Assembly: GCA_003162695.1 (NCBI GenBank) | Contig: PMML01000046.1 | Span: forward strand, 32,512-96,511 | Length of the DNA: 64,000 nucleotides | Source: Ignavibacteriota bacterium | GTDB lineage: Bacteria > Bacteroidota > Ignavibacteria > UBA10030 | Direction: 5' to 3' | Shown: one piece after another, positions 1-64,000 of the stretch | Layout: each line of letters begins with the position of its first letter | Position numbering within the stretch: the first letter of the stretch is position 1 | Notes under the pieces: model-generated | Databases searched by the model: none | Seen by the model: only the letters and a program-made list of their open reading frames with translations | Told to the model about the DNA's origin: nothing | Program-made: the position numbers and the translations under genes

Positions 1-65
1 CAAGTATTTACAGCTTCCACAGACACCGATACCGGTGCGGAACATACTCAGGAATAGGATATCGT

Positions 66-1346
66 ATGAGAACGAGTTGTTTTAAAACTTTTGTATGTGT
101 CGTTTTTCTGAGCGGTTCAGGAATTGCTCAAACGCTGATCGATCGCATTGCTGCCGTTGTCGATAAAGAAATTATCACGGAATCGGAGTTGAATGAACGG
201 GTTCAATTCGTGGCCTTTCAAAATCGAATAGATATAAAAACGAAGGGAATTCATAAGCAGGTACTTGACGGTATGATAACCGAAAAACTTTTACTTGCAC
301 AGGCAAAGTTGGACAGCGTAGAAGTCAAAGAAGAAGAAATTACGGCTGCGCTGGATCAGCAGATTCTCAACTTTGTTCGTCAGGTAGGTTCGGAACAGCG
401 TGTTGAGCAAATGTATGGTAAATCGATTGCCCGTATCAAACGGGAATACCGAGAGGACATTAAAAATCAACTTCTTGTTCAGCATGTACGGCAGCAGCAC
501 GAAGAAAAACTTTCGGTTACCCGGCGCGAAGTTGAAGATTTCTTTGCAACGTATAAAGACAGCCTTCCCGCTGTCCCTGAAGAATTTACGATCAGTCATA
601 TTTATTGTATCCCGAAACCGGATTCCGCTCTTGAAGCAAAGACTCGTTCTATCATGCAATCGATTGAAGACAGCATTCGTGCAGGAGGAGATTTTGCAGA
701 CTTTGCCAAGCGATACTCTGCCGATGGCACGGCCGAACACGGCGGAGACTTAGGCTGGGCGAAACGGGGCGATTATGTGCACGATTTTGAAATTGCTGCT
801 TTCGGATTGAAGGAAGGGGAACTGTCGGCCATTGTCAAGACACCTTTTGGATTTCATCTCATTCAGTTGATAAACAGACGCGGAGAATCGATTCATGTCC
901 GGCATATTTTGATGCGCATTGCCAAAGGAGCAGCCAGCGATTCTGCAGCAAAAGATACCTTACGCAGTCTTAAAAAAAGAGTTCTGGCGGGAGAATTGTT
1001 TGCCGAGCTTGCAAGAATCTATTCGGAAGATCCGGATACCAAGGCAGTGGGCGGGGATCTTGGAACATTAACTCCGGATCAGGTGACGAAAGAATTCTTG
1101 ATTCAACTGAAGGAAATCAAAACCGGAGAGATAAGCGAACCCTTACAGACCAGTATAGGCGTATCATACGGCTATCATATTGTCTGGATGAGAAAACGCG
1201 TGGAATCACATACGATGAACTTAAAAGACGATTACCGCAGGGTGGAACAACTTGCTTTGTATATGAAAAAGAACAAAGCGAACGAAGCATGGATTGCCGA
1301 GTTAAAGAAGAATATTTATATCGATATTCGATATCAAGAAGAATAA
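66..1346 (+). CDS. Periplasmic peptidyl-prolyl cis-trans isomerase, SurA/PpiC (parvulin) family
   Basis: 426-aa ORF. The N-terminal signal-like segment is MRTSCFKTFVCVVFLSGSGIAQ. The protein has a SurA-like N-terminal chaperone region and two parvulin-type PPIase motifs (..FGFHLIQL.. and ..GYHIVWM..). The ATG is at 66. Confidence 0.8.
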   Translation: MRTSCFKTFVCVVFLSGSGIAQTLIDRIAAVVDKEIITESELNERVQFVAFQNRIDIKTKGIHKQVLDGMITEKLLLAQAKLDSVEVKEEEITAALDQQILNFVRQVGSEQRVEQMYGKSIARIKREYREDIKNQLLVQHVRQQHEEKLSVTRREVEDFFATYKDSLPAVPEEFTISHIYCIPKPDSALEAKTRSIMQSIEDSIRAGGDFADFAKRYSADGTAEHGGDLGWAKRGDYVHDFEIAAFGLKEGELSAIVKTPFGFHLIQLINRRGESIHVRHILMRIAKGAASDSAAKDTLRSLKKRVLAGELFAELARIYSEDPDTKAVGGDLGTLTPDQVTKEFLIQLKEIKTGEISEPLQTSIGVSYGYHIVWMRKRVESHTMNLKDDYRRVEQLALYMKKNKANEAWIAELKKNIYIDIRYQEE

Positions 1347-1364
1347 AAAAATGGGTGGCCGACT

Positions 1365-2366
1365 GTGACTGAATCGCATATGACAAAAGACGATGTCGCT
1401 TCCGTACAAGCTCTTGCAAAGGCATATCGAATTCTCAAAACTGAATTGGCCAAGGCAATTGTCGGCCAGGACGCTGTCATCGAACAACTGTTTCTCTCTC
1501 TCCTTTCCCGCGGTCATTGCGTGCTGATCGGTGTTCCCGGATTGGCAAAAACTCTTCTTATTAAATCGCTGGCGGAATCGCTTGATCTCAAGTTTAATCG
1601 CATTCAGTTTACTCCCGATCTGATGCCGAGCGATATTACAGGAACGGAGATTATCGAAGAAAACGCTGCAACAAGAGCAAAATCATTTAAATTCATCCGC
1701 GGTCCACTTTTTGCCAATATCGTTTTAGCTGATGAAATCAACCGGACACCGCCGAAAACACAATCAGCGCTTCTTGAGGCGATGCAGGAACATCGTATCA
1801 CCGTCGCCGGAATAACATCTGTACTGGAAGAACCGTTCTTTGTTCTTGCAACGCAGAACCCGATAGAACAGGAAGGAACATATCCGCTGCCGGAAGCGCA
1901 GCTCGATCGATTTATGTTCAATCTTTGGATAGACTATCCCTCGTTCGATGAAGAAGTGCAAATCGTCAAGTCCACGACAAGCTCCTACACGGCAGCCATC
2001 AACAAAGTATTGACCGCCCGCGATCTTATTGCATATCAGGACCTTGTACGAAGGGTTCCGGTTGCCGATAATATTGTCGAATATGCCGTTCGTCTGACTA
2101 CGCGGACGCGCCCGGAGTCTCCGTCAAGTCCGGACTATTGCAAAAAATGGCTGCGATGGGGAGCCGGACCGCGTGCTTCCCAATATCTTGTTCTGGGTGC
2201 AAAAGCGCATGCCGTTATGCATGGTGCGTTTTCTCCGGAGATTGCCGATGTGCGTGCTATAGCCGGTTCCGTCCTTCGCCATCGTCTCTTGACAAGTTTT
2301 CATGCGGAAGCGGAGGGAATTTCCTCCATACAAATCGTGGAGCGCCTGCTCAACGAGAGCGAATGA
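1365..2366 (+). CDS. MoxR-family AAA+ ATPase
   Basis: A Walker A-like GVPGLAKT, the DEINRTPPKTQSALLEAMQE sensor/Walker B region and the overall about 330-aa architecture are typical of MoxR/RavA-like ATPases. The ORF begins with GTG at 1365. An in-frame ATG at 1380 is an alternative start. Confidence 0.85.
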   Translation: MTESHMTKDDVASVQALAKAYRILKTELAKAIVGQDAVIEQLFLSLLSRGHCVLIGVPGLAKTLLIKSLAESLDLKFNRIQFTPDLMPSDITGTEIIEENAATRAKSFKFIRGPLFANIVLADEINRTPPKTQSALLEAMQEHRITVAGITSVLEEPFFVLATQNPIEQEGTYPLPEAQLDRFMFNLWIDYPSFDEEVQIVKSTTSSYTAAINKVLTARDLIAYQDLVRRVPVADNIVEYAVRLTTRTRPESPSSPDYCKKWLRWGAGPRASQYLVLGAKAHAVMHGAFSPEIADVRAIAGSVLRHRLLTSFHAEAEGISSIQIVERLLNESE

Positions 2367-2385
2367 AATCAGCTCTGCGCCGGTT

Positions 2386-2411
2386 GCGGAATTGCCGCCT
2401 TTCTTTTTTCC
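2386..2411 (+). terminator. Possible rho-independent terminator after the MoxR gene
   Basis: A short GC stem (GCGG aattg CCGC) is followed immediately by a T-rich tract, ctttcttttttcc, about 20 nt past the stop codon. The stem is weak (4 bp). Confidence 0.3.
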
Positions 2412-2585
2412 TTTGACCATTTTCCGCCTTCGTTGAATGGTATCGGAAGAATTTCGTATCTTGTGCCTTGACCGAAATGAAGAAGCTCAAACAACGCGAT
2501 CAAAAAATAAAATTAATCGTTCATGCACAGCTGCTGGTCCATACTCTCGATGGATCCTTTATCCTGAAAATCGCAGGGTGCGGCT

Positions 2586-4757
2586 ATGCCTGAAGTTCAT
2601 CTTTCTTCTTCGTTTCATATGCTTTTTCTTCTGGCTGCACTTTGTACGGCGTGTGGAAGCTCTTTTTGGATGTACCGTAGAACGGTTCCTCCGGTTCCCC
2701 GAAAAATCCGGAATCTTTTTCTTGTCTTGCGAGCAGCCGCCTTCTTTCTGATCTTGCTTTTGCTGGCGGATCCGATGCTTTCCTTTGTCACAAAAAATAC
2801 AAGGTCTCCGCAGATCGTCGTTCTTGTCGATCGCTCTCAAAGCATGATCATTGCCGACCGGCAAGGGAAGAGAAAAGAAACACTCAGGACACTTCTGCAC
2901 TTGCCGCTCTGGAGCGAAATAAAGAAATTCTCCGATCTCCGGTATATAACGTTCGCCGAGAAAGCGCGCGATGTTCCCGATTTCAACGTCGACTCTTTAT
3001 CCTTTGACGGTGAAGCAACCGATATCTCAGGGGCTCTCCGATTTGTCAAACTCCATTCTGCAGAGAACAATTTTCAGGCGGTTGTCCTTCTTTCCGACGG
3101 CATCGCGACAACGGGGGAGTCCCCGCTTTATGATGCGGACGAACTTGCTGTACCGATCTTTACAGTCGGTATCGGCGATACTGCCGAACAAAAAGATTTG
3201 TTTATTAAAAATGCACGGACAAACGAAATCGTCTATGCCGGTACGCGGGTACCGGTGGACGTTACGGTTCACAGCTCCGGATTTAAAAATGAAAGGGCGG
3301 AAATCCTTCTCAAAGATGAGAAGGGGATAGTAATAGATCGGCGTATGCAGCCGCTCGGCGCCGGATCGCAGGAATATTCGGTGCCGCTTTCATTTATTCC
3401 GGAACAGGAAGGCATGCATAAATACTCCGTTGAAGTTCCGATGCTCCCGGGGGAATTGACAGGGCAAAATAACAAGTTCACTTTTTTTATAAGAGCACTG
3501 AAAAGCAAATTGAATATCGTTTTGATCGCCGGCAGCCCGTCTGCGGATGCCGCATGTGTTCGCAGGGCGCTTGAGCAAGACCGTACTCTTTCCGTTGCAG
3601 CATATATAGGGCGCCCGGATGGAACATACGATGGAGGGGAATGTTCTGCCCCTGTCCTGTCCGCCGCAGATTGCATCGTTCTTGCCGGATTTCCAACCGA
3701 TCGGACAAAAGCGTCCACCATGCAGGCACTGACTCATGCCTTATGCGATTTGGAAAAGCCTCTTTTTTTTATCGATGCCCGCATCATGGATTATGGACGG
3801 CTCCATGTCTTCGATGCTGTTCTGCCGTTTTCCTACAGCGATATTCATCCTGGAGAATTTCAGGTTTTTGCCTCGGTGTCTGATGTGCAGCAGAATGACG
3901 CTGTTATGAAGCTGCATTCGGTTGAACGAACGGCGCCGCTCTGGAATGCGCTGCCCCCGATTTATCATCCTCAGGTGTCTTTTGCTGCCAAGCTGGGATC
4001 AAGTGTCCTTGCCGCCATGCGCCTTGCATCTTCTGTTGTTCGCGATCCATTGATTGTGTCGCAACATCGGGGGATGCAAAAATCGGAAGCAGTGCTGGGA
4101 TACGGAATCTGGAGGTGGAGACTGCTTGCCGAGCAGGATGAAGATGCCGCCGGCTTGTTCGATCGATTCATTCAAAATTCAATCGCGTGGCTTACAACAC
4201 GGGATGACAGCCGGCAGGTGCGTGTGCAGCCCGTCAAACGTTTGTTGACGACACATGATGAGACCGATTTTGAAGCTCAGGTATACGATAAAGCAAACAG
4301 AACTGTCGACGATGCTTCCGTTTCTATTACTGCATACAGCGGAAAAGACCGTTACCTCAGCACTCTTACATCTTCCGGAAGCGGCCTTTATCAGGGAACA
4401 TTCGGTCATATGCCGGCGGGAGATTATCGATACACGGCCGTTGTTTCCGCGCATGGGGAACAATTGGGATCCGATGCCGGTGTTTTTACTGTTGGTTCCT
4501 TGCCTGAAGAATTCTATGAAACAAAAATGAATCGTTCACTGCTGCAGCAAATTGCATTCCGCACCGAGGGAAAATATTATGATGCCCGGCAGACAGCATC
4601 CCTGGCTGAAGACCTGAAAAATTTATCTGCGCTCAAGCCGCACGAACAGCAAACAGCCGTCGAAATTGTACTGCGGGATTCGCGTCCGATGCTTATCCTG
4701 CTTGTACTTGTTTTTGCCTTCGAATGGTTTCTTCGAAAACGATTCGGTATGCTGTAA
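2586..4757 (+). CDS. BatA-like membrane protein with von Willebrand factor A domain (N-terminal TM helices, vWA, C-terminal TM)
   Basis: Two N-terminal hydrophobic helices are followed by IVVLVDRSQSM (the start of a vWA MIDAS motif) plus ..LLSDG... A C-terminal TM (MLILLVLVFAFEWF) is present. The gene sits immediately downstream of MoxR, as in aerotolerance (Bat)-type operons. The C-terminal half may be a GATase1/ThuA-like domain (inference). Confidence 0.7.
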   Translation: MPEVHLSSSFHMLFLLAALCTACGSSFWMYRRTVPPVPRKIRNLFLVLRAAAFFLILLLLADPMLSFVTKNTRSPQIVVLVDRSQSMIIADRQGKRKETLRTLLHLPLWSEIKKFSDLRYITFAEKARDVPDFNVDSLSFDGEATDISGALRFVKLHSAENNFQAVVLLSDGIATTGESPLYDADELAVPIFTVGIGDTAEQKDLFIKNARTNEIVYAGTRVPVDVTVHSSGFKNERAEILLKDEKGIVIDRRMQPLGAGSQEYSVPLSFIPEQEGMHKYSVEVPMLPGELTGQNNKFTFFIRALKSKLNIVLIAGSPSADAACVRRALEQDRTLSVAAYIGRPDGTYDGGECSAPVLSAADCIVLAGFPTDRTKASTMQALTHALCDLEKPLFFIDARIMDYGRLHVFDAVLPFSYSDIHPGEFQVFASVSDVQQNDAVMKLHSVERTAPLWNALPPIYHPQVSFAAKLGSSVLAAMRLASSVVRDPLIVSQHRGMQKSEAVLGYGIWRWRLLAEQDEDAAGLFDRFIQNSIAWLTTRDDSRQVRVQPVKRLLTTHDETDFEAQVYDKANRTVDDASVSITAYSGKDRYLSTLTSSGSGLYQGTFGHMPAGDYRYTAVVSAHGEQLGSDAGVFTVGSLPEEFYETKMNRSLLQQIAFRTEGKYYDARQTASLAEDLKNLSALKPHEQQTAVEIVLRDSRPMLILLVLVFAFEWFLRKRFGML

Positions 4758-4821
4758 TGAAGGAAGAAAGATATAAATACAGCCCGGTCGGGTACGGATA
4801 TTCTTGTGTGAGTATTGACCC

Positions 4822-7800
4822 ATGAGCACAGATGTCATGCAGCGAAATATGAATATAATGCAAAACGCTCTTCAGATTCGCATTCAGGAAGTCCAGAACA
4901 AACGCTATCAAGCGGCTGCTCTTGGGAATTTCATTGCCATATCGGCCTTTACTGCTGCTTTTCTTTTTTCCGGTGCGGCAATGGAAGCATTATTCGATTT
5001 CAACTGCACCGTGCGTACTCTTTTTGCGGTTCTTTTTCTAACATGCCTGCCGGGCGCTTTCTTCTGGTTTGTTCTTCAGCCGCTGCTGCGCTGCACCGGA
5101 ATTATGAAACGGGAAAGCGAAGAGTCGACCGCAAAATTTATCGGAGAACGGTTTCCGCAGATACGCGACAGGATGTTGAATGTATATCAGCTTTCTTCCC
5201 GGACACGGGAATTTTCTAAATTCTTTTCACCCGAATTAGTTGCAGCAGCCGTACGGACGTTTCTTGAGGAAATTCAAACTATAAACTTCCGGGAATCGGT
5301 GGACAGGACCGCTCTGTTCAGTGCACGGCGATGGTTTCTCTGTATGGTCGGAGGCTGTCTCTTCTTCTTTGCACTGTTTCCGCATTCTCTTTCCGGCGGA
5401 TTGTACCGGGTCGTACATTTCCGAACAGAATTTTTGCCTCAAGCCAAATACATCTTTTTTATAAATCCCGGCAGCAAGGAAATAATCAAAGGGGATACTG
5501 TTCCCGTGACGATTCGCGTTGTGCCGGTTATGCCTTCACTTGTTCAAATCCCGAAAGAATTGAAACTCATCAGCCGTCTGGAAAACCAGGAAAAGGCCGA
5601 GGAAAGGACGATTCAAAAAGGGCCTGCAGGAATTTTCCAAACGGCCTTTGAAGGTGTTCGCGCAACGACCGAATACTATGTTTGCAGCGGCGATATTGAA
5701 AGTAAGCATGATACATTGACAGTAGTCGATCGTCCGCTTGTTCGTTCTTTTCATCTGCGGCTCAATTACCCTGCCTATACAAAGCTGCCGGAACGTTCGC
5801 AGGAAGAATTTGCGGGAGATATCAGCGCACCGGCCGGCACTTGCATTACGCTCACCGGTGCTGCAAGCAAAGTGCTCGGACAGGGATTCGTGGAATTCAG
5901 CGACAGCAGTAAATCCGCCCTTGTGATCCATCGCGACAATTTTTCCGTTTCGTTCGTTGTTCATAAAGATACGCACTATTGGCTTGCACTTGCCGATGAA
6001 GAACATTTGAGGAACAGCAATCCGGTCCAGTACCGGATTCAGATCATTCCCGACGAATATCCGTCCGTCGTCATTCTTGAACCGGGGAAAAATATAGATA
6101 TTGCCGGAGATCAAACGCTTGCCCTTCGTATGCAGATTAAGGACGATTATGGATTTTCTTCCCTGCGGATCGGATATCGCCTGGCCAAATCGCGCTACGA
6201 ACAGGCTCAGGAGAACTATTCGTATGCAGGTTTTCCTGATGCGGTATCCGGAACGATTGCAGAAATTCCTTTTGCATGGAATCTCTCTGCTCTTCATCTT
6301 GCCCCGGAAGACGTCGTCGAGTACTTTGCTGAGGTGTTCGATAACGATGCTGTCGGCGGTCCCAAGAGCGGGCGGAGCGCGCTCTTTACACTGCGGCTGC
6401 CTTCGCTGGATGAAATTTTCACCGATGCCGGTAAGGAACAGGAGCAGTCAGCGGACGAGCTGCAGCAAACTCTTGAAGAAGCAAAAAAGCTTAAAAACGA
6501 TATGGAGTCTCTGAACCGTGATCTGAAGAACAACAAAGATCCGGATTGGCAAACGCAAAAAATAATGGGAGAGATGGCAAAAAAATACGAAGAAGTTCAA
6601 AAAAAAATTGATGATGCAAAATCGAGTTTGGAACATATGACGGAGACGATGGAACAGCAGAACGTTCTATCGCCGGCAACGCTGGAAAAGTACATGGAAT
6701 TGCAGCAATTGTTCAAAACTATGGACTCGGATGAACTCCGGAAAATGCTCCAGGCAAAAAGCGAATCAATGAAGAATATAGACAAACAGCAATTTCAGCA
6801 GGCGGTGCAGCAAATGAGCTTTCGCGAGGAGCAGTTCCGTCAAACGATCGAACGGACGATAGAACTTCTCAAACGCATTCAAATCGAACAGAAAATGGAT
6901 GAAATCAATGCACGTGTGCAGGCGTTGGAACATCGGCAGCAGGAATTAGAAGAACAAACGAAATCGGCGCAGAACGATGAACGGCTTCAAAAGGAGCTTG
7001 CGCAGCAGCAGAAAGACCTGGCAAAGCAGGAACAAGCGATGGAGTATCAAGCTGCCGATCTTCAAAATCGAATGGAGGAATTTATTGACGAAATGCCGGC
7101 AAAAGAAATGCAGCAGCTGCTTGATGCGATGAAACAGGAAAACATCAGCGGGACGATGGAACAATCCGCTTCGGACATACAGCATGGAAATCAAACAACG
7201 GCACTCTCGCAGCAGCAGCACGCTCAGATGCAGCTGCAGAGGGTTCATTCGCAATTGAGTTCCCTGCGGCAGCGTATGCAGCAACAGCAGGCACGCACCG
7301 TTCTGAATGTTTTGCGACGAACGACGAACGATCTTCTGGAACTTTCAAAAGAAGAGGAAGACTTGAAAAATCAAGCTCAGTCCGCACCTTCAGGTTCTCA
7401 GCAGCTTCGGGATAACGCCCAACAGCAGCAGCACGTCTCGCAGGACCTTCAAAATGTCATCGCATATCTTCTGGCTCTTTCGAAAAAGTCTTTTGCTGTG
7501 ACTCCCGATATGGGCAGGGCGATCGGAGATGCCTCTGCACACATGGCGAATGCTCTTCGGGATCTGGAACTCCGAAACGGGGGAACGGCATCACAGGAAC
7601 AAGACCGTGCAAAAGCTTCGCTCAATAAAGCGGCAGTGCAGACACAAAATGCACTTCAAGAAATGATGCAGGGCGGGCAGGGGGGGGCTGGAAGCTTGAT
7701 GCAGCAGCTTCAGCAAATGGCGCAGCAGCAGATGTCGATTAATATGGAAACACAGCAGGTAAGCGGAGAGATGCGGGCGCAGGAAGCTGCACGGCTTGCA

Positions 7801-8229
7801 CAGGAACAGGCAGCCGTTCAAAAATCTCTGGAACAGCTCAACGCAGAAGCAAAACAAAGCGGCGATAGCAGGCGGATTCTGGGCGATCTGGGAAAAATTT
7901 CGGATGAAATGAAAGAAGTTGTGAACGCTCTGGAACAAAACAACGTCGACCGGGAGACGATACGAAAGCAGGATCAAATACTCTCGCGGATGCTTGATGC
8001 ATCGAAGTCGATGCATGAGCGTGATTACGAACAAAAACGAAAATCGGAAAGCGGGACTCCGATAACAGGAAAACGGCCTGCCGAACTTGATCCGGAGCTT
8101 TTAAACGAAAAACAACGGTTTCGTGAAGATTTGCTAAATGCACTGCAGCAGGGCTATTCCCGGGATTATCAGGAATTAATTAAAAAATATTTTGAACTCT
8201 TGGAAAAATCAGAAAAGCCGTTAAATTAA
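4822..8229 (+). CDS. Large (1135 aa) membrane-anchored protein with an extended Q-rich coiled-coil C-terminal half; function unknown (MoxR/vWA-associated)
   Basis: Long uninterrupted ORF. Three N-terminal hydrophobic segments precede a beta-rich middle region. About 550 aa of heptad-like, Gln/Glu/Lys-rich sequence follows (QQLQQMAQQQM, QQQHAQMQLQ ...). It is co-directional with and 65 nt downstream of the vWA gene. Confidence 0.75.
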   Translation: MSTDVMQRNMNIMQNALQIRIQEVQNKRYQAAALGNFIAISAFTAAFLFSGAAMEALFDFNCTVRTLFAVLFLTCLPGAFFWFVLQPLLRCTGIMKRESEESTAKFIGERFPQIRDRMLNVYQLSSRTREFSKFFSPELVAAAVRTFLEEIQTINFRESVDRTALFSARRWFLCMVGGCLFFFALFPHSLSGGLYRVVHFRTEFLPQAKYIFFINPGSKEIIKGDTVPVTIRVVPVMPSLVQIPKELKLISRLENQEKAEERTIQKGPAGIFQTAFEGVRATTEYYVCSGDIESKHDTLTVVDRPLVRSFHLRLNYPAYTKLPERSQEEFAGDISAPAGTCITLTGAASKVLGQGFVEFSDSSKSALVIHRDNFSVSFVVHKDTHYWLALADEEHLRNSNPVQYRIQIIPDEYPSVVILEPGKNIDIAGDQTLALRMQIKDDYGFSSLRIGYRLAKSRYEQAQENYSYAGFPDAVSGTIAEIPFAWNLSALHLAPEDVVEYFAEVFDNDAVGGPKSGRSALFTLRLPSLDEIFTDAGKEQEQSADELQQTLEEAKKLKNDMESLNRDLKNNKDPDWQTQKIMGEMAKKYEEVQKKIDDAKSSLEHMTETMEQQNVLSPATLEKYMELQQLFKTMDSDELRKMLQAKSESMKNIDKQQFQQAVQQMSFREEQFRQTIERTIELLKRIQIEQKMDEINARVQALEHRQQELEEQTKSAQNDERLQKELAQQQKDLAKQEQAMEYQAADLQNRMEEFIDEMPAKEMQQLLDAMKQENISGTMEQSASDIQHGNQTTALSQQQHAQMQLQRVHSQLSSLRQRMQQQQARTVLNVLRRTTNDLLELSKEEEDLKNQAQSAPSGSQQLRDNAQQQQHVSQDLQNVIAYLLALSKKSFAVTPDMGRAIGDASAHMANALRDLELRNGGTASQEQDRAKASLNKAAVQTQNALQEMMQGGQGGAGSLMQQLQQMAQQQMSINMETQQVSGEMRAQEAARLAQEQAAVQKSLEQLNAEAKQSGDSRRILGDLGKISDEMKEVVNALEQNNVDRETIRKQDQILSRMLDASKSMHERDYEQKRKSESGTPITGKRPAELDPELLNEKQRFREDLLNALQQGYSRDYQELIKKYFELLEKSEKPLN

Positions 8230-8330
8230 CGTTCAGGAATTAAGAGCTGTTAATCCTTTTAGTCAGGCTTAGAAACCCGCCACCTACGGCGGTGGTGTTC
8301 GCAAAACATTTTTCGTGTATGGAGGCTGCT

Positions 8331-8912
8331 ATGAAAAAATTTATTGAAGAGTTGTGGCGATTAACCCTTATTGCGTTTTTAGGAACGGCAGGAAGCATGG
8401 TAGCCGGGTTAATGGTTTACGGCGGCGATATTTTCAATCCTTCAGGTATGCCGTTCGTTTATTACCTTGCATACGGATTTTCCAGCGCGTGTATTTTTGC
8501 TTTCTATCATGTTCGTGGCCTGTCCAATACGATTTCTGCGGCAATGGTGTTCGGTGCGGTGCTGTTTTTCAGTATTGCGTTTATCCTGCCTTTGATATTT
8601 GCAGCGATTTATTCGTTCGGCGTTACGGTAGTGGTTGTCGTTCTTGCGTTTCTTTTCGAGCGCAAGCTCTCAACGTTTAAACATTGGAAATTTACCGTCG
8701 TAGGTATTATTTTCGGTGAGTTGTTCGTACTCCTGAATTTAATTTCTCTGGTGGTTTCCCATGCGTCCGGAATGTCGGCCATTGGTTTCCAGCGAAATTT
8801 TTTAGATGGTTTGTGCATGGGAGTGGGACTCGGCATCGGCATTGAAATAGCAGAATCGATCGTGAATTCGGTAGACCTGCATCGGGAAACGAAAAAAGCG
8901 ATGCTGCAATAA
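8331..8912 (+). CDS. Hypothetical polytopic membrane protein (about 5-6 TM)
   Basis: GGAGG lies 5 nt upstream of the ATG at 8331. The longer ORF begins at 8292. The sequence is hydrophobic with multiple predicted TM helices. No family was recognised. Confidence 0.6.
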   Translation: MKKFIEELWRLTLIAFLGTAGSMVAGLMVYGGDIFNPSGMPFVYYLAYGFSSACIFAFYHVRGLSNTISAAMVFGAVLFFSIAFILPLIFAAIYSFGVTVVVVVLAFLFERKLSTFKHWKFTVVGIIFGELFVLLNLISLVVSHASGMSAIGFQRNFLDGLCMGVGLGIGIEIAESIVNSVDLHRETKKAMLQ

Positions 8913-9049
8913 AATCTATGGCTTTTTCTGTTTATTGCGCTGTCCGGTATTTGATAACTCAATCGGACCCGTTTGATTGAGAGAACGATCCTTCACCGGC
9001 GGGTTTCTTTGCCGCATAATTCCCTGACTTAATTCTCTTATCTGCATGC

Positions 9050-10531
9050 TTACAAGTCTTTTCTCTGCCATTCTTTAATTCTCTGATCGACAATGATGTC
9101 GGACGGGCGAAAAGGAGTTTTAAGAAATATTCCTTCGAACGTTCTGCAGCGGCTCAGGGCAACATAAGCCTGTCCATGGGCGAAGGCGCCTCTTCCGAGG
9201 TCGATAATCACTTTCGTGAAAGTCTTTCCCTGACTTTTATGTATGGTCATCGCCCATGCGAGTTTGATCGGATACTGACGAAAAGAACCGGTCACGAACG
9301 GTTCGATGACTCCGTTTTCACGGTCGTATTCATATTCAAGCTTTTCCCATGTCGATTGTTCGATAGTTTGATGTACGCCGTCGAACGAAATAGTAATGGC
9401 GTCGAACGCAAGATCTTCCACAATGCCGAGAGTGCCGTTGACCCATCGCTTGTTCGGATCGTTTTTAATCATCATCACCTGCGCTCCCTGCTTCAGCCGC
9501 AGGACTTTATCGGTGGGATATGATTTTTCATCGAAATCATCCACCGTTTCAGCGCTATAGATAAATTCCTTCGAAGGCAGTGAAACAAGCCGTTCGAGAT
9601 TAATGCTCGCTGCGCGGGCATTTGTACTTGTAAGCGTGACGGCGAGATCGTGGCGGCCGAGTTTCAAGGACGACGCATATCGTTCGTTGATTTTATGAAG
9701 ATCGTCCATTTCCATTTCTCTCGTACGAACTTTATTGAGGAGCGCCCGAAAGGCCGGATCATCCTGCCGAAAATTATTTTTGAGCTCAATCTTTTGAAGT
9801 TCTATTTCCTTAAAAACATTTGCGCTGTAGAAGAAGGGGGTCTCGTACCGTTCCATAAAATATTCTTCCAGCTCGGGTCCAACAACCGGCGGAAGCTGGA
9901 ACAGATCGCCGATCAGCACCATTTGGACGCCTCCGAACGGATCCAGAGGGCGATGACGGTTAAGGCGGAGCGATCGATCGACGGCATCCATGATATCGGC
10001 GCGCACCATGGAAACTTCGTCGATAACGAGTGTTTCAAGGGCCTGAAAAAGAGATTCTTTTCCCCAGAGTTTCCTGATATCTTCCGCATTGATCACATGC
10101 AGCGGGAACCGGAAAAATGAATGAATCGTCGACCCGCCGATATTGACGGCGGCGATGCCTGTAGGGGCAAGTAAAACCGTTTTCTTCTTTGTCTTTTCTT
10201 TAAAGTAATAGAGGAGCGTCGATTTTCCTGTGCCTGCATTTCCCGTGATATAAAAACTATTATTTGTGTTTTCTAGTTGTTCGAACGTGCTGGAAAATTC
10301 CGGAGTCAATTGAAAATCATCCGGAATACCAATGACGGCGGAAGCCGCGGGCTTTTTATCGGAGGCTTTCGAGAGATGTTTTACAGCTGCTTGAAGTTTA
10401 ATGATGTCCCGTGCTTCTTTTTCACTCTCACTGCCGGAGAAAACAGCATCCTTTTTGACACCTTGTTGAGTCTTTTTCCGGGGTTTCGGTTTATTTGTTT
10501 TAATTTTTTTTGGAGGTGTCATTTTCTGCAA
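9050..10531 (-). CDS. Pif1/RecD-family (SF1B) DNA helicase with lysine-rich N-terminal extension
   Basis: Walker A GNAGTGKST is present. The helicase motifs VLIGDLFQLPPV and the C-terminal AMTIHKSQGKTF are typical of Pif1/RecD/TraA-like helicases. The first about 90 aa are K/P-rich and low-complexity. Confidence 0.8.
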   Translation of the reverse strand: MQKMTPPKKIKTNKPKPRKKTQQGVKKDAVFSGSESEKEARDIIKLQAAVKHLSKASDKKPAASAVIGIPDDFQLTPEFSSTFEQLENTNNSFYITGNAGTGKSTLLYYFKEKTKKKTVLLAPTGIAAVNIGGSTIHSFFRFPLHVINAEDIRKLWGKESLFQALETLVIDEVSMVRADIMDAVDRSLRLNRHRPLDPFGGVQMVLIGDLFQLPPVVGPELEEYFMERYETPFFYSANVFKEIELQKIELKNNFRQDDPAFRALLNKVRTREMEMDDLHKINERYASSLKLGRHDLAVTLTSTNARAASINLERLVSLPSKEFIYSAETVDDFDEKSYPTDKVLRLKQGAQVMMIKNDPNKRWVNGTLGIVEDLAFDAITISFDGVHQTIEQSTWEKLEYEYDRENGVIEPFVTGSFRQYPIKLAWAMTIHKSQGKTFTKVIIDLGRGAFAHGQAYVALSRCRTFEGIFLKTPFRPSDIIVDQRIKEWQRKDL

Positions 10532-10671
10532 TACAAATTTCTTCTGCGGTAGACTGTGAAAGATTTCCTTATAATCAATTTTGCAAAATAAACCTTGGAA
10601 AGCAAAAAAGGAAGGGAGAATCGGGCACTATTGACCGGATTGCTCTCTTTCGAGGTTCCGGCCGCATGTTA

Positions 10672-10710
10672 TTTATAACTTTTTTATACTTTCTCCCGCT
10701 CTTTTTACAC
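10672..10710 (+). promoter_or_regulatory. Putative KdpE operator: direct repeats TTTATAAC / TTTATAC / TTTACAC upstream of kdpF
   Basis: The sequence tttataacttttttatactttctcccgctctttttacac contains three T-rich half-sites at 10672, 10683 and 10704 (11-bp and 21-bp phasing). It closely resembles the E. coli kdpFABC KdpE site TTTATACTTTTTTTACAC. It lies about 65 bp upstream of the kdpF ATG. Confidence 0.45.
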
Positions 10711-10774
10711 CTTCCGAATAGCTTTTTCCCTGTGCGTTCGACATTTTGAAGCCGTCAATGTGAAGGAATAAAAA

Positions 10775-10852
10775 ATGATTATCGGTCTTATTATTGCACT
10801 TCTGCTTTTAATATATCTGGTCTATACACTTATGAAACCGGAGAAATTTTAA
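10775..10852 (+). CDS. kdpF: KdpF, small hydrophobic subunit of K+-transporting ATPase
   Basis: 25-codon ORF, MIIGLIIALLLLIYLVYTLMKPEKF. Its TAA stop is 2 nt before the kdpA ATG. This size and position are typical of kdpF. Confidence 0.6.
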   Translation: MIIGLIIALLLLIYLVYTLMKPEKF

Positions 10853-10854
10853 AT

Positions 10855-12549
10855 ATGATCACGCCACGCGAAATAATGCAAATCGCAATTTACGTTGCCG
10901 CTCTCACGCTGCTCACGCCGCCGCTGGGAAAATTCATGGCAAAGGTTTTCAAAGGCGAACGGACATTTCTTTCCCCCGTTCTCGGATGGCTGGAGCGTCT
11001 GATTTACAAACTTGCGGGAATCGATCCCGCGCACGAAATGGATTGGAAGGCCTATTCGCTCGCCCTGCTCTTCTTCAATATCGCAGGATTTATCATTGTC
11101 TTCTTCCTCCAATTGCTTCAGGCGAGGCTTCCATTTAACCCGCAAAATCTTCCCAATGTTTCGTGGGACCTGGCATTCAATACGGCGGTGAGCTTCATGA
11201 CCAATACGAACTGGCAGTCGTACGCAGGTGAAACTACACTTGGTTATGCCGTGCAGATGTTCGGTCTGACGGTTCAGAACTTTGTGAGCGCGGCAACCGG
11301 CATTGCCGTTATGCTCGCTCTGGCGCGGGGCATTGCGCGTAAGACAACAAACGATATAGGAAATTTTTGGACCGATCTTGTACGTTCGACTCTCTACGTA
11401 CTTCTGCCGCTCTCGATTGTTTTCACGGTTGTTCTGGTCGGACAGGGAGTCGTTCAGACTTTTTCACCGTATCAGACTGTCACGACTTTAGAGGGACAAC
11501 AGCAAACAATTCCGCTCGGACCTGCCGCATCCCAGATTGCAATCAAACAGCTCGGGACTAACGGCGGTGGATTTTTTAACGCCAACAGCGCACATCCGTT
11601 CGAGAACCCAACACCTTTTTCAAATTTTCTGGAAATGCTTGCCCTTCTTCTTATTGCTTCGTCTCTCGTGTATTCCTACGGGAGTATCGTCAAAGCGAAG
11701 AAACATGCGTGGATCGTTTGGGGCGTCATGCTTTTTCTGTTCCTCGGCGGATTGGGATTTTCGCTCTGGTCGGAATATTCACTCAATCCTGTTACCGGAA
11801 TTGCGGGCGGAATGGAGGGAAAAGAAACGAGATTCGGTGTTGCCAACAGCATTCTCTGGTCCGTTGCAACCACGGATGCTTCGAACGGCTCGGTGAACTG
11901 CATGCACGATTCGCTCTCTCCTCTTTCCGGTTTCGTGTCCATGCTCAATATCAAGCTCGGTGAAATTATCTTTGGCGGAGTCGGTTCCGGCATGTACGGT
12001 ATGCTGATTTTTATTTTTCTGACGGTTTTTATCGCAGGACTAATGGTGGGCCGCACACCGGAGTATCTGGGAAAGAAAATAGAATCATTCGAAGTGAAAA
12101 TGGCAACGATCGCCATGCTGCTGCCGAGCGCCTGCATTCTCATCTTCACGGCTGTTGCCTGTCTGTTCGATGCAGGGACGTCGAGCATCAGCAACGGTGG
12201 TCCGCATGGATATTCTCAGATGTTGTACGCTTTCGCTTCCGCCGCAGGAAATAACGGCAGCGCTTTTGCCGGATTGAATGCGAACACAGTGTTTTACAAC
12301 GTGCTTCTCGGCATCGATATGCTGATCGGGCGTTACGGCGTCATTTTTCCGATGCTCGCAATTGCCGGAAGTCTGGCAAAAAAGAAGATCGTTCCGCTCT
12401 CCTCGGGAACATTCCCGACCGATACGGCTCTTTTTGCCCTTCTGCTGATCGGTACGATTCTCATAGTCGGGGCGTTGACATTTTTCCCGACGCTTGCACT
12501 TGGCCCGATTATCGAACATTTCCTCATGTTGAAAGGACATGCTTTCTAA
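10855..12549 (+). CDS. kdpA: Potassium-transporting ATPase subunit A
   Basis: 564 aa. The N-terminus [32 protein letters not shown] and the selectivity-filter-like [18 protein letters not shown] and [10 protein letters not shown] motifs are characteristic of KdpA. Confidence 0.95.
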
Positions 12550-12551
12550 AG

Positions 12552-14651
12552 ATGAATAAGAAACCCATATCTTCGACGTTATCGTTTCTCTCGGGTGAGA
12601 TCATCATTCAGGCGCTCAAAGATGCCTTAAAGAAATTTCATCCGCGATCCATGGTGAAGAATCCGGTCATGTTTGTCGTTGCGGTCGGTTCCGTGATAAC
12701 AACGTTCATCGTAGCGGGGGATATCTTCGACGGTCATACATCATTCTTCAATATTCAGGTAATGATCTGGCTCTGGTTTACGGTGCTGTTCGCTAATTTT
12801 GCCGAAGCGATAGCAGAAGGACGGGGAAAAGCACAAGCGGAAGCCTTGAAGAAAAATCGTTCTCAAATCGTTGCGCGGAAACTGGAAGGTGAAGAAGAAA
12901 TTTCTATTCCTGCGACCGAACTGCATAAAGGAGATATCGTCGTCTGCGAAGCGGGGGATGTCATTCCTTCGGACGGTGTTATCATCGAAGGGATTGCAAG
13001 CGTCGATGAATCCACCATTACCGGCGAATCCGCACCGGTTATTCGGGAAAGCGGCGATGATCGAAGCGCTGTCACGGGCGGGACCAAAGTGCTCAGCGAT
13101 CGGATTGTTGTCCGGATCGTTTCGGAACAAGGAGATACCTTCCTCGATAGGATTATTTCTTTGGTCGAAGGATCGAAACGCCAGAAAACTCCGAACGAGA
13201 TTGCGTTGACAATTCTCCTCTCTGCTTTAACAATCATTTTTCTGCTTGTTGTAGCGACGCTGCCGCCGTTCGTGCAATTCAGCGAAAAAGCGGCGGGACA
13301 ATCCGGAGGCGTACTGACGACGCTGCCTGTGCTGATTTCTCTTCTTGTCTGCTTGATTCCAACGACCATCGGCGGGCTTTTAAGCGCTATCGGTATCAGC
13401 GGTATGGATCGGCTGATTCGACAGAATGTCATTGCTACGAGCGGGCGTGCAGCAGAAGCAGCCGGGGATGTGGATGTGCTGCTGCTGGACAAGACAGGAA
13501 CTATTACGCTCGGTAATCGCATGGCGACGGAATTTATTGCTGCACCGGGAATTTCACAGGAGCGTCTTGTCGATGCGGCCCAGCTTTCTTCTCTTGCAGA
13601 TGAAACGCCGGAGGGGCGTTCGATCGTGATTCTTGCAAAAGAAAAATACCAATTGCGCGGAAGAACGGTCTCCGACGTTGAGACCCATTTTGTTCCCTTT
13701 ACCGCACAAACGCGTATGAGCGGCGTCGATCTTTTTCCGGCGTCATCGCACAAACGCATTATTCGCAAAGGTTCTGCAGATGCCATTAAGAATTTTATTG
13801 CCGAACAAAATGGATTCTTTCCGAAAGAAGTTCAATCCGTCGTCGACGATATAGCACGCCGCGGTTCAACGCCGCTGGTTGTTTCAGAAAACAAAGAAGT
13901 CCTCGGCGTCATTCAGTTGAAAGATGTCGTCAAAGGAGGCATCAAAGAACGTTTTGCCCAGCTTCGTTCCATGGGAATACGAACGGTGATGATCACCGGC
14001 GATAACCCGCTGACCGCAGCGGCCATTGCGGCGGAAGCCGGTGTGGATGATTTTATTGCAGAAGCTAAACCGGAAGACAAATTGAAACGTATCCGCGATG
14101 AACAGGCGAGCGGACGGTTAGTCGGTATGATCGGAGATGGAACGAACGACGCTCCTGCTCTCGCGCAAGCCGATGTCGGAATAGCGATGAACAGCGGAAC
14201 ACAGGCGGCGCGTGAAGCGGGCAACATGGTCGATCTCGACAGCAATCCCACAAAGCTTATTGAGGTTGTAGAAACTGGAAAGCAGCTTCTTATGACGCGC
14301 GGAGCATTGACGACCTTCAGCATTGCAAACGATGTTGCAAAATACTTTGCCATTATTCCGGCAATGGCGGGAACCCTGTATGCGTTTTCATCGGCGGAAG
14401 GCCCATTATCCGCGTTGAATATCATGCATCTGGCTTCACCGCAGAGTGCGATCTTGAGCGCTGTTATTTTCAATGCGCTTATTATTGTCGCACTTATTCC
14501 GCTTGCATTGAAAGGAGTTAAATATCGTCCAGTCGGTGCGAACTCAGTCCTTTGGAGAAATTTGTGGATCTACGGCGCCGGGGGTATTATCGTTCCTTTT
14601 ATCGGTATAAAATTAATCGATCTTCTTATCGTTGCCATGCGATGGGTATAA
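12552..14651 (+). CDS. kdpB: Potassium-transporting ATPase subunit B (P-type ATPase)
   Basis: 699 aa. The P-type motifs [17 protein letters not shown] and [10 protein letters not shown] are present. The ATG is 3 nt after the kdpA stop. Confidence 0.95.
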
Positions 14652-14670
14652 AAATATAGGAGTCGATTTT

Positions 14671-14832
14671 ATGGACGCAATTAAATCGAAATTAATAAAG
14701 AGCCGCCGTATGACGATGCTCATGCTAGTCTTTGCATTTATCGCCGGACTGATGGTCGGTTTGATTTTTCACGATTCGCTTGTCCGGCAACCCGTTCCCG
14801 ACACGGACATACATCGATGGTATCCGCGGTGA
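14671..14832 (+). CDS. Small (53 aa) single-TM protein inserted between kdpB and kdpC
   Basis: AGGAG lies 8 nt upstream of the ATG at 14671. The sequence is [38 protein letters not shown]... and has one hydrophobic helix. The ORF track shows a longer ORF from 14632. Confidence 0.45.
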   Translation: MDAIKSKLIKSRRMTMLMLVFAFIAGLMVGLIFHDSLVRQPVPDTDIHRWYPR

Positions 14833-14869
14833 ACGGAGCAAGCAGCATTTATAGAATGGATCATAAAAT

Positions 14870-15451
14870 ATGAAAAATAATATCTGGATATCTGTACGCA
14901 TGATTGTCGTTCTGACAATTCTTACCGGAGTTTTGTATCCGCTCCTGCTCACTGTTTTTGCGCAGTTGGTTTTTCCCCGTCAAGCAAACGGAAGCATGAT
15001 CGAAAGCCGTGGAAAAATCATCGGCTCGGAATTGCTTTCCCAGAAAACAGTCGATGATAAATATTTCTGGCCCCGTCCTTCTGCCGTCGATTGGAATCCG
15101 CTCCCGTCCGGCGGAAGCAATTTGGGTCCGACAAGCCAGGCTCTTGCGGATTCGCTGCGAGCCAACCGGAAGAGCTTTATCGAACGAAACAATCTCTCTG
15201 CAATGACTGTTGTTCCGAAAGACATGCTTTTTGCTTCCGGAAGCGGTCTTGATCCGCATATTTCTCCACAGTCTGCATTGCTGCAAGTCGGTCGGGTTGC
15301 AGCCGCTCGCGCTCTGGACTCGGTTCGGACTGAACAATTGAAAACCCTGGTCTGGAAGCATATTGAATTTCCTCAATACGGACTCTTTGGGGAAGAACGG
15401 GTCAATGTTCTGCTCTTAAATTGTGATCTGGACAGCGAATTCAACTTATAA
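14870..15451 (+). CDS. kdpC: Potassium-transporting ATPase subunit C
   Basis: 193 aa. The N-terminus MKNNIWISVRMIVVLTILTGVLYPLLLTVFAQLVFPRQANGS is a canonical KdpC TM anchor. Confidence 0.9.
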   Translation: MKNNIWISVRMIVVLTILTGVLYPLLLTVFAQLVFPRQANGSMIESRGKIIGSELLSQKTVDDKYFWPRPSAVDWNPLPSGGSNLGPTSQALADSLRANRKSFIERNNLSAMTVVPKDMLFASGSGLDPHISPQSALLQVGRVAAARALDSVRTEQLKTLVWKHIEFPQYGLFGEERVNVLLLNCDLDSEFNL

Positions 15452-15464
15452 CCAAAAAGCGTGT

Positions 15465-15734
15465 ATGAAAAGAAAATATCGCAGCGACGATTCTGGAATT
15501 TTCAGCGCATTTCTACTTATTCTTCTGTGCTGCATTTTATTTGCTTTCGTTTTCCGTTCACGCTTGTTCCCGTCTCAGCAGGCGGTGTGGAAAATGGAGT
15601 CTCCGACCGATCCGAGTCAGATTGATACAATCGCTGCTCGAATTCAAAAGCTTGAAACTGGTATTCGCTTCTTTTCAATCGATCCTAAAAAAGCCGTATG
15701 GAAAAGCACGAATTTGACGGATTCGGCAAAATAA
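15465..15734 (+). CDS. Hypothetical small membrane protein between kdpC and kdpD
   Basis: The internal start MKRKYRS... of ORF 15423..15734 is followed by one TM segment (IFSAFLLILLCCILFAFVF). No homology was recognised, so it may not be expressed. Confidence 0.35.
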   Translation: MKRKYRSDDSGIFSAFLLILLCCILFAFVFRSRLFPSQQAVWKMESPTDPSQIDTIAARIQKLETGIRFFSIDPKKAVWKSTNLTDSAK

Positions 15735-15853
15735 AGCAAATAACGGCTTTTTCACCTCCTTTTCAAACGGCAGAAAAGTTCTCCGGCGGAAGAAATTTGA
15801 CAGGAATTTTGATATTTTGAATTATTAGAAAGAAGGATAACCAAAGTATATCC

Positions 15854-18526
15854 ATGCAGGAATTTGACGAAACCCGACCCGATCCCGATGCGCTGCTCAA
15901 CGCTTTGAAAAAAGAAGAAGCGCATTTCCGGCGCGGCAAGTTGAAAATTTTTTTCGGTATGTGTGCCGGTGCAGGGAAGACGTACGATATGCTCAAGTCT
16001 GCCCACGAAGCACAATCGAAAAAAATCGACGTTGTTGTCGGTTACATAGAAACACATAAAAGGCCGGAAACGGAAGCGTTGATTGACGGTTTGATAGTCA
16101 TACCGAGAAAGAAGCTAGAGTACCGCGGTGTATCGCTTGAAGAAATGGATCTGGACGCAATTCTTGAACGCAAGCCGAAGATCGTACTGGTCGACGAACT
16201 TGCACACACGAATGTGCCGGGGAGCCGTCATACCAGACGATATCAGGATGTTCTTGAACTCCTCGATAACGGTATCGATGTCTTCACGACACTGAATGTT
16301 CAGCATATTGAAAGCAGGGCTGAAACCGTGGCGCAGATCACCGGTTCGATCGTCCGCGAAACCGTTCCCGATTCGATTCTTGAGCAGGCCGATGAGGTCG
16401 AACTCATCGATATCTCACCGGAAGAATTGTTAAAACGGCTTGCAGAGGGAAAAGTCTACACGCCGGAAAGATCCATGCATGCGGCGCAGAATTTTTTTCG
16501 CAAGGGGAACCTGACCGCACTGCGTGAAATGTCTTTGCGCATGACTGCAGAACGCGTCGATCACCAGTTGCGCGATTACATGCAATCAAAGCGAATAACC
16601 GATACATGGAAATCGGGACAGCGGATGATGGTCGGTATCAGCCCGAGTCCGTCGACGATTTCGGTGATTCGCTGGGCGCGGCGTATGGCGTATACCATGG
16701 ATGCGACATGGATCGCGGTCTATGTTGAATCGTCCAAAGCGCTAAGCGATGAAGAAAAAAAACAGCTCAACAACAATATCAAGCTTGCCGGCGAACTCGG
16801 GGCGGAAATTGTAACGACTGCGGACGAACATATTGCACGCGCTTTGATCCGGGTTGCACGGCAGCAAAACGTCACGCAGATTCTGGTCGGAAAAACACGC
16901 CGCCGGTATCCGTTTATGCCGACGCTTCTCGATGAGATCATTGAAAACAGCGGCGATCTCGATGTTTATGCGGTAGGGGGTGACACAACTGAAGGAACTA
17001 TAAAACGGAAAATCGTCATTCCTAAAATTCGTTCCAGTTTGTCGCAATATATTCTTGCTGCAACGGCCGTCTTTCTTGTCGTCATGGCCTGCTATCCGTT
17101 CACGAATTATTTCGGATATCAGACTGTTGCATTAATTCTCCTGTTTACGGTCGTTCTGCTTCCGCTTGTGTTCGATGTCGGTCCCGTACTTCTGGCCGCG
17201 ACGTTGAGCGCCTTGTTGTGGGATTATTTCTTTATCCCGCCGCAGTTCACGATTCTGATCGCTTTACCTCAGGATTATCTTTTCCTTGCAGCGTATTTTG
17301 TCATTGCGGCGGTCACGGGCGTGCTGACAGCACGAATACGGGCGCGGGAGCAGGTAGTACGGCTGCGGGAAGAACATTCCACTGCGCTTTTTACATTGAC
17401 CAAACATTTGATTGCAACAAAAACACAGGATGAAGTCGCGGAAGCGGCGATAAAAAATGTCTCGTCTTTCTTCAATTCCGATGTTGCGATCTTTCTCAGT
17501 CAGCCGGACGGAGATATTTTTACGGCAGCTCACCCGCACAGCACCTATGCGGTGAACGGAAAAGAATTCGGTGTCGCGGCGTGGACGTACTGGAACGAAA
17601 AGAAAGCAGGAAAATTCACCGATACGCTGCCGGCTACAACTGCGACATACTATCCTGTTTCCGGCCCCCGTTATCCCTTAGGAGTTATCGGCGTTCAGAC
17701 GAAGAACGGAAAACAGTTCAGCATCGATCAGGAGTCACTTCTGCAAAATTTTATAGCCCAGATCGCTTCAACGCTCGAACGCGAACAACTGAGCGAACTC
17801 GCCAAACGCACGGTGGTGTATGCAGAGTCGGAAAAGCTTTATAAAACGCTCTTCAATTCCATATCCCATGAATTGCGGACACCGATTGCGGCGATTGTCA
17901 GCGCATCCGAAGGAATGTTGACCTTGCCGGAAATGAACAGCAGCGCTCTGGGGAAAACGCTGACAAATGAAATTCATACCGCGGCGGAACGACTTAACCG
18001 GCTCGTCGAGAATCTCCTTGATATGACACGTCTTGAATCGGGACAGCTTGCGCCAAAAAAAGATTGGTGCGATGTACGGGATATCATTCAGGCTTCCTTA
18101 AAAAAGCTGCAGGCGGAACTTTCACAGCATGTCGTAACGATCAATGTGGCAGAAGATATGCCGCTTGTACAGCTTGATTTCGGCTTGATCGAGCAGGTCT
18201 GTACAAATCTTTTGCACAATGCATCGCTCTATACGCCTCCGGGAACGGTTATTGCGATTGATGCATCGATATATGAAAACGAACTGCTGTTGACGATTCA
18301 TGACAATGGCCCGGGATTTCCGGCAGATGCTCAGAAAAGAATTTTTGATAAATTCTATCGTGTACCTGGAACGCGAACCGGAGGAACCGGACTCGGCCTT
18401 TCGATTGTGCGCGGATTCGTTGAGGCGCACAAAGGCACAATCACGGCGTCGAATAAACCGTCCGGCGGAGCTCAATTCGTTATCCGCATTCCGGTAGAGG
18501 TTCAACAGCCGATGGAAATACAATAA
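15854..18526 (+). CDS. kdpD: Sensor histidine kinase KdpD
   Basis: 890 aa. The N-terminal KdpD domain (GMCAGAGKTYDML) is followed by a Usp-like region, 4 TM helices, a GAF-like region, a HisKA domain (ISHELRTP) and an HATPase_c domain (DNGPGFP...GGTGLGLSIV). Confidence 0.9.
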   Translation: MQEFDETRPDPDALLNALKKEEAHFRRGKLKIFFGMCAGAGKTYDMLKSAHEAQSKKIDVVVGYIETHKRPETEALIDGLIVIPRKKLEYRGVSLEEMDLDAILERKPKIVLVDELAHTNVPGSRHTRRYQDVLELLDNGIDVFTTLNVQHIESRAETVAQITGSIVRETVPDSILEQADEVELIDISPEELLKRLAEGKVYTPERSMHAAQNFFRKGNLTALREMSLRMTAERVDHQLRDYMQSKRITDTWKSGQRMMVGISPSPSTISVIRWARRMAYTMDATWIAVYVESSKALSDEEKKQLNNNIKLAGELGAEIVTTADEHIARALIRVARQQNVTQILVGKTRRRYPFMPTLLDEIIENSGDLDVYAVGGDTTEGTIKRKIVIPKIRSSLSQYILAATAVFLVVMACYPFTNYFGYQTVALILLFTVVLLPLVFDVGPVLLAATLSALLWDYFFIPPQFTILIALPQDYLFLAAYFVIAAVTGVLTARIRAREQVVRLREEHSTALFTLTKHLIATKTQDEVAEAAIKNVSSFFNSDVAIFLSQPDGDIFTAAHPHSTYAVNGKEFGVAAWTYWNEKKAGKFTDTLPATTATYYPVSGPRYPLGVIGVQTKNGKQFSIDQESLLQNFIAQIASTLEREQLSELAKRTVVYAESEKLYKTLFNSISHELRTPIAAIVSASEGMLTLPEMNSSALGKTLTNEIHTAAERLNRLVENLLDMTRLESGQLAPKKDWCDVRDIIQASLKKLQAELSQHVVTINVAEDMPLVQLDFGLIEQVCTNLLHNASLYTPPGTVIAIDASIYENELLLTIHDNGPGFPADAQKRIFDKFYRVPGTRTGGTGLGLSIVRGFVEAHKGTITASNKPSGGAQFVIRIPVEVQQPMEIQ

Positions 18527-18533
18527 AAATTCT

Positions 18534-19232
18534 ATGCCGCCTATCAAGGAAGAGATATTGGTAATTGACGATGAAGCGCAGATGCGCCGTCTGCTCAGCG
18601 TGACACTGGAATCCGCAGGGTACAGCGTAACGCTTGCAGAAAATGCGGCAGAGGGAATCCGTAACGCAGAGACCCATCGCTACGAAGCCATCGTTCTGGA
18701 TCTGGGACTGCCCGATTCCGACGGGATCGATGTTTTAAAAAAAATCCGGCAATGGGCTGTGTATCCGATTATTATTCTTTCGGTTCGATCTTCTGAGAAC
18801 GGTATTATTGAAGCGCTCGATGCCGGTGCAAATGATTACCTGACGAAGCCGTTCCGCAGCGGTGAATTGCTGGCGAGAATTCGATCGGCTCTTCGATTGT
18901 ACACGACATCGCCAGGCGGGTCGAAATTTTTCTTTTCCGGAATCGAAGTCGATCTCGAAATGCGCGTTGTGCGGAAACGAGGAGAAGTTGTTAAACTGAC
19001 GCCGACTGAATTTTCTTTGCTTTCATTGTTTATTCACAATGCCGGCAAGGTTTTGACGCATAATTATATTCTGCAGCAGGTCTGGGGACCGAAGTTCGAA
19101 GGGGAATCGCAGTACACCCGCGTATATGTCGGTCAGTTGCGAAAAAAACTCGAAGAAAATCCAAATAATCCTTCATTTTTTGTAACAGAGTCGGGGATCG
19201 GCTACCGATTTACCCTGGAGAATGAAAAATAG
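18534..19232 (+). CDS. kdpE: OmpR-family response regulator KdpE
   Basis: 232 aa. A receiver domain (ILVIDDEAQ..., D54-like in AIVLDLGLPD) is followed by a winged-helix trans_reg_C domain. The gene lies 8 nt downstream of kdpD. Confidence 0.85.
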   Translation: MPPIKEEILVIDDEAQMRRLLSVTLESAGYSVTLAENAAEGIRNAETHRYEAIVLDLGLPDSDGIDVLKKIRQWAVYPIIILSVRSSENGIIEALDAGANDYLTKPFRSGELLARIRSALRLYTTSPGGSKFFFSGIEVDLEMRVVRKRGEVVKLTPTEFSLLSLFIHNAGKVLTHNYILQQVWGPKFEGESQYTRVYVGQLRKKLEENPNNPSFFVTESGIGYRFTLENEK

Positions 19233-19339
19233 GACTTAAGTCATTCTGTGTTCTTCATTCTGAGTGCTGTATTTTTAATCCGTTGTCTCTTTCTCCTTTT
19301 TTCCCTACTTTCGATAAACATCCGGAATGATAGAGTACG

Positions 19340-20356
19340 ATGAACTCCACTAAAATTTTTGTAACAGGCGCGACCGGTTTTATCGGCACAAAACTTGTCA
19401 ATGAACTTGTCCGGCAGGGGCATGTTGTCCATGCGCTGACGCGTTCTGCAAGCAACCTCGACGGATTACAGCATGAGCGCATCAAGTGCGTTCAGGGAGA
19501 TATTCTGGACCCCGGTTCCCTTGAAAAAGGTATGGAAGGATGCACACATGTGTTTCATCTTGCCGCCTATGCAAAAAACTGGTCGAAGAATCCTCGGGTT
19601 TTTTATGATCATAACGTCACCGGCATGTTGAATGTTTTTGAAGCCGCAAAAAAGACGGGCATACAGCGCGTCGTATGGACATCGACCATTGTTACGTTCG
19701 GTCCTACTCAACCAGGCACCGTAGGGGATGAGACGCTGACGCGTATCACGGATCGGTATTACACCGAATATGAAGAGACAAAATCGATTGCAGAACGGAA
19801 AGCGTTGGATCTTGCTGCAGGGGGATTTCCGCTCGTTCTCGTTAATCCTACACGTGTTTACGGACCCGGGAAAATGACGGAAGGAAATTCAGTCAGCTTG
19901 ATGATCGATCAATATGACCGCGGATTGCTGCCGATTCTTCTTCATCGAGGAGTTAATGTGGGGAATTATGTTTTTATCGACGATCTTGTCCGCGGCCATA
20001 TTCTTGCAATGGAACGGGGGCGCATCGGCGATCGGTATATCCTCGGCGGCGAGAACGCTTCGTTAAAACATTTTTATGAAATCATCGATGAAATCAGCGG
20101 CAAGCCTCACCTGCAGTTCAATCTCCCTCCGGGTGCTGCAAGGTTCTATGGGAGGACGTTGAAATTTCTTGCAGAGACTTTTGGAATGTATCCTCAAATT
20201 ACGAGCGGATGGGTGGAAACCTTTCTGCAGGAGTGGGCGTTTTCATGTGCCAAAGCGGAACGCGAGCTCGGTTATACCATCACTCCTCTGAAAGAAGGAA
20301 TCCGTCAAACATACATCTGGATTCTCCAGCAGCGTGCCGAGCGGCGGAGTCGATAA
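19340..20356 (+). CDS. NAD-dependent epimerase/dehydratase family protein (possibly hopanoid-associated sugar epimerase-like)
   Basis: A Rossmann GxxGxxG motif (VTGATGFIGTKLV) and the extended-SDR catalytic YxxxK region are present. The protein is 338 aa. Confidence 0.8.
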   Translation: MNSTKIFVTGATGFIGTKLVNELVRQGHVVHALTRSASNLDGLQHERIKCVQGDILDPGSLEKGMEGCTHVFHLAAYAKNWSKNPRVFYDHNVTGMLNVFEAAKKTGIQRVVWTSTIVTFGPTQPGTVGDETLTRITDRYYTEYEETKSIAERKALDLAAGGFPLVLVNPTRVYGPGKMTEGNSVSLMIDQYDRGLLPILLHRGVNVGNYVFIDDLVRGHILAMERGRIGDRYILGGENASLKHFYEIIDEISGKPHLQFNLPPGAARFYGRTLKFLAETFGMYPQITSGWVETFLQEWAFSCAKAERELGYTITPLKEGIRQTYIWILQQRAERRSR

Positions 20357-20495
20357 AAGGCATAATCGGACGATTGATCCTTCAGACAGCCTTTTTCGTA
20401 AGGAAAAACACAGATGTCCATTCTTCTTTCTTTAGAAAAAAAACCGTATGTTGAAAACATAAATTTTAAGCTATTATCTATTCAAAATCATTATC

Positions 20496-21203
20496 GTGAG
20501 GATGAGGAGCATGAGGAAAATATTAATGATCGGTCTTGCAGCGTCTCTCGTTTTCTCTTCGGTCAGTGCACAGAAGAAAAAGACACCGACGACAGAGAAA
20601 GAAAAAATCAGTTATTGCATCGGTGTAAACTTAGGAAAAAATTTCGACATGCAGGGAATCGATGTCGACCCGAATATGCTGCTTCTCGGTATAAAAGATA
20701 TTCTTTCGAAAAAGACACCGGCGATGACCGATAAAGATATGGAATCGATCATGTTGAATTTTCAGAAAACCATGATGGCTAAATCGGATGCAAAACGCAA
20801 AATAGACGGAGAAAAGAACGAAAAAGAAGGAGCCGCTTTTCTTGAAGCTAATAAAAAGAAGCCGGATGTTGTAACGCTTCCGAGCGGGCTTCAATATAAG
20901 GTCATTACCATGGGAAACGGCGCTAAACCAACAGCGATGCAAACCGTGCGATGCAATTATCGAGGATCGTTTGTTAACGGTAAAGAATTCGACAATTCAT
21001 ATAAGCGGGGAGCAACCGCAGAGTTGCCGCTCGATCATGTTATAAAAGGATGGGCTGAGGGCATCCAGTTGATGCCGACCGGTTCCAAATGGGAATTTTA
21101 CATTCCATCCGATCTTGCATACGGAGTACAGGGAGAGCCCAGGGGAGGTATCGGTCCGAATGCTGTTCTGGTGTTTGAAGTTGAATTGATCGGAATCAAA
21201 TAA
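20496..21203 (+). CDS. FKBP-type peptidyl-prolyl cis-trans isomerase (FkpA-like, secreted)
   Basis: A signal peptide is followed by an N-terminal dimerisation/helical region. The C-terminal FKBP domain is LPSGLQYKVITMGNGAKP...GWAEGIQLMPTGSKWEFYIPSDLAYG. Confidence 0.85.
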   Translation: MRMRSMRKILMIGLAASLVFSSVSAQKKKTPTTEKEKISYCIGVNLGKNFDMQGIDVDPNMLLLGIKDILSKKTPAMTDKDMESIMLNFQKTMMAKSDAKRKIDGEKNEKEGAAFLEANKKKPDVVTLPSGLQYKVITMGNGAKPTAMQTVRCNYRGSFVNGKEFDNSYKRGATAELPLDHVIKGWAEGIQLMPTGSKWEFYIPSDLAYGVQGEPRGGIGPNAVLVFEVELIGIK

Positions 21204-21208
21204 TCTCT

Positions 21209-21871
21209 GTGGAATTCCTCCAACATCCGATAGATTTTATCCTCCATTTGGATAAATTTCTGCCTTTACTCTGTCATGAGTACGGAATATGGATCTACGG
21301 GATACTGTGTGCGATTATTTTCTGCGAAACAGGATTAGTGGTCACGCCGTTTTTGCCGGGAGATTCCCTGCTCTTTGCAGTCGGGTCGCTTGCGGCTTTG
21401 GGAGCGCTGCGGGTGGAATTTGCAATTCCGCTGCTTCTCTGCGCCGCACTTTTGGGCGACAATACGAATTATTGGATCGGCCGGAAGATCGGTCCGAAGG
21501 TTTTTAACAGCGCGCATTCACGATTCTTTAACAAGGAATATTTGGATCGAACCCATTTGTTCTATGAGAAGTACGGAAAAGCTGCCGTTATCATTGCGCG
21601 ATTTCTTCCGATCATCCGCACTTTTGCGCCATTTGTGGCAGGTATTGGAAAAATGCGCTACCGCATTTTTCTTGTTTTCAGCGTCATCGGTGCAGCTTTA
21701 TGGGTGAATCTTTTCGCCGTTGCCGGATATTATTTCGGCAATATTCCGTTTGTTAAGCAAAATTTTTCAATTGTCGTTATAGCGCTGGTTCTGATCCCCG
21801 GCCTGCCGGCTCTTATCGAATTTCTGCGCCAGTTAAGGGCTCGATGGACAAAGAAGACAATTGCTTCATAG
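21209..21871 (+). CDS. DedA/SNARE-associated (TVP38/TMEM64) family membrane protein
   Basis: The conserved CETGLVVTPFLPGDSLLFAVG motif is present. It is a polytopic protein of about 220 aa. The ORF begins with GTG at 21209. Confidence 0.8.
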   Translation: MEFLQHPIDFILHLDKFLPLLCHEYGIWIYGILCAIIFCETGLVVTPFLPGDSLLFAVGSLAALGALRVEFAIPLLLCAALLGDNTNYWIGRKIGPKVFNSAHSRFFNKEYLDRTHLFYEKYGKAAVIIARFLPIIRTFAPFVAGIGKMRYRIFLVFSVIGAALWVNLFAVAGYYFGNIPFVKQNFSIVVIALVLIPGLPALIEFLRQLRARWTKKTIAS

Positions 21872-22127
21872 TATGAAGCTTTTTTCAATGTCGGTCGTCT
21901 GCGGCCTGTGATGATCCGGCTGTCCATGCGCCGACGCGCGTGCAGAGATTGGCAAAAATCGAATATACGGTATTCTCTTCAATGGCCGTGCGTGAAACGC
22001 GGACGGCAAATGAATCGTACGGCGTGAATGCCGGCTGAGCAGATGAGATCTGAACGGCAAATAAAAAACTTCCTGCAAGGCAAAGGCTTCAGGCAATAGT
22101 CATATGCTTTGTTCCGTGAGTCCTGGT

Positions 22128-22913
22128 TTATTTCGTACTGTGAAGTTTTTCGACAAGATTCATAAGCCATCGCCGCGAGATGAAGCGCGTCGAAAAAGCA
22201 CTAAGAACATTGAGATGTCCGGTTATAACGACCGGTTTACCTTTCAAAAGGCCGCGATAACCGATTGCGGCCACTTCTTCCGGACTCATCACGGATATCC
22301 TTTTTAAAAGATTGCTCTGTGCCATGCCGGCTCGTGCCTGGAATCCCGTATTGGTCGGACCGGGGCAAAGTGCGGTGACTGTAATGCCGTTGGAACGCAA
22401 TTCATTTGAAAGAGCTGCGGAAAAACTCAGAACGTATGCTTTGGAAGCATAATAGACCGCCATTCCGGGGCCGGGTAAAAAGGCGGCAGTCGAAGCGACA
22501 TTTAAAATTTTTCCCCGCTTTCGCAGAATCATATCGGGTAAAAAAAGACGTGTCAGATGTGTGAGCGCCGTTACGTTGACCTGCAGCATTTCCAGCTGGT
22601 CTGCCAGACCGAGCTGTGAAAACTTCCCCAATAAGCCGAATCCTGCATTGTTCACTAGAATGTCGACTTCGATCATTTCCGCACGCAGAGCCTGATAGAT
22701 TTCATCTGGCGTTGACGAGATGGCGAGGTCTTTGAGACAATATTTGATGTCGATGTTGTATTGACGTTCCCAGCGTTCTTTGATGGATGTGAGTTTCTCC
22801 GGTTTTCTGCCGGTTAAAGCGAGGTTATAACCGTTGCGCGCAAAAATTTCTGCAAGTGCATAACCGATGCCTCCGGTCGCGCCTGTAATAAGGACTGTCT
22901 GTTTTGCTTTCAT
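22128..22913 (-). CDS. Short-chain dehydrogenase/reductase (SDR) family oxidoreductase
   Basis: The classical SDR motifs TGATGGIG and NNAG, and the catalytic YxxxK (YYASKAY), are present. Confidence 0.85.
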   Translation of the reverse strand: MKAKQTVLITGATGGIGYALAEIFARNGYNLALTGRKPEKLTSIKERWERQYNIDIKYCLKDLAISSTPDEIYQALRAEMIEVDILVNNAGFGLLGKFSQLGLADQLEMLQVNVTALTHLTRLFLPDMILRKRGKILNVASTAAFLPGPGMAVYYASKAYVLSFSAALSNELRSNGITVTALCPGPTNTGFQARAGMAQSNLLKRISVMSPEEVAAIGYRGLLKGKPVVITGHLNVLSAFSTRFISRRWLMNLVEKLHSTK

Positions 22914-22978
22914 TGTGTTTTCCCCTATTCGAATATTTTATATACTTTCATTTTTATGAATATTGTGACGTTTCGAAA

Positions 22979-24409
22979 TTAGTGCGTATAGAGTGCGATC
23001 ATTCGCTCGATTGCAGCCGAGCAAACCGGATCATAATCGACCGGATTTAATGCGAACATTTTGCAGTCGATCGACGGGCGATACATTCCTCTGGACATGT
23101 ATCCGGCTCCTTCAAAGGCGCCGACTTTGCCGGACCATTGGGAATCCTGGAGAATATTTCTCGATTGTTGCAGCAGTGATTCACGCTTCTGGTAGTAATC
23201 GGGAGCCAGACGGTCGAGTTGACCGCGAAGGGCTTCGATACTGTCGTATTCCGACTTTTTCCAAAGTGTTGGAAGAGGAACACTTTTTGACACGAATTGT
23301 TTCCATTTTAAATTTTCGGATCTATTCATGCGGGTAATGTTCGGTTCCCAGGGTTCGACCCCCTTCTGATAAAAATCGTTGTATGACACCTGTGAGCCAT
23401 AATATTCATCCGCCAGTCCTCCGAAACAATGTCCGAATTCATGTACATAAACATAATCACGTTCCCATTCCTGTCCCGGCTGAACTGCTTTTGTAAAACA
23501 TGTCGTATAGAGGTTGAAAATGCCGCCGCCGCCGTACCTGTTGTCGTTTACGAGGATTGTAATAAAATCATATGGTACAATACCGGCGATATCACGCAGC
23601 ACACGGTTTTCCTCGGTCAGGATATAGCGGATAGAGCCGAATGTGTTATACGATGTTCCGAGTGCCGTGTTTTTCCAGATATTTTGATCAGGCTTATCGA
23701 TGCCGGAATCTTCGGATACGACTTCCAACGCCCTGACATTGAAATCTTCTTTGTGTTTTTTGAAAGGCTGATACGAAAAGAGTGTTTCAGTAAAGTGTTG
23801 CGCATCGTTCCGGAATTTTTCCATATCGTCCTTCGTATAACCGTCGCCGACGATAAGAATGTCCACCTTTTTCTCGACTGGACCGTTTATCATAACGTCG
23901 AATTCCTTGAACGGAGAAGTGTGTTTTTTCCGGTTGACGGCAGTCGGATCGTTCGGATCGATGACGACAGAAAACATCTCCCGAAATGCCATCATTTCTC
24001 CTGCGGCAACGAATTTATCCCGGCGGAAAAATGCAGCCATAACTTTTCTTCTGGGAAATGGAAAACGGACGGTTTCATGGAAAGTCTTCCACGTTCCATT
24101 GATAGATTCATCCGTGGTCTGCCATTCGTTAAAGAGGGTTGAATAACCGCGCGAATAGAGAAGCATTCCTGTTTGTAGGTCGCTAATCGTGACAAAGCTG
24201 TCGCCGAGATTTAACGTATCAAGAAGGTTATTTATACTGCCGGGCCATGCGGATTCCTCATAGACTTTATCCAGAGTGATATACTCCTTTTCTTTCGTGC
24301 CGATGTGATAATAATCCACACGCATCGTAGTTTTAAGGAAAAAGGCATCATAAGTCTGGCCAAAGAGCGGCCATGAAAAGATAATACAAAGAACGAACAG
24401 CCTTTTCAT
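22979..24409 (-). CDS. Secreted zinc metallopeptidase, M64 (IgA peptidase)-like
   Basis: The N-terminal signal is MKRLFVLCIIFSWPLFG. The HEFGHCFGGLADEYY motif (HExxH ... D) matches the M64 family signature. An N-terminal M64_N-like region is present. Confidence 0.6.
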   Translation of the reverse strand: MKRLFVLCIIFSWPLFGQTYDAFFLKTTMRVDYYHIGTKEKEYITLDKVYEESAWPGSINNLLDTLNLGDSFVTISDLQTGMLLYSRGYSTLFNEWQTTDESINGTWKTFHETVRFPFPRRKVMAAFFRRDKFVAAGEMMAFREMFSVVIDPNDPTAVNRKKHTSPFKEFDVMINGPVEKKVDILIVGDGYTKDDMEKFRNDAQHFTETLFSYQPFKKHKEDFNVRALEVVSEDSGIDKPDQNIWKNTALGTSYNTFGSIRYILTEENRVLRDIAGIVPYDFITILVNDNRYGGGGIFNLYTTCFTKAVQPGQEWERDYVYVHEFGHCFGGLADEYYGSQVSYNDFYQKGVEPWEPNITRMNRSENLKWKQFVSKSVPLPTLWKKSEYDSIEALRGQLDRLAPDYYQKRESLLQQSRNILQDSQWSGKVGAFEGAGYMSRGMYRPSIDCKMFALNPVDYDPVCSAAIERMIALYTH

Positions 24410-24665
24410 GTAAAAATCCTTTATGATATAAAAAATTGATAATTAATGTAATGTACAACAGCATGAATGGACAAACAAGGAGAATGTCCGAAAAGGGCGC
24501 TTGACATTAACCCGAAAAAGGTCGAATTTTGCTATAGAAAGAACAGCACTTTGTTGTAAATGCCTGTTCCGTGATGCAGATCATGAGCACGGGTGTGTTG
24601 ATATACAGCACAGCGTTTGAAGGTTATAAGTTCTATTTTACACCGTCATATAAGAGGGATTCGTT

Positions 24666-27077
24666 ATGGAGTTCAAAACTATATTCCGGATGGTTGTTGC
24701 ACTGCTCTGCTGGGCGGGCATTGCATCGGCGCAGCAAGCGCCTTATATCGAACAACAGCCGCCGGTAGAGGTGCTCAACGCTTCGATCTATCAATGTGCA
24801 TTTTCCAGCAGCACAAACCTTTTTTGTTTTGTCGGAAGCAATAACAGCTTAAAGATTGTCGATGCCTCCACATTGAAGGAAAGAATTATGATTCCTTCTA
24901 TTACCTCGAAAATTGAAGCGCTTTCCTTTTCTAAATCGGGCCAATACCTCGCCGTGGGCACTCAAGACGGGAAAGTAACAATAATGAATATGGCTTCCGG
25001 GGCAGTTGTGTCCACTTTCTCTCCTCATGAAAACGGTATTGTTTCCCTTGCATTCCAGGACGAAAGCTGGGTCTTTTCAGCCGGAGGCGATAAGACTGTC
25101 GTGATTTCGGAATCGGCAAACGGTAATGATCTGGCAAAGCTCTCCAATTTCTCAGAAGATATTACAGGAATGACGATCGCTCCGTCAGGAAAATATTTTG
25201 CCGTCTGCACTTATATGGGAGCTGTTCAGATCTATACTGTTACGCAGCAAAAAATTGTACAAACGCTTACTGATGCCAAAGAAAAGATTAACGTACTGTT
25301 TTATACTCCTGATGTAAAATTATTGATTGCAGGAACTGCTCTTGGCGGTCTTTGTGCATGGGATGCACAAACGTATATTCTTAAAGCAAAATGGAACGAT
25401 CAAAAAGGCAGAATTTGGTCGGCCACCGTAGATCCTAAAGGACGGTGGCTGGTAACGGCAGCTTCAGACAGTACAATTCATTTTTATGATCTTGCAAAAC
25501 TCTCACCGATGCGGTTTATCAAAGAGCAAGGCTGTGCCCCGACCTCTGTTACGTTTGTGAACGACGAAACACTGATTGTCGGAACAAGCAAAGGGACAGT
25601 CGAACGATGGAAGGTCTCGGCAGCGCCTCCCGATACAACCCCCCCGTCGATTGTTATCACACAGCCTGCGAATACCACAGAACAATCCCCGATGAAGTTC
25701 TTTGGCGACGAATCGAGTGTGAGCGGCTTTGCCTACGATGATTCCGGAATCAAAGAGCTGTCGGTAGATGGAGTGCCGCTCAAGCTGGATCCGTATACGC
25801 CTCCGGATTCCTTAAAAATCCCTGCATCCATGAAATCGATTAAATTTTCTGCAGCCGTCAAGCTCGAATCACCCGGACTGAATGTCGTTCAAATTACTGC
25901 AAAAGATTTGGTTGGCCACGTAACGATAACAAAGTGCTTTTTAAATAAACTATCCAAAGATCAAGCACTCGAAATTGTAACTCCTTCGAATAATGCTGAA
26001 ACAGATTTAATTTCGATTCCCATTCGATTTCACGCCTGGTTCGATGTCGGTTCATATTCCATCTCTGCCAACATGACCGATATTATCAGCGGTCAGGAAC
26101 CGAGTTTAAACGCGGCGAAGAATGATATCAATGAAACCGTACCACTGCTGGTCGGTTACAATCAGGTTCAACTGACGGTTGTCGATAAATCGGGAAATCA
26201 GTATGTCAAAACTCTCGGTGTTACACGAAAAGCGAATATAACATATAACACATCAGCACCGGCTGCTTCGGCTCAAAAATCGCGCGGAACCTCATCGGGA
26301 CCGCAGCATTGGGCTGTTGTCGTGGGGGTCTCAGAATATCAGAGTTCCGGAATTCCAAGCCTGAAATATGCAGATAAAGATGCCGCTGCAATAGCTGATT
26401 TTCTGCGGAAACCCGAGGGAGGCGGATATGATTCGGATCATATCCGTGTTCTGCTAAACAAAGATGCGACCCTTACCAATGTGAAGGATGCGTTGATCAA
26501 TTTTCTTGCGCAGGCAATCGACATAGACATGGTCATGATATATTTTGCCGGCCATGGGGCGTCCGAACCGGCGCGTCCGCAGAATGTTTATTTGCTGACC
26601 ACCGACAGCGATCCGACTGCGCTGGGCACGACAGCGTTTCCCATGTGGGATATACAGACCGTTCTTGCACGATATATTAATGCGAAACGAGTTGTCGTAT
26701 TTGCCGATGCATGTCACAGCGGCAACATCAGCAGCAATTTTGCAACGCGGGGACTCAGTTCAACGGAAGATAACCTCGTCAACCAATATCTCACCGATCT
26801 TTCAAAGACGAAAGAAGGCATTGTTGTCTTTACAGCAAGCGCTGCAGGCGAGGTTTCTCAGGAATATCCTGAATTTGGGCATGGTGTCTTTTCATATTAT
26901 ATGCTGGAAGGGCTCGAAGGCAAAGCGGATTATAACAACGATTATACGGTAACGATTAACGAATTGATGCAATATGTTGAAGAACAGGTAAAACGTAAAA
27001 CTCACGGCGCGCAGAACCCGACGCGCAGTCAAACGGAATATGATAAAGAAATGACGGTATCAATTCTTCCACACTAA
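24666..27077 (+). CDS. Secreted WD40 beta-propeller protein fused to a C-terminal caspase-like (peptidase C14) domain
   Basis: A signal peptide (MEFKTIFRMVVALLCWAGIASAQQ) is followed by WD40-like repeats. The C-terminal caspase domain is HWAVVVGVSEYQSS...YADKDAAAIADFL and carries the catalytic dyad motifs YFAGHGA (His) and FADACHSG (Cys). Confidence 0.8.
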   Translation: MEFKTIFRMVVALLCWAGIASAQQAPYIEQQPPVEVLNASIYQCAFSSSTNLFCFVGSNNSLKIVDASTLKERIMIPSITSKIEALSFSKSGQYLAVGTQDGKVTIMNMASGAVVSTFSPHENGIVSLAFQDESWVFSAGGDKTVVISESANGNDLAKLSNFSEDITGMTIAPSGKYFAVCTYMGAVQIYTVTQQKIVQTLTDAKEKINVLFYTPDVKLLIAGTALGGLCAWDAQTYILKAKWNDQKGRIWSATVDPKGRWLVTAASDSTIHFYDLAKLSPMRFIKEQGCAPTSVTFVNDETLIVGTSKGTVERWKVSAAPPDTTPPSIVITQPANTTEQSPMKFFGDESSVSGFAYDDSGIKELSVDGVPLKLDPYTPPDSLKIPASMKSIKFSAAVKLESPGLNVVQITAKDLVGHVTITKCFLNKLSKDQALEIVTPSNNAETDLISIPIRFHAWFDVGSYSISANMTDIISGQEPSLNAAKNDINETVPLLVGYNQVQLTVVDKSGNQYVKTLGVTRKANITYNTSAPAASAQKSRGTSSGPQHWAVVVGVSEYQSSGIPSLKYADKDAAAIADFLRKPEGGGYDSDHIRVLLNKDATLTNVKDALINFLAQAIDIDMVMIYFAGHGASEPARPQNVYLLTTDSDPTALGTTAFPMWDIQTVLARYINAKRVVVFADACHSGNISSNFATRGLSSTEDNLVNQYLTDLSKTKEGIVVFTASAAGEVSQEYPEFGHGVFSYYMLEGLEGKADYNNDYTVTINELMQYVEEQVKRKTHGAQNPTRSQTEYDKEMTVSILPH

Positions 27078-27094
27078 GAAAACGAGGAAAGAAT

Positions 27095-27796
27095 ATGCGC
27101 ACTACAATGGTTTGTCTTTTTCTTGCCGGTCTTTTTTTTCTGCCGGCACACAGCAAAGCTCAATCGAACACGCCTTCGGCGGCGGTACAACAGGATGTTC
27201 CTAATATCGACTTTCTATGGTCATTCGGAGCACTTATCGGAACCGATAAGAATTTGGTCAGCATAACCCATGATACCACGCTGAAAAGCGGCGAAGAAAT
27301 TAAAATGATGATACAGCTGAACAAAGAAAGTTTTGTCTATGTCGTGCATTATGATGCGCAGGGAGGTATCGATTTGTTGTTTCCTTACGAATTGGGTCAA
27401 TTCCAATCGGACGATTATATCCTTCAAAAAAATTACTATATCCGAAAAGGACGCACATGGATGGCATTGGATAAGAATCCTGGAAAAGAAGTGTTTTTCA
27501 TTATTGCGTCGACAGGACGGCAGCTGGATCTTGAACGGAAAATCAGCGAATGCCTTACCGCAACCGATGATGCGAAAAAGCAGACTCTGGCAGATAATGT
27601 TGTTGCCGAGATAAGGAATTTGCGGAAACAGTACACGTCATTCGCTGCTTTTGCAGAGAAACCGATCCCAATCGGAGGTAATATCCGCGATATCAAAAAT
27701 GCTCAGGAAACGCGGAGGATAGATGTTGCCGATCTTGCGATCGATATCATAGCAAAGAATTTTTACAGCAAGACGATTACCATTGACCATCAGTAA
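27095..27796 (+). CDS. Secreted DUF4384-like protein (caspase-associated)
   Basis: A signal peptide is present. The core LKSGEEIKMMIQLNKESFVYVVHYDAQGGIDLLFP fits the DUF4384 pattern (x-Y-x-Y-x...D..G.h.LLFP). The gene starts 18 nt after the caspase gene stop. Confidence 0.5.
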   Translation: MRTTMVCLFLAGLFFLPAHSKAQSNTPSAAVQQDVPNIDFLWSFGALIGTDKNLVSITHDTTLKSGEEIKMMIQLNKESFVYVVHYDAQGGIDLLFPYELGQFQSDDYILQKNYYIRKGRTWMALDKNPGKEVFFIIASTGRQLDLERKISECLTATDDAKKQTLADNVVAEIRNLRKQYTSFAAFAEKPIPIGGNIRDIKNAQETRRIDVADLAIDIIAKNFYSKTITIDHQ

Positions 27797-29738
27797 AACA
27801 CGAATGTGGAGGGACACGCTGATCATCAGCGTGTCCGCTCTTGCACTCGGGCACCTTTTCTTCTGGCTTCTTCCCGGAGTATTTCAAACCTGGAATGCGC
27901 ATGCGGTCGACCAGATGTTTGTGCTCCGCTCCCACTATTTTCCATCCCGTATTCCGTACGACAGCACAATCGTTCATGTGGATGAGACAGACAGCACGAA
28001 GCTGATGTTGACAACTTCCTACACGACGCGCAAACCGTATGCACAAATTGCCCGAAACCTCGGCGAGCTGAAAACAGCCGTGCAACTATGGGATTATGTT
28101 TTTCATTTCCCGCTTCCGGAAGAGGATTCTATATTTTTTGAAAGCAATAAACGCTCGGGGAACGCATATTTCGGAGTCGAGATTAATCTGAAAGATGAAC
28201 CGCCCAAAACAGTCGCTAAAAATCTTACGGCTGATGAAGAGTATTTGTCTAAAACAAAATGGCACGTTCATGTCGATGGAGATGCTTCTTCGCTGTATAT
28301 AGGCACAGATGCAATCAGTACCTTTGCGGCTTTTGCATCTTCTGCCCGAGGACTTGGATATGTAAACGTGCTCCCCGACAAGGATGGTGTCTTTCGCAAA
28401 GCGCCGTTGCTGGTGCGTTATGAAGACGGCTTTTATCCAAGTTTTCCTTTCCATGTCGTTTGTGACTATTTGCACGTTTCACCGGATCATATTATTCTTC
28501 GCCCCGGAACGAGCATTACGCTTCAGGGAGCGTACCGACCCGGCCAGGCACCGCACGATATCGTTATTCCGGTCGATGAACGCTGCAATTTGATCGTGAA
28601 TTTTGTCGGTCCATGGAATCGGATGCAGCATAATACAATGCTGCAAATTTATCATATCTCTGAAGATAGGGATGCTATGGAATTCGACTGGCAGCCGCGC
28701 TTCGAAGGAAAGATCGTTGTTGTTAACGAGACCTCGACCGGCGCATCGGACGTACAATCTGTGCCGACCGACAGCTGGTACCCGCTGGGAGGATTGCATG
28801 CGAATGTTATCAATACGATCCTTACGGAGAACTTTCTACATATAGTTGATCCGCGGCTCATGCTCGTTCTTGAACTTATACTTCTGGCTTTTATCGTTTT
28901 CTTTACGGTCCGGTTTTCCTCCCGCGGGCTGTGGTCCGGCGGATTGATCTTGATCATCGGATACGTCCTCTTTGCAATGACGGCATTTCTCTACGGAAAC
29001 CTGATTCTCAATATCATACGTCCCATTGGAATTTGTATTGTTGCCGTCTTCGGCGCACTCGCATACCGGTTTATAAACGAAGAGCGGGAAAAAGAATCGC
29101 TGCGTCAATCATTCGAATCCTATCTTCCGCCGTCGGTTGTCAAGCGTCAGCTTGCGCATCCGGAATCGGTGCTTGAAGTGCAGAAGAAGGAACTTACTAT
29201 TTTATTCAGCGATATTAAAAGTTTTACGACCTATTCATCGACGATGACGCCGGATCAGATACAGAAATTTTTGGCGGAATATTTTGAGGCGATGGTCGAT
29301 ATCGTCTTTCAATATGAAGGTACAGTCGATAAATATATCGGAGACGGGCTTATGGTTTTTTTCGGAGCTCCGGAACCGCAGCCCGATCATGCGGTGCGCT
29401 GTGTCCGTGCGGCGATCGATATGCAGAAAAAATGCCGCGAGCTGAAAGAGAAATGGGTCAAAGAGGGATTGTTCCCGCTGCGCATTCGTATCGGTGTCAA
29501 TACAGGGGAAGTCGTCGTCGGCAACATGGGCACGCCAAAAAAGCTTTCGTATACCGTGCTGGGCTCCGATGTCAATCTCGCCAACCGCTTGGAATCCAAT
29601 GCGCCGGTTGAAGGTATTATGATTTCCCGGCGGACCTACGACCTGATCAAGGATCAGATCCCTGCATTGCCGCACGAAAAAATTCTTGTCAAAGGACTCG
29701 ACACGCCGATCGAAGTGTACACCATTCCGGTAGAGTAA
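27783..29738 (+). CDS. CHASE2 sensor domain-containing class III adenylate/guanylate cyclase
   Basis: An N-terminal TM precedes a roughly 330-aa periplasmic CHASE2-like region and then 3 TM helices. The C-terminal CYC domain is FSDIKSFT...KYIGDGLMVFFGAP...NLANRLE. An alternative ATG at 27804 lies just after the upstream stop. Confidence 0.8.
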   Translation: MTISKTRMWRDTLIISVSALALGHLFFWLLPGVFQTWNAHAVDQMFVLRSHYFPSRIPYDSTIVHVDETDSTKLMLTTSYTTRKPYAQIARNLGELKTAVQLWDYVFHFPLPEEDSIFFESNKRSGNAYFGVEINLKDEPPKTVAKNLTADEEYLSKTKWHVHVDGDASSLYIGTDAISTFAAFASSARGLGYVNVLPDKDGVFRKAPLLVRYEDGFYPSFPFHVVCDYLHVSPDHIILRPGTSITLQGAYRPGQAPHDIVIPVDERCNLIVNFVGPWNRMQHNTMLQIYHISEDRDAMEFDWQPRFEGKIVVVNETSTGASDVQSVPTDSWYPLGGLHANVINTILTENFLHIVDPRLMLVLELILLAFIVFFTVRFSSRGLWSGGLILIIGYVLFAMTAFLYGNLILNIIRPIGICIVAVFGALAYRFINEEREKESLRQSFESYLPPSVVKRQLAHPESVLEVQKKELTILFSDIKSFTTYSSTMTPDQIQKFLAEYFEAMVDIVFQYEGTVDKYIGDGLMVFFGAPEPQPDHAVRCVRAAIDMQKKCRELKEKWVKEGLFPLRIRIGVNTGEVVVGNMGTPKKLSYTVLGSDVNLANRLESNAPVEGIMISRRTYDLIKDQIPALPHEKILVKGLDTPIEVYTIPVE

Positions 29739-29817
29739 GCATCATTTCTTCCCGGGTTTTGCTCAACTTACGATTTATTCAATAACACTTGATTTTCCAT
29801 GCGGAAATCTGGACATT

Positions 29818-29844
29818 AGAAACGCTATGGAAAACAGCGTTTCT
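29818..29844 (+). promoter_or_regulatory. Perfect 9-bp inverted repeat (AGAAACGCT-N9-AGCGTTTCT) enclosing the hpnC start codon
   Basis: The sequence reads agaaacgctATGgaaaacagcgtttct. The ATG at 29827 sits in the 9-nt loop. It is a candidate mRNA hairpin or a dimeric-regulator operator. Confidence 0.4.
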
Positions 29845-30681
29845 TTAAAGGCGGCTTATACGCATTGCCGGCGATTGACACGGGAACATTATGAAAATTT
29901 TCCTGTGGCTTCAATGCTGCTGCCGAAAAATATCCGCAAACATGTTGCAGCGATCTATGCGTTTGCCCGGACGGCGGATGATTATGCGGATGAAGCGGGT
30001 TACGCATCGGATGAACGTCTTGCAAAACTTCAGGAATGGGAAGAAAAGCTTCTCGCCTGTAAGGGTGGACTTGTCGAAGATCCGGTATTTCTCGCTCTCG
30101 GCGATACGATACGCGCATTCGATATCCCTATTGAATTGTTTCAGTCTCTCTTGAAGGCTTTTCGTTCCGATGTAACAGTGACCCGTTATGCAACATTGAA
30201 CGATCTTTTGGACTATTGCCGCAATTCTGCAAATCCGGTCGGACGGCTTGTTCTGCTTCTTTTTGGCTATCGTAATGAGCAGCTATTTGCTTATTCCGAT
30301 TCAATTTGCACAGCGCTTCAGTTGACAAATTTTTGGCAGGATATTTCTGTCGATATACAAAAGGGCAGGCTGTATTTTCCACTCGAAGATATCGATCGTT
30401 TCGGCTGTACGGAAAAAAATTTGCTCGGCGGAGTGTTTAACGAAGCAACGAAAGCTTTAATTCGTTTTGAAACGGCACGGACAGAAGAATTCTTTAATCA
30501 AGGAAAACCGTTGTTTTCAGCAGTAGATGCCAGATTGCGGTGGGAACTTAAATTTACCTGGAACGGCGGAATGCGGATTTTAGAGAAAATTAGGGCATTG
30601 AACTTCAATTCGGTGCACCAGCGCCCCAAACTTATACCGACCGACAAGGCGGGACTTCTCTTTCGTTCTTTTTTCTTGTAA
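29827..30681 (+). CDS. hpnC: Hydroxysqualene synthase (squalene/phytoene synthase family)
   Basis: The trans-IPPS_HH fold, the N-terminal YENFPVASMLLP motif and the two Asp-rich regions (ARTADDYADE; DLLDY-like) match HpnC-type enzymes. Confidence 0.75.
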   Translation: MENSVSLKAAYTHCRRLTREHYENFPVASMLLPKNIRKHVAAIYAFARTADDYADEAGYASDERLAKLQEWEEKLLACKGGLVEDPVFLALGDTIRAFDIPIELFQSLLKAFRSDVTVTRYATLNDLLDYCRNSANPVGRLVLLLFGYRNEQLFAYSDSICTALQLTNFWQDISVDIQKGRLYFPLEDIDRFGCTEKNLLGGVFNEATKALIRFETARTEEFFNQGKPLFSAVDARLRWELKFTWNGGMRILEKIRALNFNSVHQRPKLIPTDKAGLLFRSFFL

Positions 30682-30690
30682 ATTGTTATA

Positions 30691-31575
30691 ATGGAAAACG
30701 CCGCAATATATTTTTCAGAATTCGAACAGAATAAAAAAAGCAATTTTTATTTTTCGTTTTTCAGCCTGCCGCATTTACAGCGGGATGCCATCGAAACAAT
30801 ATATGCTTTTTGCCGCTTGACGGACGATATTGTCGACGAGGGCAGCAACGAAAAAGAACAGCATGCAAAACTTCTGCAATGGACGGATGAATTGAAGCGC
30901 GCCCTATACGGTGTTTCCCGCTATTCCCTGCTCAATAAACTCGTTTCCATCATTCACCGGTTCAATATTCCGGTCGAACATTTCTATGAATTGATCAAGG
31001 GCATGGAAATGGACTTGACGCAAAAACGGTATGGAACATTCGGAGAACTCGAACTGTATTGCTATCGGGTTGCATCGACTGTCGGTCTTATCTGTGCAGA
31101 GGTATTCGGGTATCATCAGGAAAAGACAAAAGAATATGCCGTAAACCTCGGAAAGGCGCTTCAGCTGACGAACATCCTTCGGGATATCAAAGACGACGCC
31201 AAGCGGGGACGGATTTATTTGCCGCTGGAAGATTTGCGGAGATTCGGCTATACGGAAGAGGAACTGCTGCGGTTTGAAATCAACGATAAATTCCGGGCAT
31301 TGATGAAATTCGAATGTTCCCGCGCACGCGACTATTTTAGAAAAGCGAAAGCTTCTTTAGCGGAAGAGGATAAAGTCCTTTTTACTGCAGCGCGCACGAT
31401 GGGAAATATTTACTATCTGCTTCTTCTCAGAATTGAAAATTCCGGGTATGATGTCTTTTCCAGGCGCATACGTCTTTCTTCTCCTCTCAAGCTACTGGTT
31501 GCAATGGTTTTACGCCTGCGGAATAATTTTCCCAAAAATTTTCATCGGTATGTAAGAAAAGAACTGCCTGCTTAG
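30691..31575 (+). CDS. hpnD: Presqualene diphosphate synthase (squalene/phytoene synthase family)
   Basis: The sequences SNFYFSFFSLP...YAFCRLTDDIVDE and NILRDIKDDAKRGRIYLP match HpnD-type enzymes. The gene lies tandem to and 9 nt downstream of hpnC. Confidence 0.75.
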   Translation: MENAAIYFSEFEQNKKSNFYFSFFSLPHLQRDAIETIYAFCRLTDDIVDEGSNEKEQHAKLLQWTDELKRALYGVSRYSLLNKLVSIIHRFNIPVEHFYELIKGMEMDLTQKRYGTFGELELYCYRVASTVGLICAEVFGYHQEKTKEYAVNLGKALQLTNILRDIKDDAKRGRIYLPLEDLRRFGYTEEELLRFEINDKFRALMKFECSRARDYFRKAKASLAEEDKVLFTAARTMGNIYYLLLLRIENSGYDVFSRRIRLSSPLKLLVAMVLRLRNNFPKNFHRYVRKELPA

Positions 31576-31659
31576 CTGGTAAATTGTAAATAGTAAAAAG
31601 ATATCCGATGTATCGTTTACCAGTTCATTCCTTTCATCATATATGAAATAAAAAATGTT

Positions 31660-32049
31660 TTACTTTCCTTCGAGCACCGCGAAAGCAACGACGGTATTGT
31701 CGGTATGCGAGAGCGAAAGATGCACGTTGCATTTTTCAAGAGCTTTGGCAACCTCACCGGTCAGAAGAATATGGGGTGCGCCGGAAGAATCGTTGACGAC
31801 GGAAATGTCTTTCCATCGGAACGATCCGCTCCAGCCTGTGCGCATCGCTTTTGCCACAGCCTCTTTAGCGGCGAATCGGGCAGCAAAATGCATATACGGC
31901 CGCTTGCGCGTCCTGCAATATGTCACCTCCATATCGCTGAATATTTTTTTATAAAAATGATCTCCCTGTTTCTCAAGCACTTCTTTCATCCGCGGAACGT
32001 CGACGACATCGACGCCGATACCGGCAATATTACCTTTTGTGATGTTCAT
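31660..32049 (-). CDS. acpS: Holo-[acyl-carrier-protein] synthase (4'-phosphopantetheinyl transferase)
   Basis: The GIGVDVVDVPRM N-terminus and the FAAKEAVAKAMRTG region are typical of AcpS. The start is taken at the internal Met (MNITKGNIAGIG) of ORF 31660..32148. Confidence 0.8.
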   Translation of the reverse strand: MNITKGNIAGIGVDVVDVPRMKEVLEKQGDHFYKKIFSDMEVTYCRTRKRPYMHFAARFAAKEAVAKAMRTGWSGSFRWKDISVVNDSSGAPHILLTGEVAKALEKCNVHLSLSHTDNTVVAFAVLEGK

Positions 32050-32725
32050 CGTTTTCTTTCCTGACAATACCCGCAAGCTGAGCAATATCGTCGATATCGT
32101 AATCGGCATTGGATGTGACCGTTCCGAATGTGTTTCCATAGCGGGCAAAAACGGTTTTCATGCCGACCTTTGCCGCACCGACAACATCCCGTTCTTCCCA
32201 ATCGCCGATCATAAGCGACTCTTCCGGTTTGATATTCATCTGCTGTAATATCTTCTGAAACGGTTCGGGATTCGGTTTCCGCTTATGCGTATCGTCGAAT
32301 GTGATGACCGCATCAAAGAGATGATGGAAATTGAGGTAGCACAGCCGCAGCCATGCCTCTTTTGCCGGTGCATCCGAAACGACCCCAAGTTTGATATGCA
32401 TCTTGGAAAGTTCGATAAGGGTCATGGTGACATGCGGATAGGGAACCAATGCCGCTTCGCGCGCGCGGCGGTATGCAATAACGCCTGCGGATAATATTTT
32501 ATAATCGATTTTACTGAATTCGCGGTACAGCAGTTCATCAAACACATTCTGGAATTCTATGCCTCGTTCATTGTAGATATCGTCGATGCGTTTATGAATT
32601 TCTTCTGCCGTCAGCTTAAAACCCGCGTCCCGCATAGCATGAACAGCCGCATTGACCGCTTGCTTTTTCATCAGCATAAAGTCGACGAGTGTATTGTCGA
32701 GATCGAAAATAACGGCGTTGATCAT
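32030..32725 (-). CDS. HAD-superfamily hydrolase (subfamily IA-like)
   Basis: Motif I VIFDLDNTLVDF is present, together with a GDWEERD-like motif IV. GGAGG lies upstream of the Met at 32725. The longer ORF runs to 32803. Confidence 0.75.
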   Translation of the reverse strand: MINAVIFDLDNTLVDFMLMKKQAVNAAVHAMRDAGFKLTAEEIHKRIDDIYNERGIEFQNVFDELLYREFSKIDYKILSAGVIAYRRAREAALVPYPHVTMTLIELSKMHIKLGVVSDAPAKEAWLRLCYLNFHHLFDAVITFDDTHKRKPNPEPFQKILQQMNIKPEESLMIGDWEERDVVGAAKVGMKTVFARYGNTFGTVTSNADYDIDDIAQLAGIVRKENDEHHKR

Positions 32726-32730
32726 GGATA

Positions 32731-33153
32731 TTATTCCTCCAGCAAATAAGATGCGGCCAGTTCGTAACTGCGTGCACCGAATCCGGCTATAACGCCTCTG
32801 CAAACGGGAGCGATCACCGACGTCTTGCGAAATTCTTCCCGGGCATCGGTGTTGGAAAGATGGACTTCTATGACCGGAGCTTTGATGGCGGCAACAGCAT
32901 CGCGGACTGCGTACGAATAGTGCGTAAACGCGCCTGCATTGAGAATGACGCCGATAACGGAGCTTTCCATGGCTTTATGCAGCGCGTCGATAACGCCTGA
33001 TTCGCTGTTGGATTGGTAAAACTCGAATTTTGCATTCGGGAATTTATTTTTGAGTTGATTTTCGATATCCCAAAGTGAAAGCGAACCGTAAATTTCAGGT
33101 TCACGCTTTCCGAGAATATCGAGGTTCGGTCCGTTAATAACGAGGATATGCAT
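32731..33153 (-). CDS. aroQ: 3-dehydroquinate dehydratase, type II
   Basis: The sequences MHILVINGPNLDILGKREPEIYG and HLSNTDAREEFR are conserved in type II DHQase. The protein is 140 aa. Confidence 0.9.
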   Translation of the reverse strand: MHILVINGPNLDILGKREPEIYGSLSLWDIENQLKNKFPNAKFEFYQSNSESGVIDALHKAMESSVIGVILNAGAFTHYSYAVRDAVAAIKAPVIEVHLSNTDAREEFRKTSVIAPVCRGVIAGFGARSYELAASYLLEE

Positions 33154-33183
33154 AGTGGCTCCTTCGAAGAAAATAAAAATGTA

Positions 33184-33465
33184 TCATATTCCAAAACGAT
33201 CAATTTTTTGCGCCTTTGCCAGTTCGTCTTCTATGTACTCCCGTACTGCCGGCTTGAGATAATGTTCGTCGACTCCGACTTCGGCGATACCCTGGGCCAG
33301 CAAAGCGGCACGGCGCTGAACCGTCAATCGCTTGTTCACGACGATCAGACGCTCCGCTTTGAGTACGCAGTATCCGCCTTCGAAGTCTCCTTTTTCAAAT
33401 CGAATGGCAATATTGCAATTATGCGCCAGTTCTTCGAGTTCAGCCAATATTTGTTCCTGAGTCAT
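33184..33465 (-). CDS. Hypothetical protein
   Basis: Small acidic ORF (MTQEQILAELEEL...). No family was recognised. Confidence 0.4.
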   Translation of the reverse strand: MTQEQILAELEELAHNCNIAIRFEKGDFEGGYCVLKAERLIVVNKRLTVQRRAALLAQGIAEVGVDEHYLKPAVREYIEDELAKAQKIDRFGI

Positions 33466-33549
33466 AGTTCCCGGCCTATCAGCAAAGGAATAAAACATTC
33501 ATAAAACTATCGTAATTTATTTTGAGGTGCAAGCCGAAACCTCTTCTGT

Positions 33550-34485
33550 TCACAATTGTCTGCGCCGGACCCGGTCTTGAAAGACCCACCGCTGGATGAG
33601 ATTTCCGCTCCATACTGCAAAAAGAAAAAATATTGCACCGGCAAGTAAATCGACAACGTAATGGTAGCGGAGATAAATGGTTGAAATGATCAGCAGGATG
33701 CCTAGTCCTGTAACGAGCCAGCGGAGTCGGATTTTGTAGCAATGGCTCAAATAAATAACAATCAGTGTCATTTCTGTATGGCCGCTGGGAAAAACATCAC
33801 GTTGGACGGAGGCAAGTACATTCGGTGTAGTCGATGAAATCGATTCGCCGGCATTGATGACTGCCCGCATCCAGGGCGTGCACAAAAGACCAGGAAGTTC
33901 TTGATTCAGAGCATAGAAATTGTGAAGTGTAAACCGGGGACCGACAGCCGGCAATAAAAAATAACCGAGATATGAAAGATAAAATCCGTAAACGATTAAA
34001 AATGCTCCGCGGTCGAATTCTTCTGCACTGTGTTCTCTATATAATCCCACGCCGAGGATAACGAAGAGAATATAGTAGGAAAAATATGATATCTGAAATA
34101 TTTCCGTCAGTATGGGGTTGGCGAATTGTGCCATCCACTGGGTGGGGTAAACGCCGAAGATCCAATGATCTGCCGCACTCAGAAGCCGGTCGTAATCTTC
34201 CGGATGAATCGGGTGCACCATAAAATATATTTCTTTAAAAATAAAGAAGATGAAGGGATAGCAGTACCACCGATGAAGCGCTGAAAGAAACACCGTTTTC
34301 TTTTTATCTGCCTGAAAAGCGAGCACAGCAACGGCTGCGATAATGACAAGGTTCACGACTATCATGGCAGCATAGTAAGCTATACGTTCGTAAAAGACCG
34401 CATTGAGAATGAGAAGAAACATTAAAAATACAATCGAAATAAAATCGACCGGGCTCAATGCTGTATATGTTTTTCTAATATCCAT
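33550..34485 (-). CDS. PAP2-family membrane phosphatase
   Basis: The polytopic protein has the PAP2 motif FPSGHTEMTLI and conserved His/Arg positions. Confidence 0.7.
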   Translation of the reverse strand: MDIRKTYTALSPVDFISIVFLMFLLILNAVFYERIAYYAAMIVVNLVIIAAVAVLAFQADKKKTVFLSALHRWYCYPFIFFIFKEIYFMVHPIHPEDYDRLLSAADHWIFGVYPTQWMAQFANPILTEIFQISYFSYYILFVILGVGLYREHSAEEFDRGAFLIVYGFYLSYLGYFLLPAVGPRFTLHNFYALNQELPGLLCTPWMRAVINAGESISSTTPNVLASVQRDVFPSGHTEMTLIVIYLSHCYKIRLRWLVTGLGILLIISTIYLRYHYVVDLLAGAIFFLFAVWSGNLIQRWVFQDRVRRRQL

Positions 34486-34606
34486 GTTGATCGTTGTATA
34501 ATATCGTTAAAATTGTTCCGGAAATCCTGCCGCCGTAGAATCCAAAACTGAAAACATGATATGATCGGCCTGATTCCGCGGAACGAAGCGGGACTGCGGT
34601 ATCATT

Positions 34607-35383
34607 CTATGACCTTTTCATCAATTCCTTTGTCAGGAGGATGAATTCCTGAACACTAAGATCTTCCGGACGCCGGTCGAGGTCAAAGTTAAGCTTTTTC
34701 AGAATCGATTCGCTGAAATCGAGATATTTAAGTCCATTGCGCAGTGTCTTACGTCTTTTGCCGAACGTGGATCGTACGATTGAACGAAAAAGATTGACAT
34801 CAAAATCCGGCTGTGCATGGCGCATTCGAAGATGTACGACAGCAGAATCGACTTGAGGTTTCGGAAAAAAAACATTCCGGGATACTTTGAATAATTGTTT
34901 GCATTCTGTGTTCAGTTGTGTAAATATAGAGAGAACACCGTACTCTTTTGTCTTCGGTCCGGCGCTCAGTCTCTGTGCGACTTCCAATTGCATCATGAGA
35001 GTCGCATCGATGACGGCGTTTTGATTTTCAAAAAGAAAAAAGAGAATGTCGCTGGTCAGATAGTACGGGATATTCCCGACAACGCGAAGCTTCGTTCCGT
35101 AGAGACGGGCATAAGCGGAGAGATCGACCTTAAGGATATCGTTTTGTATGATGGATATTTGATCGCCGAACTGTTCCCGGAGAGCAGGAATTGCTCGTTC
35201 ATCAAATTCGACTGCAAGAACAACACCGGCCTCCCGGATTAAGTATTTGGTCAGGGCGCCGTGACCTGCGCCGATTTCCATGACGACATCGGCCTTTTGC
35301 AAATGAAGGCTTCCTGCAATTTTGCGGAGTATGTTTTCATCCCGCAGGAAATTTTGTCCGAGACTCTTTTTGGGTTTTAACAT
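34607..35383 (-). CDS. rsmA: 16S rRNA (adenine1518/1519-N6)-dimethyltransferase
   Basis: The LKPKKSLGQNFL motif and the SAM-binding VMEIGAGHGALT motif are present. The start is taken at the Met preceding LKPKK. The ORF extends to 35479 if an upstream Met is used. Confidence 0.85.
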   Translation of the reverse strand: MLKPKKSLGQNFLRDENILRKIAGSLHLQKADVVMEIGAGHGALTKYLIREAGVVLAVEFDERAIPALREQFGDQISIIQNDILKVDLSAYARLYGTKLRVVGNIPYYLTSDILFFLFENQNAVIDATLMMQLEVAQRLSAGPKTKEYGVLSIFTQLNTECKQLFKVSRNVFFPKPQVDSAVVHLRMRHAQPDFDVNLFRSIVRSTFGKRRKTLRNGLKYLDFSESILKKLNFDLDRRPEDLSVQEFILLTKELMKRS

Positions 35384-35835
35384 GAAATGTTTAAGATCGT
35401 TTTCTGCAATATACCGAACAAGAAAAGGAAGTTCAATCATGTACATATAAAAAGACCGGATATTATGTAAAAACATCAAGAAAATCAGTTAAACCGGTAC
35501 GGATACCGCTCTATCCGCCTGTTCGGGGATGTATCAATTTGAAATTGATTTTTTTGCATTCAATGTGTTTTGCTCTCCGAATATGGGTTCTTTTCATAGA
35601 TGGGTGTTATGATTTTGGAAAGGTTTTCGCTGCGGCCTGCGGTTCTGACAGGTTTAATGTCAATGCAGTAAGGCAATTTTAAAAGCCGGCATCGGTAAAA
35701 GAATTTATATATTGCCGGCTTGTAGCTCGACGATAATTGAAAGGGGAAAGATCCGTCCGCAAGGCATGGGATTCTGTTGTATTGCATCTCGATCGATTTT
35801 CCGTTACTTTTCTTACCAACTTTGAAGGTTTGAGC

Positions 35836-36807
35836 ATGTCTAAAATAATAAAGACGCGTTCCGGTAAATCCATGGAGCCGGCAATATCGGTTGTTATTCC
35901 CCTCATGAATGAAGAAGGATCGCTGGAAGAACTTTTTGGAAAAATTGCAAACGTGTTGAAACGAATGCAAACCAGCTATGAAATCGTTTTTATTGACGAT
36001 GGCAGTACGGATAGTTCGTTTGACATTCTTAAAGAACTACATCAAGAATTTCCATCAAATGTGAAAGTCATTCGTTTTCGCCGGAATTATGGAAAAGCCG
36101 CAGCATTAATGGCCGGATTCAAATCGGCACAGGGGAATGTGATCGTAACGATGGATGCTGATTTACAGGATGATCCTGAAGAAATTCCGCAGCTTGTCGA
36201 AATGCTGGGAAAAGAATGCGATCTTGTTTCAGGGTGGAAAAAAAGGCGGCAGGATTCGTTTCTCTATACGCTGCCGTCGAAGGCTGCAAATTTTATTACA
36301 GGCTGGCTGACGGGATTGCATATTCACGATCTGAATTGCGGATTGAAGGCATATAAAAAAGAAGTTGCCGTAGATTTAAAAATTTACGGGGATTTATATC
36401 GCTATATTCCGGTGCTGGTACATCTCATGGGTTTTAAAGTTAGTGAAAAACCGGTTCAACATTATCCGCGGAAATACGGGCAATCGAAATATACAATCGG
36501 AAAATTTCATCGCGGATTTCTCGATTTGCTTACCATTCTCTATACAGCCAAGTATTCCCGCCGACCGCTGCATCTTTTCGGTTTGTGGGGCTTGCTGTCG
36601 CTTTTTATTGGATCGGTAATTGACGGATGGCTCATTCTTGGCCGCATTTTTGGAGAGACTTCGCTCAGCAATCGTCCGCTCTTTATGATCGGTTTTCTTT
36701 TTGTCATTATCGGCATTCAATTTATATCAATCGGCCTGCTCGGGGAAATGATATCACGCAGCGAACGGAATGAACAGACCTATACGGTGCGAGAGGAACT
36801 TCGATAA
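35836..36807 (+). CDS. GT2 polyprenyl-phosphate glycosyltransferase (GtrB/ArnC/DPM1-like) with C-terminal TM helices
   Basis: The sequence ISVVIPLMNEEGSL...YEIVFIDDGSTDSS and the DAD motif (TMDADLQDDPEE) are present. Two C-terminal TM helices are present. The start is taken at the Met at 35836. Confidence 0.85.
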   Translation: MSKIIKTRSGKSMEPAISVVIPLMNEEGSLEELFGKIANVLKRMQTSYEIVFIDDGSTDSSFDILKELHQEFPSNVKVIRFRRNYGKAAALMAGFKSAQGNVIVTMDADLQDDPEEIPQLVEMLGKECDLVSGWKKRRQDSFLYTLPSKAANFITGWLTGLHIHDLNCGLKAYKKEVAVDLKIYGDLYRYIPVLVHLMGFKVSEKPVQHYPRKYGQSKYTIGKFHRGFLDLLTILYTAKYSRRPLHLFGLWGLLSLFIGSVIDGWLILGRIFGETSLSNRPLFMIGFLFVIIGIQFISIGLLGEMISRSERNEQTYTVREELR

Positions 36808-37157
36808 ATGCCGAAGTCTGCTGTGACACGTTCTTCTAAACGTCAAAATGTTTCGCCTGTCCAGCTTGTCTTCCCGAATATCTCATCAATGGAGGAACTC
36901 TATCGATCTTTGCGGCAGTCGCGCACAATATCTCTATTTTGGTGTGTTTGAAGCGAACATGCGTCCGCAATCTCAAAGATTATTGAATCCGTTGAATGCG
37001 CCGGGATGGTTGATACCGCTTACCTATACCGTAGATTCTTCAGTTGTTCTCTGCAGGGTATCCGCTTCAGGAGACCGTGCGCCTTCGGCGCAATAAAGAC
37101 ACTTTTTGTAATTTCAGCAATTATTATTGATCTTTTTTAAGATTTCATGGAGAGAGT

Positions 37158-38222
37158 ATGAAAGTAAAGAGTGATTGTCGTTTATTTAAAGGAGAAGTTC
37201 CCTGCCGCCCGCATAAAATAAAAGGCGTGCATTGTGAAAATTGTCCGGACTATGATGCGACGGATAAAAACATCCTGATTGTCAAGCTTGCAGCGATCGG
37301 TGACGTTATACGTACAACCCCGCTCCTACGTCGTATTAAAAAGGAATATCCCAAGTCAAAAATATGGTGGCTTACACGAACGCCGGAAATACTGCCTGCA
37401 GAAGTCGACGTGAAGCTTCCCTTTGTTTTAGAATCCATTATTGCATTGACAGAAACGCCTTTTTACCTTGCATTCAATCTTGACAAAGACCGTGAAGCCT
37501 GTGCGTTGATGAATAAAATTAAGGCTAAGAAAAAATTCGGCTACGACCTTGTCAACGGTATTTGTCATCCCTTGAATTCTGCAGCCGAGCGGAAATGGGA
37601 AACAGGATTGTTTGACGATGTCAACAAAGTGAATACCAGAAGCTATGTGGAAGAAATATTCGCAATAGCCGGATATGCCTTTTGCGGCGAACGGTATATG
37701 CTGCCGTTCTATGATTGGCAGGATAGACGATGGAAATTTGTAAAAGGGAAAAAAGTGGTGGGTCTTAACACAGGGTGCGGCGGCCGGTGGACCTCACGGC
37801 TCTGGCCTGAAACACACTGGGTTACACTTGCTGTATCGCTGAAGAAAAACGGCTATGAAGTGGTGCTCCTGGGCGGAGAACAGGAACACGAGAAGAATTT
37901 AAGACTGGCCAAAAAATCGAAAGCTCTATATTTCGGACATTATTCGCTGAACGGCTTTATCAATTTGATGAATCACTGCGATTTGGTGGTGACGGCTGTG
38001 AGCATGGCGATGCATTTGACAATCGGTTTGAATAAAAAAATTGTTCTCTTTAATAATATTTTTAATAAAAACGAATTCGAATTGTATGGTTTAGGCGAAA
38101 TATTGGAACCTGATTATGACTGCACCTGTTATTTCTCGCCGATATGTCCGAATAATTGCATGCAATATTTAAAACCGGAACGAGTTCTCGAAACTATAAA
38201 GAGATTGCTCCCGAAGAAATGA
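37158..38222 (+). CDS. GT9-family glycosyltransferase (heptosyltransferase-like) with Cys-rich N- and C-termini
   Basis: The GT9 motifs ILIVKLAAIGDVIRTTPLL and ..VVTAVSMAMHLTIGLNKKIVLF are present. The N-terminus has C-x8-C-x9-C-x2-C. The C-terminus is CTCYFSPICPNNC. Confidence 0.75.
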   Translation: MKVKSDCRLFKGEVPCRPHKIKGVHCENCPDYDATDKNILIVKLAAIGDVIRTTPLLRRIKKEYPKSKIWWLTRTPEILPAEVDVKLPFVLESIIALTETPFYLAFNLDKDREACALMNKIKAKKKFGYDLVNGICHPLNSAAERKWETGLFDDVNKVNTRSYVEEIFAIAGYAFCGERYMLPFYDWQDRRWKFVKGKKVVGLNTGCGGRWTSRLWPETHWVTLAVSLKKNGYEVVLLGGEQEHEKNLRLAKKSKALYFGHYSLNGFINLMNHCDLVVTAVSMAMHLTIGLNKKIVLFNNIFNKNEFELYGLGEILEPDYDCTCYFSPICPNNCMQYLKPERVLETIKRLLPKK

Positions 38223-39346
38223 AGATCCTTGTTCTCAGCACGGCCTATCCATGGCGCGGCGGCATTGCTCATTACATTGCACTGCTTGCAGGCCATCTAC
38301 AAAAGAATCATCGAGTAGATATTGTCACATTTACACGGCAATATCCGTTATTTCTTTTTCCCGGCAAAACTCAGAAAGAGTCTGGGGATCCGGGTATTGT
38401 TTTGCAGACAGAATCGATGGTCGACTCGATTAATCCGGTCAACTGGATCCTCACCGGATGGAAATTACGGAAGCGAAACTATGATGTCGTTGTTTTTAAA
38501 TACTGGCTTCCTTTCTTCGGGCCTTGTTTTGGAACAATATGCCGGTTGATCAAGTGGAGAAAAAAAACGAAAGTTATCGCTCTATGCGATAACGTGCTGC
38601 CTCATGAACACCGTCCGGGCGATTCAATATTTACAAAATATGCTTTTCATATTGTCGACGGATACGTTGTGCAATCTGAATCTGTAGAACAGGATTTATT
38701 GTCCTTTGTTAAGAATCCCTCCTATAAGCGTGTGATGCATCCGATTTACGAAAATTTCGGGGCTTCGATCTCAAAAATTGAAGCGCGAAAAGCATTGGGA
38801 TTTAAAGAAAACGACCGCATCATTCTTTTTTTTGGGTATATCAGAAAATATAAAGGCCTGGAACTCCTGCTTGAAGCGATGAAGACGATTAAGAAATCGA
38901 TGGATATTCATTTGCTGGTAGCGGGAGAATTTTATGATGATGAACTGCATTATCGTGACTATGTAAAAATAAACGATCTGAACAACTGCGTCCATTTTAT
39001 TTCGGAATATATTCCCAATGATCGTGTTCCATATATTTTCTCTGCAGCTGATTGCGTCGTGCTTCCGTATCGTTCGGCAACTCAAAGCGGTATCGTACAA
39101 ATTGCGTATAATTTTAATAAACCTGTCATTGTTACGGATGTCGGCGGGTTGGCGGAAACTGTATCGGACGGCATTTCCGGATTTGTGGTGCGTCCCGGAT
39201 CGCCTGAGGCGCTTGCCGGATCTATCGAGGCCTTCTACCGTGAAAAGAAGGAAGCTTCTTTTGTCGAAGGTGTAATAAAGGAAAAGGCGAAATATTCATG
39301 GGATACTCTGGTTAAAGCAATTGAAGCATTGGCAGAAAAATCGTGA
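38219..39346 (+). CDS. GT4-family glycosyltransferase (group 1)
   Basis: An ATGA overlap with the upstream stop is present. The start is MKILVLSTAYPWRGG. The C-terminal GT1 motif region is ...PYRSATQSGIVQIAYNFNKPVIVTDVGGLAE. Confidence 0.8.
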   Translation: MKILVLSTAYPWRGGIAHYIALLAGHLQKNHRVDIVTFTRQYPLFLFPGKTQKESGDPGIVLQTESMVDSINPVNWILTGWKLRKRNYDVVVFKYWLPFFGPCFGTICRLIKWRKKTKVIALCDNVLPHEHRPGDSIFTKYAFHIVDGYVVQSESVEQDLLSFVKNPSYKRVMHPIYENFGASISKIEARKALGFKENDRIILFFGYIRKYKGLELLLEAMKTIKKSMDIHLLVAGEFYDDELHYRDYVKINDLNNCVHFISEYIPNDRVPYIFSAADCVVLPYRSATQSGIVQIAYNFNKPVIVTDVGGLAETVSDGISGFVVRPGSPEALAGSIEAFYREKKEASFVEGVIKEKAKYSWDTLVKAIEALAEKS

Positions 39347-39362
39347 ACATTGATGCCTGGAG

Positions 39363-40634
39363 ATGGTGAAAAGAATGAAGAAAGTTCTTTTTATTTCGTA
39401 TTATTGGCCGCCGTCGGGGAAGAATACGCTTCACTGGCCTTTGTTTGTTATGCGCCATCTTCCGGAATTCGGATGGCAGCCGGGAGTGTTGACGGTAGAA
39501 AAAGATTCTTTTTCATTTTCGGATGAAAGCCTGTGCGCGTACATTGCGCCGGACGTAAAGGTTTTACGCACTAAGGTGCATGATCCCTTTTCATTATATA
39601 AAAAGTTTATCGGTAAAAAACAAAGTGACCCGTTGATCGGATCAGAAATGTTTTCCCATACTGATACGAGCTGGCGCCACCGATTGGCGGTATGGATGCG
39701 ATTGAATATTTTTATTCCCGATGCACGAATCGGCTGGTATTGTCCTGCATTGCGCGGGGGAGAGTCGTTCATTGATGAAGAAAAACCGGAAGCAATTGTT
39801 ACGATCGGACCGCCGCATAGTTCTCATTTGATAGGCAGGAAATTAAGCAGACGTTTCGGATTACCTCATGTGGCTGTTTTTATCGATCCTTGGGTGGATA
39901 TTGCATATTACCGCGGCTACCAGCGGACTAAGTGGGCTCTTGCTTTGGATACGCATTGGGAACGCTCGGTGATGGAATCGGCCCGTCGGTTGGTCTTTGT
40001 CACACACGATATGTGCTCGGTATATATGCAGAAATATCCGTGTATATCTGAAAAATCCGACATTCTCTATTGGGGATACAGCGGAGAGCTATTTCCTAAA
40101 AACAAACCGGCAGGAAAAACAAAAGAAGAAGTTCTTCTTCACGCAGGCAATCTGTACGATTATCAGAACCCGCAGTCACTCTGGAAAAATATAAGATATG
40201 AAATTGACCGGGGACGTCCGCTTCGTCTGCGCTTTGTGGGAACGGTAAGCAGCGGAATCCGGCAATCGATTGAAACTGCGGGTCTGGGACCATATACAGC
40301 CTATTTGGGTTTTTTGCCGCTGCCGCAGGTGCTTGAGGAAATGGAAGCCGCAACCTATTTATTATTTTGTGCTACGGAAAAACGCCATGTACCGGGAAAG
40401 CTGTTTGAATATCTTCGTGCAGGGAATCGGATTATCGGATTCGGCGACGATAATGAAGAGATCCAAATGATATTGCAAAAAGCGCATGCGGGGAAATTGT
40501 TTCCGTACCAATACCAAGGAACCGATATTTTCCAGCAAGTACAATCAATGACACCGGATCCGGATGCAGCCGCACAATTTGACCGTAAAATAATTGCTCA
40601 GGGATTGGCAAAAATATTGGATGAAATAACGTGA
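39363..40634 (+). CDS. Putative GT4-like glycosyltransferase
   Basis: The N-terminal LFISYYWPPSG and the C-terminal PGKLFEYLRAGNRIIGFG resemble GT4 N- and C-domain motifs. The family assignment is tentative. Confidence 0.5.
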   Translation: MVKRMKKVLFISYYWPPSGKNTLHWPLFVMRHLPEFGWQPGVLTVEKDSFSFSDESLCAYIAPDVKVLRTKVHDPFSLYKKFIGKKQSDPLIGSEMFSHTDTSWRHRLAVWMRLNIFIPDARIGWYCPALRGGESFIDEEKPEAIVTIGPPHSSHLIGRKLSRRFGLPHVAVFIDPWVDIAYYRGYQRTKWALALDTHWERSVMESARRLVFVTHDMCSVYMQKYPCISEKSDILYWGYSGELFPKNKPAGKTKEEVLLHAGNLYDYQNPQSLWKNIRYEIDRGRPLRLRFVGTVSSGIRQSIETAGLGPYTAYLGFLPLPQVLEEMEAATYLLFCATEKRHVPGKLFEYLRAGNRIIGFGDDNEEIQMILQKAHAGKLFPYQYQGTDIFQQVQSMTPDPDAAAQFDRKIIAQGLAKILDEIT

Positions 40635-40711
40635 ACGGCTCTGGATTTGTGTGTTGCGGTACCGATCGCTATTCTCGATGAGTATATCGGGAATAACAGG
40701 ATAAAAACGCG

Positions 40712-41890
40712 CTATTTGAGAGCTTTGTCCACCAGATTTTTTACCGTATCTACTGCGATTGTTTGAATATTTAAACTTGAACCGTCTTTGAATTTTTCAA
40801 CCAGTTCTTCAAACGAAAAACGGGAGCCGGCAATTTCAGGTGGATAGGCATAAAAGACAGCCGGATGTAATTCTTTCGGATATTCAGTGAACCTGCCGAA
40901 ATGATTTCCGTTTGAAATAACCACTACAGGGATATCTGCAGCAGCACCGATGTGAGCTATACTGGTATCGTTGGACACAACGAGCAATGATCCCTGTATC
41001 AGGGCAATGGTCTGACACAGGTCTGATTTGCCTATCATATTTGTTACGTATGATCGTTCTGCGATGGATTGTTGTTCCTTTTGAGCAGGGAGATCATGAA
41101 TATCACCGATAAGAAAACTGGTTAATCCATATTTTGAATGCAGGTAGTCGATGAGGTGAAGAAATTTTTCAATGTGCCATCGCCTTTTTGACAGAAGCGC
41201 GCCCGGACATACAACCGCGTATTTCACGTCATTTGCTTGACGAAGGAGAGACGGCAATGAAGGCTTTCGAACGGAAATATTTATGCCCAGCAGTTTTTCG
41301 AAATATTCTTTGATTTTAGAGAACTCAAAAACAGCGGATGGCGAAATATCAATAAGTTCAGTGTAATACCTGTTGAAAATCTTTCGTTCCCAGTGTTTAG
41401 CATGGATGAAATCCCCTTTGCACCCTACTGATTCTCTTGCACCGGCAGCACGTACAATCGAATCTTCAAGTATCGAGTCGCGGGAATAAACAGGATTGAG
41501 CACAACTTCGAATCCTTTCCTCCGGATCTTTGCCAGGAGAGCGAATCTATAAAAAAGATGACGCTTGAACGAATTATGATTGACCCATATAAAATCCGAC
41601 ACCGTTTGGGAATCGAAAGTCATTGCCAGATCTTTGTAGGACTCGTTTCCGCAAAGAGTTATTGAATATCCCCTATATCGTTCGGCTGTTTTCAATGTCT
41701 CTAAAAAATTACGAAAGAGGATATAATCACCAATGCCCTCGATTTGGACGACGAGCAATGTCTTTGAAGTCGTTTGCTTGTGCCGCCATCGAAGTAACCC
41801 ATCAACGATATAAAATCGCATGAACCGCTGAGAATCAATAAAACCAAGAATCAGTGTTTTAATAAATGCAAGAGAAGAAAACTGTCTCAT
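40712..41890 (-). CDS. GT9-family glycosyltransferase (heptosyltransferase-like)
   Basis: The sequences LVVQIEGIGDYILFRNFL and VVSNDTSIAHIGAAADIPVVVI are GT9 signatures. Confidence 0.75.
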   Translation of the reverse strand: MRQFSSLAFIKTLILGFIDSQRFMRFYIVDGLLRWRHKQTTSKTLLVVQIEGIGDYILFRNFLETLKTAERYRGYSITLCGNESYKDLAMTFDSQTVSDFIWVNHNSFKRHLFYRFALLAKIRRKGFEVVLNPVYSRDSILEDSIVRAAGARESVGCKGDFIHAKHWERKIFNRYYTELIDISPSAVFEFSKIKEYFEKLLGINISVRKPSLPSLLRQANDVKYAVVCPGALLSKRRWHIEKFLHLIDYLHSKYGLTSFLIGDIHDLPAQKEQQSIAERSYVTNMIGKSDLCQTIALIQGSLLVVSNDTSIAHIGAAADIPVVVISNGNHFGRFTEYPKELHPAVFYAYPPEIAGSRFSFEELVEKFKDGSSLNIQTIAVDTVKNLVDKALK

Positions 41891-41932
41891 ATGTGTAAGA
41901 AGTCTTTAAGATCCGTTTCATAAAAGTAATTT

Positions 41933-42850
41933 TTATGTTGAAGATAAGCGACGAATAATACCCCACAGCTTGACGAATTTGTTGGGGCAAATGGATTTAC
42001 GGAATGTTTTGCAATCAGTTTTGGTATCTGGAATAATAAATATCGGATGAACTATCTGCTGCATTGGATGTGTAGGACGATTGGCAAGCGGATGATGGAT
42101 GTCGAGGGTGTGCGTGGCATTCGCATCAAAACCGATATTTGAGACTAAATTGATATTAGGAATTACTGCAAGTCCATTGTTGACCGACATCGTAAACTGC
42201 CATTGAATATCCCATGTGTCGATTTTATTATGGTGCACAAAATCAAACTTCTTTTGCCAGAAATGCCGCATTGCAGGGGAATGAAATAATGATTGCATCA
42301 GATGGCGTTCAAGTACTTGGGGGAAATGTGAAATTGTAACATCATATTTCTTCCATGCTCTGCGCCACGTTGCCCATCCCCAGATTTGAGTAAGTGTGGA
42401 AAAATAATACGATGCATCGCTGATTGGGAGATGCTTTAAGTATTGCGTGCCGCCAATTTCCATAATACGTTCATCATGGCGGTATCGTTCCAAAAGATCT
42501 GCGCAGAAATGAAAGAAGGATCTGTCTGGCAGACAATCGTCTTCAAGAATAATTCCTTCTTCCACATGATCGAAAAACCATGTGATTGCAGAACTGACCC
42601 CAATCTTACAGCCCAGATTGTTCTCTGAAAAATGCGTCTGTACATCGCATTCCCAATCAACTTGCTTAATAAGAGCGCGTGCCTGCATGCATCGTTCGGC
42701 TTCACCGATTTTTTGCGGGCGTGGTCCGTCTGCCGAAACGAATAATCGAGGAGGCTTAACGGCGCGGATTCGCTCAAATACGCGAGCAGTCGTATCCGGA
42801 CGGTTAAAAATGATAAAAAGAATTGGTGTTGTGAATGGTTTTAGAGTCAT
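41933..42850 (-). CDS. GT-A-fold nucleotide-diphospho-sugar transferase-like protein (HlpA-like)
   Basis: The N-terminal ILFIIFNRPDTTARVFERI...LFVSADGPR pattern resembles a family of GT2-like sugar transferases. The assignment is tentative. Confidence 0.4.
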   Translation of the reverse strand: MTLKPFTTPILFIIFNRPDTTARVFERIRAVKPPRLFVSADGPRPQKIGEAERCMQARALIKQVDWECDVQTHFSENNLGCKIGVSSAITWFFDHVEEGIILEDDCLPDRSFFHFCADLLERYRHDERIMEIGGTQYLKHLPISDASYYFSTLTQIWGWATWRRAWKKYDVTISHFPQVLERHLMQSLFHSPAMRHFWQKKFDFVHHNKIDTWDIQWQFTMSVNNGLAVIPNINLVSNIGFDANATHTLDIHHPLANRPTHPMQQIVHPIFIIPDTKTDCKTFRKSICPNKFVKLWGIIRRLSST

Positions 42851-42907
42851 ATCATCTGTAATGGCGGCATCCTATTGTTTGTTTCCATGTCTTGAAGAGG
42901 AATATTC

Positions 42908-44074
42908 TTATCTCAATAAAAATGTATGTGTCCGTAACAGGGGTGCTTTGCCGAGAACCTCCATTAATTTAAGATATTTTTTTGTACCGACAAGTTTGAG
43001 AAAGAAAAACGCTGTTTTTGCCAGGAATAATGATCGGATGGCTTTTTGTGGGACCTTTTTCCCATAATGCTTGAGAGTCTTATAAAACTCTTTTTTACTT
43101 AAAAGAAATGGATGCGGGCAATATCCGGCAATCATTGCATAAAGCCGGCGTTCAAGTATTGAAATTGCAAAACCATCGGCAAAGTAATTATATCCATAGG
43201 AGATGCTTTTATATTTTATATAATCGTTGCTGCGCACTCGATGCCGGTACTCAATATAGAGAGTTCGAAGTTCGGGATGAATGTCGAATCCTACGGTCTT
43301 ATCATGCTTTGAAAGGATTGATTCATTTTCAATATCGATAGAACTGAAGTGGTAAAAAATCAGGCTACTGGTTTTGTTGACCATACCATGTTCAATGACC
43401 CGTTCATGCAGATTCCAAAGGCTTACATTGTAACCGGGGTTCCGCACAATGAAAATGTTTTCCCAAAAGACGATTGCCAGTTCAGCCCATTTTTGGTCGA
43501 CAAAAATTCCCGTGTTTGGTTCTATAAAGCACAGGTATTGACAACGCTCTTTCCACCAGTCAAGAAATTCAACGGTTTCTTCGGAATTGGAAATTCCTAT
43601 GAAACCAAGATTAAAGATCCCGCTGTATGTCATGTTTTGCTCCCATTGCACTTTATCGAGGAACGATTTCGGCGCTTGTGATGGATGAAGTGCATGCGGA
43701 GTCAATGCAATCGAAAAAGTATCCAGAGCATGCAGGACGTCGTCCAACCGTCCATAGACATAGATATCGGGGTCTAAGTAAAGTATTTTTTTATAGCCTT
43801 TATTGAGCAAGAAAGAAAAGAAAAAGGGTTTTACGGCAGTATTGAGTTCTGTAATTTCATAGACAAATGCCATTTGTTCAATACTGGGAATGTGCAATTC
43901 ACCCAATGTTAAAGCAGAAAACCAATTTTCTACAGGAATATCCTTTACATCTTTGTCGACAAAAAGGTAGAAGAGATCGCATTCGGCATGCTGGGCAGAA
44001 ACGGATTGAAGCAGGGTTATTCCGAGCGAATAGTAATTAACGGATGAAACCGTACAAATGGCCGTTTTATTCAA
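42908..44074 (-). CDS. Hypothetical protein, possible nucleotide-diphospho-sugar transferase
   Basis: 388-aa ORF embedded in the glycan locus. The N-terminal TVSSVNYYSLGITLLQSV...FYLFVDKD is reminiscent of GT-A enzymes. It is not confidently assigned. Confidence 0.35.
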   Translation of the reverse strand: MNKTAICTVSSVNYYSLGITLLQSVSAQHAECDLFYLFVDKDVKDIPVENWFSALTLGELHIPSIEQMAFVYEITELNTAVKPFFFSFLLNKGYKKILYLDPDIYVYGRLDDVLHALDTFSIALTPHALHPSQAPKSFLDKVQWEQNMTYSGIFNLGFIGISNSEETVEFLDWWKERCQYLCFIEPNTGIFVDQKWAELAIVFWENIFIVRNPGYNVSLWNLHERVIEHGMVNKTSSLIFYHFSSIDIENESILSKHDKTVGFDIHPELRTLYIEYRHRVRSNDYIKYKSISYGYNYFADGFAISILERRLYAMIAGYCPHPFLLSKKEFYKTLKHYGKKVPQKAIRSLFLAKTAFFFLKLVGTKKYLKLMEVLGKAPLLRTHTFLLR

Positions 44075-44086
44075 GATTATGCCCGT

Positions 44087-45112
44087 TCATTTATTATAAG
44101 ACAATAAGAGATTGATTTTTTCGATTACAATATCGACAGGTATATCACGAACTTTTCCATGATAATGAATGATGCAATTCTCCTCTTGCTGCGTCATCCC
44201 GGAATATGGAGTATAGAAAGCAAAGTTTTCCCAAATGCCGAGCAGCACTATTTTAGGGATGGATAATGCATTGGCGAAATGAGCAAACGCACTGTCAACA
44301 CCGATCATAAACCGGCTCTTTTTTATCACCTGGGCAATTTCTGATAGAGAGAGTGACCCGCAAAGGCTGATAAATTCCGGTCTCTTCATGTTGATTGAAC
44401 TTGCCATTCCGACTTCAACAACTGATAGTTTTTTCTGTTCGATAAGATAATGAATAATTTGTTCCCATTGAGGGGTAGTCCAATTTTTTTCAACGGCATT
44501 TGAAGACGTATGAATAACGACATACCATTCAGGCAGTCGAAAATCTTGTTCACTTGCGTATGGCGGCAAATAATAGACAGGTCTGTCTTTAAGTTTCGGA
44601 ATATTTGCCATGAGACAGAAAGCATCTAAAAGAGTGCCCATGTGAAAATAATTCGTGAATGTTACTCCGTGCTTGGTGGGATTCGACAGCATGATCCAAT
44701 ACTTTGTGCATAATCTTCTGTCAAAATGTAAATCAAAAACAAGGTAAAAGACCGATAATATTTTTTTGAGATATATCCATTCTGACAAACAGGATACGGT
44801 TATAATCTTGTCGATGTTGGGATTAAAGCGAAGTAATTCTGCGTATTGTATGCTGACGACTCGGATGAGAAGATGGTCTTTATACTGGTGTTTCAGATAT
44901 CTATCAATCGGTTCACTTGCAACAATATCGCCTATGTGTTCGATGAGAGATACGACGACTTTTTTCTTCGTTTTTTGAAAAAAATACAAATCGAGAAATT
45001 TCTCAAAAGCCAGGATATAGAGATGGGATAAATAAATGCTCTTAGCCAATTTATAAACATGAGTGTTATGTTTACTGAGCCACGCAGCTATTATCTTTTG
45101 TATCCGCATCAA
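44087..45112 (-). CDS. GT9-like glycosyltransferase
   Basis: The sequences VVSLIEHIGDIVASEPI and IGVDSAFAHFANALSIPKIVLLG resemble the N- and C-terminal motifs of heptosyltransferases. Confidence 0.55.
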   Translation of the reverse strand: MMRIQKIIAAWLSKHNTHVYKLAKSIYLSHLYILAFEKFLDLYFFQKTKKKVVVSLIEHIGDIVASEPIDRYLKHQYKDHLLIRVVSIQYAELLRFNPNIDKIITVSCLSEWIYLKKILSVFYLVFDLHFDRRLCTKYWIMLSNPTKHGVTFTNYFHMGTLLDAFCLMANIPKLKDRPVYYLPPYASEQDFRLPEWYVVIHTSSNAVEKNWTTPQWEQIIHYLIEQKKLSVVEVGMASSINMKRPEFISLCGSLSLSEIAQVIKKSRFMIGVDSAFAHFANALSIPKIVLLGIWENFAFYTPYSGMTQQEENCIIHYHGKVRDIPVDIVIEKINLLLSYNK

Positions 45113-45141
45113 TTATCTGCCGCTATAAAATATATTCTTTT

Positions 45142-46569
45142 TCACTTCTTTCCCCAAATACCGGCGGCCTTGCCGGAAAGAATTTTTTTGACTTGAAGAG
45201 GCCATAGAAAACACCCGGGGAACAAGCAAAGAGAGGGTGCAAGAATGACGCCGGGTATGCCCAGATGCAAATATTTGGAAAATATAATTGCCAGCGGTAT
45301 ATTTACAATCCCCGCAGCAATCGAATACAGGAGCTCCATGCGGATGATCCCCGTACCGTTAATAAAATTTGAATAGATACTGGACCATGCAATGATAAGC
45401 ACATAAATTCCCATTGCAATAGAAATAGCAATGGGAATATGAATTTCCCTGCCAACCCACATCCTGTAAAACGTATTTGCAAAAAAAGTCATAAGAATGA
45501 CAATTGCAACGCTCAAAAACCATAATCGCCTTAAGACGTCGAGTGTTCTTTGGATCCATGGAATGTCTCCCCGTGTAAACGCTTCCGTATAAGCAGACCA
45601 AAACGGAAGGAGAACAAGATAGAAGACCATAGAAACGATGTTAAAATATTTAAATGCAATGTTATAGGGAATAACTTCCGCCGGCGAAAATAGTTGGATG
45701 ATAATAATGTTTGAACTTGAAAAAATGATCAACGCACTTATTTGCAAAATAAAAAACTTTACGCCTAAATTCATAAGTTCTTTAGCATGGGAAAATTGAA
45801 CATAGCGCATTGATGGCCGAAGATGCCGGTATTTTGACGAGAATAAAATAATCGAAGCACCGACGGGAACGAGTCCGGTGCAGGCTCCGAGTCCTATGCT
45901 GAGGCTGAGTAATGAGCTTTGCGTCGTATGTATCAAGAACCAAATAATGGCAAGTGAAAGAATGTTTCCACAGACATCTATGACACTATTGGACGCCGGT
46001 TGTTGGTCTGCGACAAGAACTGTTCCGATAAGTCCAAAAATAAAACGGAAACAGAAGAAAAAGAACGTAATTCCAGCAACCATGCTTAACTCGGCTGATA
46101 TATCGCGAGGTGCATTAAGAAGCGATGACCAGTTTAAAAGCGGGTTGATAAGGACAAAGACCAAAAACAAGACAACCATGACCAGCGTAAGAATAGCGTA
46201 TGTCGTACTAACATATATACGGGCAAGTTCGAAGTCATTTTTTGCTTTCGCCTCGGCAAATTTATTCCGAAATCCGTTTCCCAAGCCAATATCGAAGAAC
46301 GTAAACCATCCGACGATTGAACTGATAGTCAGCCAAATGCCGTATTTTGTCGGGGTCAAATAATGAAGCGTCAGCGGAACAATCAAAAAACCGGTCAGGA
46401 GGCTGATACCTCGCAGGATGAGCAATGCGAAAATATTTTTTCTCGCCCTTACCGTCCGGGCATTACCGAAAAAGAAAATAGGCTCAATAATTGGTTTGAA
46501 CCATACATAAATGCGTTGAGTTCTCTTGCCGAGAAGTTGAAAAAGTTGATTCATCATGAAATTATTCAA
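45142..46569 (-). CDS. Polysaccharide biosynthesis protein / Wzx-like flippase (MOP superfamily)
   Basis: 475-aa protein with about 12 predicted TM helices. It sits in the glycan locus. Confidence 0.7.
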   Translation of the reverse strand: MNNFMMNQLFQLLGKRTQRIYVWFKPIIEPIFFFGNARTVRARKNIFALLILRGISLLTGFLIVPLTLHYLTPTKYGIWLTISSIVGWFTFFDIGLGNGFRNKFAEAKAKNDFELARIYVSTTYAILTLVMVVLFLVFVLINPLLNWSSLLNAPRDISAELSMVAGITFFFFCFRFIFGLIGTVLVADQQPASNSVIDVCGNILSLAIIWFLIHTTQSSLLSLSIGLGACTGLVPVGASIILFSSKYRHLRPSMRYVQFSHAKELMNLGVKFFILQISALIIFSSSNIIIIQLFSPAEVIPYNIAFKYFNIVSMVFYLVLLPFWSAYTEAFTRGDIPWIQRTLDVLRRLWFLSVAIVILMTFFANTFYRMWVGREIHIPIAISIAMGIYVLIIAWSSIYSNFINGTGIIRMELLYSIAAGIVNIPLAIIFSKYLHLGIPGVILAPSLCLFPGCFLWPLQVKKILSGKAAGIWGKK

Positions 46570-46825
46570 TATAATTAGTTTTCACTGAAAAATACGCGGT
46601 GTTGACGGAGAGAACATGATTGGATTCATATCGATTTCAAGCCTTTGCTGCGGACAATAAATTCTGCTTCCCATTAAAAATGTGAACACCTATAATTGCT
46701 GATGCTGCATGAGTCTTTCAAGATACGACATAAAAGAAGCAATTTTTCCGACTCCTTTAGGATGGTTTTATACTAAAAATACCGGTTACGGAATCCGGCG
46801 GCAAATGGAAAAAAATTGACCTTTA

Positions 46826-49381
46826 TTATAAAGGATTTAATTTTTTCTTTGCTCTTCCTTTTTTAATCCAATACGATATGCCCAGCAATATCAGCATTCC
46901 ATAGACAATAAGAGAAATCCAAAAACTTATTTGTTTACCTATAGAGAACATCTCCGGCTCAAATTTCATCGTCACCGTATGTTGGCCTACCGGCACGACA
47001 ACACCACGGAATAAATAATCCAACCGAAGAATTTCCGTTTCTTTCCCATCAATATATGCTTTCCAGCCTTTGGGATAGTACGCATCGCTTAAAAATAAAA
47101 GATTGTTTCCCGTAGCAGTGACGTGAATTTCCAACTCTTGCGTCCGATAACTTGTAACCGATGCGATTGCACCTTCTTTGGGTGCATCCAGCGTAGTCGA
47201 AAGATGCTGGAGTATATACGCCGTATTGCGCGGATCAAACGACATTGAAGCAATTTTACGGAGGGTGGCCATGCCGTCGGCAACCTCGCACGTGTTTACA
47301 AAAAAAGCATGCGGAAGGTAATATCGAAATGCATATACATTCGTTTGTCCGTCCTTATACACTCGCGTCAGCATGGCGCTGGAATCTTCCCTGTTGGTGA
47401 TAAGATATTTGATGTTCATTAATTGCCAAACAAGTGGATTTCCCATACCTGCAACATCAACCATATCTTGAAAAATTCGCATTTTTGCCGCGTGATAGCC
47501 GTATGCATTATAAAGCTTCCAGTATGCAAGCGTGTTGTCGTAAACCGGCTGGCCGTTTTCCAGCCTTAATACACGATATTGTGTCGTATCTTGCTGCAGA
47601 ATGTGTACATAATTGGGTGTTTCCACAGCTTGCCCTGCTTCTTGCGGAGTTATAGGATCATGCGGTTTGGATGCTATCCGCCAGAGATCGAACAAGACAA
47701 CAAGAATAAGAATGGCGTATACTGCTGTCGATTGCATTTTTCCCTTTTGATAATAGTAGAATGCGCCAAAGGTAACTCCCAGCAAGGCGAGAGCAATCAT
47801 AACATCCGCAACTACTGAGGAAAAAATAAAATCGAACATCATTCCAACAACTTCCAGATTCAACTGGCCGTATGAATGCGAAAGCGCTTTGCCGACATCC
47901 TGTAACGGAAAAAATGCTTGATACACCTCTTTGAAAAGATCTCTTCCTAAAAGAATGATAAGAAACATTCCCGCTATGCCGCCAAAAATATATTTCCATT
48001 GTTTTGCTTGTCCCGGAGTGATAGGTTTTCTTTCCTCCGGCAGGAAAGACAGTATGCCGTATCCTGCAAGGATCGGTATAAAAAATTGAACAAGCATCAA
48101 GATCATGGATGGGACACGAAATTTGTTGAAGACCGGGCAATAGTGATACATCAAATCGTAGATTATTGAAAATTCTTTCCCAAATGAGACCAGCAGTGAA
48201 AAAACAATAATTCCCCCCATATATTGGACCAGCGGTTCCCGTCTGTAGCGATAAAAGCCGATGATGGCAAAAACCAGAGCAATGATGCCCATGTATTGCG
48301 GTCCATCCACTGAAGGCTGCGGTCCCCAGTATAGATATAATTTGACCAATTGATTTTGTGTCAACGGTCCTTGATAAGGAAGCGGTCCGAAACCGTACCA
48401 CGACGGGATAAAAAACGTTATAATTTCTCCCGGACTAAACGACCAATTTGTTGCATAATCATAATCCAGTCCTCCTCCTATAGTTTTTGTAAGAGAAGTA
48501 TCCGCTGTGGTTTGAATCGGATTTGAACCGCGAATAGAATATGGATTGTACTCGAGTGTCGAAAAATTCTGTGCTGATCCCATAAGAAAAGCAAGCCCTG
48601 TCGCAAGCAAAAAGACTGCACCGCTTGCAATAACGTTTTTCAAATTTTCTTTTTTCCTCAACGCCCGAACAATATAGAAAAGAAAGTATGCGCCTAATGC
48701 AAGGTAAATATAAAATAAGAATTGCATGTGTGAACATTGCAGCATTAACCGGATAAACACAGGAAGTAAAAGAGCCAGAAAGATATTAAATTTTTCCCGG
48801 AGTTTGTCCGTAATGAGAAAGACATAGGGAAACCATGAAAGCACAGCAAGCTTGGTTGTGTGTCCCATCATAATATACATTGCCGTATAGGTTCCATACA
48901 TCGCCATGAGGGCAATAAGAACCGCAATCGATTTGCGCTTAAAAATCTGGTACACAAGAAGATACATGCCGATTCCATAGACAAGATAAAAGATGAGACT
49001 TGAACCCGAATTACGCTCGTTGAGAAAAAGGAACGACAATTCATTGCGTCCAACCCACTCCCATACACTGGTCGTTATATCAAAAGACTGAACAACCGGG
49101 TACGTAAGTGCGGCATATCCCGGCATACCGCAAAAGAGATAAGGATTCCAAAGTGGCACGCTTCCCTCATGCTGCGCCTCCTCGAGAAAAGTTTTCCATA
49201 CGGGAAGAGAATCCGATGATTGATAGACTTTTCCATCGAATACCAGTGCATGAAAAAAAATCAGTATGCTGAGATAAATAATCGCTATCGCAGCCGGATG
49301 TTGATATTTGTTTGGAATGATGGGCTGCTCGGCAGCCGTGTATCTTGCGGAGCGTGCTTGTTTGATGGGGGCATTTGCCAT
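46826..49381 (-). CDS. YfhO-family membrane glycosyltransferase (GT-C-like)
   Basis: The 851-aa polytopic protein carries the conserved YfhO-type motif GSVPLWNPYLFCGMPGYAAL and a large C-terminal extracytoplasmic domain. Confidence 0.7.
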   Translation of the reverse strand: MANAPIKQARSARYTAAEQPIIPNKYQHPAAIAIIYLSILIFFHALVFDGKVYQSSDSLPVWKTFLEEAQHEGSVPLWNPYLFCGMPGYAALTYPVVQSFDITTSVWEWVGRNELSFLFLNERNSGSSLIFYLVYGIGMYLLVYQIFKRKSIAVLIALMAMYGTYTAMYIMMGHTTKLAVLSWFPYVFLITDKLREKFNIFLALLLPVFIRLMLQCSHMQFLFYIYLALGAYFLFYIVRALRKKENLKNVIASGAVFLLATGLAFLMGSAQNFSTLEYNPYSIRGSNPIQTTADTSLTKTIGGGLDYDYATNWSFSPGEIITFFIPSWYGFGPLPYQGPLTQNQLVKLYLYWGPQPSVDGPQYMGIIALVFAIIGFYRYRREPLVQYMGGIIVFSLLVSFGKEFSIIYDLMYHYCPVFNKFRVPSMILMLVQFFIPILAGYGILSFLPEERKPITPGQAKQWKYIFGGIAGMFLIILLGRDLFKEVYQAFFPLQDVGKALSHSYGQLNLEVVGMMFDFIFSSVVADVMIALALLGVTFGAFYYYQKGKMQSTAVYAILILVVLFDLWRIASKPHDPITPQEAGQAVETPNYVHILQQDTTQYRVLRLENGQPVYDNTLAYWKLYNAYGYHAAKMRIFQDMVDVAGMGNPLVWQLMNIKYLITNREDSSAMLTRVYKDGQTNVYAFRYYLPHAFFVNTCEVADGMATLRKIASMSFDPRNTAYILQHLSTTLDAPKEGAIASVTSYRTQELEIHVTATGNNLLFLSDAYYPKGWKAYIDGKETEILRLDYLFRGVVVPVGQHTVTMKFEPEMFSIGKQISFWISLIVYGMLILLGISYWIKKGRAKKKLNPL

Positions 49382-49442
49382 TGTAGAATCTCACTCTGTA
49401 ATAATCGATATTATAAAAAAATATCTTCTATCGGCTTTTTGT

Positions 49443-50192
49443 TTATCGTTTTGGCGAAACAAATTGCAATGAATGCAGTATATTCCATTTTTGAAGGCGA
49501 AAAAGAACGGCTGTGATTAAACAGCCGATTCCATATTTTATGCTGCTTATGAAATTGATGGAGGAAGCCTCTGCAAAATATTTCGTGGGACATGTAATCT
49601 CACCTATCCGAAACTCCGCATAAATTGCCTGGGCAAGAAATTGATTGTCGAAGACAAAATCATTGGAGTTGTTTTCCCATGGAATGTTTTCCATAACCTG
49701 GCGCGTGTAAGCACGGTATCCTGTGTGATATTCAGAAAGTTTTGCTCCCATCAATATGTTTTGTATCAGGGTAAGAAAGCGATTGCTGATATATTTATAG
49801 ATCGGCATTCCTCCCTGTATTGCTTTGCCCCCAAGAATACGCGATCCGAGTACAAGATCGTATTCGCCCGACAAAAGAAGGTAGACCATCGCTCCGATAA
49901 GTTTCGGTGTGTATTGATAATCCGGATGGAGCATAATGATAATGTCGGCCTTTGAATCAAGGGCTGCCGTGTAGCAGCTTTTCTGGTTGGCGCCGTAGCC
50001 GGAATTTTTTTTATGGATAATAGTCTTAATTTTTAATTCTTGAGAAATTTTCGCGGTGTGATCGGTGCTGGCATCGTCCACAAGAATGACTTCGTCCACA
50101 AGTTCCAGAGGAATTTCCCTGTACGTATTGACAAGTGTCTTTGCGGCATTATAGGCGGGTAAGACCACGACAACCTTTTTTTCTCTTACCAT
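49443..50192 (-). CDS. GT2 glycosyltransferase (polyprenyl-phosphate sugar synthase-like)
   Basis: The sequence VVVVLPAYNAAKTL...VDEVILVDDASTDHT and the DxD motif (MLHPDYQ) are present. The start is at the internal Met (MVREKK) of ORF 49443..50288. Confidence 0.8.
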   Translation of the reverse strand: MVREKKVVVVLPAYNAAKTLVNTYREIPLELVDEVILVDDASTDHTAKISQELKIKTIIHKKNSGYGANQKSCYTAALDSKADIIIMLHPDYQYTPKLIGAMVYLLLSGEYDLVLGSRILGGKAIQGGMPIYKYISNRFLTLIQNILMGAKLSEYHTGYRAYTRQVMENIPWENNSNDFVFDNQFLAQAIYAEFRIGEITCPTKYFAEASSINFISSIKYGIGCLITAVLFRLQKWNILHSLQFVSPKR

Positions 50193-51099
50193 GAAGCGAA
50201 TACTTTCACTGAAGTGGACTAAAAGATTTATGGAACGAGATATTCCAATATACGAAAATGATATATTCCATGCATGCAGGCAGATCAAAATTTCAAAGCA
50301 ATAAATCTAAAATTATCCTCGACGTATCGCCGCAATTGAGCAGGAAGGCCGGTACGGTGGAGCTAGGAAAGCTGCTTGAAAGATACGTAAAGGAATTCGA
50401 AGCTAGCTCAATCAAGTCGGTCACAATAATCATCGGTTGCCGTTAAGCAATAAAGTAAAGAAGAATCATCCATCAACGAATCAACAAAAGAGTAAACGCG
50501 CCGCCGGCTGACAACCCGGACCCGCAGGAACATCGTTGAAACAAATCGCTCATTAAGGATATTGTGGAAAATCTTTGAGGCATGTGCAATCGTGATCAAT
50601 AGCCAAATGTCAAGTGATCGATATTCCGCGGCTCAAGGCCGTGGCAACAGAACATCGAAGTGAAACCAAATAGTGTGCCTATTTGAAATACGGTGATGCA
50701 AGTGCCTTTTTCCGGGAATGCTGCTAAAGTCGTTCGATATGAGAACCTTTTCAAAAGCATTGCAACATATTGATACACCAAAAATTAAAAACCGCAGCGT
50801 GGACTGCATAGTTTGCTAAAGTGATTTACAAATACGCCCCATCTGCCGCTTTAAATATGAGACTTTTAAGGCTCTTATTTTCGTGTGCTTCAGGGCAATA
50901 GCAATTTGAAAACGAAAGACTAAGATCGACAAAGTCTATCGTTAAATCAGAGAAAGGCGTAACAAATGCTGCGATAGTAAATATTGTCAGAGGCGAAGAA
51001 TTTACTTTGCGAATACTTCAGGTTGAAGACACGCTTGGAAGAGGCATGTAAAAGAAAACTTTAACTATACCGATAAAAACATCCGTCTCATCTTACAGC

Positions 51100-52038
51100 C
51101 TAAAAAGTCAGATCACTAATGAGTTTTCTTTTATTGTTCAATAAATCTATTACCGGCAGATGAGCTATAAGTTTGATACGTTCATCTCCACGAATATACG
51201 TTAGATGTCCGGTTTTATCTTTTGATTGTCTTGCCTTACTTAAAACATATCCGTCCTTATAATTTAACGGCTTGAGCTTCTTTGCAACGTCATGTCGTGC
51301 GAAAAACGCATTCGAACCGTCTATACTGGATCCCACGAATATATATCCTTTTCGTTCTGCAAGAATGCATAATGCCCTGAGAGATGCACCGAAGTAAAGA
51401 CAAGAGAAGTGTGCTTCAAGTCGATTGAAATTTTCATCGTATGGAATAGTTACAGCTTCTTTACTGCCGAAAATGCTGTTATATTCGCAAATTACTATTC
51501 GAGGAGAAACAATGTCGATAGCTTCCCATATCCAATAATCATTGCCGTCTATATCGATGCTTAATATGCCGATATCGCCGTTCATACCCTGGGTTTGTAT
51601 TAAGCGATTAATATTTTGCCGGGTTACAAATGCCTGAACTGCAGATAGATCATGCCTCCAGTATATTTCAGACGACTGAATTTTCTTGATATTTGCAGGA
51701 TCCGAATCCATGATAAGGCCGCGCCAATTATTATTCATTAATAAAAAGCGCGTATTTGATTCCCTATAATCTTCAATTCCGAATTCAATAAAAATATTAT
51801 TTTCTATAGGTACCTTAGCGATGAGAAATTGAATAATTCCGTCTTCGTCCCATTGAGAAAACACCTTAAACCCAATATCCGACAATTTCCGGGGGTATCT
51901 TTGCGTGTTGTGGATATCCTTAATTAAAAGCTTTGCGGTCAGAATTCGGCTTTGTTCGATATAATTCTCTATGACGCTTAATCTGTAGTTCAGCGGTGCA
52001 GCGTAGGGCTTTAATAACTTTTTTATAATTTTTTTCAT
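51100..52038 (-). CDS. Hypothetical protein (possibly FkbM-like methyltransferase fold)
   Basis: The start is taken at MKKIIKKLL. The segment ILSIDIDGNDYWIWEAI loosely resembles the FkbM-family xIDIEGxE motif. The assignment is tentative. Confidence 0.4.
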   Translation of the reverse strand: MKKIIKKLLKPYAAPLNYRLSVIENYIEQSRILTAKLLIKDIHNTQRYPRKLSDIGFKVFSQWDEDGIIQFLIAKVPIENNIFIEFGIEDYRESNTRFLLMNNNWRGLIMDSDPANIKKIQSSEIYWRHDLSAVQAFVTRQNINRLIQTQGMNGDIGILSIDIDGNDYWIWEAIDIVSPRIVICEYNSIFGSKEAVTIPYDENFNRLEAHFSCLYFGASLRALCILAERKGYIFVGSSIDGSNAFFARHDVAKKLKPLNYKDGYVLSKARQSKDKTGHLTYIRGDERIKLIAHLPVIDLLNNKRKLISDLTF

Positions 52039-52311
52039 ATAATTTTCTGATATAAAATATATATTTATCATAGGTTTGTCAAGAGAACGACATCTCCGGC
52101 AAATATGGTCTATAAGTTTGCAGATGCTGCATGATTTGAAGTGATCTTGCAGAATCGATATCGCTCTTTAATACGCTGTTTTATCGTTCTATTCACCAAC
52201 AATCCTGCCGAGCGGGATTTACGAATGTCAAAAGTAAAAATGAAACCATCGGTTGTTCCGGAAGTCCGATTGTTGCGAATATATTTTGCTGACTGCCGCA
52301 GGCAGTGCATG

Positions 52312-53046
52312 TTATTTCACGATCTTCAATGCGACTTGTAAATAATTGTTCACAGCACCTATTAATTTGGTCTTGATGTAGAATGAATCTGAGAAACACT
52401 TGTAAGCAAAAAACTCGTGGTTGGGGACGTTGAATTCGTCAAAAATTATGATGTCTCCCTCTTTTAGATATCTTGCGATTGATGTGAGCACAAAATGCGC
52501 TGAAGAAAATAGATCCGCATCGAGATGAACAACCATTCTTTTGCCGTCATCGAGATTATATTTCTTTAAGAATCCAAAAAGCGTTTCCTGGAAGAGTCCT
52601 TTGATAAACTCTGCTCTTGGATCCTTCGAGATCGGGACCGAAGAATGCATTTCTCCCTTTTTAAAAAATCCCCAATTTTCCGGCAATCCTTCAAAAGTGT
52701 CGAAGCCATAAAATCGTGAATCACTGTTCTTGTTTGCATTCAACCACCAAGAAAAGGAGAGACCGCTGCTTACCCCAAATTCCAAGTAGATAATCGGTTC
52801 AAATTGGACGTTCTCTTTTTGTGATACATAATCGTAAAGTTTATAACGCTTATTATGATCCCGAAATGGGTTGTAAAAATCATTTAAGATGTTTTCACGA
52901 GGTTGTTGATAAATCCACTGCGTAAGCCGCAACGTGTTGGCGAAGAAAATAAACGGATTGCTGAGGAAGTAAAGAAATGCCCCGGGTCGCAAGAAAAGGA
53001 CGATTCCTTTTATAAATGAATTGACTTTTATAATTTGTTTTCTCAT
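52312..53046 (-). CDS. TylF/MycF-family SAM-dependent O-methyltransferase
   Basis: The sequence YLEFGVSSGLS...SRFYGFDTFEGLP matches the macrocin-O-methyltransferase family motif (DSFxGLP). Confidence 0.7.
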   Translation of the reverse strand: MRKQIIKVNSFIKGIVLFLRPGAFLYFLSNPFIFFANTLRLTQWIYQQPRENILNDFYNPFRDHNKRYKLYDYVSQKENVQFEPIIYLEFGVSSGLSFSWWLNANKNSDSRFYGFDTFEGLPENWGFFKKGEMHSSVPISKDPRAEFIKGLFQETLFGFLKKYNLDDGKRMVVHLDADLFSSAHFVLTSIARYLKEGDIIIFDEFNVPNHEFFAYKCFSDSFYIKTKLIGAVNNYLQVALKIVK

Positions 53047-53644
53047 ATCATCCTTTCTGTTGAAATATGTCCTTTTCCCGTAAAATGATCGAGCCTTTGA
53101 GGATTCTTTCAGATTATTACTTTCTTATCGTTTCCCTTCATTCCGATAGAGATGAAAAACTGTTTGTCGCTCATATGTGCCTCTTCATCGTCGTTTTCTT
53201 CCGGTTTTTACCTTGTTGCCGCTGCTCTCTCTAATACTCATGGCTGTCCGATAATTTAAAATCTGGAAGGAACCTGCAGAGCGTAACATTTGATCGTGTT
53301 CAGTTAAAACTCATTTTCAAAGTTGCAATAAATCCACTCTTTTGTCAAGCTTTGAGAGTGTCATAATTCAGAAATTTTCCCTTAAAAGGGAATCTGCATT
53401 CTCAGGTAAATTTCTTTATGGTCCTTTTTCATCGGGTAGAATACGAGGCCGTGGCGGATGAATAAAAAAACTTACAGTATTCGGGAAATTATCCCGTGTT
53501 TCTTCTTAAAACTGCTAAAGACAGGATAATCTCTACCATTTTAATAAATTCTGTCTTATACTATAGTATGGCATACAAATTGAAACTTAAAAGTATGGAA
53601 AAAACATTGAAAAACAATCCGAAGAACACCGAAAGAGAAAATTT

Positions 53645-53875
53645 ATGATCCATGGAACCATTGTTGTTGCCAAGGATATTTGTAAAGCGTGTGAACTTTG
53701 TATCACTGCCTGTCCGCAGGAATGTCTCGAACTTTCGCCGCATCTCAATGAAAAAGGATACCGCTACGCTCAATTAAAGAACGATACCTGCACCGGATGC
53801 ATCAATTGTGCAATTGTCTGTCCTGACAGCGCTATCACGGTCTATCGGGAATCAAAAAAAAAGAACGCATCTTAA
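53645..53875 (+). CDS. 2-oxoacid:ferredoxin oxidoreductase delta subunit (2x[4Fe-4S] ferredoxin)
   Basis: Two CxxCxxCxxxCP motifs are present (CKACELCITACP; CTGCINCAIVCP). The protein is 76 aa. Confidence 0.85.
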   Translation: MIHGTIVVAKDICKACELCITACPQECLELSPHLNEKGYRYAQLKNDTCTGCINCAIVCPDSAITVYRESKKKNAS

Positions 53876-53895
53876 TTGCACGAAAACAAGAAAGT

Positions 53896-54984
53896 ATGGA
53901 TATGGCGATAGAAAACGGAAAAGAAATGAGACTGATGAAAGGGAACGAAGCGCTTGCCGAAGCGGCTTTTCGTGCAGGTATGAAAGCCTACTTCGGTTAT
54001 CCCATCACACCGCAGTCGGAAATTTTGGAATATCTGGCTTTCCATGCCCCGGAGCATCCGGATGTGGTTGTCTTACAAGCAGAAAGCGAGCTTGCCGCAA
54101 TTAATATGGTCTATGGTGCATCCGGTGCCGGCGCCCGCGTCATGACTTCTTCTTCAAGTCCCGGGATCAGTCTTATGCAGGAGGGATTGTCATATATGAC
54201 CTCAGCGCATTTGCCGGCATTGATCGTCAATGTACAGCGCGGAGGGCCGGGTCTCGGCACTATCCAGCCGTCCCAGAGCGATTATTTCCAGGCGGTCAAA
54301 GGCGGGGGACATGGAGATTATCATTTACTCGTTCTTGCACCTGCTTCAGTGCAGGAAATGGTCGATTTCGTTTTTGAAGGATTCCGTTTATCGGAAAAAT
54401 ACCGCAATCCGGTTATGATTCTTGCCGATGGCGCACTAGGACAGATGATGGAAAAGGTGGTTCTTCCGCCGGCCGGCACGCTCCCGAAAGCCGACGTGTC
54501 ATGGGCCTCGACCGGCAAACCTGCTGCGCGCGAGCGCAACATTATCACGTCGCTTTTTATTCAGCCGGAAAAAATGGAAATGATCAATCTTGGGCTGCAG
54601 GAAAAATATAAAAAGATGGAAAGCGAGATTCGGTACGAACTGATCGAATGCAATGATGCGGAAATCGTTCTTGTTGCGTTCGGATTGACTGCACGGATTT
54701 GTCAAAAAGTCATCGAATTAGGACGCGAAAAAGGCATAAAAATAGGTTTGGTCCGGCCGATTACACTTTTTCCGTTCCCCTATGACATTCTCAATCGTAT
54801 GGCGGATTCCGTCGAAGCGTTCCTTGCGGTCGAAATGAATGCCGGACAAATGCTGGAAGATGTACGACTCGCTGTCAACGGAAAGAAGCCGGTGCATTTT
54901 TATGGACGGACCGGCGGAATGATTCCGTCGCCGGAAGAAGTGCTTCGCAAAGTCGGCGCAATTATCGAACGCGTTCTCGTATAA
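53896..54984 (+). CDS. 2-oxoacid:ferredoxin oxidoreductase alpha subunit (Kor/Por/Vor A)
   Basis: The sequence EAAFRAGMKAYFGYPITPQSEILEYLA is characteristic of the alpha subunit. The protein is 362 aa. Confidence 0.9.
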   Translation: MDMAIENGKEMRLMKGNEALAEAAFRAGMKAYFGYPITPQSEILEYLAFHAPEHPDVVVLQAESELAAINMVYGASGAGARVMTSSSSPGISLMQEGLSYMTSAHLPALIVNVQRGGPGLGTIQPSQSDYFQAVKGGGHGDYHLLVLAPASVQEMVDFVFEGFRLSEKYRNPVMILADGALGQMMEKVVLPPAGTLPKADVSWASTGKPAARERNIITSLFIQPEKMEMINLGLQEKYKKMESEIRYELIECNDAEIVLVAFGLTARICQKVIELGREKGIKIGLVRPITLFPFPYDILNRMADSVEAFLAVEMNAGQMLEDVRLAVNGKKPVHFYGRTGGMIPSPEEVLRKVGAIIERVLV

Positions 54985-54992
54985 GGTGCAAT

Positions 54993-55757
54993 ATGGAAAA
55001 TGTCGTGACAAAAAATGAAATGGAAATAGTTTATAAAAAACCGAAGACAATCACCGATACTCCGATGCATTATTGTCCCGGCTGCGGGCATGGTGTCGTC
55101 CATAAGATCTTGATGGAAGTGATCGACGAACTCGGTATTCAGGACCAAACGATCGGTATCGCACCTGTCGGCTGCGCTGTCTTTGCATACGATTATATGA
55201 ATATCGATATGCAGGAAGCTGCGCACGGCCGCGCAAGCGCGGTTGCAACAGGAGTCAGACGAGTACTGCCTGATAAATATGTGTTCTCGTATCAGGGGGA
55301 CGGCGATCTGGCGGCTATTGGAACCGGAGAAACAATCCATACCGTGAACCGCGGTGAAAATATTTTGATGCTGTTTATTAACAACGGTATATACGGTATG
55401 ACCGGCGGGCAGATGGCTCCGACATCTCTCATCGGTATGAAGACCACGACATCGCCGTACGGCCGCGATGCTGCACAGGTGGGAAATCCGATAAAAATTA
55501 CGGAGCTTATCGCACAGCTTCCCGGCGCGTACTATGTAACGCGTCAGGCGGTACACACGACGCAGGCGGTTCGCAAATTAAAAAAAGCAATAGAAACGTC
55601 GTTCAAGTATCAAAAAGAAAAAAAGGGGACATGCTTTATTGAGGTCGTTTCCAATTGCCCGTCCGGATGGAAAATGACGCCTGTGGAAGCAAACGTGTGG
55701 CTGGAAAAAAATATGTTTCCGGTGTACCCGCTGGGCGATATAAAAAGTCCGAAATAA
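54993..55757 (+). CDS. 2-oxoacid:ferredoxin oxidoreductase beta subunit (TPP-binding)
   Basis: The sequences YCPGCGHG and the TPP-binding GDGD are present. The protein is 254 aa. Confidence 0.9.
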   Translation: MENVVTKNEMEIVYKKPKTITDTPMHYCPGCGHGVVHKILMEVIDELGIQDQTIGIAPVGCAVFAYDYMNIDMQEAAHGRASAVATGVRRVLPDKYVFSYQGDGDLAAIGTGETIHTVNRGENILMLFINNGIYGMTGGQMAPTSLIGMKTTTSPYGRDAAQVGNPIKITELIAQLPGAYYVTRQAVHTTQAVRKLKKAIETSFKYQKEKKGTCFIEVVSNCPSGWKMTPVEANVWLEKNMFPVYPLGDIKSPK

Positions 55758-55786
55758 TGTCTTGAAACAAGGAAAGCGATCAGATC

Positions 55787-56356
55787 ATGAAACAGTCACA
55801 TGAAATTATCATTGCAGGATTCGGCGGGCAGGGTGTCCTTTCCATGGGACAGATCATTGCTTATGCGGCAATGAAAGAAAATAAGGAAGTAAGCTGGATG
55901 CCTTCTTACGGACCGGAGATGCGCGGGGGAACGGCAAATTGCGTCGTAATCGTTTCCGAGAAACGCATCAGCTCTCCTATTGTAACAATGTTCGATACTG
56001 CGATAATTTTAAATCAGCCGTCGCTTGACAAATTTGAAAGTACGGTCTGTCCCGGAGGTCTTTTAATTTTTGAAAAATCGACAATTATTAATCCGCCCAA
56101 AAGAAACGATATTGAAATCATCGCTCTGCCGGGACTTGAAATTGCACAGGAATTGACGAGCAAACAGGTAGCTAATATGGTTTTGCTCGGCGCTTTTTTA
56201 GAACGCAGACCGATTGTGAAACCGGAAAATGTAGTGAGTGCTCTGAAAAGTGTTTTGCCGGCTCACCGTCAGTACTTGATTCCGATCAACGAGCAGGCGT
56301 TGAAAAGAGGGAAAGAACTTGTCATGGAAAGCGCCGGCGAACCGGTCGCAAAATAA
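55787..56356 (+). CDS. 2-oxoacid:ferredoxin oxidoreductase gamma subunit
   Basis: The sequence IIIAGFGGQGVLSMGQIIAYAAM is typical of the gamma subunit. The protein is 189 aa. Confidence 0.85.
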   Translation: MKQSHEIIIAGFGGQGVLSMGQIIAYAAMKENKEVSWMPSYGPEMRGGTANCVVIVSEKRISSPIVTMFDTAIILNQPSLDKFESTVCPGGLLIFEKSTIINPPKRNDIEIIALPGLEIAQELTSKQVANMVLLGAFLERRPIVKPENVVSALKSVLPAHRQYLIPINEQALKRGKELVMESAGEPVAK

Positions 56357-56386
56357 ATTCTTCGTAGTTATGCGGGATCGAAAGCC

Positions 56387-56653
56387 ATGGAAAATAAAAA
56401 ATTTGAATGCATTTATGCCTGCCGCAATACATGCAGTATGCTGGATGAAGCAATGCGGGATGAGACTGCGATGATGAGATTCTATGAACGGATGATAAAT
56501 GAATGTACATATCCAGATGTTCAGGCATTTATTCGTGAAATATTAGAAGAGCGCAGCAGCATGATACTCCGCATCGTACAAAAACTCAATGAATTAAAGG
56601 TTCGCGGACAAACAATAGAGGATGTTCGTTCGAGTTTTAACCCCGTTGCCTAA
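56387..56653 (+). CDS. Hypothetical small Cys-containing protein
   Basis: 88-aa ORF immediately downstream of the oxidoreductase operon. It carries CIYACRNTC and a fourth Cys. No family was recognised. Confidence 0.35.
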   Translation: MENKKFECIYACRNTCSMLDEAMRDETAMMRFYERMINECTYPDVQAFIREILEERSSMILRIVQKLNELKVRGQTIEDVRSSFNPVA

Positions 56654-57014
56654 CCTGTCCTTTTTTAACCATATTCCAAGATATGAACAGTATTTTTCAC
56701 ACTTCTACTATGCCTTGGAAAGTATTCTTTCTTGCGATGTTCTGTTGCATAAAATCTATGCCAAAAGGGAACATGAAAGTTGCCGAGTAATTCTAAAAAA
56801 ATCGCTGTTTTAAGCTGATATTAAGGCGTTTCTATAAATAACATCCAAGTTTTCCGGTGCTTGCGGGATTTTGGCCATGAATCAAGACCGGATAATTTAC
56901 CGGTGAAAATCTATTCTTATCCTCTATTTGCTTTTGGCGGGATTATTTCACAACATCTCGCCATAGAATATCTCCCAATGGTAACATGAGCATTTTGAAT
57001 GAAGAGGAACGTTT

Positions 57015-58160
57015 ATGAATATCGGCGTTATGAAAGAACGGTTTCCGCAGGAACGGCGCGTATCACTTACTCCGGGCGGAGTCAAAACGCTTGCCGGATT
57101 CGGCGCGACGGTTTACGTCGAACGAAATGCCGGAGCACAAAGCTACTTTACTGATCAAGAATATCAGGAAGCGGGCGCTGCAATTGTTTACAGTCCGGAA
57201 GAACTTATTATGCGTTCGGATGTGGTCTCGAAAATTGCTCCTCCGACACTGGATGAACTCTCCATGCTGCGGGAAGGACAGACTCTTTTTGCAGCGTACC
57301 ATCTTGCAATCTCAAAAAAACAGATCATCGAAAAACTCTTGGAAAAAAAAGTGACTGCCATCGCACATGAGTTGATCGAAAACGCACAGGGGGAATTGCC
57401 GGTTGTACAGACGATGGCGGAAATTGCAGGACAGCTTTCCATTCAAGTTGCCGCACATTTTCTCCAGACCCGGCACGGCGGCCGCGGTGTTCTGCTCGGC
57501 AGTATTCCCGGAGTTCCAGCGGCCAATGTTGTTATTCTCGGCGCTGGAACGGTCGGAAGAACTGCAGCCCGTGTAGCGCTCGGCCTCGGCGCGCGGGTAT
57601 CGGTGATCGATAGAAATATTGTCCATTTGCGTGAATTGGAAAATCTTTTTCAGTGGAGAATTTCTACTGCGCTGGGTGATGCCTATACGATCGAGCAGAC
57701 GGTGCGAGATGCAGATGTCGTAATCGGCGCCGTTTTATTGAAAGGAGAAAAAACACCGCACCTGGTAACGGAGGAAATGATCAAGCAGATGAATCCCGGA
57801 TCCGTAATTGTCGATGTTTCCATCGATAATGGCGGGTGCGTTGAAACCAGCCGGCCGACAACATTGCTTGACCCGACATTTATTGTTCACCATGTCGTGC
57901 ATTACTGTGTGCCCAATATGGCAGCCTCTGTGCCGCGGACCGCAACAGTCGGTTGGTCGAATGTCCTGCTGCCGCTGCTGCATGAAGCATCGGATCTCGG
58001 CATGGATGAAGTGCTGCGCATCGACGCAGGGCTGGCAAAAGGCGTTTGTACGTATAACGGTTTTTGCACAAACAAAACAGCGGCAAAAATATTTGAGATG
58101 CCCTTTGTGGATCTCAATACGCTTCTGACAAATTCACTGCATACAAGAGAGAACGTATGA
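57015..58160 (+). CDS. Alanine dehydrogenase/PNT-family NAD(H)-dependent dehydrogenase
   Basis: The N-terminus is MNIGVMKERFPQERRVSLTPGGV. The Rossmann motif is VVILGAGTVGRTAA. The protein is 381 aa and has no C-terminal TM, so a transhydrogenase alpha subunit is unlikely. Confidence 0.8.
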   Translation: MNIGVMKERFPQERRVSLTPGGVKTLAGFGATVYVERNAGAQSYFTDQEYQEAGAAIVYSPEELIMRSDVVSKIAPPTLDELSMLREGQTLFAAYHLAISKKQIIEKLLEKKVTAIAHELIENAQGELPVVQTMAEIAGQLSIQVAAHFLQTRHGGRGVLLGSIPGVPAANVVILGAGTVGRTAARVALGLGARVSVIDRNIVHLRELENLFQWRISTALGDAYTIEQTVRDADVVIGAVLLKGEKTPHLVTEEMIKQMNPGSVIVDVSIDNGGCVETSRPTTLLDPTFIVHHVVHYCVPNMAASVPRTATVGWSNVLLPLLHEASDLGMDEVLRIDAGLAKGVCTYNGFCTNKTAAKIFEMPFVDLNTLLTNSLHTRENV

Positions 58161-59455
58161 GCTGGATCGATCAGTATAAGTCGAAAATTGTTCCGCTGGA
58201 AGATGCTGTCAGCGTTGTGAAATCCGGAGACCGTATTTTTTCGAGCGCCAATGCGGCAACGCCTCTCCTCACGATGAACGCGCTGGCAAAACGTGCGAAC
58301 GAATTAACGAATGTCGAAATCAACCATCTTCTCCTGATGGGTGAAGATCCTCTGACCAAGCCGGGGATGGAAAATCATTTCCATCATAATTCGCTGTTTG
58401 TAGGTCCGGGAGACCGCCCGTCGATTGCAGAAGGAGTTTCGGATTACGTTCCTGTTCATCTTTCGGATGTACCGGGATTGTTCCGGGCCGGTTATATTTC
58501 CCTGGATGCTGCGTTTATCCATGTTTCCCCTCCTGATGCGCACGGTTTTATGAGCCTGGGAGTTGAATGCGCTTCGACAAAAGCAGCGGCCGAAACGGCA
58601 AAAATCGTTGTCGCCCAGGTCAACGAACGCATGCCTCGTACTCTGGGGGATGTCTTTGTTCATATTTCACGGGTTCATAAAATAGTCGAGTGTTCGGAAC
58701 CGCTTCTGGAACTTAAACCCGGGATTGCGAACGAAATAGAGGAGCGAATTGCAGATTTTATAGCACCTATGATTGAAGACGGCTCGACGCTGCAATTGGG
58801 GATCGGCGGAATCCCGGACGCGGTTCTTGGCCGCATCGAAGGGAAGCAGCATCTCGGTATACATACGGAGATGATTTCCGACGGGGTTATGAAGGCGGTC
58901 GAAAGCGGGATTATCACGAGTTTGAATAAAACGCTGCATCCGGGCAAGGTTGTTACCACATTTGTTATGGGGTCTCAGAATCTGTACGACTATGTCAATA
59001 ATAATCCGCTCTTCGAAGTCCATCCATGCGATTATACCAACAATCCGTTTATCATCGCGCAAAATGAAAAGATGGTTGCAATCAATTCTTCGATCGAAGT
59101 CGATATCAGCGGTCAGGTATGTTCCGATTCGATCGGCACAAAAATTTACAGCGGCTTCGGCGGTCAGGTCGATTTCATACGAGGAGCGGCTTATTCAAAA
59201 GGGGGAAAACCGATTATTGCGCTTCCATCAACAACAAAGAACGGCGAATTCTCGAAGATTGTCCCGCGCCTGAGAACCGGTGCAGGTGTTGTCACGACCC
59301 GCGCTGATGTGCACTATGTCGTTACCGAATATGGGGTCGCATCGCTTCATGGAAAAAATATACACCAGAGGGCCGAGGCACTTATTGCAATAGCACATCC
59401 TAAATTTCGTGCGGAACTGGAAAATTATCTTAGAACTATGCACAGGGCGGTCTAG
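58157..59455 (+). CDS. Acetyl-CoA hydrolase/transferase family protein (succinyl-CoA:acetate / 4-hydroxybutyrate CoA-transferase-like)
   Basis: 432 aa. The N-terminal YKSKIVPLEDAVSVVKSGDRIF and the central GIGGIPDAVL are typical of the AcCoA_hydro family. An ATGA overlap with the upstream gene is present. Confidence 0.85.
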   Translation: MSWIDQYKSKIVPLEDAVSVVKSGDRIFSSANAATPLLTMNALAKRANELTNVEINHLLLMGEDPLTKPGMENHFHHNSLFVGPGDRPSIAEGVSDYVPVHLSDVPGLFRAGYISLDAAFIHVSPPDAHGFMSLGVECASTKAAAETAKIVVAQVNERMPRTLGDVFVHISRVHKIVECSEPLLELKPGIANEIEERIADFIAPMIEDGSTLQLGIGGIPDAVLGRIEGKQHLGIHTEMISDGVMKAVESGIITSLNKTLHPGKVVTTFVMGSQNLYDYVNNNPLFEVHPCDYTNNPFIIAQNEKMVAINSSIEVDISGQVCSDSIGTKIYSGFGGQVDFIRGAAYSKGGKPIIALPSTTKNGEFSKIVPRLRTGAGVVTTRADVHYVVTEYGVASLHGKNIHQRAEALIAIAHPKFRAELENYLRTMHRAV

Positions 59456-59779
59456 AGACAGACACGAGTACTCGTAAAATTGAAGATCGAAGCTGCGAAT
59501 CTGTCATAGAACGATGTCCGAATTCCTGCGAAATAGGTTTTTCATGCTCATTTCTCATTCAATCAATGATTGGATAATTGGCTTATTGGGCAATAATCCT
59601 GAAAATAGAAAAATTTTCTAAAATTTAAGATATATACTTGCATTAATTAACAATATTGTTTGTTAGCGACCAATATTTCAACATTTTATAGACTTTTTAT
59701 GTGGCACAGCTCTTGTCCTGACAAAATATAAAAAGTGAATTTATCGACCGGAGGAAGGTTTTTCCCTTTAACGTTTGAA

Positions 59780-61993
59780 ATGAAGAGTCGAATTCTCTCA
59801 GTTTTTTCCTTCATGATGTTCGTTGTATCGTATGCAGCAATAGGGCAAACGATAGATGAATGTTTGATGTGTCACGGGGACACATCCCTGACGATGGATC
59901 GCAATGGAAAAAATATTTCCATTTATGCGGATCTCTCCGTTTTACATCGATCTGCGCATTTAAAGTTAGTTTGCGTCGCCTGTCATACGGGTTTTGATCC
60001 CCAGAATGTTCCGCATAAAGAAAAAATCACTCCTGTGAATTGTCTTCAATGTCACGGCGATGCACCGGCAAAACATCCGTTTCATGCTGCAGCGATGAAG
60101 AATGCGGCAAGTCCGTCTTTGCTTCTTGTTCAGTGTAAGCAATGCCACGGCACGCATGCTGTTGCGGCAGTCAGGAATAAGAATGCAGCTCTTCAAAGCA
60201 GGAATATTATTGAGATCTGCGGTACATGTCACACAGCGGAAAAAGAGCGGTATTTAATTTCCGTTCATGGAAAAGCAGAGTCTGGGGGAGTTGCTGCTGC
60301 TCCCAATTGCGTCTCATGCCATCAGAATAAAATCACAGGTTCGGCGGGGAGCAGGGATTTGGTTTCGATAAAAATTGCACAGGAAAAAATATGCTTATCC
60401 TGCCACCTCGATAATCCCGATGTTCGTTCGCATATCGGCATTTCTACGGGATTCATAGCTGCATACGAAAAAAGCGTACACGGATCGGCTTTACTGAAAG
60501 GAAACGCGTCTGCTGCCAATTGCGTCGATTGCCACGGCAGCCATTTGATTCAGCGAAGCGATGCTGCATCATCATCAATCAACCGGAACAATATTCCTAC
60601 AACGTGCGAAAAATGTCATGCCGGCATCAAACGTGAATACGACGAAAGTATTCATGCAAAATCCGCTGCCGCCGGGAATAAGGATGCGCCGGTTTGTACG
60701 AATTGTCACGGCGAGCACAATATTCTCGCACCGTCCAATCCGGACTCGCGTGTTTCCGCTCAAAATGTTTCTCAGCAGGTTTGTTCACCCTGCCATAGTT
60801 CGGTTCTTCTTTCAGAAAAATACGGTATTGCCAGCGACAGGTTCAGAACCTATTCTTCGAGTTATCATGGATTGGCCGTCCGCGCCGGTAATGTCGCGGT
60901 TGCAAATTGTGCAAGCTGCCACGGGGCACATAACATCAAACCGTCATCCGATTCGACATCATCCGTCAATAAAGCGAATCTTGTGAAGACATGCGGCAAG
61001 TGCCATCCCGGCGCCAATGACCGCTTTACGATCGGTTCCATCCATGTTACATCAGCACAAAAAGAAGAACCCCTCATCTATTGGGTTTCATTGTTTTATG
61101 TGACAATGATCGCTTCCGTTATCGGCGGTATGTTTCTTCACAATCTTTTGGACTTTTACCGCAAATCGAAGCGGCAATTACTGATCCGGCGCGGATTAGA
61201 ATCAGAGGAACACTTCGGACATGCATTGTATGTAAGGATGACGTTCAGTGAGCGGGTGCAGCATGCAGCATTGATGGTCAGTTTCTTTACGCTTGTTTTT
61301 ACGGGATTTATGCTTCGGTATCCTGATGCGTTCTGGGTTGTTTTTCTTCGCAGCTTAAGCGAAAACGTTTTTATGCTGCGCGGTTTGATTCACCGCTGCG
61401 CAGCAGTTGTCATGATCTCGGCTTCTTTGTATCATTGTTATTATATTCTCTTCACAAAACGCGGCAGGCAGCTCATACGGGATCTCCTTCCCGTCCTGCA
61501 GGATTTTACCGATGCGGGGGATATTCTAAAATATAATCTCGGATTTTCAAAAAGAAAGCCGAAACTGGGGCGGTTCAGTTATATCGAGAAGAGCGAATAT
61601 TGGGCGCTCGTATGGGGCGTCGTGGTCATGGGAATAACGGGAATCATTCTATGGTTTGATAATACTTTTATGGGGTTGCTGACAAAACTTGGCTGGGATA
61701 TTGCCCGCATTGTACATTTCTATGAAGCATGGCTCGCTTTTCTGGCAATTCTTATCTGGCATGTTTATTATGTCATTTTTAATCCCGATATCTATCCGAT
61801 GAATCTTGCCTGGATCAAAGGCACAATTACAGAAATGGAAATGGGCGAAGAACATCTGCGGGAATTGGAACAGTTGAAGCGACAGAAACTTTTCGATGAA
61901 GCAACGGTTGTTCTCGATATTGATGTTGAAAAGGAGAATCAGAATGATACAGATACTAAGGACTCCAATAAATTGCCGGGACCGGGATCATGA
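59780..61993 (+). CDS. Fusion protein: periplasmic 13-heme c-type cytochrome + C-terminal dihaem cytochrome b (HydC/FdnI-like) membrane domain (CbcL-like)
   Basis: The signal peptide is MKSRILSVFSFMMFVVSYAAIGQ. There are 13 CxxCH motifs. The C-terminal 5 TM helices carry conserved His residues. The longer ORF begins with GTG at 59735. Confidence 0.8.
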   Translation: MKSRILSVFSFMMFVVSYAAIGQTIDECLMCHGDTSLTMDRNGKNISIYADLSVLHRSAHLKLVCVACHTGFDPQNVPHKEKITPVNCLQCHGDAPAKHPFHAAAMKNAASPSLLLVQCKQCHGTHAVAAVRNKNAALQSRNIIEICGTCHTAEKERYLISVHGKAESGGVAAAPNCVSCHQNKITGSAGSRDLVSIKIAQEKICLSCHLDNPDVRSHIGISTGFIAAYEKSVHGSALLKGNASAANCVDCHGSHLIQRSDAASSSINRNNIPTTCEKCHAGIKREYDESIHAKSAAAGNKDAPVCTNCHGEHNILAPSNPDSRVSAQNVSQQVCSPCHSSVLLSEKYGIASDRFRTYSSSYHGLAVRAGNVAVANCASCHGAHNIKPSSDSTSSVNKANLVKTCGKCHPGANDRFTIGSIHVTSAQKEEPLIYWVSLFYVTMIASVIGGMFLHNLLDFYRKSKRQLLIRRGLESEEHFGHALYVRMTFSERVQHAALMVSFFTLVFTGFMLRYPDAFWVVFLRSLSENVFMLRGLIHRCAAVVMISASLYHCYYILFTKRGRQLIRDLLPVLQDFTDAGDILKYNLGFSKRKPKLGRFSYIEKSEYWALVWGVVVMGITGIILWFDNTFMGLLTKLGWDIARIVHFYEAWLAFLAILIWHVYYVIFNPDIYPMNLAWIKGTITEMEMGEEHLRELEQLKRQKLFDEATVVLDIDVEKENQNDTDTKDSNKLPGPGS

Positions 61994-63483
61994 AAAAATT
62001 ATTTCCTAAAACGTTTTATAATATAACAAGTTTGTACGGCCTGTCTGTTGTTGCGATCAGTTTCGTACTATTCATATTTTTATCGATTCTCGATTTCTTT
62101 GCCACTGACCAAAAGCCGTATATGGGCATCATTACGTTCATTATTCTGCCGGCAATTTTGATCATCGGCTTGGCAATCGGTTTTTTGGGCGTATGGCGTG
62201 AGCATAAGCGAAAAAAACTTGGTTTGCCCGTCCACGAACAGCTGCCGCGCATCGATCTGAACGATCCGAAGCAGCAGCGCGTTGTGCTTTTTACCAGCAT
62301 CGGAACACTGGTGTTTTTATTTCTCACGGTTTTCGGAAGTTATAAAGCGTATGAATATACGGACTCCGATGCGTTTTGCGGGACCATGTGTCACAAAGTG
62401 ATGGATCCGGAATATACGGCATATCAAAGTTCGCCGCATGCGCGTGTCGGATGTGCCAAATGCCATATAGGACCCGGCGCCGGCTGGTATGTACGTTCGA
62501 AACTTTCAGGCGCGTATCAAGTATATGCGACGGTATTCAATAAATATCCGGAACCTATACCTACACCGATAGAAAACCTGCGTCCTGCTCAGGAAACATG
62601 TGAACAATGCCACTGGCCCAAACAATTTTTCAGCGAAAAACTGAAGAAGAACACCTATTTTTTGTCGGATGAAAAGAATACCCGGTGGACGCTGGATCTT
62701 CTTCTTAAAATAGGCGGTGGAAATATTGAAGCAGGTCCGGCATCCGGAATTCACTGGCACATGAATATTGCCAATGAATTGTCGTATATTGCAACCGATA
62801 CACAGCGTCAGGTTATTCCATGGATTAAATCCAAACGGGCAGACGGAAGTGTTGTGGTCTATCGCACTACTGAAAATTCGATCTCTGATTCAGCCGTCCA
62901 AATAATGAAGAAGCGGAGGATGGACTGTATTGATTGTCATAACCGTCCTACACATATTTACAACCCGCCGGCACGATCGGTCAACCATAGTATGGCGCTT
63001 GGCTGGATCGATCCGGCGCTTCCCGGTGTGAAAAGCGCGGCAGTGAAAGCGCTGGAAACATCGTACGCTACGAAGATGGAAGGATTAGAGGGAATTCGCC
63101 GGACTCTCGAAGATTATTATCAAACGAATTATCCGCAGATTGCTTCGACTAATAATGATACACTTGCACGCGCTATTAAGGAAGTTCAGCGGATCTTCGA
63201 CCATAATTATTTTCCTGAAATGAAGGTAAGCTGGAGGAAATTTCCCGACAATCTGGGTCACTTGTATTCACCCGGGTGTTTTCGATGTCACGACGGCAAA
63301 CATGTGGCGGAAGACGGGAAAATATTGTCTAGGGATTGCAACGTTTGCCACACCATTCTTGCACAGCAGTTTGAAAAAGAAGGATTACGATTATCGCTGG
63401 ATGGCATAGAATATCGGCACCCTGTGGATATCGGCACCGCATGGAAAGAAATGAATTGCAGCGATTGCCATAACGCTCAATAA
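61990..63483 (+). CDS. Membrane-anchored heptaheme c-type cytochrome, NapC/NirT/ImcH-like
   Basis: Two N-terminal TM helices are present. There are six CxxCH motifs plus one CGTMCH (CX3CH variant). An ATGA overlap with the upstream cytochrome gene is present. Confidence 0.8.
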   Translation: MKKLFPKTFYNITSLYGLSVVAISFVLFIFLSILDFFATDQKPYMGIITFIILPAILIIGLAIGFLGVWREHKRKKLGLPVHEQLPRIDLNDPKQQRVVLFTSIGTLVFLFLTVFGSYKAYEYTDSDAFCGTMCHKVMDPEYTAYQSSPHARVGCAKCHIGPGAGWYVRSKLSGAYQVYATVFNKYPEPIPTPIENLRPAQETCEQCHWPKQFFSEKLKKNTYFLSDEKNTRWTLDLLLKIGGGNIEAGPASGIHWHMNIANELSYIATDTQRQVIPWIKSKRADGSVVVYRTTENSISDSAVQIMKKRRMDCIDCHNRPTHIYNPPARSVNHSMALGWIDPALPGVKSAAVKALETSYATKMEGLEGIRRTLEDYYQTNYPQIASTNNDTLARAIKEVQRIFDHNYFPEMKVSWRKFPDNLGHLYSPGCFRCHDGKHVAEDGKILSRDCNVCHTILAQQFEKEGLRLSLDGIEYRHPVDIGTAWKEMNCSDCHNAQ

Positions 63484-63504
63484 CATACAGAGAAAAAGGG
63501 ATTT

Positions 63505-63960
63505 ATGAATCAAACACCAGAAACTCCGGCCGATCAGAGTAAAAGAGACTTTTTACAGATCGTCCTGGGCGGAGCGAGTGCGGCCTTTCTTGCTGCGGTT
63601 CTCTATCCGATCTTCGAATACCTTAAGCCGCCGAAGCAGGCTGAAGTGGAAGTCTCAAGCGTGAAAGCCGGAAAGCTGAGCGAGATCGAAAAAGACAGCG
63701 GGAAAATCATCAAGTTCGGCAGCAAGCCCGTCATTCTTATCCGTACGGCAAACGATGAACTCCGCGCGTTTTCGGCAACATGCACACATCTGGATTGTAC
63801 GGTTCAGTATCGTAAGGATTATGGTACCATCTGGTGTGCATGTCATAATGGAAAGTATGATTTAAACGGGCGTAATATTTCCGGTCCGCCGCCGCGGCCG
63901 CTGGAGGAATACAGGGTCGTTCTTCAAGGAGACGAAATACTTATTTCGAAAAAAGTATGA
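63505..63960 (+). CDS. Rieske [2Fe-2S] iron-sulfur protein with Tat signal
   Basis: A twin-arginine-like KRDFLQIVLGGASAAFLA precedes the Rieske boxes CTHLDC and CACHNG. Confidence 0.85.
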   Translation: MNQTPETPADQSKRDFLQIVLGGASAAFLAAVLYPIFEYLKPPKQAEVEVSSVKAGKLSEIEKDSGKIIKFGSKPVILIRTANDELRAFSATCTHLDCTVQYRKDYGTIWCACHNGKYDLNGRNISGPPPRPLEEYRVVLQGDEILISKKV

Positions 63961-64000
63961 AGACATTTCTTAAAAAAATGTACGACTGGGTTGACGAGCG
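63957..64000 (+). CDS. 5' end of a cytochrome b/b6-type gene (partial, runs off window)
   Basis: The ATG overlaps the Rieske stop (ATGA). The first 14 codons, MKTFLKKMYDWVDE, resemble the conserved cytochrome b6/b N-terminus (..VYDWFEERL..). Confidence 0.4.
   Translation, partial: MKTFLKKMYDWVDE

Follow-up and report, generated by a model that had tools for sequence, protein, structure and literature searches.

Three genes in a 64,000-nucleotide stretch of DNA (the window) from an uncultured peat-soil bacterium, an Ignavibacteriota MAG, form a conserved module that encodes an exported caspase-fold protease, an exported DUF4384-family protein, and a CHASE2 receptor adenylate cyclase. The module is proposed, with moderate confidence, to be a three-component envelope signaling system in which the exported protease acts on the DUF4384 partner and so switches the CHASE2 cyclase. 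That the trio is kept together in relatives suggests receptor switching via extracytoplasmic protein cleavage. If this is true, proteolysis outside the cytoplasm would be an undescribed route to switch a bacterial receptor.

Gene Layout and Export

The features of the three genes are collected in Table 1. The ORF list places the three co-directional genes where a preliminary description of this DNA had positioned them. The gap between genes 1 and 2, previously given as 18 nt, is 17 nt and contains a GAGGAAAG ribosome-binding-like site. Genes 2 and 3 had been described as overlapping or nearly abutting, and the second of these is favored: the start of gene 3 is most likely the ATG at 27804, 7 nt past the gene 2 stop, which is also the start in the public gene calls and gives the 644-aa product. 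The TTG at 27783, which overlaps gene 2, is a less likely start. The neighbors in the window are housekeeping genes (kdp, hpnC/D-like, ksgA, and LPS genes) with conserved long-range synteny, together with a divergent M64 peptidase gene that is retained in the closest relatives only. The scan of window ORFs, which covered positions 1-50288, turned up no gene for a cAMP effector (CRP or cNMP-binding).

Table 1. Positions of the three genes and their features in the window
Feature	Position	Strand	Residues	Description	Basis
Gene 1	24666..27077	+	803 aa	Exported WD40 propeller, two Ig-like domains, C14 metacaspase-like protease	ORF, Pfam, AF2, orthologue alignment A3
Gene 1 Sec signal peptide (predicted)	24666..24731	+	1-22	Cleavage between ASA and QQ	Inspection of sequence; orthologue N-termini equivalent
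Gene 1 WD40 beta-propeller	24744..25619	+	27-318	Seven-bladed	Pfam WD40/beta-propeller families; AF2 pLDDT above 90
Gene 1 Ig-like domains	25647..26228	+	328-521	Two beta-sandwiches	AF2 secondary structure, pLDDT about 80-90
Gene 1 linker	26229..26306	+	522-547	Low confidence; contains Arg540	AF2 pLDDT below 50
Gene 1 Peptidase_C14 domain	26307..27074	+	548-803	Caspase fold	Pfam PF00656
Gene 1 catalytic His630	26553-26555	+	630	In motif YFAGHGA	
Gene 1 catalytic Cys683	26712-26714	+	683	In motif DACHSG	
Gene 1 S1 acidic residues			Asp572, Asp681	Within C14 domain	
Gene 2	27095..27796	+	233 aa	Exported DUF4384-family partner protein	ORF, Pfam, AF2
Gene 2 signal peptide (predicted)			1-22	Cleavage between SKA and QS	
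Gene 2 DUF4384 core	27281..27514	+	63-140	Ig-like beta-sandwich	
Gene 2 motif and loop	27665..27724	+		AE[KR]PxxIxGxxR, ending at Arg198, then disordered variable loop; candidate cleavage or contact site	
Gene 2 Arg198	27686-27688	+	198	Invariant; last residue of AE[KR]PxxIxGxxR	
Gene 3	27804..29738	+	644 aa	CHASE2 receptor adenylate cyclase	ORF, Pfam, public gene calls
Gene 3 TM1			5-23		Hydropathy
Gene 3 CHASE2 domain	27873..28853	+	24-350	Periplasmic	Pfam PF05226, hydropathy segments
Gene 3 TM2-4	28854-29057	+	351-418		Hydropathy
Gene 3 class III cyclase domain	29166..29735	+	455-644	Cytoplasmic	Pfam PF00211

The N-termini of genes 1 and 2 were analyzed by inspection and hydropathy. Each has a basic n-region, a hydrophobic stretch of fewer than 19 residues, and an A-x-A-type site, and the N-terminus of gene 1 is without a full-length transmembrane segment. 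This signal-peptide-like pattern is kept in the orthologues and agrees with the export claimed earlier for both proteins. All of the caspases linked to the module, those of other phyla included, carry signal peptides or lipoboxes. Prediction from sequence locates the protease, the DUF4384 partner, and the CHASE2 domain on the external side of the cytoplasmic membrane.

Gene 1

Pfam WD40 and beta-propeller families span residues ~28-320 of gene 1, and the propeller is a putative sensor or targeting module. The two Ig-like domains that follow are absent from the preliminary description; matches to Big_7 and Glucodextran_B appear at the equivalent place in related caspases. The reading of gene 1 as a WD40 protein with a C14 domain and an intact His/Cys dyad is borne out by the Pfam matches and by the presence of both motifs. 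The Peptidase_C14 match covers residues 548-794 with an E value of 1.3e-20 (74.5 bits versus a cutoff of 21.4). The best PDB profile-search matches of the caspase domain are the solved metacaspases AtMC4, Yca1, and TbMCA2, to which the His and Cys are aligned. A pLDDT below 50 is obtained for this domain in the AF2 model.

His630, Cys683, Asp572, and Asp681 are invariant in alignment A3 (orthologues) and in alignment A5. The two aspartates are those named for TbMCA2, and two such acidic residues in S1 predict cleavage after Arg or Lys (PMC6426788). Within gene 1, conservation is by far the highest in the caspase domain and the lowest in the propeller, with identities among distant orthologues of 75% and 29%, respectively, which fits a conserved enzyme joined to a diversifying recognition module. 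Arg540 in the linker is nearly invariant in alignment A3, and on a speculative view this linker is a candidate autoprocessing site.

Gene 2

The DUF4384 match covers residues 63-140 of gene 2 with an E value of 3.8e-12 (46.6 bits versus a cutoff of 27), and the Pfam scan returned no other domain. The earlier assignment as a secreted DUF4384-like protein is therefore retained, with export predicted from the N-terminus. The family comprises 209 clusters at 50% identity (E<=1e-30). The AF2 model (pLDDT 80) presents a predicted generic Ig-like binding fold. The loop at residues 194-206 has a pLDDT below 50, and the strands C-terminal to it are confidently modeled as part of the beta-sandwich, so that cleavage in the loop would not simply free a peptide. 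At the position of Arg198, all aligned full-length members, from three phyla, carry the arginine. The residue is also invariant in Desulfobacterota loci without a neighboring caspase, and it may thus have a role in folding or in binding CHASE2 and not in cleavage.

Gene 3

Gene 3 was previously described as a CHASE2 transmembrane class III adenylate cyclase, and both domains are recovered by Pfam (106.6 bits for CHASE2 and 113.6 bits for Guanylate_cyc). The catalytic residues Asp470, Asp514, Lys510, Thr584, Asn591, and Arg595 are all present and are invariant in 22 orthologues. The best PDB match of the cyclase domain is P. aeruginosa CyaB (3R5G, E 3e-42), in which the Lys/Thr pair is also found.

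Conservation of the Module

The gene neighborhood was surveyed in 69 related genome loci. Immediately after the DUF4384 gene comes a CHASE2 gene in 41/41 Ignavibacteriota loci and in 18/20 Desulfobacterota loci. In 40 of the 41 Ignavibacteriota loci the gene just upstream of the DUF4384 gene encodes the WD40-Ig-caspase, and the triad is retained even where the upstream neighbors differ. The hpnC/D-like genes downstream are likewise syntenic (28/38 Ignavibacteriota loci), and within a single clade, therefore, shared gene order by itself counts for little.

The three families are linked again in Desulfobacterota, in one Hyphomicrobiales MAG, and in one 8-Mb genome, with differences in gene order, protease architecture, and output. 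The protease forms outside Ignavibacteriota are TPR-Ig-C14, a lipoprotein Ig-C14 placed downstream, four tandem caspases, and TPR-CHAT. WD40-C14 is also found with CHASE2-PP2C, where a phosphatase output replaces the cyclase. Among the Desulfobacterota loci only 9/23 showed the protease, and many of these loci have the DUF4384-CHASE2 pair with no caspase within 8 kb. The earlier view of the three genes as one conserved module is upheld by the Ignavibacteriota-type loci and the recurrences in other phyla, with the qualification that the protease is not always present. The core of the module is the DUF4384-CHASE2 pair, which can evidently work without a dedicated neighboring protease, and the protease joins it often but not obligatorily as a third component.

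The reciprocal test was conducted from the caspase side. The DUF4384 gene is directly downstream in 15/15 loci with a caspase at least 62% identical to that of the window. The CHASE2 gene is also seen in 14 of these, and the fifteenth locus ends inside the DUF4384 gene. Among 65 more distant Ig-C14 loci, a CHASE2 cyclase adjoins nine and DUF4384 is fused to Ig-C14 in two.

Proposed Mechanism and Alternatives

From these observations we infer physical contacts, a substrate and cleavage site, a direction of regulation, and a cue. The core would be the periplasmic DUF4384 protein and a membrane receptor with four helices, the two working together through the receptor's CHASE2 domain in the periplasm; the cytoplasmic class III cyclase domain of this receptor would make cAMP. 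The predicted Arg/Lys-specific metacaspase-like protease would be held on the propeller and the two Ig domains. The propeller would recognize a cue or target in the envelope or outside the cell, and the protease would then cleave the DUF4384 partner, with Arg198 at the start of the disordered loop as the best candidate site; cleavage of the CHASE2 ectodomain is less likely. The state of the receptor, and hence cAMP synthesis, would change. The coupling of extracytoplasmic proteolysis to cAMP suggested earlier is partly supported, with cAMP as only one possible output, given the PP2C forms.

In CpxP/DegP/CpxA of E. coli and ExoR/ExoS-ChvI of Sinorhizobium, a periplasmic accessory protein is bound to the sensor and its proteolysis alters sensor output. 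The likeness to the module would lie in the proposed logic only, as analogy and not homology: the families are unrelated, and the output is a kinase rather than a cyclase or PP2C phosphatase.

A less probable reading is that a protein of the envelope or the exterior is the substrate of the caspase and that the DUF4384 protein, itself uncleaved, presents the resulting peptide to CHASE2, so that the module would sense proteins or peptides. The CHASE2 cyclases of Sinorhizobium meliloti answer a plant protein signal via an outer-membrane protein (PMC13001267), a fast-evolving propeller is expected for the recognition of variable targets, and both the generic binding fold predicted for gene 2 and the occurrence of the pair without a neighboring protease are compatible with such a role. 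However, no ligand is known, the invariant Arg198 motif beside a disordered loop is explained at least as well by processing of the partner or by a contact on it, and DUF4384 is tied to protease substrates or fusions (bioRxiv 10.1101/2022.08.17.504292).

It is improbable that the DUF4384 protein serves the protease, as its periplasmic inhibitor, chaperone, or anchor, and that the cyclase only controls expression of a nutritional or envelope-remodeling proteolytic system. The fusions of DUF4384 to Ig-C14 caspases, the frequency of its protease fusions (bioRxiv 10.1101/2022.08.17.504292), and the divergent M64 peptidase gene would suit this arrangement. Across phyla, however, the DUF4384 gene tracks the CHASE2 gene and not the protease, the pair persists without a nearby caspase and also with PP2C output, and the M64 gene is limited to the closest relatives.

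A stress or defense response, also raised in the preliminary description, gained no support. Anti-phage defense or programmed cell death, with the caspase as death effector and the cyclase as a Pycsar-like or CBASS-like signal generator, is very unlikely. PADLOC matches are to generic "caspase" and PycC-like cyclase models, and the resemblance of the caspase domain to the NCBIfam "caspase, EACC1-associated type" (caspase_w_EACC1, E 2.4e-33) scores 115 versus a family cutoff of 140. The cyclase has the Lys/Thr pair of CyaB, its best solved match, a Pycsar effector gene is absent nearby, and the neighbors are those of a housekeeping region and not of a defense island. An exported caspase would also have cytoplasmic targets out of reach. 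In the EACC1/EACC2 conflict systems described by the Aravind group, which have a related caspase domain, EACC2-caspase proteins can bear a C-terminal CHASE2 domain (PMC8195603); here CHASE2 is on a separate protein and the protease is exported. No EACC or TRADD-N domain was found in the three proteins with Pfam and NCBIfam.

That three functionally unrelated genes are held together by local synteny alone, as the syntenic hpnC/D-like genes might suggest, is scarcely credible given the relinking of the families in other lineages, their linkage as domain fusions (loci of this survey; PMC3501461; PMC7475262), and gaps of just 7 and 17 nt.

Relation to Known Systems

The preliminary description knew of no system of this type. 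The conserved three-gene operon is indeed absent from the literature searched, but its parts and pairwise domain links are already known. Caspase-DUF4384, caspase-CHASE2, caspase-WD40, and periplasmic partner-CHASE2 receptor links have been published as fusions or operons (PMC7475262, PMC3501461, PMC5192318, bioRxiv 10.1101/2022.08.17.504292).

Gene 1 shares the caspase-hemoglobinase fold (Pfam, PDB profile search), the His-Cys dyad, and two acidic S1 residues with bacterial orthocaspases and metacaspases (C14B; Microcystis MaOC1, AtMC4, Yca1, TbMCA2). WD40 is the commonest accessory domain in prokaryotic caspase homologues (PMC3501461). Gene 1 differs from the orthocaspases in its Sec signal peptide, its order of WD40, two Ig domains, and C-terminal protease, and its fixed association with a pair of genes for DUF4384 and a CHASE2 cyclase. 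Those orthocaspases that have been characterized are discussed as proteases of the cytoplasm with roles in cell death or stress, unlike the exported gene 1 product.

In CyaD1, CyaD2, and CyaK of S. meliloti, too, a CHASE2 sensory domain is paired with an adenylate/guanylate cyclase domain. The signal to which these cyclases respond is extracytoplasmic and of protein nature, and it needs the accessory envelope protein NsrA (PMC13001267). The accessory parts differ, with an outer-membrane beta-barrel in S. meliloti and an exported DUF4384 protein and caspase here, and no proteolytic step is described for the former.

The Craspase of type III-E CRISPR consists of Cas7-11, the TPR-CHAT protease Csx29, and its substrate Csx30; Csx29 is caspase-like, and the C-terminal domain of some of the Csx30 proteins on which it acts is DUF4384 (bioRxiv 10.1101/2022.08.17.504292). 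A caspase-fold protease with a repeat module thus acts on a regulator that, in one Csx30 group, ends in DUF4384, and in one surveyed locus (L080) a TPR-CHAT gene stands in place of the C14 gene. Craspase is cytoplasmic and RNA-guided with a sigma/anti-sigma output, whereas the proteins here are extracytoplasmic and without CRISPR components.

The "BiofilmReg" operon of Burkholderia encodes a response regulator, a periplasmic LysM/FecR protein, and a CHASE2 histidine kinase whose CHASE2 ligand is unknown (PMC5192318). It differs in its FecR/LysM accessory protein (gene 2 has DUF4384 only), its kinase output, and its lack of a protease gene. As in the module, the gene for a small exported accessory protein is immediately upstream of the CHASE2 receptor gene.

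Gene Organization and Predicted Export

The three co-directional ORFs claimed in the preliminary description were found with an ORF scan, and Pfam bears out the WD40, Peptidase_C14, DUF4384, CHASE2, and Guanylate_cyc calls made there. The coordinates are collected in the table together with those of the surrounding features. The proteins contain 803, 233, and 644 residues for genes 1, 2, and 3, respectively. The tight coupling of the genes is visible in the short gaps between them, but the gap between genes 1 and 2 is 17 nt and not 18 nt as previously given, and it holds a GAGGAAAG site. The start of gene 3 is most likely the ATG at 27804, which lies 7 nt past the gene 2 stop; public gene calls choose this codon to yield the 644-residue protein. 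The alternative overlap of genes 2 and 3 via a TTG start is less likely. In a promoter and terminator scan the counts were within shuffle expectation, using a consensus that does not suit this phylum.

Features of the window and their positions
Feature	Position	Strand	Remarks
MoxR-type AAA ATPase gene, then large ORFs	1365-8912	+
PIF1-like helicase gene	9050-10531	-
kdpA-kdpB-kdpC potassium pump operon (complete), then kdpD sensor kinase and kdpE response regulator	10855-19232	+
Secreted-type Peptidase_M64 (IgA-peptidase-like) gene	22979-24409	-	divergent from gene 1
Gene 1 ORF (WD40-Ig-C14 caspase)	24666-27077	+	co-directional with genes 2 and 3; ORF scan
Gene 2 ORF (DUF4384 protein)	27095-27796	+	co-directional with genes 1 and 3; ORF scan
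Gene 2 C-terminus, nearly invariant	27740-27793	+
Gene 3 ORF (CHASE2 receptor cyclase)	27783/27804-29738	+	co-directional with genes 1 and 2; ORF scan
Two tandem SQS_PSY (hpnC/hpnD-like squalene/phytoene synthase) genes	29827-31575	+	directly downstream of gene 3
Glycosyltransferase, heptosyltransferase, flippase-like, and YfhO-like gene cluster	about 35700-53000

At the N-termini of the gene 1 and gene 2 proteins, a basic n-region is followed by a short hydrophobic core and then by an A-x-A-type cleavage site (ASA|QQ and SKA|QS, respectively), and the orthologues of both show the same pattern. A full transmembrane segment was not detected in either protein using a hydropathy scan. Both proteins are predicted from these N-termini to be exported, in agreement with the secretion proposed earlier.

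Conservation of the Gene Set

The gene 2 family was scanned in one genome per GTDB species, which provided 69 loci from Ignavibacteriota (the records also say Bacteroidota), Desulfobacterota, and one Hyphomicrobiales MAG, and domains were mapped on all of the ORFs. For the Ignavibacteriota-type loci, the CHASE2 gene is found directly downstream of the DUF4384 gene in 41/41 and the WD40-Ig-caspase gene directly upstream in 40/41. The corresponding CHASE2 gene is directly downstream in 18/20 of the Desulfobacterota loci, and in 9/23 the retrieved flanks include a C14 caspase gene. The triad put forward in the preliminary description is kept in Ignavibacteriota, even at loci whose upstream neighbors wholly differ, but not consistently in Desulfobacterota, where unrelated genes (ArsP, TrkA, MatE, CCG) often lie upstream. 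The caspases that are present there take the form of TPR-Ig-C14, of a lipoprotein X-Ig-C14 encoded downstream of the receptor gene, of four paralogues in tandem, or of WD40-C14. All of these variants retain the His and Cys residues and have signal peptides or lipoboxes. At three loci the CHASE2 protein carries a SpoIIE/PP2C phosphatase output in place of the cyclase.

A reciprocal test was started from the caspase domain using metagenome loci. At all 15 loci with a caspase at least 62% identical to that of the window, the DUF4384 gene is directly downstream, and the CHASE2 gene is also visible in 14 of these; the sequence of the remaining locus, L086, breaks off within the DUF4384 gene. Of the more distant Ig-C14 loci, 9 of 65 adjoin a bona fide CHASE2 cyclase gene, a frequency judged without a formal null to be far above chance because CHASE2 genes are few per genome. 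DUF4384-Ig-C14 fusions occur in 2/65 of the same loci. Based on the 69-locus counts and the reciprocal test, the DUF4384 partner and the CHASE2 receptor make up the invariant core. A caspase-fold protease joins this core repeatedly, in modular fashion, as a third component that is fixed in the Ignavibacteriota lineage and facultative outside it. The earlier suggestion of a module coupling proteolysis to cAMP holds in part: the genes do behave as a module, yet one centered on the DUF4384-CHASE2 pair, and cAMP is just one of the outputs, given the PP2C domains at three loci.

Several individual loci depart from the common arrangement. The two fusions (L096:3653-5299 and L097:7796-9454) have DUF4384 where the window protein has WD40, and each is beside a second caspase gene. 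In a Desulfobacterales MAG (L077:278-7761), four tandem exported Ig-C14 paralogues, each with His and Cys intact, directly precede the DUF4384-CHASE2 pair. Two tandem DUF4384 paralogues, a CHASE2-SpoIIE (PP2C) receptor, and then a lipoprotein Ig-C14 caspase are encoded at L072:7081-12916 and L075:2505-8297; the occurrence of this variant in delta-proteobacterial and Hyphomicrobiales MAGs suggests horizontal spread. In an 8-Mb genome (L080:3485-7206), a TPR-CHAT gene lies ahead of a DUF4384-CHASE2-cyclase pair. CHAT is another caspase-fold protease. The 5' end of this gene abuts a DDE (IS) transposase gene and is without a start or signal peptide, and the gene may have been truncated by the IS insertion. 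The CHASE2-cyclase gene at L013 and L020, and both the DUF4384 and cyclase genes at L059, are split into two ORFs in long-read MFD MAG assemblies, which may reflect frameshift sequencing errors or real pseudogenes.

The Propeller-Ig-Caspase Protease

WD40/beta-propeller matches in Pfam span residues ~28-320 of the gene 1 protein, and Peptidase_C14 (PF00656) matches residues 548-794 with an E-value of 1.3e-20 and 74.5 bits against a cutoff of 21.4. The YFAGHGA and DACHSG motifs of the proposed catalytic dyad are both found in the translation. A full-length homologue search was swamped by WD40 proteins and yielded 13 full-length orthologues (P0087-P0099), 11 of which are included in the full-length alignment (A3). 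When the profile of the caspase clade, built from a domain-only alignment (A5), was searched against the PDB, the best matches were AtMC4, Yca1, TbMCA2, and AtMC9, with E-values from 3.5e-13 to 1e-7; GSU0716 and MALT1 rank after these metacaspases. His630 (AGHG) and Cys683 (DACHSG) coincide in this search with the catalytic His and Cys of AtMC4 and Yca1, structures of C-to-A mutants align at the Cys683 column, and both residues are invariant in A3 and A5. Asp572 and Asp681, also invariant in both alignments, occupy the positions of Asp95 and Asp211 of TbMCA2 in the PDB profile search. In TbMCA2 these residues form the acidic S1 pocket that confers Arg/Lys specificity (PMC6426788). From the family match, the His-Cys dyad, and the acidic S1 pocket, gene 1 is predicted to encode a Peptidase C14 enzyme. 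The score for NCBIfam NF047832 (caspase, EACC1-associated type) is 115.4 bits, below the cutoff of 140.

The AlphaFold model confidently predicts a seven-bladed propeller (residues 27-318) and two Ig-like sandwiches (residues 328-521). The pLDDT of the caspase domain (residues 548-803) is 25-58 because the alignment behind the model is shallow and nearly invariant. Among the orthologues, the identity is 75% for the caspase domain, 29% for the propeller, and 33% for the first Ig domain, a pattern that fits a presumably active enzyme coupled to a recognition module that is diversifying.

The DUF4384 Partner

DUF4384 (PF14326) matches residues 63-140 of the gene 2 protein with an E-value of 3.8e-12 and 46.6 bits against a cutoff of 27, which assigns the protein to this family, and the domain is present in 86/86 homologues. 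It is the sole Pfam match at E ≤ 0.01, where neither FecR (PF04773) nor LysM was found. The stand-alone family comprises 209 clusters at 50% identity (E ≤ 1e-30). A DUF4384 structure was not found by sequence search of the PDB. In the AlphaFold model of gene 2 (mean pLDDT of 80), an Ig-like sandwich is completed by the C-terminal strands and accompanied by a helical hairpin at residues 144-179 and a disordered loop at residues 194-206. The motif AE[KR]PxxIxGxxR directly precedes this loop and ends in Arg198, which is invariant across three phyla in all full-length members aligned at the position. The last 11-12 residues, NF[YF]S[KR]T[FI]TI[DE]H[QKR], are likewise nearly invariant across phyla; they are always the exact C-terminus of the protein and form the last sandwich strand of the model.

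The CHASE2 Receptor Cyclase

CHASE2 (PF05226) was detected in gene 3 at 106.6 bits against a cutoff of 26.3, and a Guanylate_cyc domain was also matched in Pfam. Transmembrane segments appear in the hydropathy scan at residues 5-23, 351-369, 378-396, and 400-418, and therefore the CHASE2 domain is assigned to the periplasm and the cyclase domain to the cytoplasm. The resulting order of one N-terminal TM segment, CHASE2, three C-terminal TM segments, and a cytoplasmic output domain is the layout given for CHASE2 proteins (PMC3501461, PMC5192318). The closest solved relative of the cyclase domain in a PDB sequence search is CyaB from P. aeruginosa (3R5G, E-value of 3e-42). Residues Asp470, Asp514, Lys510, Thr584, Asn591, and Arg595 are present in gene 3 and invariant in 22 orthologues. 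In class III cyclases, two Asp residues bind metal, the Lys and Asp/Thr define the substrate, and the Asn and Arg act on the transition state. CyaB carries the matching Lys and Thr at the aligned positions. Gene 3 is predicted from these residues to encode a class III adenylate cyclase with cAMP as the product.

A homologue search with the CHASE2 region returned at least 120 proteins, of which the closest were listed, and distant CHASE2 contexts are drawn only from loci obtained otherwise. A CHASE2 structure was not found by sequence search of the PDB. The possibility that CHASE2 is a degenerate caspase fold or a relative of DUF4384 was rejected, with hhalign probabilities of 0.1%.

Proposed Mechanism and Alternatives

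The most economical model is one in which the DUF4384 partner would be cleaved. All three parts are predicted to face the periplasm. In the model, the DUF4384 protein would bind the CHASE2 ectodomain, the exported Arg/Lys-specific protease, steered by its propeller, would cleave the DUF4384 partner, and this cleavage would alter the activity of the cyclase. Arg198, at the edge of the disordered loop, would be the obvious candidate for the cleavage site. The steps past domain content, topology, and co-conservation are those that we infer. The model is drawn by analogy with the CpxP/DegP/CpxA and ExoR/ExoS systems, in which proteolysis of periplasmic accessory proteins sets the output of the sensor. 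Against cleavage stand the core pairs that have no neighboring protease, the invariance of Arg198 in these pairs as well, and the C-terminal strands that are integral to the fold. That a caspase-family signaling protease outside of the cytoplasm, triggered through WD40, clips a DUF4384 co-receptor at an invariant Arg and switches a CHASE2 receptor is proposed tentatively.

Alternatively, the module would function in the generation or presentation of a ligand, which is rather unlikely, or the DUF4384 partner would serve as a regulator of the protease, which is quite improbable. A stress or defense response, the other possibility raised in the preliminary description, or a role in cell death is very unlikely given the predicted export of the protease, the housekeeping context, and the sub-cutoff NCBIfam score for EACC1-type caspases; defense as the main explanation was rejected because the PADLOC matches are only generic. 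A Pycsar system combines a PycC cyclase with an adjacent TM or TIR effector; with PADLOC only the cyclase domain matches the PycC models, and the genes flanking the cyclase are the DUF4384 gene and hpnC/D-like genes. Mere synteny is the least probable explanation.

Relation to Known Systems

Each part of the triad belongs to a known family. Fusions of caspases with WD40, CHASE2, and DUF4384 have been described in cyanobacterial orthocaspases (PMC3501461, PMC7475262), and CHASE2 is fused to EACC2-caspase proteins (PMC8195603). Proteases also occur fused to DUF4384, and some of the Csx30 proteins that serve as substrates for caspase-like Csx29 end in this domain (bioRxiv 10.1101/2022.08.17.504292). 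A CHASE2 kinase gene has been described next to one for a periplasmic LysM/FecR protein (PMC5192318), and CHASE2 cyclases have been reported to respond to a protein signal by way of an envelope partner (PMC13001267). In the literature searched, the coverage of which is incomplete, we found neither a description of a conserved operon that combines an exported propeller-Ig-caspase with a stand-alone DUF4384 co-receptor, marked by its invariant Arg motif, and with a CHASE2 receptor of the cyclase or phosphatase type, nor a proteolysis-based model of CHASE2 activation; the preliminary description was likewise aware of no such system.

CHASE2 is a widespread bacterial sensor domain; according to the literature consulted, neither its ligands nor the way in which it is activated are known. 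Bacterial caspase homologues are mostly treated as cytoplasmic cell-death or defense proteases, with almost no known substrates. If the cleavage model is true, it would provide the first input mechanism for CHASE2 and the first tie of a bacterial caspase homologue to second-messenger (cAMP) signaling instead of cell death, and DUF4384 would be recast as a co-receptor or adaptor that ties caspase-fold proteases to receptors. Both the CHASE2 input and the orthocaspase substrate problems become testable with this module, using the DUF4384 partner as the candidate substrate, Arg198 as the candidate site, and cAMP as the read-out. If the model is wrong, there is still a well-delimited conserved operon of uncharacterized envelope proteins in Ignavibacteriota and Desulfobacterota. 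For specialists in bacterial signaling and caspase homologues, the result should be useful and moderately surprising.

Genomic Setting

Metagenome contigs from peat and fen, as well as GCA_003155765, encode proteins identical to those of the module, and the nearest genome loci are from Ignavibacteriota MAGs. The window is ordinary chromosome, with surA-like, moxR, kdpABC-kdpDE, FKBP, divergent M64 peptidase, two hpnC/D-like, and ksgA genes and a glycosyltransferase cluster. Mobile-element genes, a defense island, and a cNMP-binding regulator were not seen among the ORFs scanned, which cover positions 1-50288.

The SQS_PSY pair follows the CHASE2 cyclase in 28/38 of the Ignavibacteriota-type loci with enough downstream sequence (L011-L059). 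This order might indicate co-transcription or a link of the module to squalene/hopanoid lipid synthesis; alternatively, it may reflect nothing more than synteny within the clade. The M64 gene shares a 256-nt intergenic region with gene 1, and beyond the closest relatives the upstream M64/SDR genes are no longer retained. The ORFs that follow the MoxR gene (723, 1135, and 206 residues) match DUF4175 alone or have no Pfam match, and the group resembles MoxR/Bat-like envelope clusters. The G+C content of the glycosyltransferase cluster is 0.38-0.42 relative to about 0.46-0.50 elsewhere, and several of its ORFs are without a Pfam match. The cluster probably represents a locus for LPS or polysaccharide and may have been gained by horizontal transfer.

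Follow-up and report, generated by a model that had tools for sequence, protein, structure and literature searches.

A respiratory gene cluster with three predicted quinone-linked membrane enzymes in its first operon in an uncultured Ignavibacteria-class bacterium

The end of the analyzed DNA, a stretch of 64 kb (the window) from an uncultured Ignavibacteria-class bacterium, is, judging by gene content, where a large respiratory gene cluster begins, and the window stops inside the first operon of this cluster. By homology, this operon unites three different quinone-linked membrane enzymes, beside an outer-membrane cytochrome conduit, and homology together with gene context indicates that the cluster most likely allows the bacterium to respire extracellular minerals. 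On the same grounds, which bear on both function and direction, we consider it rather probable that the operon encodes three parallel menaquinol oxidases feeding an extracellular electron-transfer conduit. Precedents are already known: ImcH and CbcL of Geobacter, the Geobacter ext cluster, and a cluster of Zixibacteria RBG-1. The nearest GTDB species representative is a MAG named 'Ignavibacteriota bacterium' (90% amino-acid identity for the ImcH-like protein).

Operon structure and candidate promoter

The feature under study (positions 59780-64000) lies at the end of the window and comprises three complete genes and the start of a fourth (Table 1). A preliminary description had identified them as genes for a CbcL-like cytochrome, an ImcH-like cytochrome, a Rieske protein and the beginning of a cytochrome b, and all four were found on the plus strand at the positions claimed. 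The same description had all four genes joined by overlapping stop and start codons. Such overlaps are observed for g1/g2 and g3/g4, which share ATGA in each case, but 21 nt lie between g2 and g3. Two metagenome contigs, L005 and L006 (99.9% identical to the window), extend the locus and carry the cytochrome b gene and a further part of the cluster, including a fifth gene, g5. The overlaps and short spacers suggest that g1-g5 probably form one transcript. In the whole 64 kb, g1 and g2 are the only CxxCH-rich ORFs, and the finding is therefore far beyond chance.

Table 1. Features at the start of the respiratory operon (window coordinates)
Feature	Position	Strand	Description
Candidate sigma-54 (-24/-12) element	59702..59716	+	TGGCACAGCTCTTGT; 63 nt upstream of the g1 start codon
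g1	59780..61993	+	CbcL/MtoC/MtrH-family fusion, 737 aa, signal peptide
g2	61990..63483	+	ImcH-family inner-membrane heptahaem cytochrome, 497 aa; start overlaps g1 stop
g3	63505..63960	+	Rieske [2Fe-2S] subunit, 151 aa, single TM anchor
g4	63957..64000	+	Cytochrome b, first 14 codons, MKTFLKKMYDWVDE..., cut by the window end

Transcription of the operon is probably sigma-54 dependent. The pattern TGGCAC-N5-TTGY has only one match in the window (0.27 expected), the candidate element listed in Table 1. Elements of the same type precede the ATG of the cbcL-like gene by 69-73 nt in loci L009 and L008 and by 143-153 nt in L010 and L017, and genes for sigma-54 activators occur within 10 kb in 19 of the 168 related loci. 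A promoter of this type is likewise associated with cbcBA in Geobacter. Geobacter imcH is monocistronic, and imcH and cbcL are constitutively expressed there.

The CbcL-like and ImcH-like cytochromes

The assignment of g1 as CbcL-like is supported by the published features of this family. Its periplasmic domain (aa 28-409) contains 13 CxxCH motifs by motif count, the number given previously, and its membrane domain (aa ~435-660) is predicted to form a five-helix dihaem cytochrome b of the HydC/FdnI type (50.3 bits against Pfam Ni_hydr_CYTB, PF01292, cut-off 30.1; 8e-14 against TIGR01583). Across 52 homologous ORFs, conservation of histidines 454, 495, 538, 552, 646 and 661 is 98% or higher. 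The program-called ORF opens at GTG 59735, and the likely start is the ATG at 59780. This start and the 13th haem are supported by conservation of the N-terminal motif Q-T-(I/V)-D-(D/E)-C-L-x-C-H, which recurs in L001, L009, L010 and L017, four of five further loci that were compared, and reads Q-T-R-E-D-C-L-T-C-H in the fifth, L008.

For g2, the published family features likewise support the ImcH-like assignment. The protein had been described as a heptahaem NapC/NirT/ImcH-like cytochrome with two transmembrane helices; the haem number and the family are upheld (55.7 bits against Pfam Cytochrom_NNT, cut-off 24.1), but three helices are found, and one of the seven haem motifs is CX3CH (CGTMCH), the other six being CXXCH. 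The protein aligns to the NrfH structure 2j7a, and the CX3CH, its first haem motif, falls in the region of the NapC/NirT/NrfH-like quinol site. All seven motifs are invariant across a 39-sequence alignment with identities down to 33%. Residues K171, Q177 and Y186 lie at +36, +42 and +51 from the haem-1 histidine, a spacing identical to that of K173, Q179 and Y188 from H137 in G. sulfurreducens ImcH.

The Rieske/cytochrome b/multihaem triad

The Rieske profile was matched above its cut-off, as were the Ni_hydr_CYTB and NapC/NirT profiles (g3 against PF00355, 51.4 bits, cut-off 20.3). The g3 anchor is of the PetC type (weak TM_PetC match), and the cluster motifs CTHLDC and CACHNGKY are conserved in 23 orthologues. 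A Tat-dependent Rieske protein had been proposed; the N-terminus does carry a Tat-like motif, S-K-R-D-F-L, but with KR in the window's clade and RR in homologues from other phyla.

Complete g4, as present on L005 (99.96% identical), encodes a protein of 357 aa of the fused b6 and subunit-IV type with ~7 TM helices (2e-49 against Pfam Cytochrome_B; 1e-61 against cytochrome b6 in PDB). The four haem-ligand histidines and the PEWY Qo motif are conserved in 23 orthologues. Thus, the gene recognized earlier from its first codons is a genuine cytochrome b. A replacement for cytochrome c1/f, which it had been suggested to look for, is found directly behind it: g5 encodes an 11-haem cytochrome with a C-terminal membrane anchor. 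Such a multihaem gene follows Rieske-cytb in 35 of the 36 metagenome loci with at least 3 kb upstream, and the three genes form an almost obligate triad. Cytochromes of the g5 type have 11 haems in Ignavibacteria and 9 elsewhere; the C-terminal TM helix is always present, with FRRxGL just before it. They share one invariant methionine, M243, and one may speculate that it provides a His/Met haem.

The downstream conduit genes

A second gene block begins 288 nt downstream of the first operon. It consists of genes for a tetrahaem c554-like cytochrome, a large barrel of the outer membrane, a cytochrome with 14 haems and two lipoprotein cytochromes (both with lipoboxes), followed by ccmF. Sequence comparison detects no homology of the barrel with MtrB or with any Pfam or NCBIfam family. 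Its predicted model is all-beta with roughly 24 strands (pLDDT 79.7), the best PDB folds being 24-strand usher pores and porins, and its homologues match Pfam OMP_b-brl or Porin_4. The triad is directly followed by barrel-cytochrome genes in the eight Ignavibacteriota-type GTDB loci that are long enough and in L007; the ninth such locus, L015, ends before reaching them. Porin-cytochrome clusters are on record in Ignavibacteria (PMC7399161). The earlier suggestion of extracellular respiration gains support from this porin-cytochrome-type gene set.

Conservation of gene linkage

The order cbcL-imcH-Rieske-cytb-MHC is observed in all nine Ignavibacteriota-type GTDB loci with an imcH-like protein at least 59% identical (L009-L015, L017 and L021), as well as in L007 and, with extra genes inserted, in L008. 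The wider GTDB sample consists of the best 80 of at least 597 matches and is thus biased towards relatives of the query; within it, 43 loci have at least 8 kb on both flanks, among which the CbcL-type b domain is present in 36, Rieske plus cytochrome b in 15, and the full triad in 13. Among the triad-centred loci, 11 have full flanks, and imcH and/or cbcL is present in 8 of them. The triad adjoins imcH/cbcL in at least six phyla, with gene orders that vary by phylum (LIRBM, RBMLI, LRBMI, IMRBL and RBMI); orders other than that of the window occur in KSB1, Acidobacteriota, Calditrichota, Verrucomicrobiia and Zixibacteria.

Thus, linkage of the multihaem genes to Rieske/cytochrome b is kept in orthologous loci and is real, but calling the module unusual, as was done initially, overstates the case: over 8000 clusters of ImcH-like proteins at 90% identity lie within the reach of one search, and the Geobacter ext and Zixibacteria RBG-1 clusters are comparable. 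The neighbouring cbcL-imcH pair is common across phyla. It stands without the triad in an I. album MAG and in most Acidobacteriaceae loci, and locus L155 has the triad alone, yet among 8- to 10-haem cytochromes and an NrfD-c7 module.

Proposed role and alternatives

By sequence, the three modules are a CbcL-type protein with 13 c-haems fused to an FdnI/HydC-type dihaem b, an ImcH-type NapC/NirT-like heptahaem cytochrome, and a complete Rieske/cytochrome b complex with the anchored 11-haem cytochrome in place of c1/f. Because cbcL-imcH and the triad each occur without the other, the modules are best seen as alternative menaquinol oxidases in parallel and not as subunits of one machine. All three would deliver electrons to periplasmic multihaem cytochromes, and the porin-cytochrome conduit would pass them across the outer membrane to extracellular acceptors, for example Fe(III), Mn(IV), humics, electrodes or partner cells.

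The Q-cycle of a Rieske/cytochrome b complex conserves energy and needs a high-potential acceptor; quinol oxidation of the NrfH/ImcH type at the periplasmic face is electroneutral; and an FdnI-type dihaem b working in the quinol-oxidizing direction would use up membrane potential, which suits low-potential acceptors. Judged from how the parent families are known to work, the energy yield should differ between the modules, and for this reason the operon would give graded exits from the quinone pool, comparable to the unlinked imcH, cbcL and cbcBA of Geobacter. A Rieske centre of the menaquinol type typically has a potential of about +100 to +150 mV, and bis-His haems are usually much more negative. 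Since the Rieske centre would have to reduce the multihaem cytochrome, a forward Q-cycle onto such a haem wire is questionable on thermodynamic grounds unless some of the haems are high-potential.

This mismatch would be smaller in reverse, and the strongest alternative, although we regard it as unlikely, is an inward flow of electrons, which Fe(II) outside the cell, a partner cell or a cathode would donate through the barrel-cytochrome conduit to the menaquinone pool. The Rieske/cytochrome b complex would then be reversed by the proton-motive force and/or the CbcL-like and ImcH-like proteins would act as quinone reductases, a scheme similar to what has been suggested for the petI bc1 complex in Acidithiobacillus ferrooxidans and for MtoC/CymA in Fe(II) oxidizers. 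Flow in both directions is also conceivable. The CbcL/MtoC/MtrH family has members in both Fe(III) reducers and Fe(II) oxidizers, with no sequence feature separating them. ImcH, however, is implicated so far only in quinol oxidation, and those Ignavibacteria in culture that have ImcH homologues reduce Fe(III). The genes directly upstream of the operon are of a heterotroph type (2-oxoacid:ferredoxin oxidoreductase and acetyl-CoA hydrolase/transferase), and no CO2-fixation genes were seen in the window. The homologous RBG-1 cluster was read by its authors as more likely serving Fe(II) oxidation (Castelle et al., 2013; PMC3903129); that case used the absence of extracellular cytochromes, none being reported for RBG-1, whereas the barrel gene here is followed by genes for two lipoprotein multihaem cytochromes.

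Another scenario, which we find improbable, is that the triad serves soluble periplasmic acceptors (for instance nitrite, N-oxides or oxygen) through c-type cytochromes that lead to an oxidase or reductase, its neighbourhood with imcH, cbcL and the conduit reflecting shared regulation or haem-maturation needs and not a common pathway. Rieske/cytochrome b complexes normally need high-potential acceptors; the pair of Caldithrix abyssi lies in a nap-eHao cluster and is proposed to feed nitrate/nitrite reduction via multihaem cytochromes; and L008 has a molybdopterin oxidoreductase gene at the cluster end. However, in the window's lineage (L001-L007 and L009) no gene for a terminal reductase or oxidase was found within ~10 kb on either side, triads without imcH and cbcL still lie among 8- to 10-haem cytochromes, and barrel-cytochrome genes come directly after the triad in L007 and in the eight Ignavibacteriota-type GTDB loci of sufficient length. 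A single inner-membrane supercomplex of all five products, in which electrons would leave the Rieske/cytochrome b core through the multihaem domains of g1 and g2, would agree with the tight packing, the order conserved in Ignavibacteriota and the doubled-CXXCH repeats shared by the g1 and g5 haem domains (BLASTP 2e-25), but is highly improbable given the independence of the two gene sets in many genomes, their varying order and distance, the genes inserted between them in L008, the c1-like C-terminal anchor that g5 itself carries, and the stand-alone action of ImcH and CbcL in Geobacter.

Comparison with known systems

The roles of ImcH and CbcL in Geobacter and the presence of homologues in Ignavibacteriae have been described (PMC4251993; PMC6295460; bioRxiv 10.1101/2023.05.03.539133 and 10.1101/2021.04.15.440034). 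The likeness to Geobacter ImcH (GSU3259), CbcL (GSU0274) and CbcBA is one of architecture and published residue spacing. Thus, g2 shares with ImcH three TM helices, CX3CH beside TM3, six CXXCH and NapC/NirT homology, and g1 shares with CbcL the periplasmic multihaem domain and HydC/FdnI-type dihaem b, although it has 13 haems against 9. Geobacter, like this operon as read here, has several alternative quinol oxidases. However, its imcH and cbcL are at separate sites by locus tag, whereas here they are neighbours, share an operon with Rieske/cytochrome b and adjoin conduit genes.

The Geobacter cluster extHIJKLMNOPQS encodes Rieske protein ExtO, cytochrome b ExtP/ExtQ, 12- and 10-haem cytochromes ExtM/ExtN, porin-like ExtI and lipoprotein cytochrome ExtS. 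Both it and the present locus encode large multihaem cytochromes and a porin-like protein of the outer membrane along with a Rieske protein and a cytochrome b of the b6 type, and both lack a c1/f-type monohaem cytochrome. NCBIfam ExtP is the second-best match of g4 (205 bits), but the scores fall short of the equivalog cut-offs of both ExtP (290 bits) and ExtQ (150 bits). In contrast to the separate ExtP and ExtQ, cytochrome b is one fused protein here, and the rhodanese and selenoprotein cytochrome of the ext cluster are absent. Unlike in Geobacter, the operon also includes the imcH-like and cbcL-like genes.

With Rieske/cytochrome b complexes of the b6f/Chlorobi type and with those of anammox bacteria that have multihaem subunits, the triad shares Rieske CxH...CxxH boxes, four b-haem histidines, PEWY, a b6-like N-terminus, a subunit-IV-like C-terminus and the replacement of c1/f by other c-type cytochromes. 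Unlike in these complexes, g4 has no cysteine for haem ci, b6 and subunit IV form a single protein, and the third subunit has 9 to 11 haems with doubled-CXXCH repeats. Rieske box II is CACHNG instead of the canonical CPCHGS, scores do not reach the cut-offs that NCBIfam sets for cytochrome b6 and PetC, and the genomic partners are metal-respiration-type cytochromes as opposed to photosystems or hydrazine metabolism.

In the Zixibacteria RBG-1 'Mtr pathway' cluster with PetAB, represented by homologous locus L084, a cytochrome b/Rieske complex was described whose gene neighbours encode multihaem cytochromes of the periplasm and inner membrane as well as a conduit through the outer membrane (Castelle et al., 2013; PMC3903129). 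The gene order differs from that of the present locus: Rieske, cytochrome b and a 9-haem anchored cytochrome are followed by the imcH-like gene, and the other strand carries the cbcL-like gene. The conduit, too, is different, being MtrAB-type. The imcH-like and cbcL-like genes of RBG-1 went unrecognized in 2013; the names ImcH and CbcL came later.

Operon Structure and Gene Starts

The final 4.2 kb of the window contains four genes on the same strand, encoding a CbcL-like cytochrome (g1), an ImcH-like cytochrome (g2), a Rieske protein (g3), and a cytochrome b (g4) that is cut by the window end (see the table). The preliminary description of this region reported overlapping stop and start codons throughout. 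ATGA overlaps indeed connect g1 with g2 and g3 with g4, whereas g2 and g3 are separated by a spacer of 21 nt. No other CxxCH-rich ORFs besides g1 and g2 are found in the 64 kb. The exact g3 protein is present on many metagenome contigs. Among those extending the window, L005 and L006 match it at 99.93-99.96% identity over 10.5 kb, and L001-L004 at about 98%. The cytochrome b anticipated from the truncated reading frame is complete on these contigs, and is followed, with another ATGA overlap, by the gene for an 11-haem cytochrome (g5).

Positions of the operon genes, candidate promoter elements, and neighboring features (L005 is a near-identical metagenome contig extending the window; L007-L010, L017, and L155 are related loci)
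Feature	Sequence	Position	Strand	Characteristics
g1, CbcL-like cytochrome	window	59780..61993	+	13 CxxCH motifs
g2, ImcH-like cytochrome	window	61990..63483	+	six CxxCH and one CGTMCH
g3, Rieske protein	window	63505..63960	+	
g4, cytochrome b	window	start 63957, truncated by window end	+	begins MKTFLKKMYDWVDE
g5, multihaem cytochrome	L005	11523-12989		488 aa, 11 CxxCH
Candidate sigma-54 element	window	59702-59716	+	TGGCACAGCTCTTGT, 63 nt 5' of g1
Candidate sigma-54 element	L009	7697-7711		before first operon gene
Candidate sigma-54 element	L008	4723-4737		before first operon gene
Candidate sigma-54 element	L010	4640-4654		before first operon gene
Candidate sigma-54 element	L017	4719-4733		before first operon gene
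Heterotroph-type genes	window	53645-59455	+	upstream of operon
WD40/caspase to cyclase genes	window	24666-29738	+	
ORF between them	window	27095..27796		233 aa
Low-GC region	window	~40000-54000		GC 0.38-0.42
Extended cytochrome cluster	L008	331-21491		
Glycine-cleavage H gene pair	L007	5453-6999	-	
Glycine-cleavage H gene pair	L155	13849-15362		

A mechanical ORF call places the start of g1 at GTG 59735, and the ATG at 59780 yields a normal signal peptide, MKSRILSVFSFMMFVVSYAAIG/QT. The protein then begins with QT(I/V)D(D/E)CLxCH, common to the orthologues in L001, L009, L010, and L017; the orthologue in L008 has QTREDCLTCH. Automatic calls on the public contigs L001-L006 start g1 at an internal Met and give products of 701-710 aa (on L005, position 6363 instead of 6276, corresponding to window positions ~59867 and 59780). 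These calls drop the signal peptide together with the first haem motif, so that 12 haems are counted where there should be 13, an annotation artefact that affects haem counts in databases.

Acquisition of the region as a mobile element or a horizontally transferred island was rejected, since its GC content (0.45-0.46) equals the window average and the flanking genes are ordinary chromosomal ones. An Rfam scan of positions 59300-64000 produced a single sub-threshold chance match.

CbcL- and ImcH-Like Cytochromes

The initial reading of g1 as a fusion of a 13-haem cytochrome c with a cytochrome b is borne out by domain searches. All 13 CXXCH motifs follow the signal peptide, and the C-terminal third matches Ni_hydr_CYTB (PF01292, 50.3 bits with a cut-off of 30.1; TIGR01583, 8e-14). 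In homologues from related loci the number of motifs is 9, 11, 12, 13, or 18. The b domain has five TM segments, and His 454, 495, 538, 552, 646, and 661 are kept in at least 98% of sequences. The published range for the CbcL/MtoC/MtrH family is 3-23 CXXCH motifs in a periplasmic c domain and a HydC/FdnI-like dihaem b domain with 5-6 TM segments (Zacharoff 2016; Zhong & Shi 2018). By these published features, rather than by direct alignment to Geobacter GSU0274, g1 is a predicted member of this family. A PDB sequence search with g1 returned marginal matches only.

The assignment of g2 as a heptahaem NapC-like cytochrome likewise stands, with Cytochrom_NNT (PF03264) at 55.7 bits (cut-off 24.1) over aa 96-186 and the NrfH model TIGR03153 at 1e-16; the NrfH structure 2j7a aligns with aa 91-213. 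The two TM helices originally assigned to g2 have to be corrected to three, found both by a hydropathy scan (20-38, 47-65, 98-116) and in an AF2 model (12-37, 43-76, 93-124, pLDDT 65-84). The overall mean pLDDT of this model is 53, with haem regions below 50, and only the three TM helices are usable. The first haem motif of g2 is atypical, C130-GTM-C134-H135 (CX3CH), and adjoins TM3; six CXXCH motifs follow. All seven motifs are invariant across 39 aligned sequences with identity down to 33%. The same arrangement defines the ImcH family (Levar 2014; Zhong & Shi 2018), whose members have three N-terminal TM helices, similarity to NapC/NirT/NrfH over the last helix and the first haems, and a CX3CH first motif beside that helix. 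The CXXCH motifs that come after it number six (range 5-9).

When compared by spacing, not by alignment with GSU3259, residues H135, K171, Q177, and Y186 of g2 (offsets +36, +42, +51) correspond to H137/K173/Q179/Y188 of G. sulfurreducens ImcH, where Q179 has been proposed as distal ligand of haem 1; the equivalent of E127 is Asp125. The length of g2 is 497 aa, compared with 495-519 aa in the Geobacter group. Thus, by all sequence criteria tested, taken from published features rather than from direct alignment to GSU3259, g2 appears to belong to the ImcH family, for which the published identity between Geobacter and other phyla ranges from 31.5 to 49%. The ImcH-like family is very large: one search alone reached more than 8000 clusters at 90% identity, among them many labeled Ignavibacteria or Bacteroidota, and 802 clusters at 50% identity have E<=1e-30. 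A Geobacter name was absent from the ten 50%-identity clusters of the g2 family whose representatives were checked.

Rieske/Cytochrome b and Its Multihaem Partner

The predicted Rieske gene was recovered by the domain search, with g3 scoring 51.4 bits against the PF00355 cut-off of 20.3. Cluster ligands and disulfide cysteines (C93-T-H95-L-D-C98 and C111-A-C113-H114) are kept in 23 orthologues. The boxes read CTHLDC...CACHNG(K)Y, with Gly in place of the Ser of the usual CPCHGS. Such a replacement fits a lower-potential, menaquinol-type center, and because of it we infer a center of this type in g3. In the Tat-like motif, g3 and the rest of this clade have KR where other phyla have RR.

On L005, the continuation of the window at 99.96% identity, g4 is a single cytochrome b chain of 357 aa (Pfam Cytochrome_B, 2e-49; Cytochrom_B_C, 2.5e-9). 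Its PDB matches are cytochrome b6 (1e-61) and full-length bacterial cytochromes b (1e-50). The haem ligands H91, H105, H192, and H207 and the Qo motif P-E-W-Y (279-282) are kept in at least 95% of sequences. Two more specific identities were rejected. A b6f complex in the strict sense disagrees with the fusion of the b6 and subunit IV parts, with Tyr at the haem-ci Cys position, and with NCBIfam scores of 240.7 bits for cytochrome b6 (cut-off 325) and 67.8 for PetC (cut-off 250). Orthology with Geobacter ExtOPQ disagrees with the unsplit b subunit and with scores of 205 bits for cytb_ExtP (cut-off 290) and 17.9 for memb_ExtQ (cut-off 150); the NCBIfam matches of g3 and g5 include no Ext model. 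The third redox subunit is neither a monohaem c1 nor a cytochrome f, as the third gene encodes the 11-haem cytochrome g5 with a C-terminal anchor. The likeness of g5 to c1/f is an analogy in position and anchoring, not homology.

g5 carries a signal peptide, and its only TM helix is C-terminal; throughout the family, this helix is preceded by FRRxGL. Family members have 11 haems in Ignavibacteria and nine elsewhere. For the nine common haems, seven or eight non-motif His residues and one Met (M243 of g5) are invariant across phyla. The invariance of M243, together with a count of non-motif His about one short of the haem count, allows the speculation that one haem of g5 is a higher-potential His/Met haem. 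The haem domains of g5 and g1 (window 59780-61060) share doubled-CXXCH repeats (CxxCHGxHxI; BLASTP 2e-25, 26-30% identity), and this common repeat structure points to one type of periplasmic "wire" reused modularly on two different quinol-oxidizing membrane modules. PDB sequence searches with g5 and with g7 gave nothing meaningful.

Outer-Membrane Genes Downstream

On the extension contigs, a gap of 288 nt separates g5 from a further series of genes. They encode a tetrahaem c554-like cytochrome, a protein of 438 aa, a 14-haem cytochrome that has a signal sequence, cytochromes of 289 aa and 413 aa, and CcmF. The 289-aa cytochrome has five CxxCH motifs, one CX4CH, and one CX3CH; the 413-aa cytochrome has five haems and an MtrC-type domain. 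Both have lipoboxes (LSLSC and LWGGC).

The 438-aa protein has no Pfam or NCBIfam match, and some of its homologues match the generic OMP_b-brl or Porin_4. It ends with ...LNIF; an aromatic C-terminus is typical of many outer-membrane beta-barrel proteins. For a 98%-identical homologue, AlphaFold2 gives an all-beta model of ~24-26 strands (mean pLDDT 79.7), which Foldseek matches best, among PDB structures, to porins and to the usher pores PapC and FimD, both with 24 strands. Because the predicted barrel adjoins the 14-haem and lipoprotein cytochromes, the genes directly 3' of the operon are assigned as a porin-cytochrome (Pcc-type) outer-membrane set, with the barrel as modeled.

Candidate Promoter

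A near-consensus sigma-54 -24/-12 element precedes g1 and is the single match to TGGCAC-N5-TTG[CT] in the 64-kb window. Comparable elements are observed before the first gene of the operon in four related loci (see the table). The distance from the element to the first gene is 63-73 nt, and 143-153 nt in two species. Sigma-54-like elements also precede the barrel gene in the related loci L012 and L027, and in L019 such a site lies just inside the barrel ORF. Among 168 related loci, 19 have genes for sigma-54 activators within 10 kb; the window has none. The candidate element parallels the control of Geobacter cbcBA by BccR. A scan of the cluster for sigma-70 promoters and intrinsic terminators gave counts not above the shuffled expectation; the consensus used is not the promoter type expected for this lineage.

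Conservation of Gene Linkage Across Phyla

Gene linkage was analyzed in two independent surveys. For the first, one genome per GTDB species was searched with an ImcH-like family profile, and six-frame ORFs in the 10-kb flanks of the best 80 of at least 597 loci were searched with the window proteins, a sample biased toward relatives of the query. Flanks of 8 kb or more on each side are available for 43 loci; of these, 36 have a CbcL-type b domain, 32 have cbcL followed by imcH, 15 have Rieske with cytochrome b, and 13 have the full triad of Rieske, cytochrome b, and multihaem cytochrome. For the second survey, JGI metagenome contigs were searched with a g5-family profile. Here, 36 loci extend 3 kb or more upstream, and in 35 of them Rieske and cytochrome b genes directly precede the multihaem gene; imcH and/or cbcL is present in eight of the 11 loci that reach 8 kb or more in both directions. 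Judging from these counts, the triad is an essentially obligate three-gene unit that is often, not always, linked to cbcL-imcH, and each of the two sets also occurs alone. At the triad-only locus L155, 8- to 10-haem cytochromes and a module of NrfD-c7 and ferredoxin are encoded around the triad, as are a histidine kinase and its neighboring sigma-54 response regulator.

The association of the multihaem genes with Rieske/cytochrome b, noted at the outset in the window, proved to be conserved in orthologous loci. Nine Ignavibacteriota-type GTDB loci have an ImcH-like protein with 59% or more identity to g2 (L009-L015, L017, L021), and all of them keep the order cbcL-imcH-Rieske-cytb-MHC (multihaem cytochrome), as do L007 and, with inserted genes, L008. 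The c554, barrel, and 14-haem cytochrome genes then follow in L007 and in all eight GTDB loci that are long enough (L015 ends earlier). Within 10 kb of imcH, the triad is also found in other orders (L, cbcL; I, imcH; R, Rieske; B, cytochrome b; M, multihaem cytochrome) in KSB1 (LRBMI), Acidobacteriota (RBMLI, RBMI), Calditrichota, Verrucomicrobiia (IMRBL), and Zixibacteria RBG-1. The acidobacterial carriers include Pyrinomonadaceae and a Chloracidobacterium MAG. An I. album MAG has cbcL-imcH only, in agreement with the reported absence of a Rieske/cytochrome b complex from the I. album type strain, and an earlier analysis found only a different, GPWY-type cytochrome b in Ignavibacteria. The uncultured Ignavibacteria studied here carry a complex that the type strain is reported to lack. 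At the Melioribacter-labeled locus L082, Rieske/cytochrome b was not seen within ~10 kb downstream of imcH.

In most of the genomes sampled (32 of the 43 loci that have full flanks), a cbcL-like gene is located directly 5' of the imcH-like gene, across several phyla (L034-L072 from Acidobacteriota and others; the Ignavibacteriota-type or unclassified MAG loci L016, L019, L020, L023, L028-L030, L032, L052). In Geobacter, in contrast, imcH is monocistronic and the locus tags are well separated (GSU3259 and GSU0274). The adjacent pair, a widespread unit outside the relatives of Geobacter, may be ancestral or functional.

Possible Function of the Operon

The locus bears on the way in which metal-respiring bacteria couple quinol oxidation at the inner membrane to energy conservation. 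Every part of the operon belongs to a known family. ImcH and CbcL homologues have been reported in Ignavibacteriae and porin-cytochrome clusters in Ignavibacteria, and both the Geobacter ext cluster and Zixibacteria RBG-1 offer precedents for a Rieske/cytochrome b pair clustered with multihaem and porin genes. A search of the literature, mostly outside subscription journals, found no paper describing an imcH-cbcL-Rieske/cytochrome b operon, and no description of the cross-phylum triad as a unit, of its recurrent coupling to cbcL-imcH, or of the single-operon form in uncultured Ignavibacteria. The conserved set comprises a Q-cycle enzyme with a putative multihaem "wire" as output subunit, in the same operon as ImcH- and CbcL-like genes and beside a predicted outer-membrane conduit. 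The presence of all these in one locus makes it a concrete, testable candidate for an energy-conserving route.

As the two gene sets are separable, the cbcL-imcH products and the triad would most probably act as parallel quinol oxidases rather than as one complex. Enzymes of the NrfH type oxidize quinol at the periplasmic face, the FdnI/HydC-type dihaem b spans the membrane, and Rieske/cytochrome b runs a Q cycle. From these mechanisms of the parent families, each of the three modules is expected to translocate a different charge per electron and to serve acceptors of a different potential. Purified ImcH behaved as electroneutral. In Geobacter, ImcH serves potentials higher than about -0.1 V, CbcL those near -0.15 V, and CbcBA those below -0.21 V. 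Growth yield changes accordingly and is lowered by the use of CbcL or CbcBA. The Ignavibacteria operon would add a Q-cycle enzyme at the high-potential end and hard-wire the set to the conduit. Our tentative proposal, which we regard as possible but rather doubtful, is that the triads of different phyla form a class of their own, a proton-motive (Q-cycle) menaquinol:multihaem-cytochrome oxidoreductase devoted to extracellular electron transfer. Ignavibacteria would co-transcribe this enzyme with an electroneutral ImcH-type and a potential-consuming CbcL-type exit, forming a three-gear set that matches energy conservation to the potential of the external acceptor.

The main weakness of the quinol-oxidase reading is thermodynamic. 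A Rieske center of this type would be at ~+100 to +150 mV and typical bis-His haems are low-potential, so that transfer from the one to the other would be uphill. Hence, some g5 haems would have to be high-potential, or the complex would serve only strong oxidants, or it would operate in reverse. Inward electron flow, in Fe(II) oxidation or electron uptake, is a possible alternative, proposed by Castelle et al. for the Zixibacteria RBG-1 homologue; the lipoprotein cytochromes encoded here, the reductive role that is the one known so far for ImcH, and the heterotroph-type neighbor genes argue against it. A role toward soluble periplasmic acceptors, suggested for the nap-linked Rieske/cytochrome b of Caldithrix, is weakened as no terminal reductase or oxidase gene is located nearby in this lineage. 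A single supercomplex of all operon products is made less likely by the finding that the two gene sets occur independently and in varying order.

If the triad does function as a Q-cycle oxidase for extracellular electron transfer, it would represent an energy-conserving quinol oxidase for mineral respiration, and the triad with its FRRxGL-anchored multihaem subunit would provide a gene marker for high-potential metal respiration in uncultured phyla. It could then mark extracellular respiration in genomes of Acidobacteriota, Calditrichota, KSB1, Zixibacteria, and Verrucomicrobiota.

Other Genes of the Window and Related Loci

The genes directly upstream of the operon encode a four-subunit 2-oxoacid:ferredoxin oxidoreductase, an alanine dehydrogenase/PNT-type protein, and an acetyl-CoA hydrolase/CoA-transferase, a family used by Geobacter for acetate activation. 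This neighborhood is kept in the same species only (L001-L006) and is absent from L007 and L008. In the extended cluster of L008, another Ignavibacteria MAG, a CbcL-like gene is accompanied by a second CbcL whose c and b parts are separate genes. Next to these, imcH and a multihaem-ferredoxin-NrfD module come before Rieske-cytb-MHC, more cytochromes, and a molybdopterin oxidoreductase. Upstream, a multihaem protein of 970 aa is encoded that has a Por secretion tail.

L007 and L155 each contain two adjacent genes with a glycine-cleavage H (lipoyl-type) domain and unusually long products of 221-270 aa. The pair thus recurs next to these cytochrome clusters in genomes that are not related, accompanied by genes for a histidine kinase and a sigma-54 response regulator.

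Elsewhere in the window, an 803-aa fusion of a WD40 beta-propeller with a caspase-family domain (Peptidase_C14) is followed by the 233-aa ORF and by a 651-aa CHASE2-adenylate/guanylate cyclase. The low-GC region (compared with 0.45-0.50 elsewhere) coincides with minus-strand genes of the polysaccharide-biosynthesis type (Polysacc_synt, YfhO-like) and may be a variable surface-polysaccharide locus.
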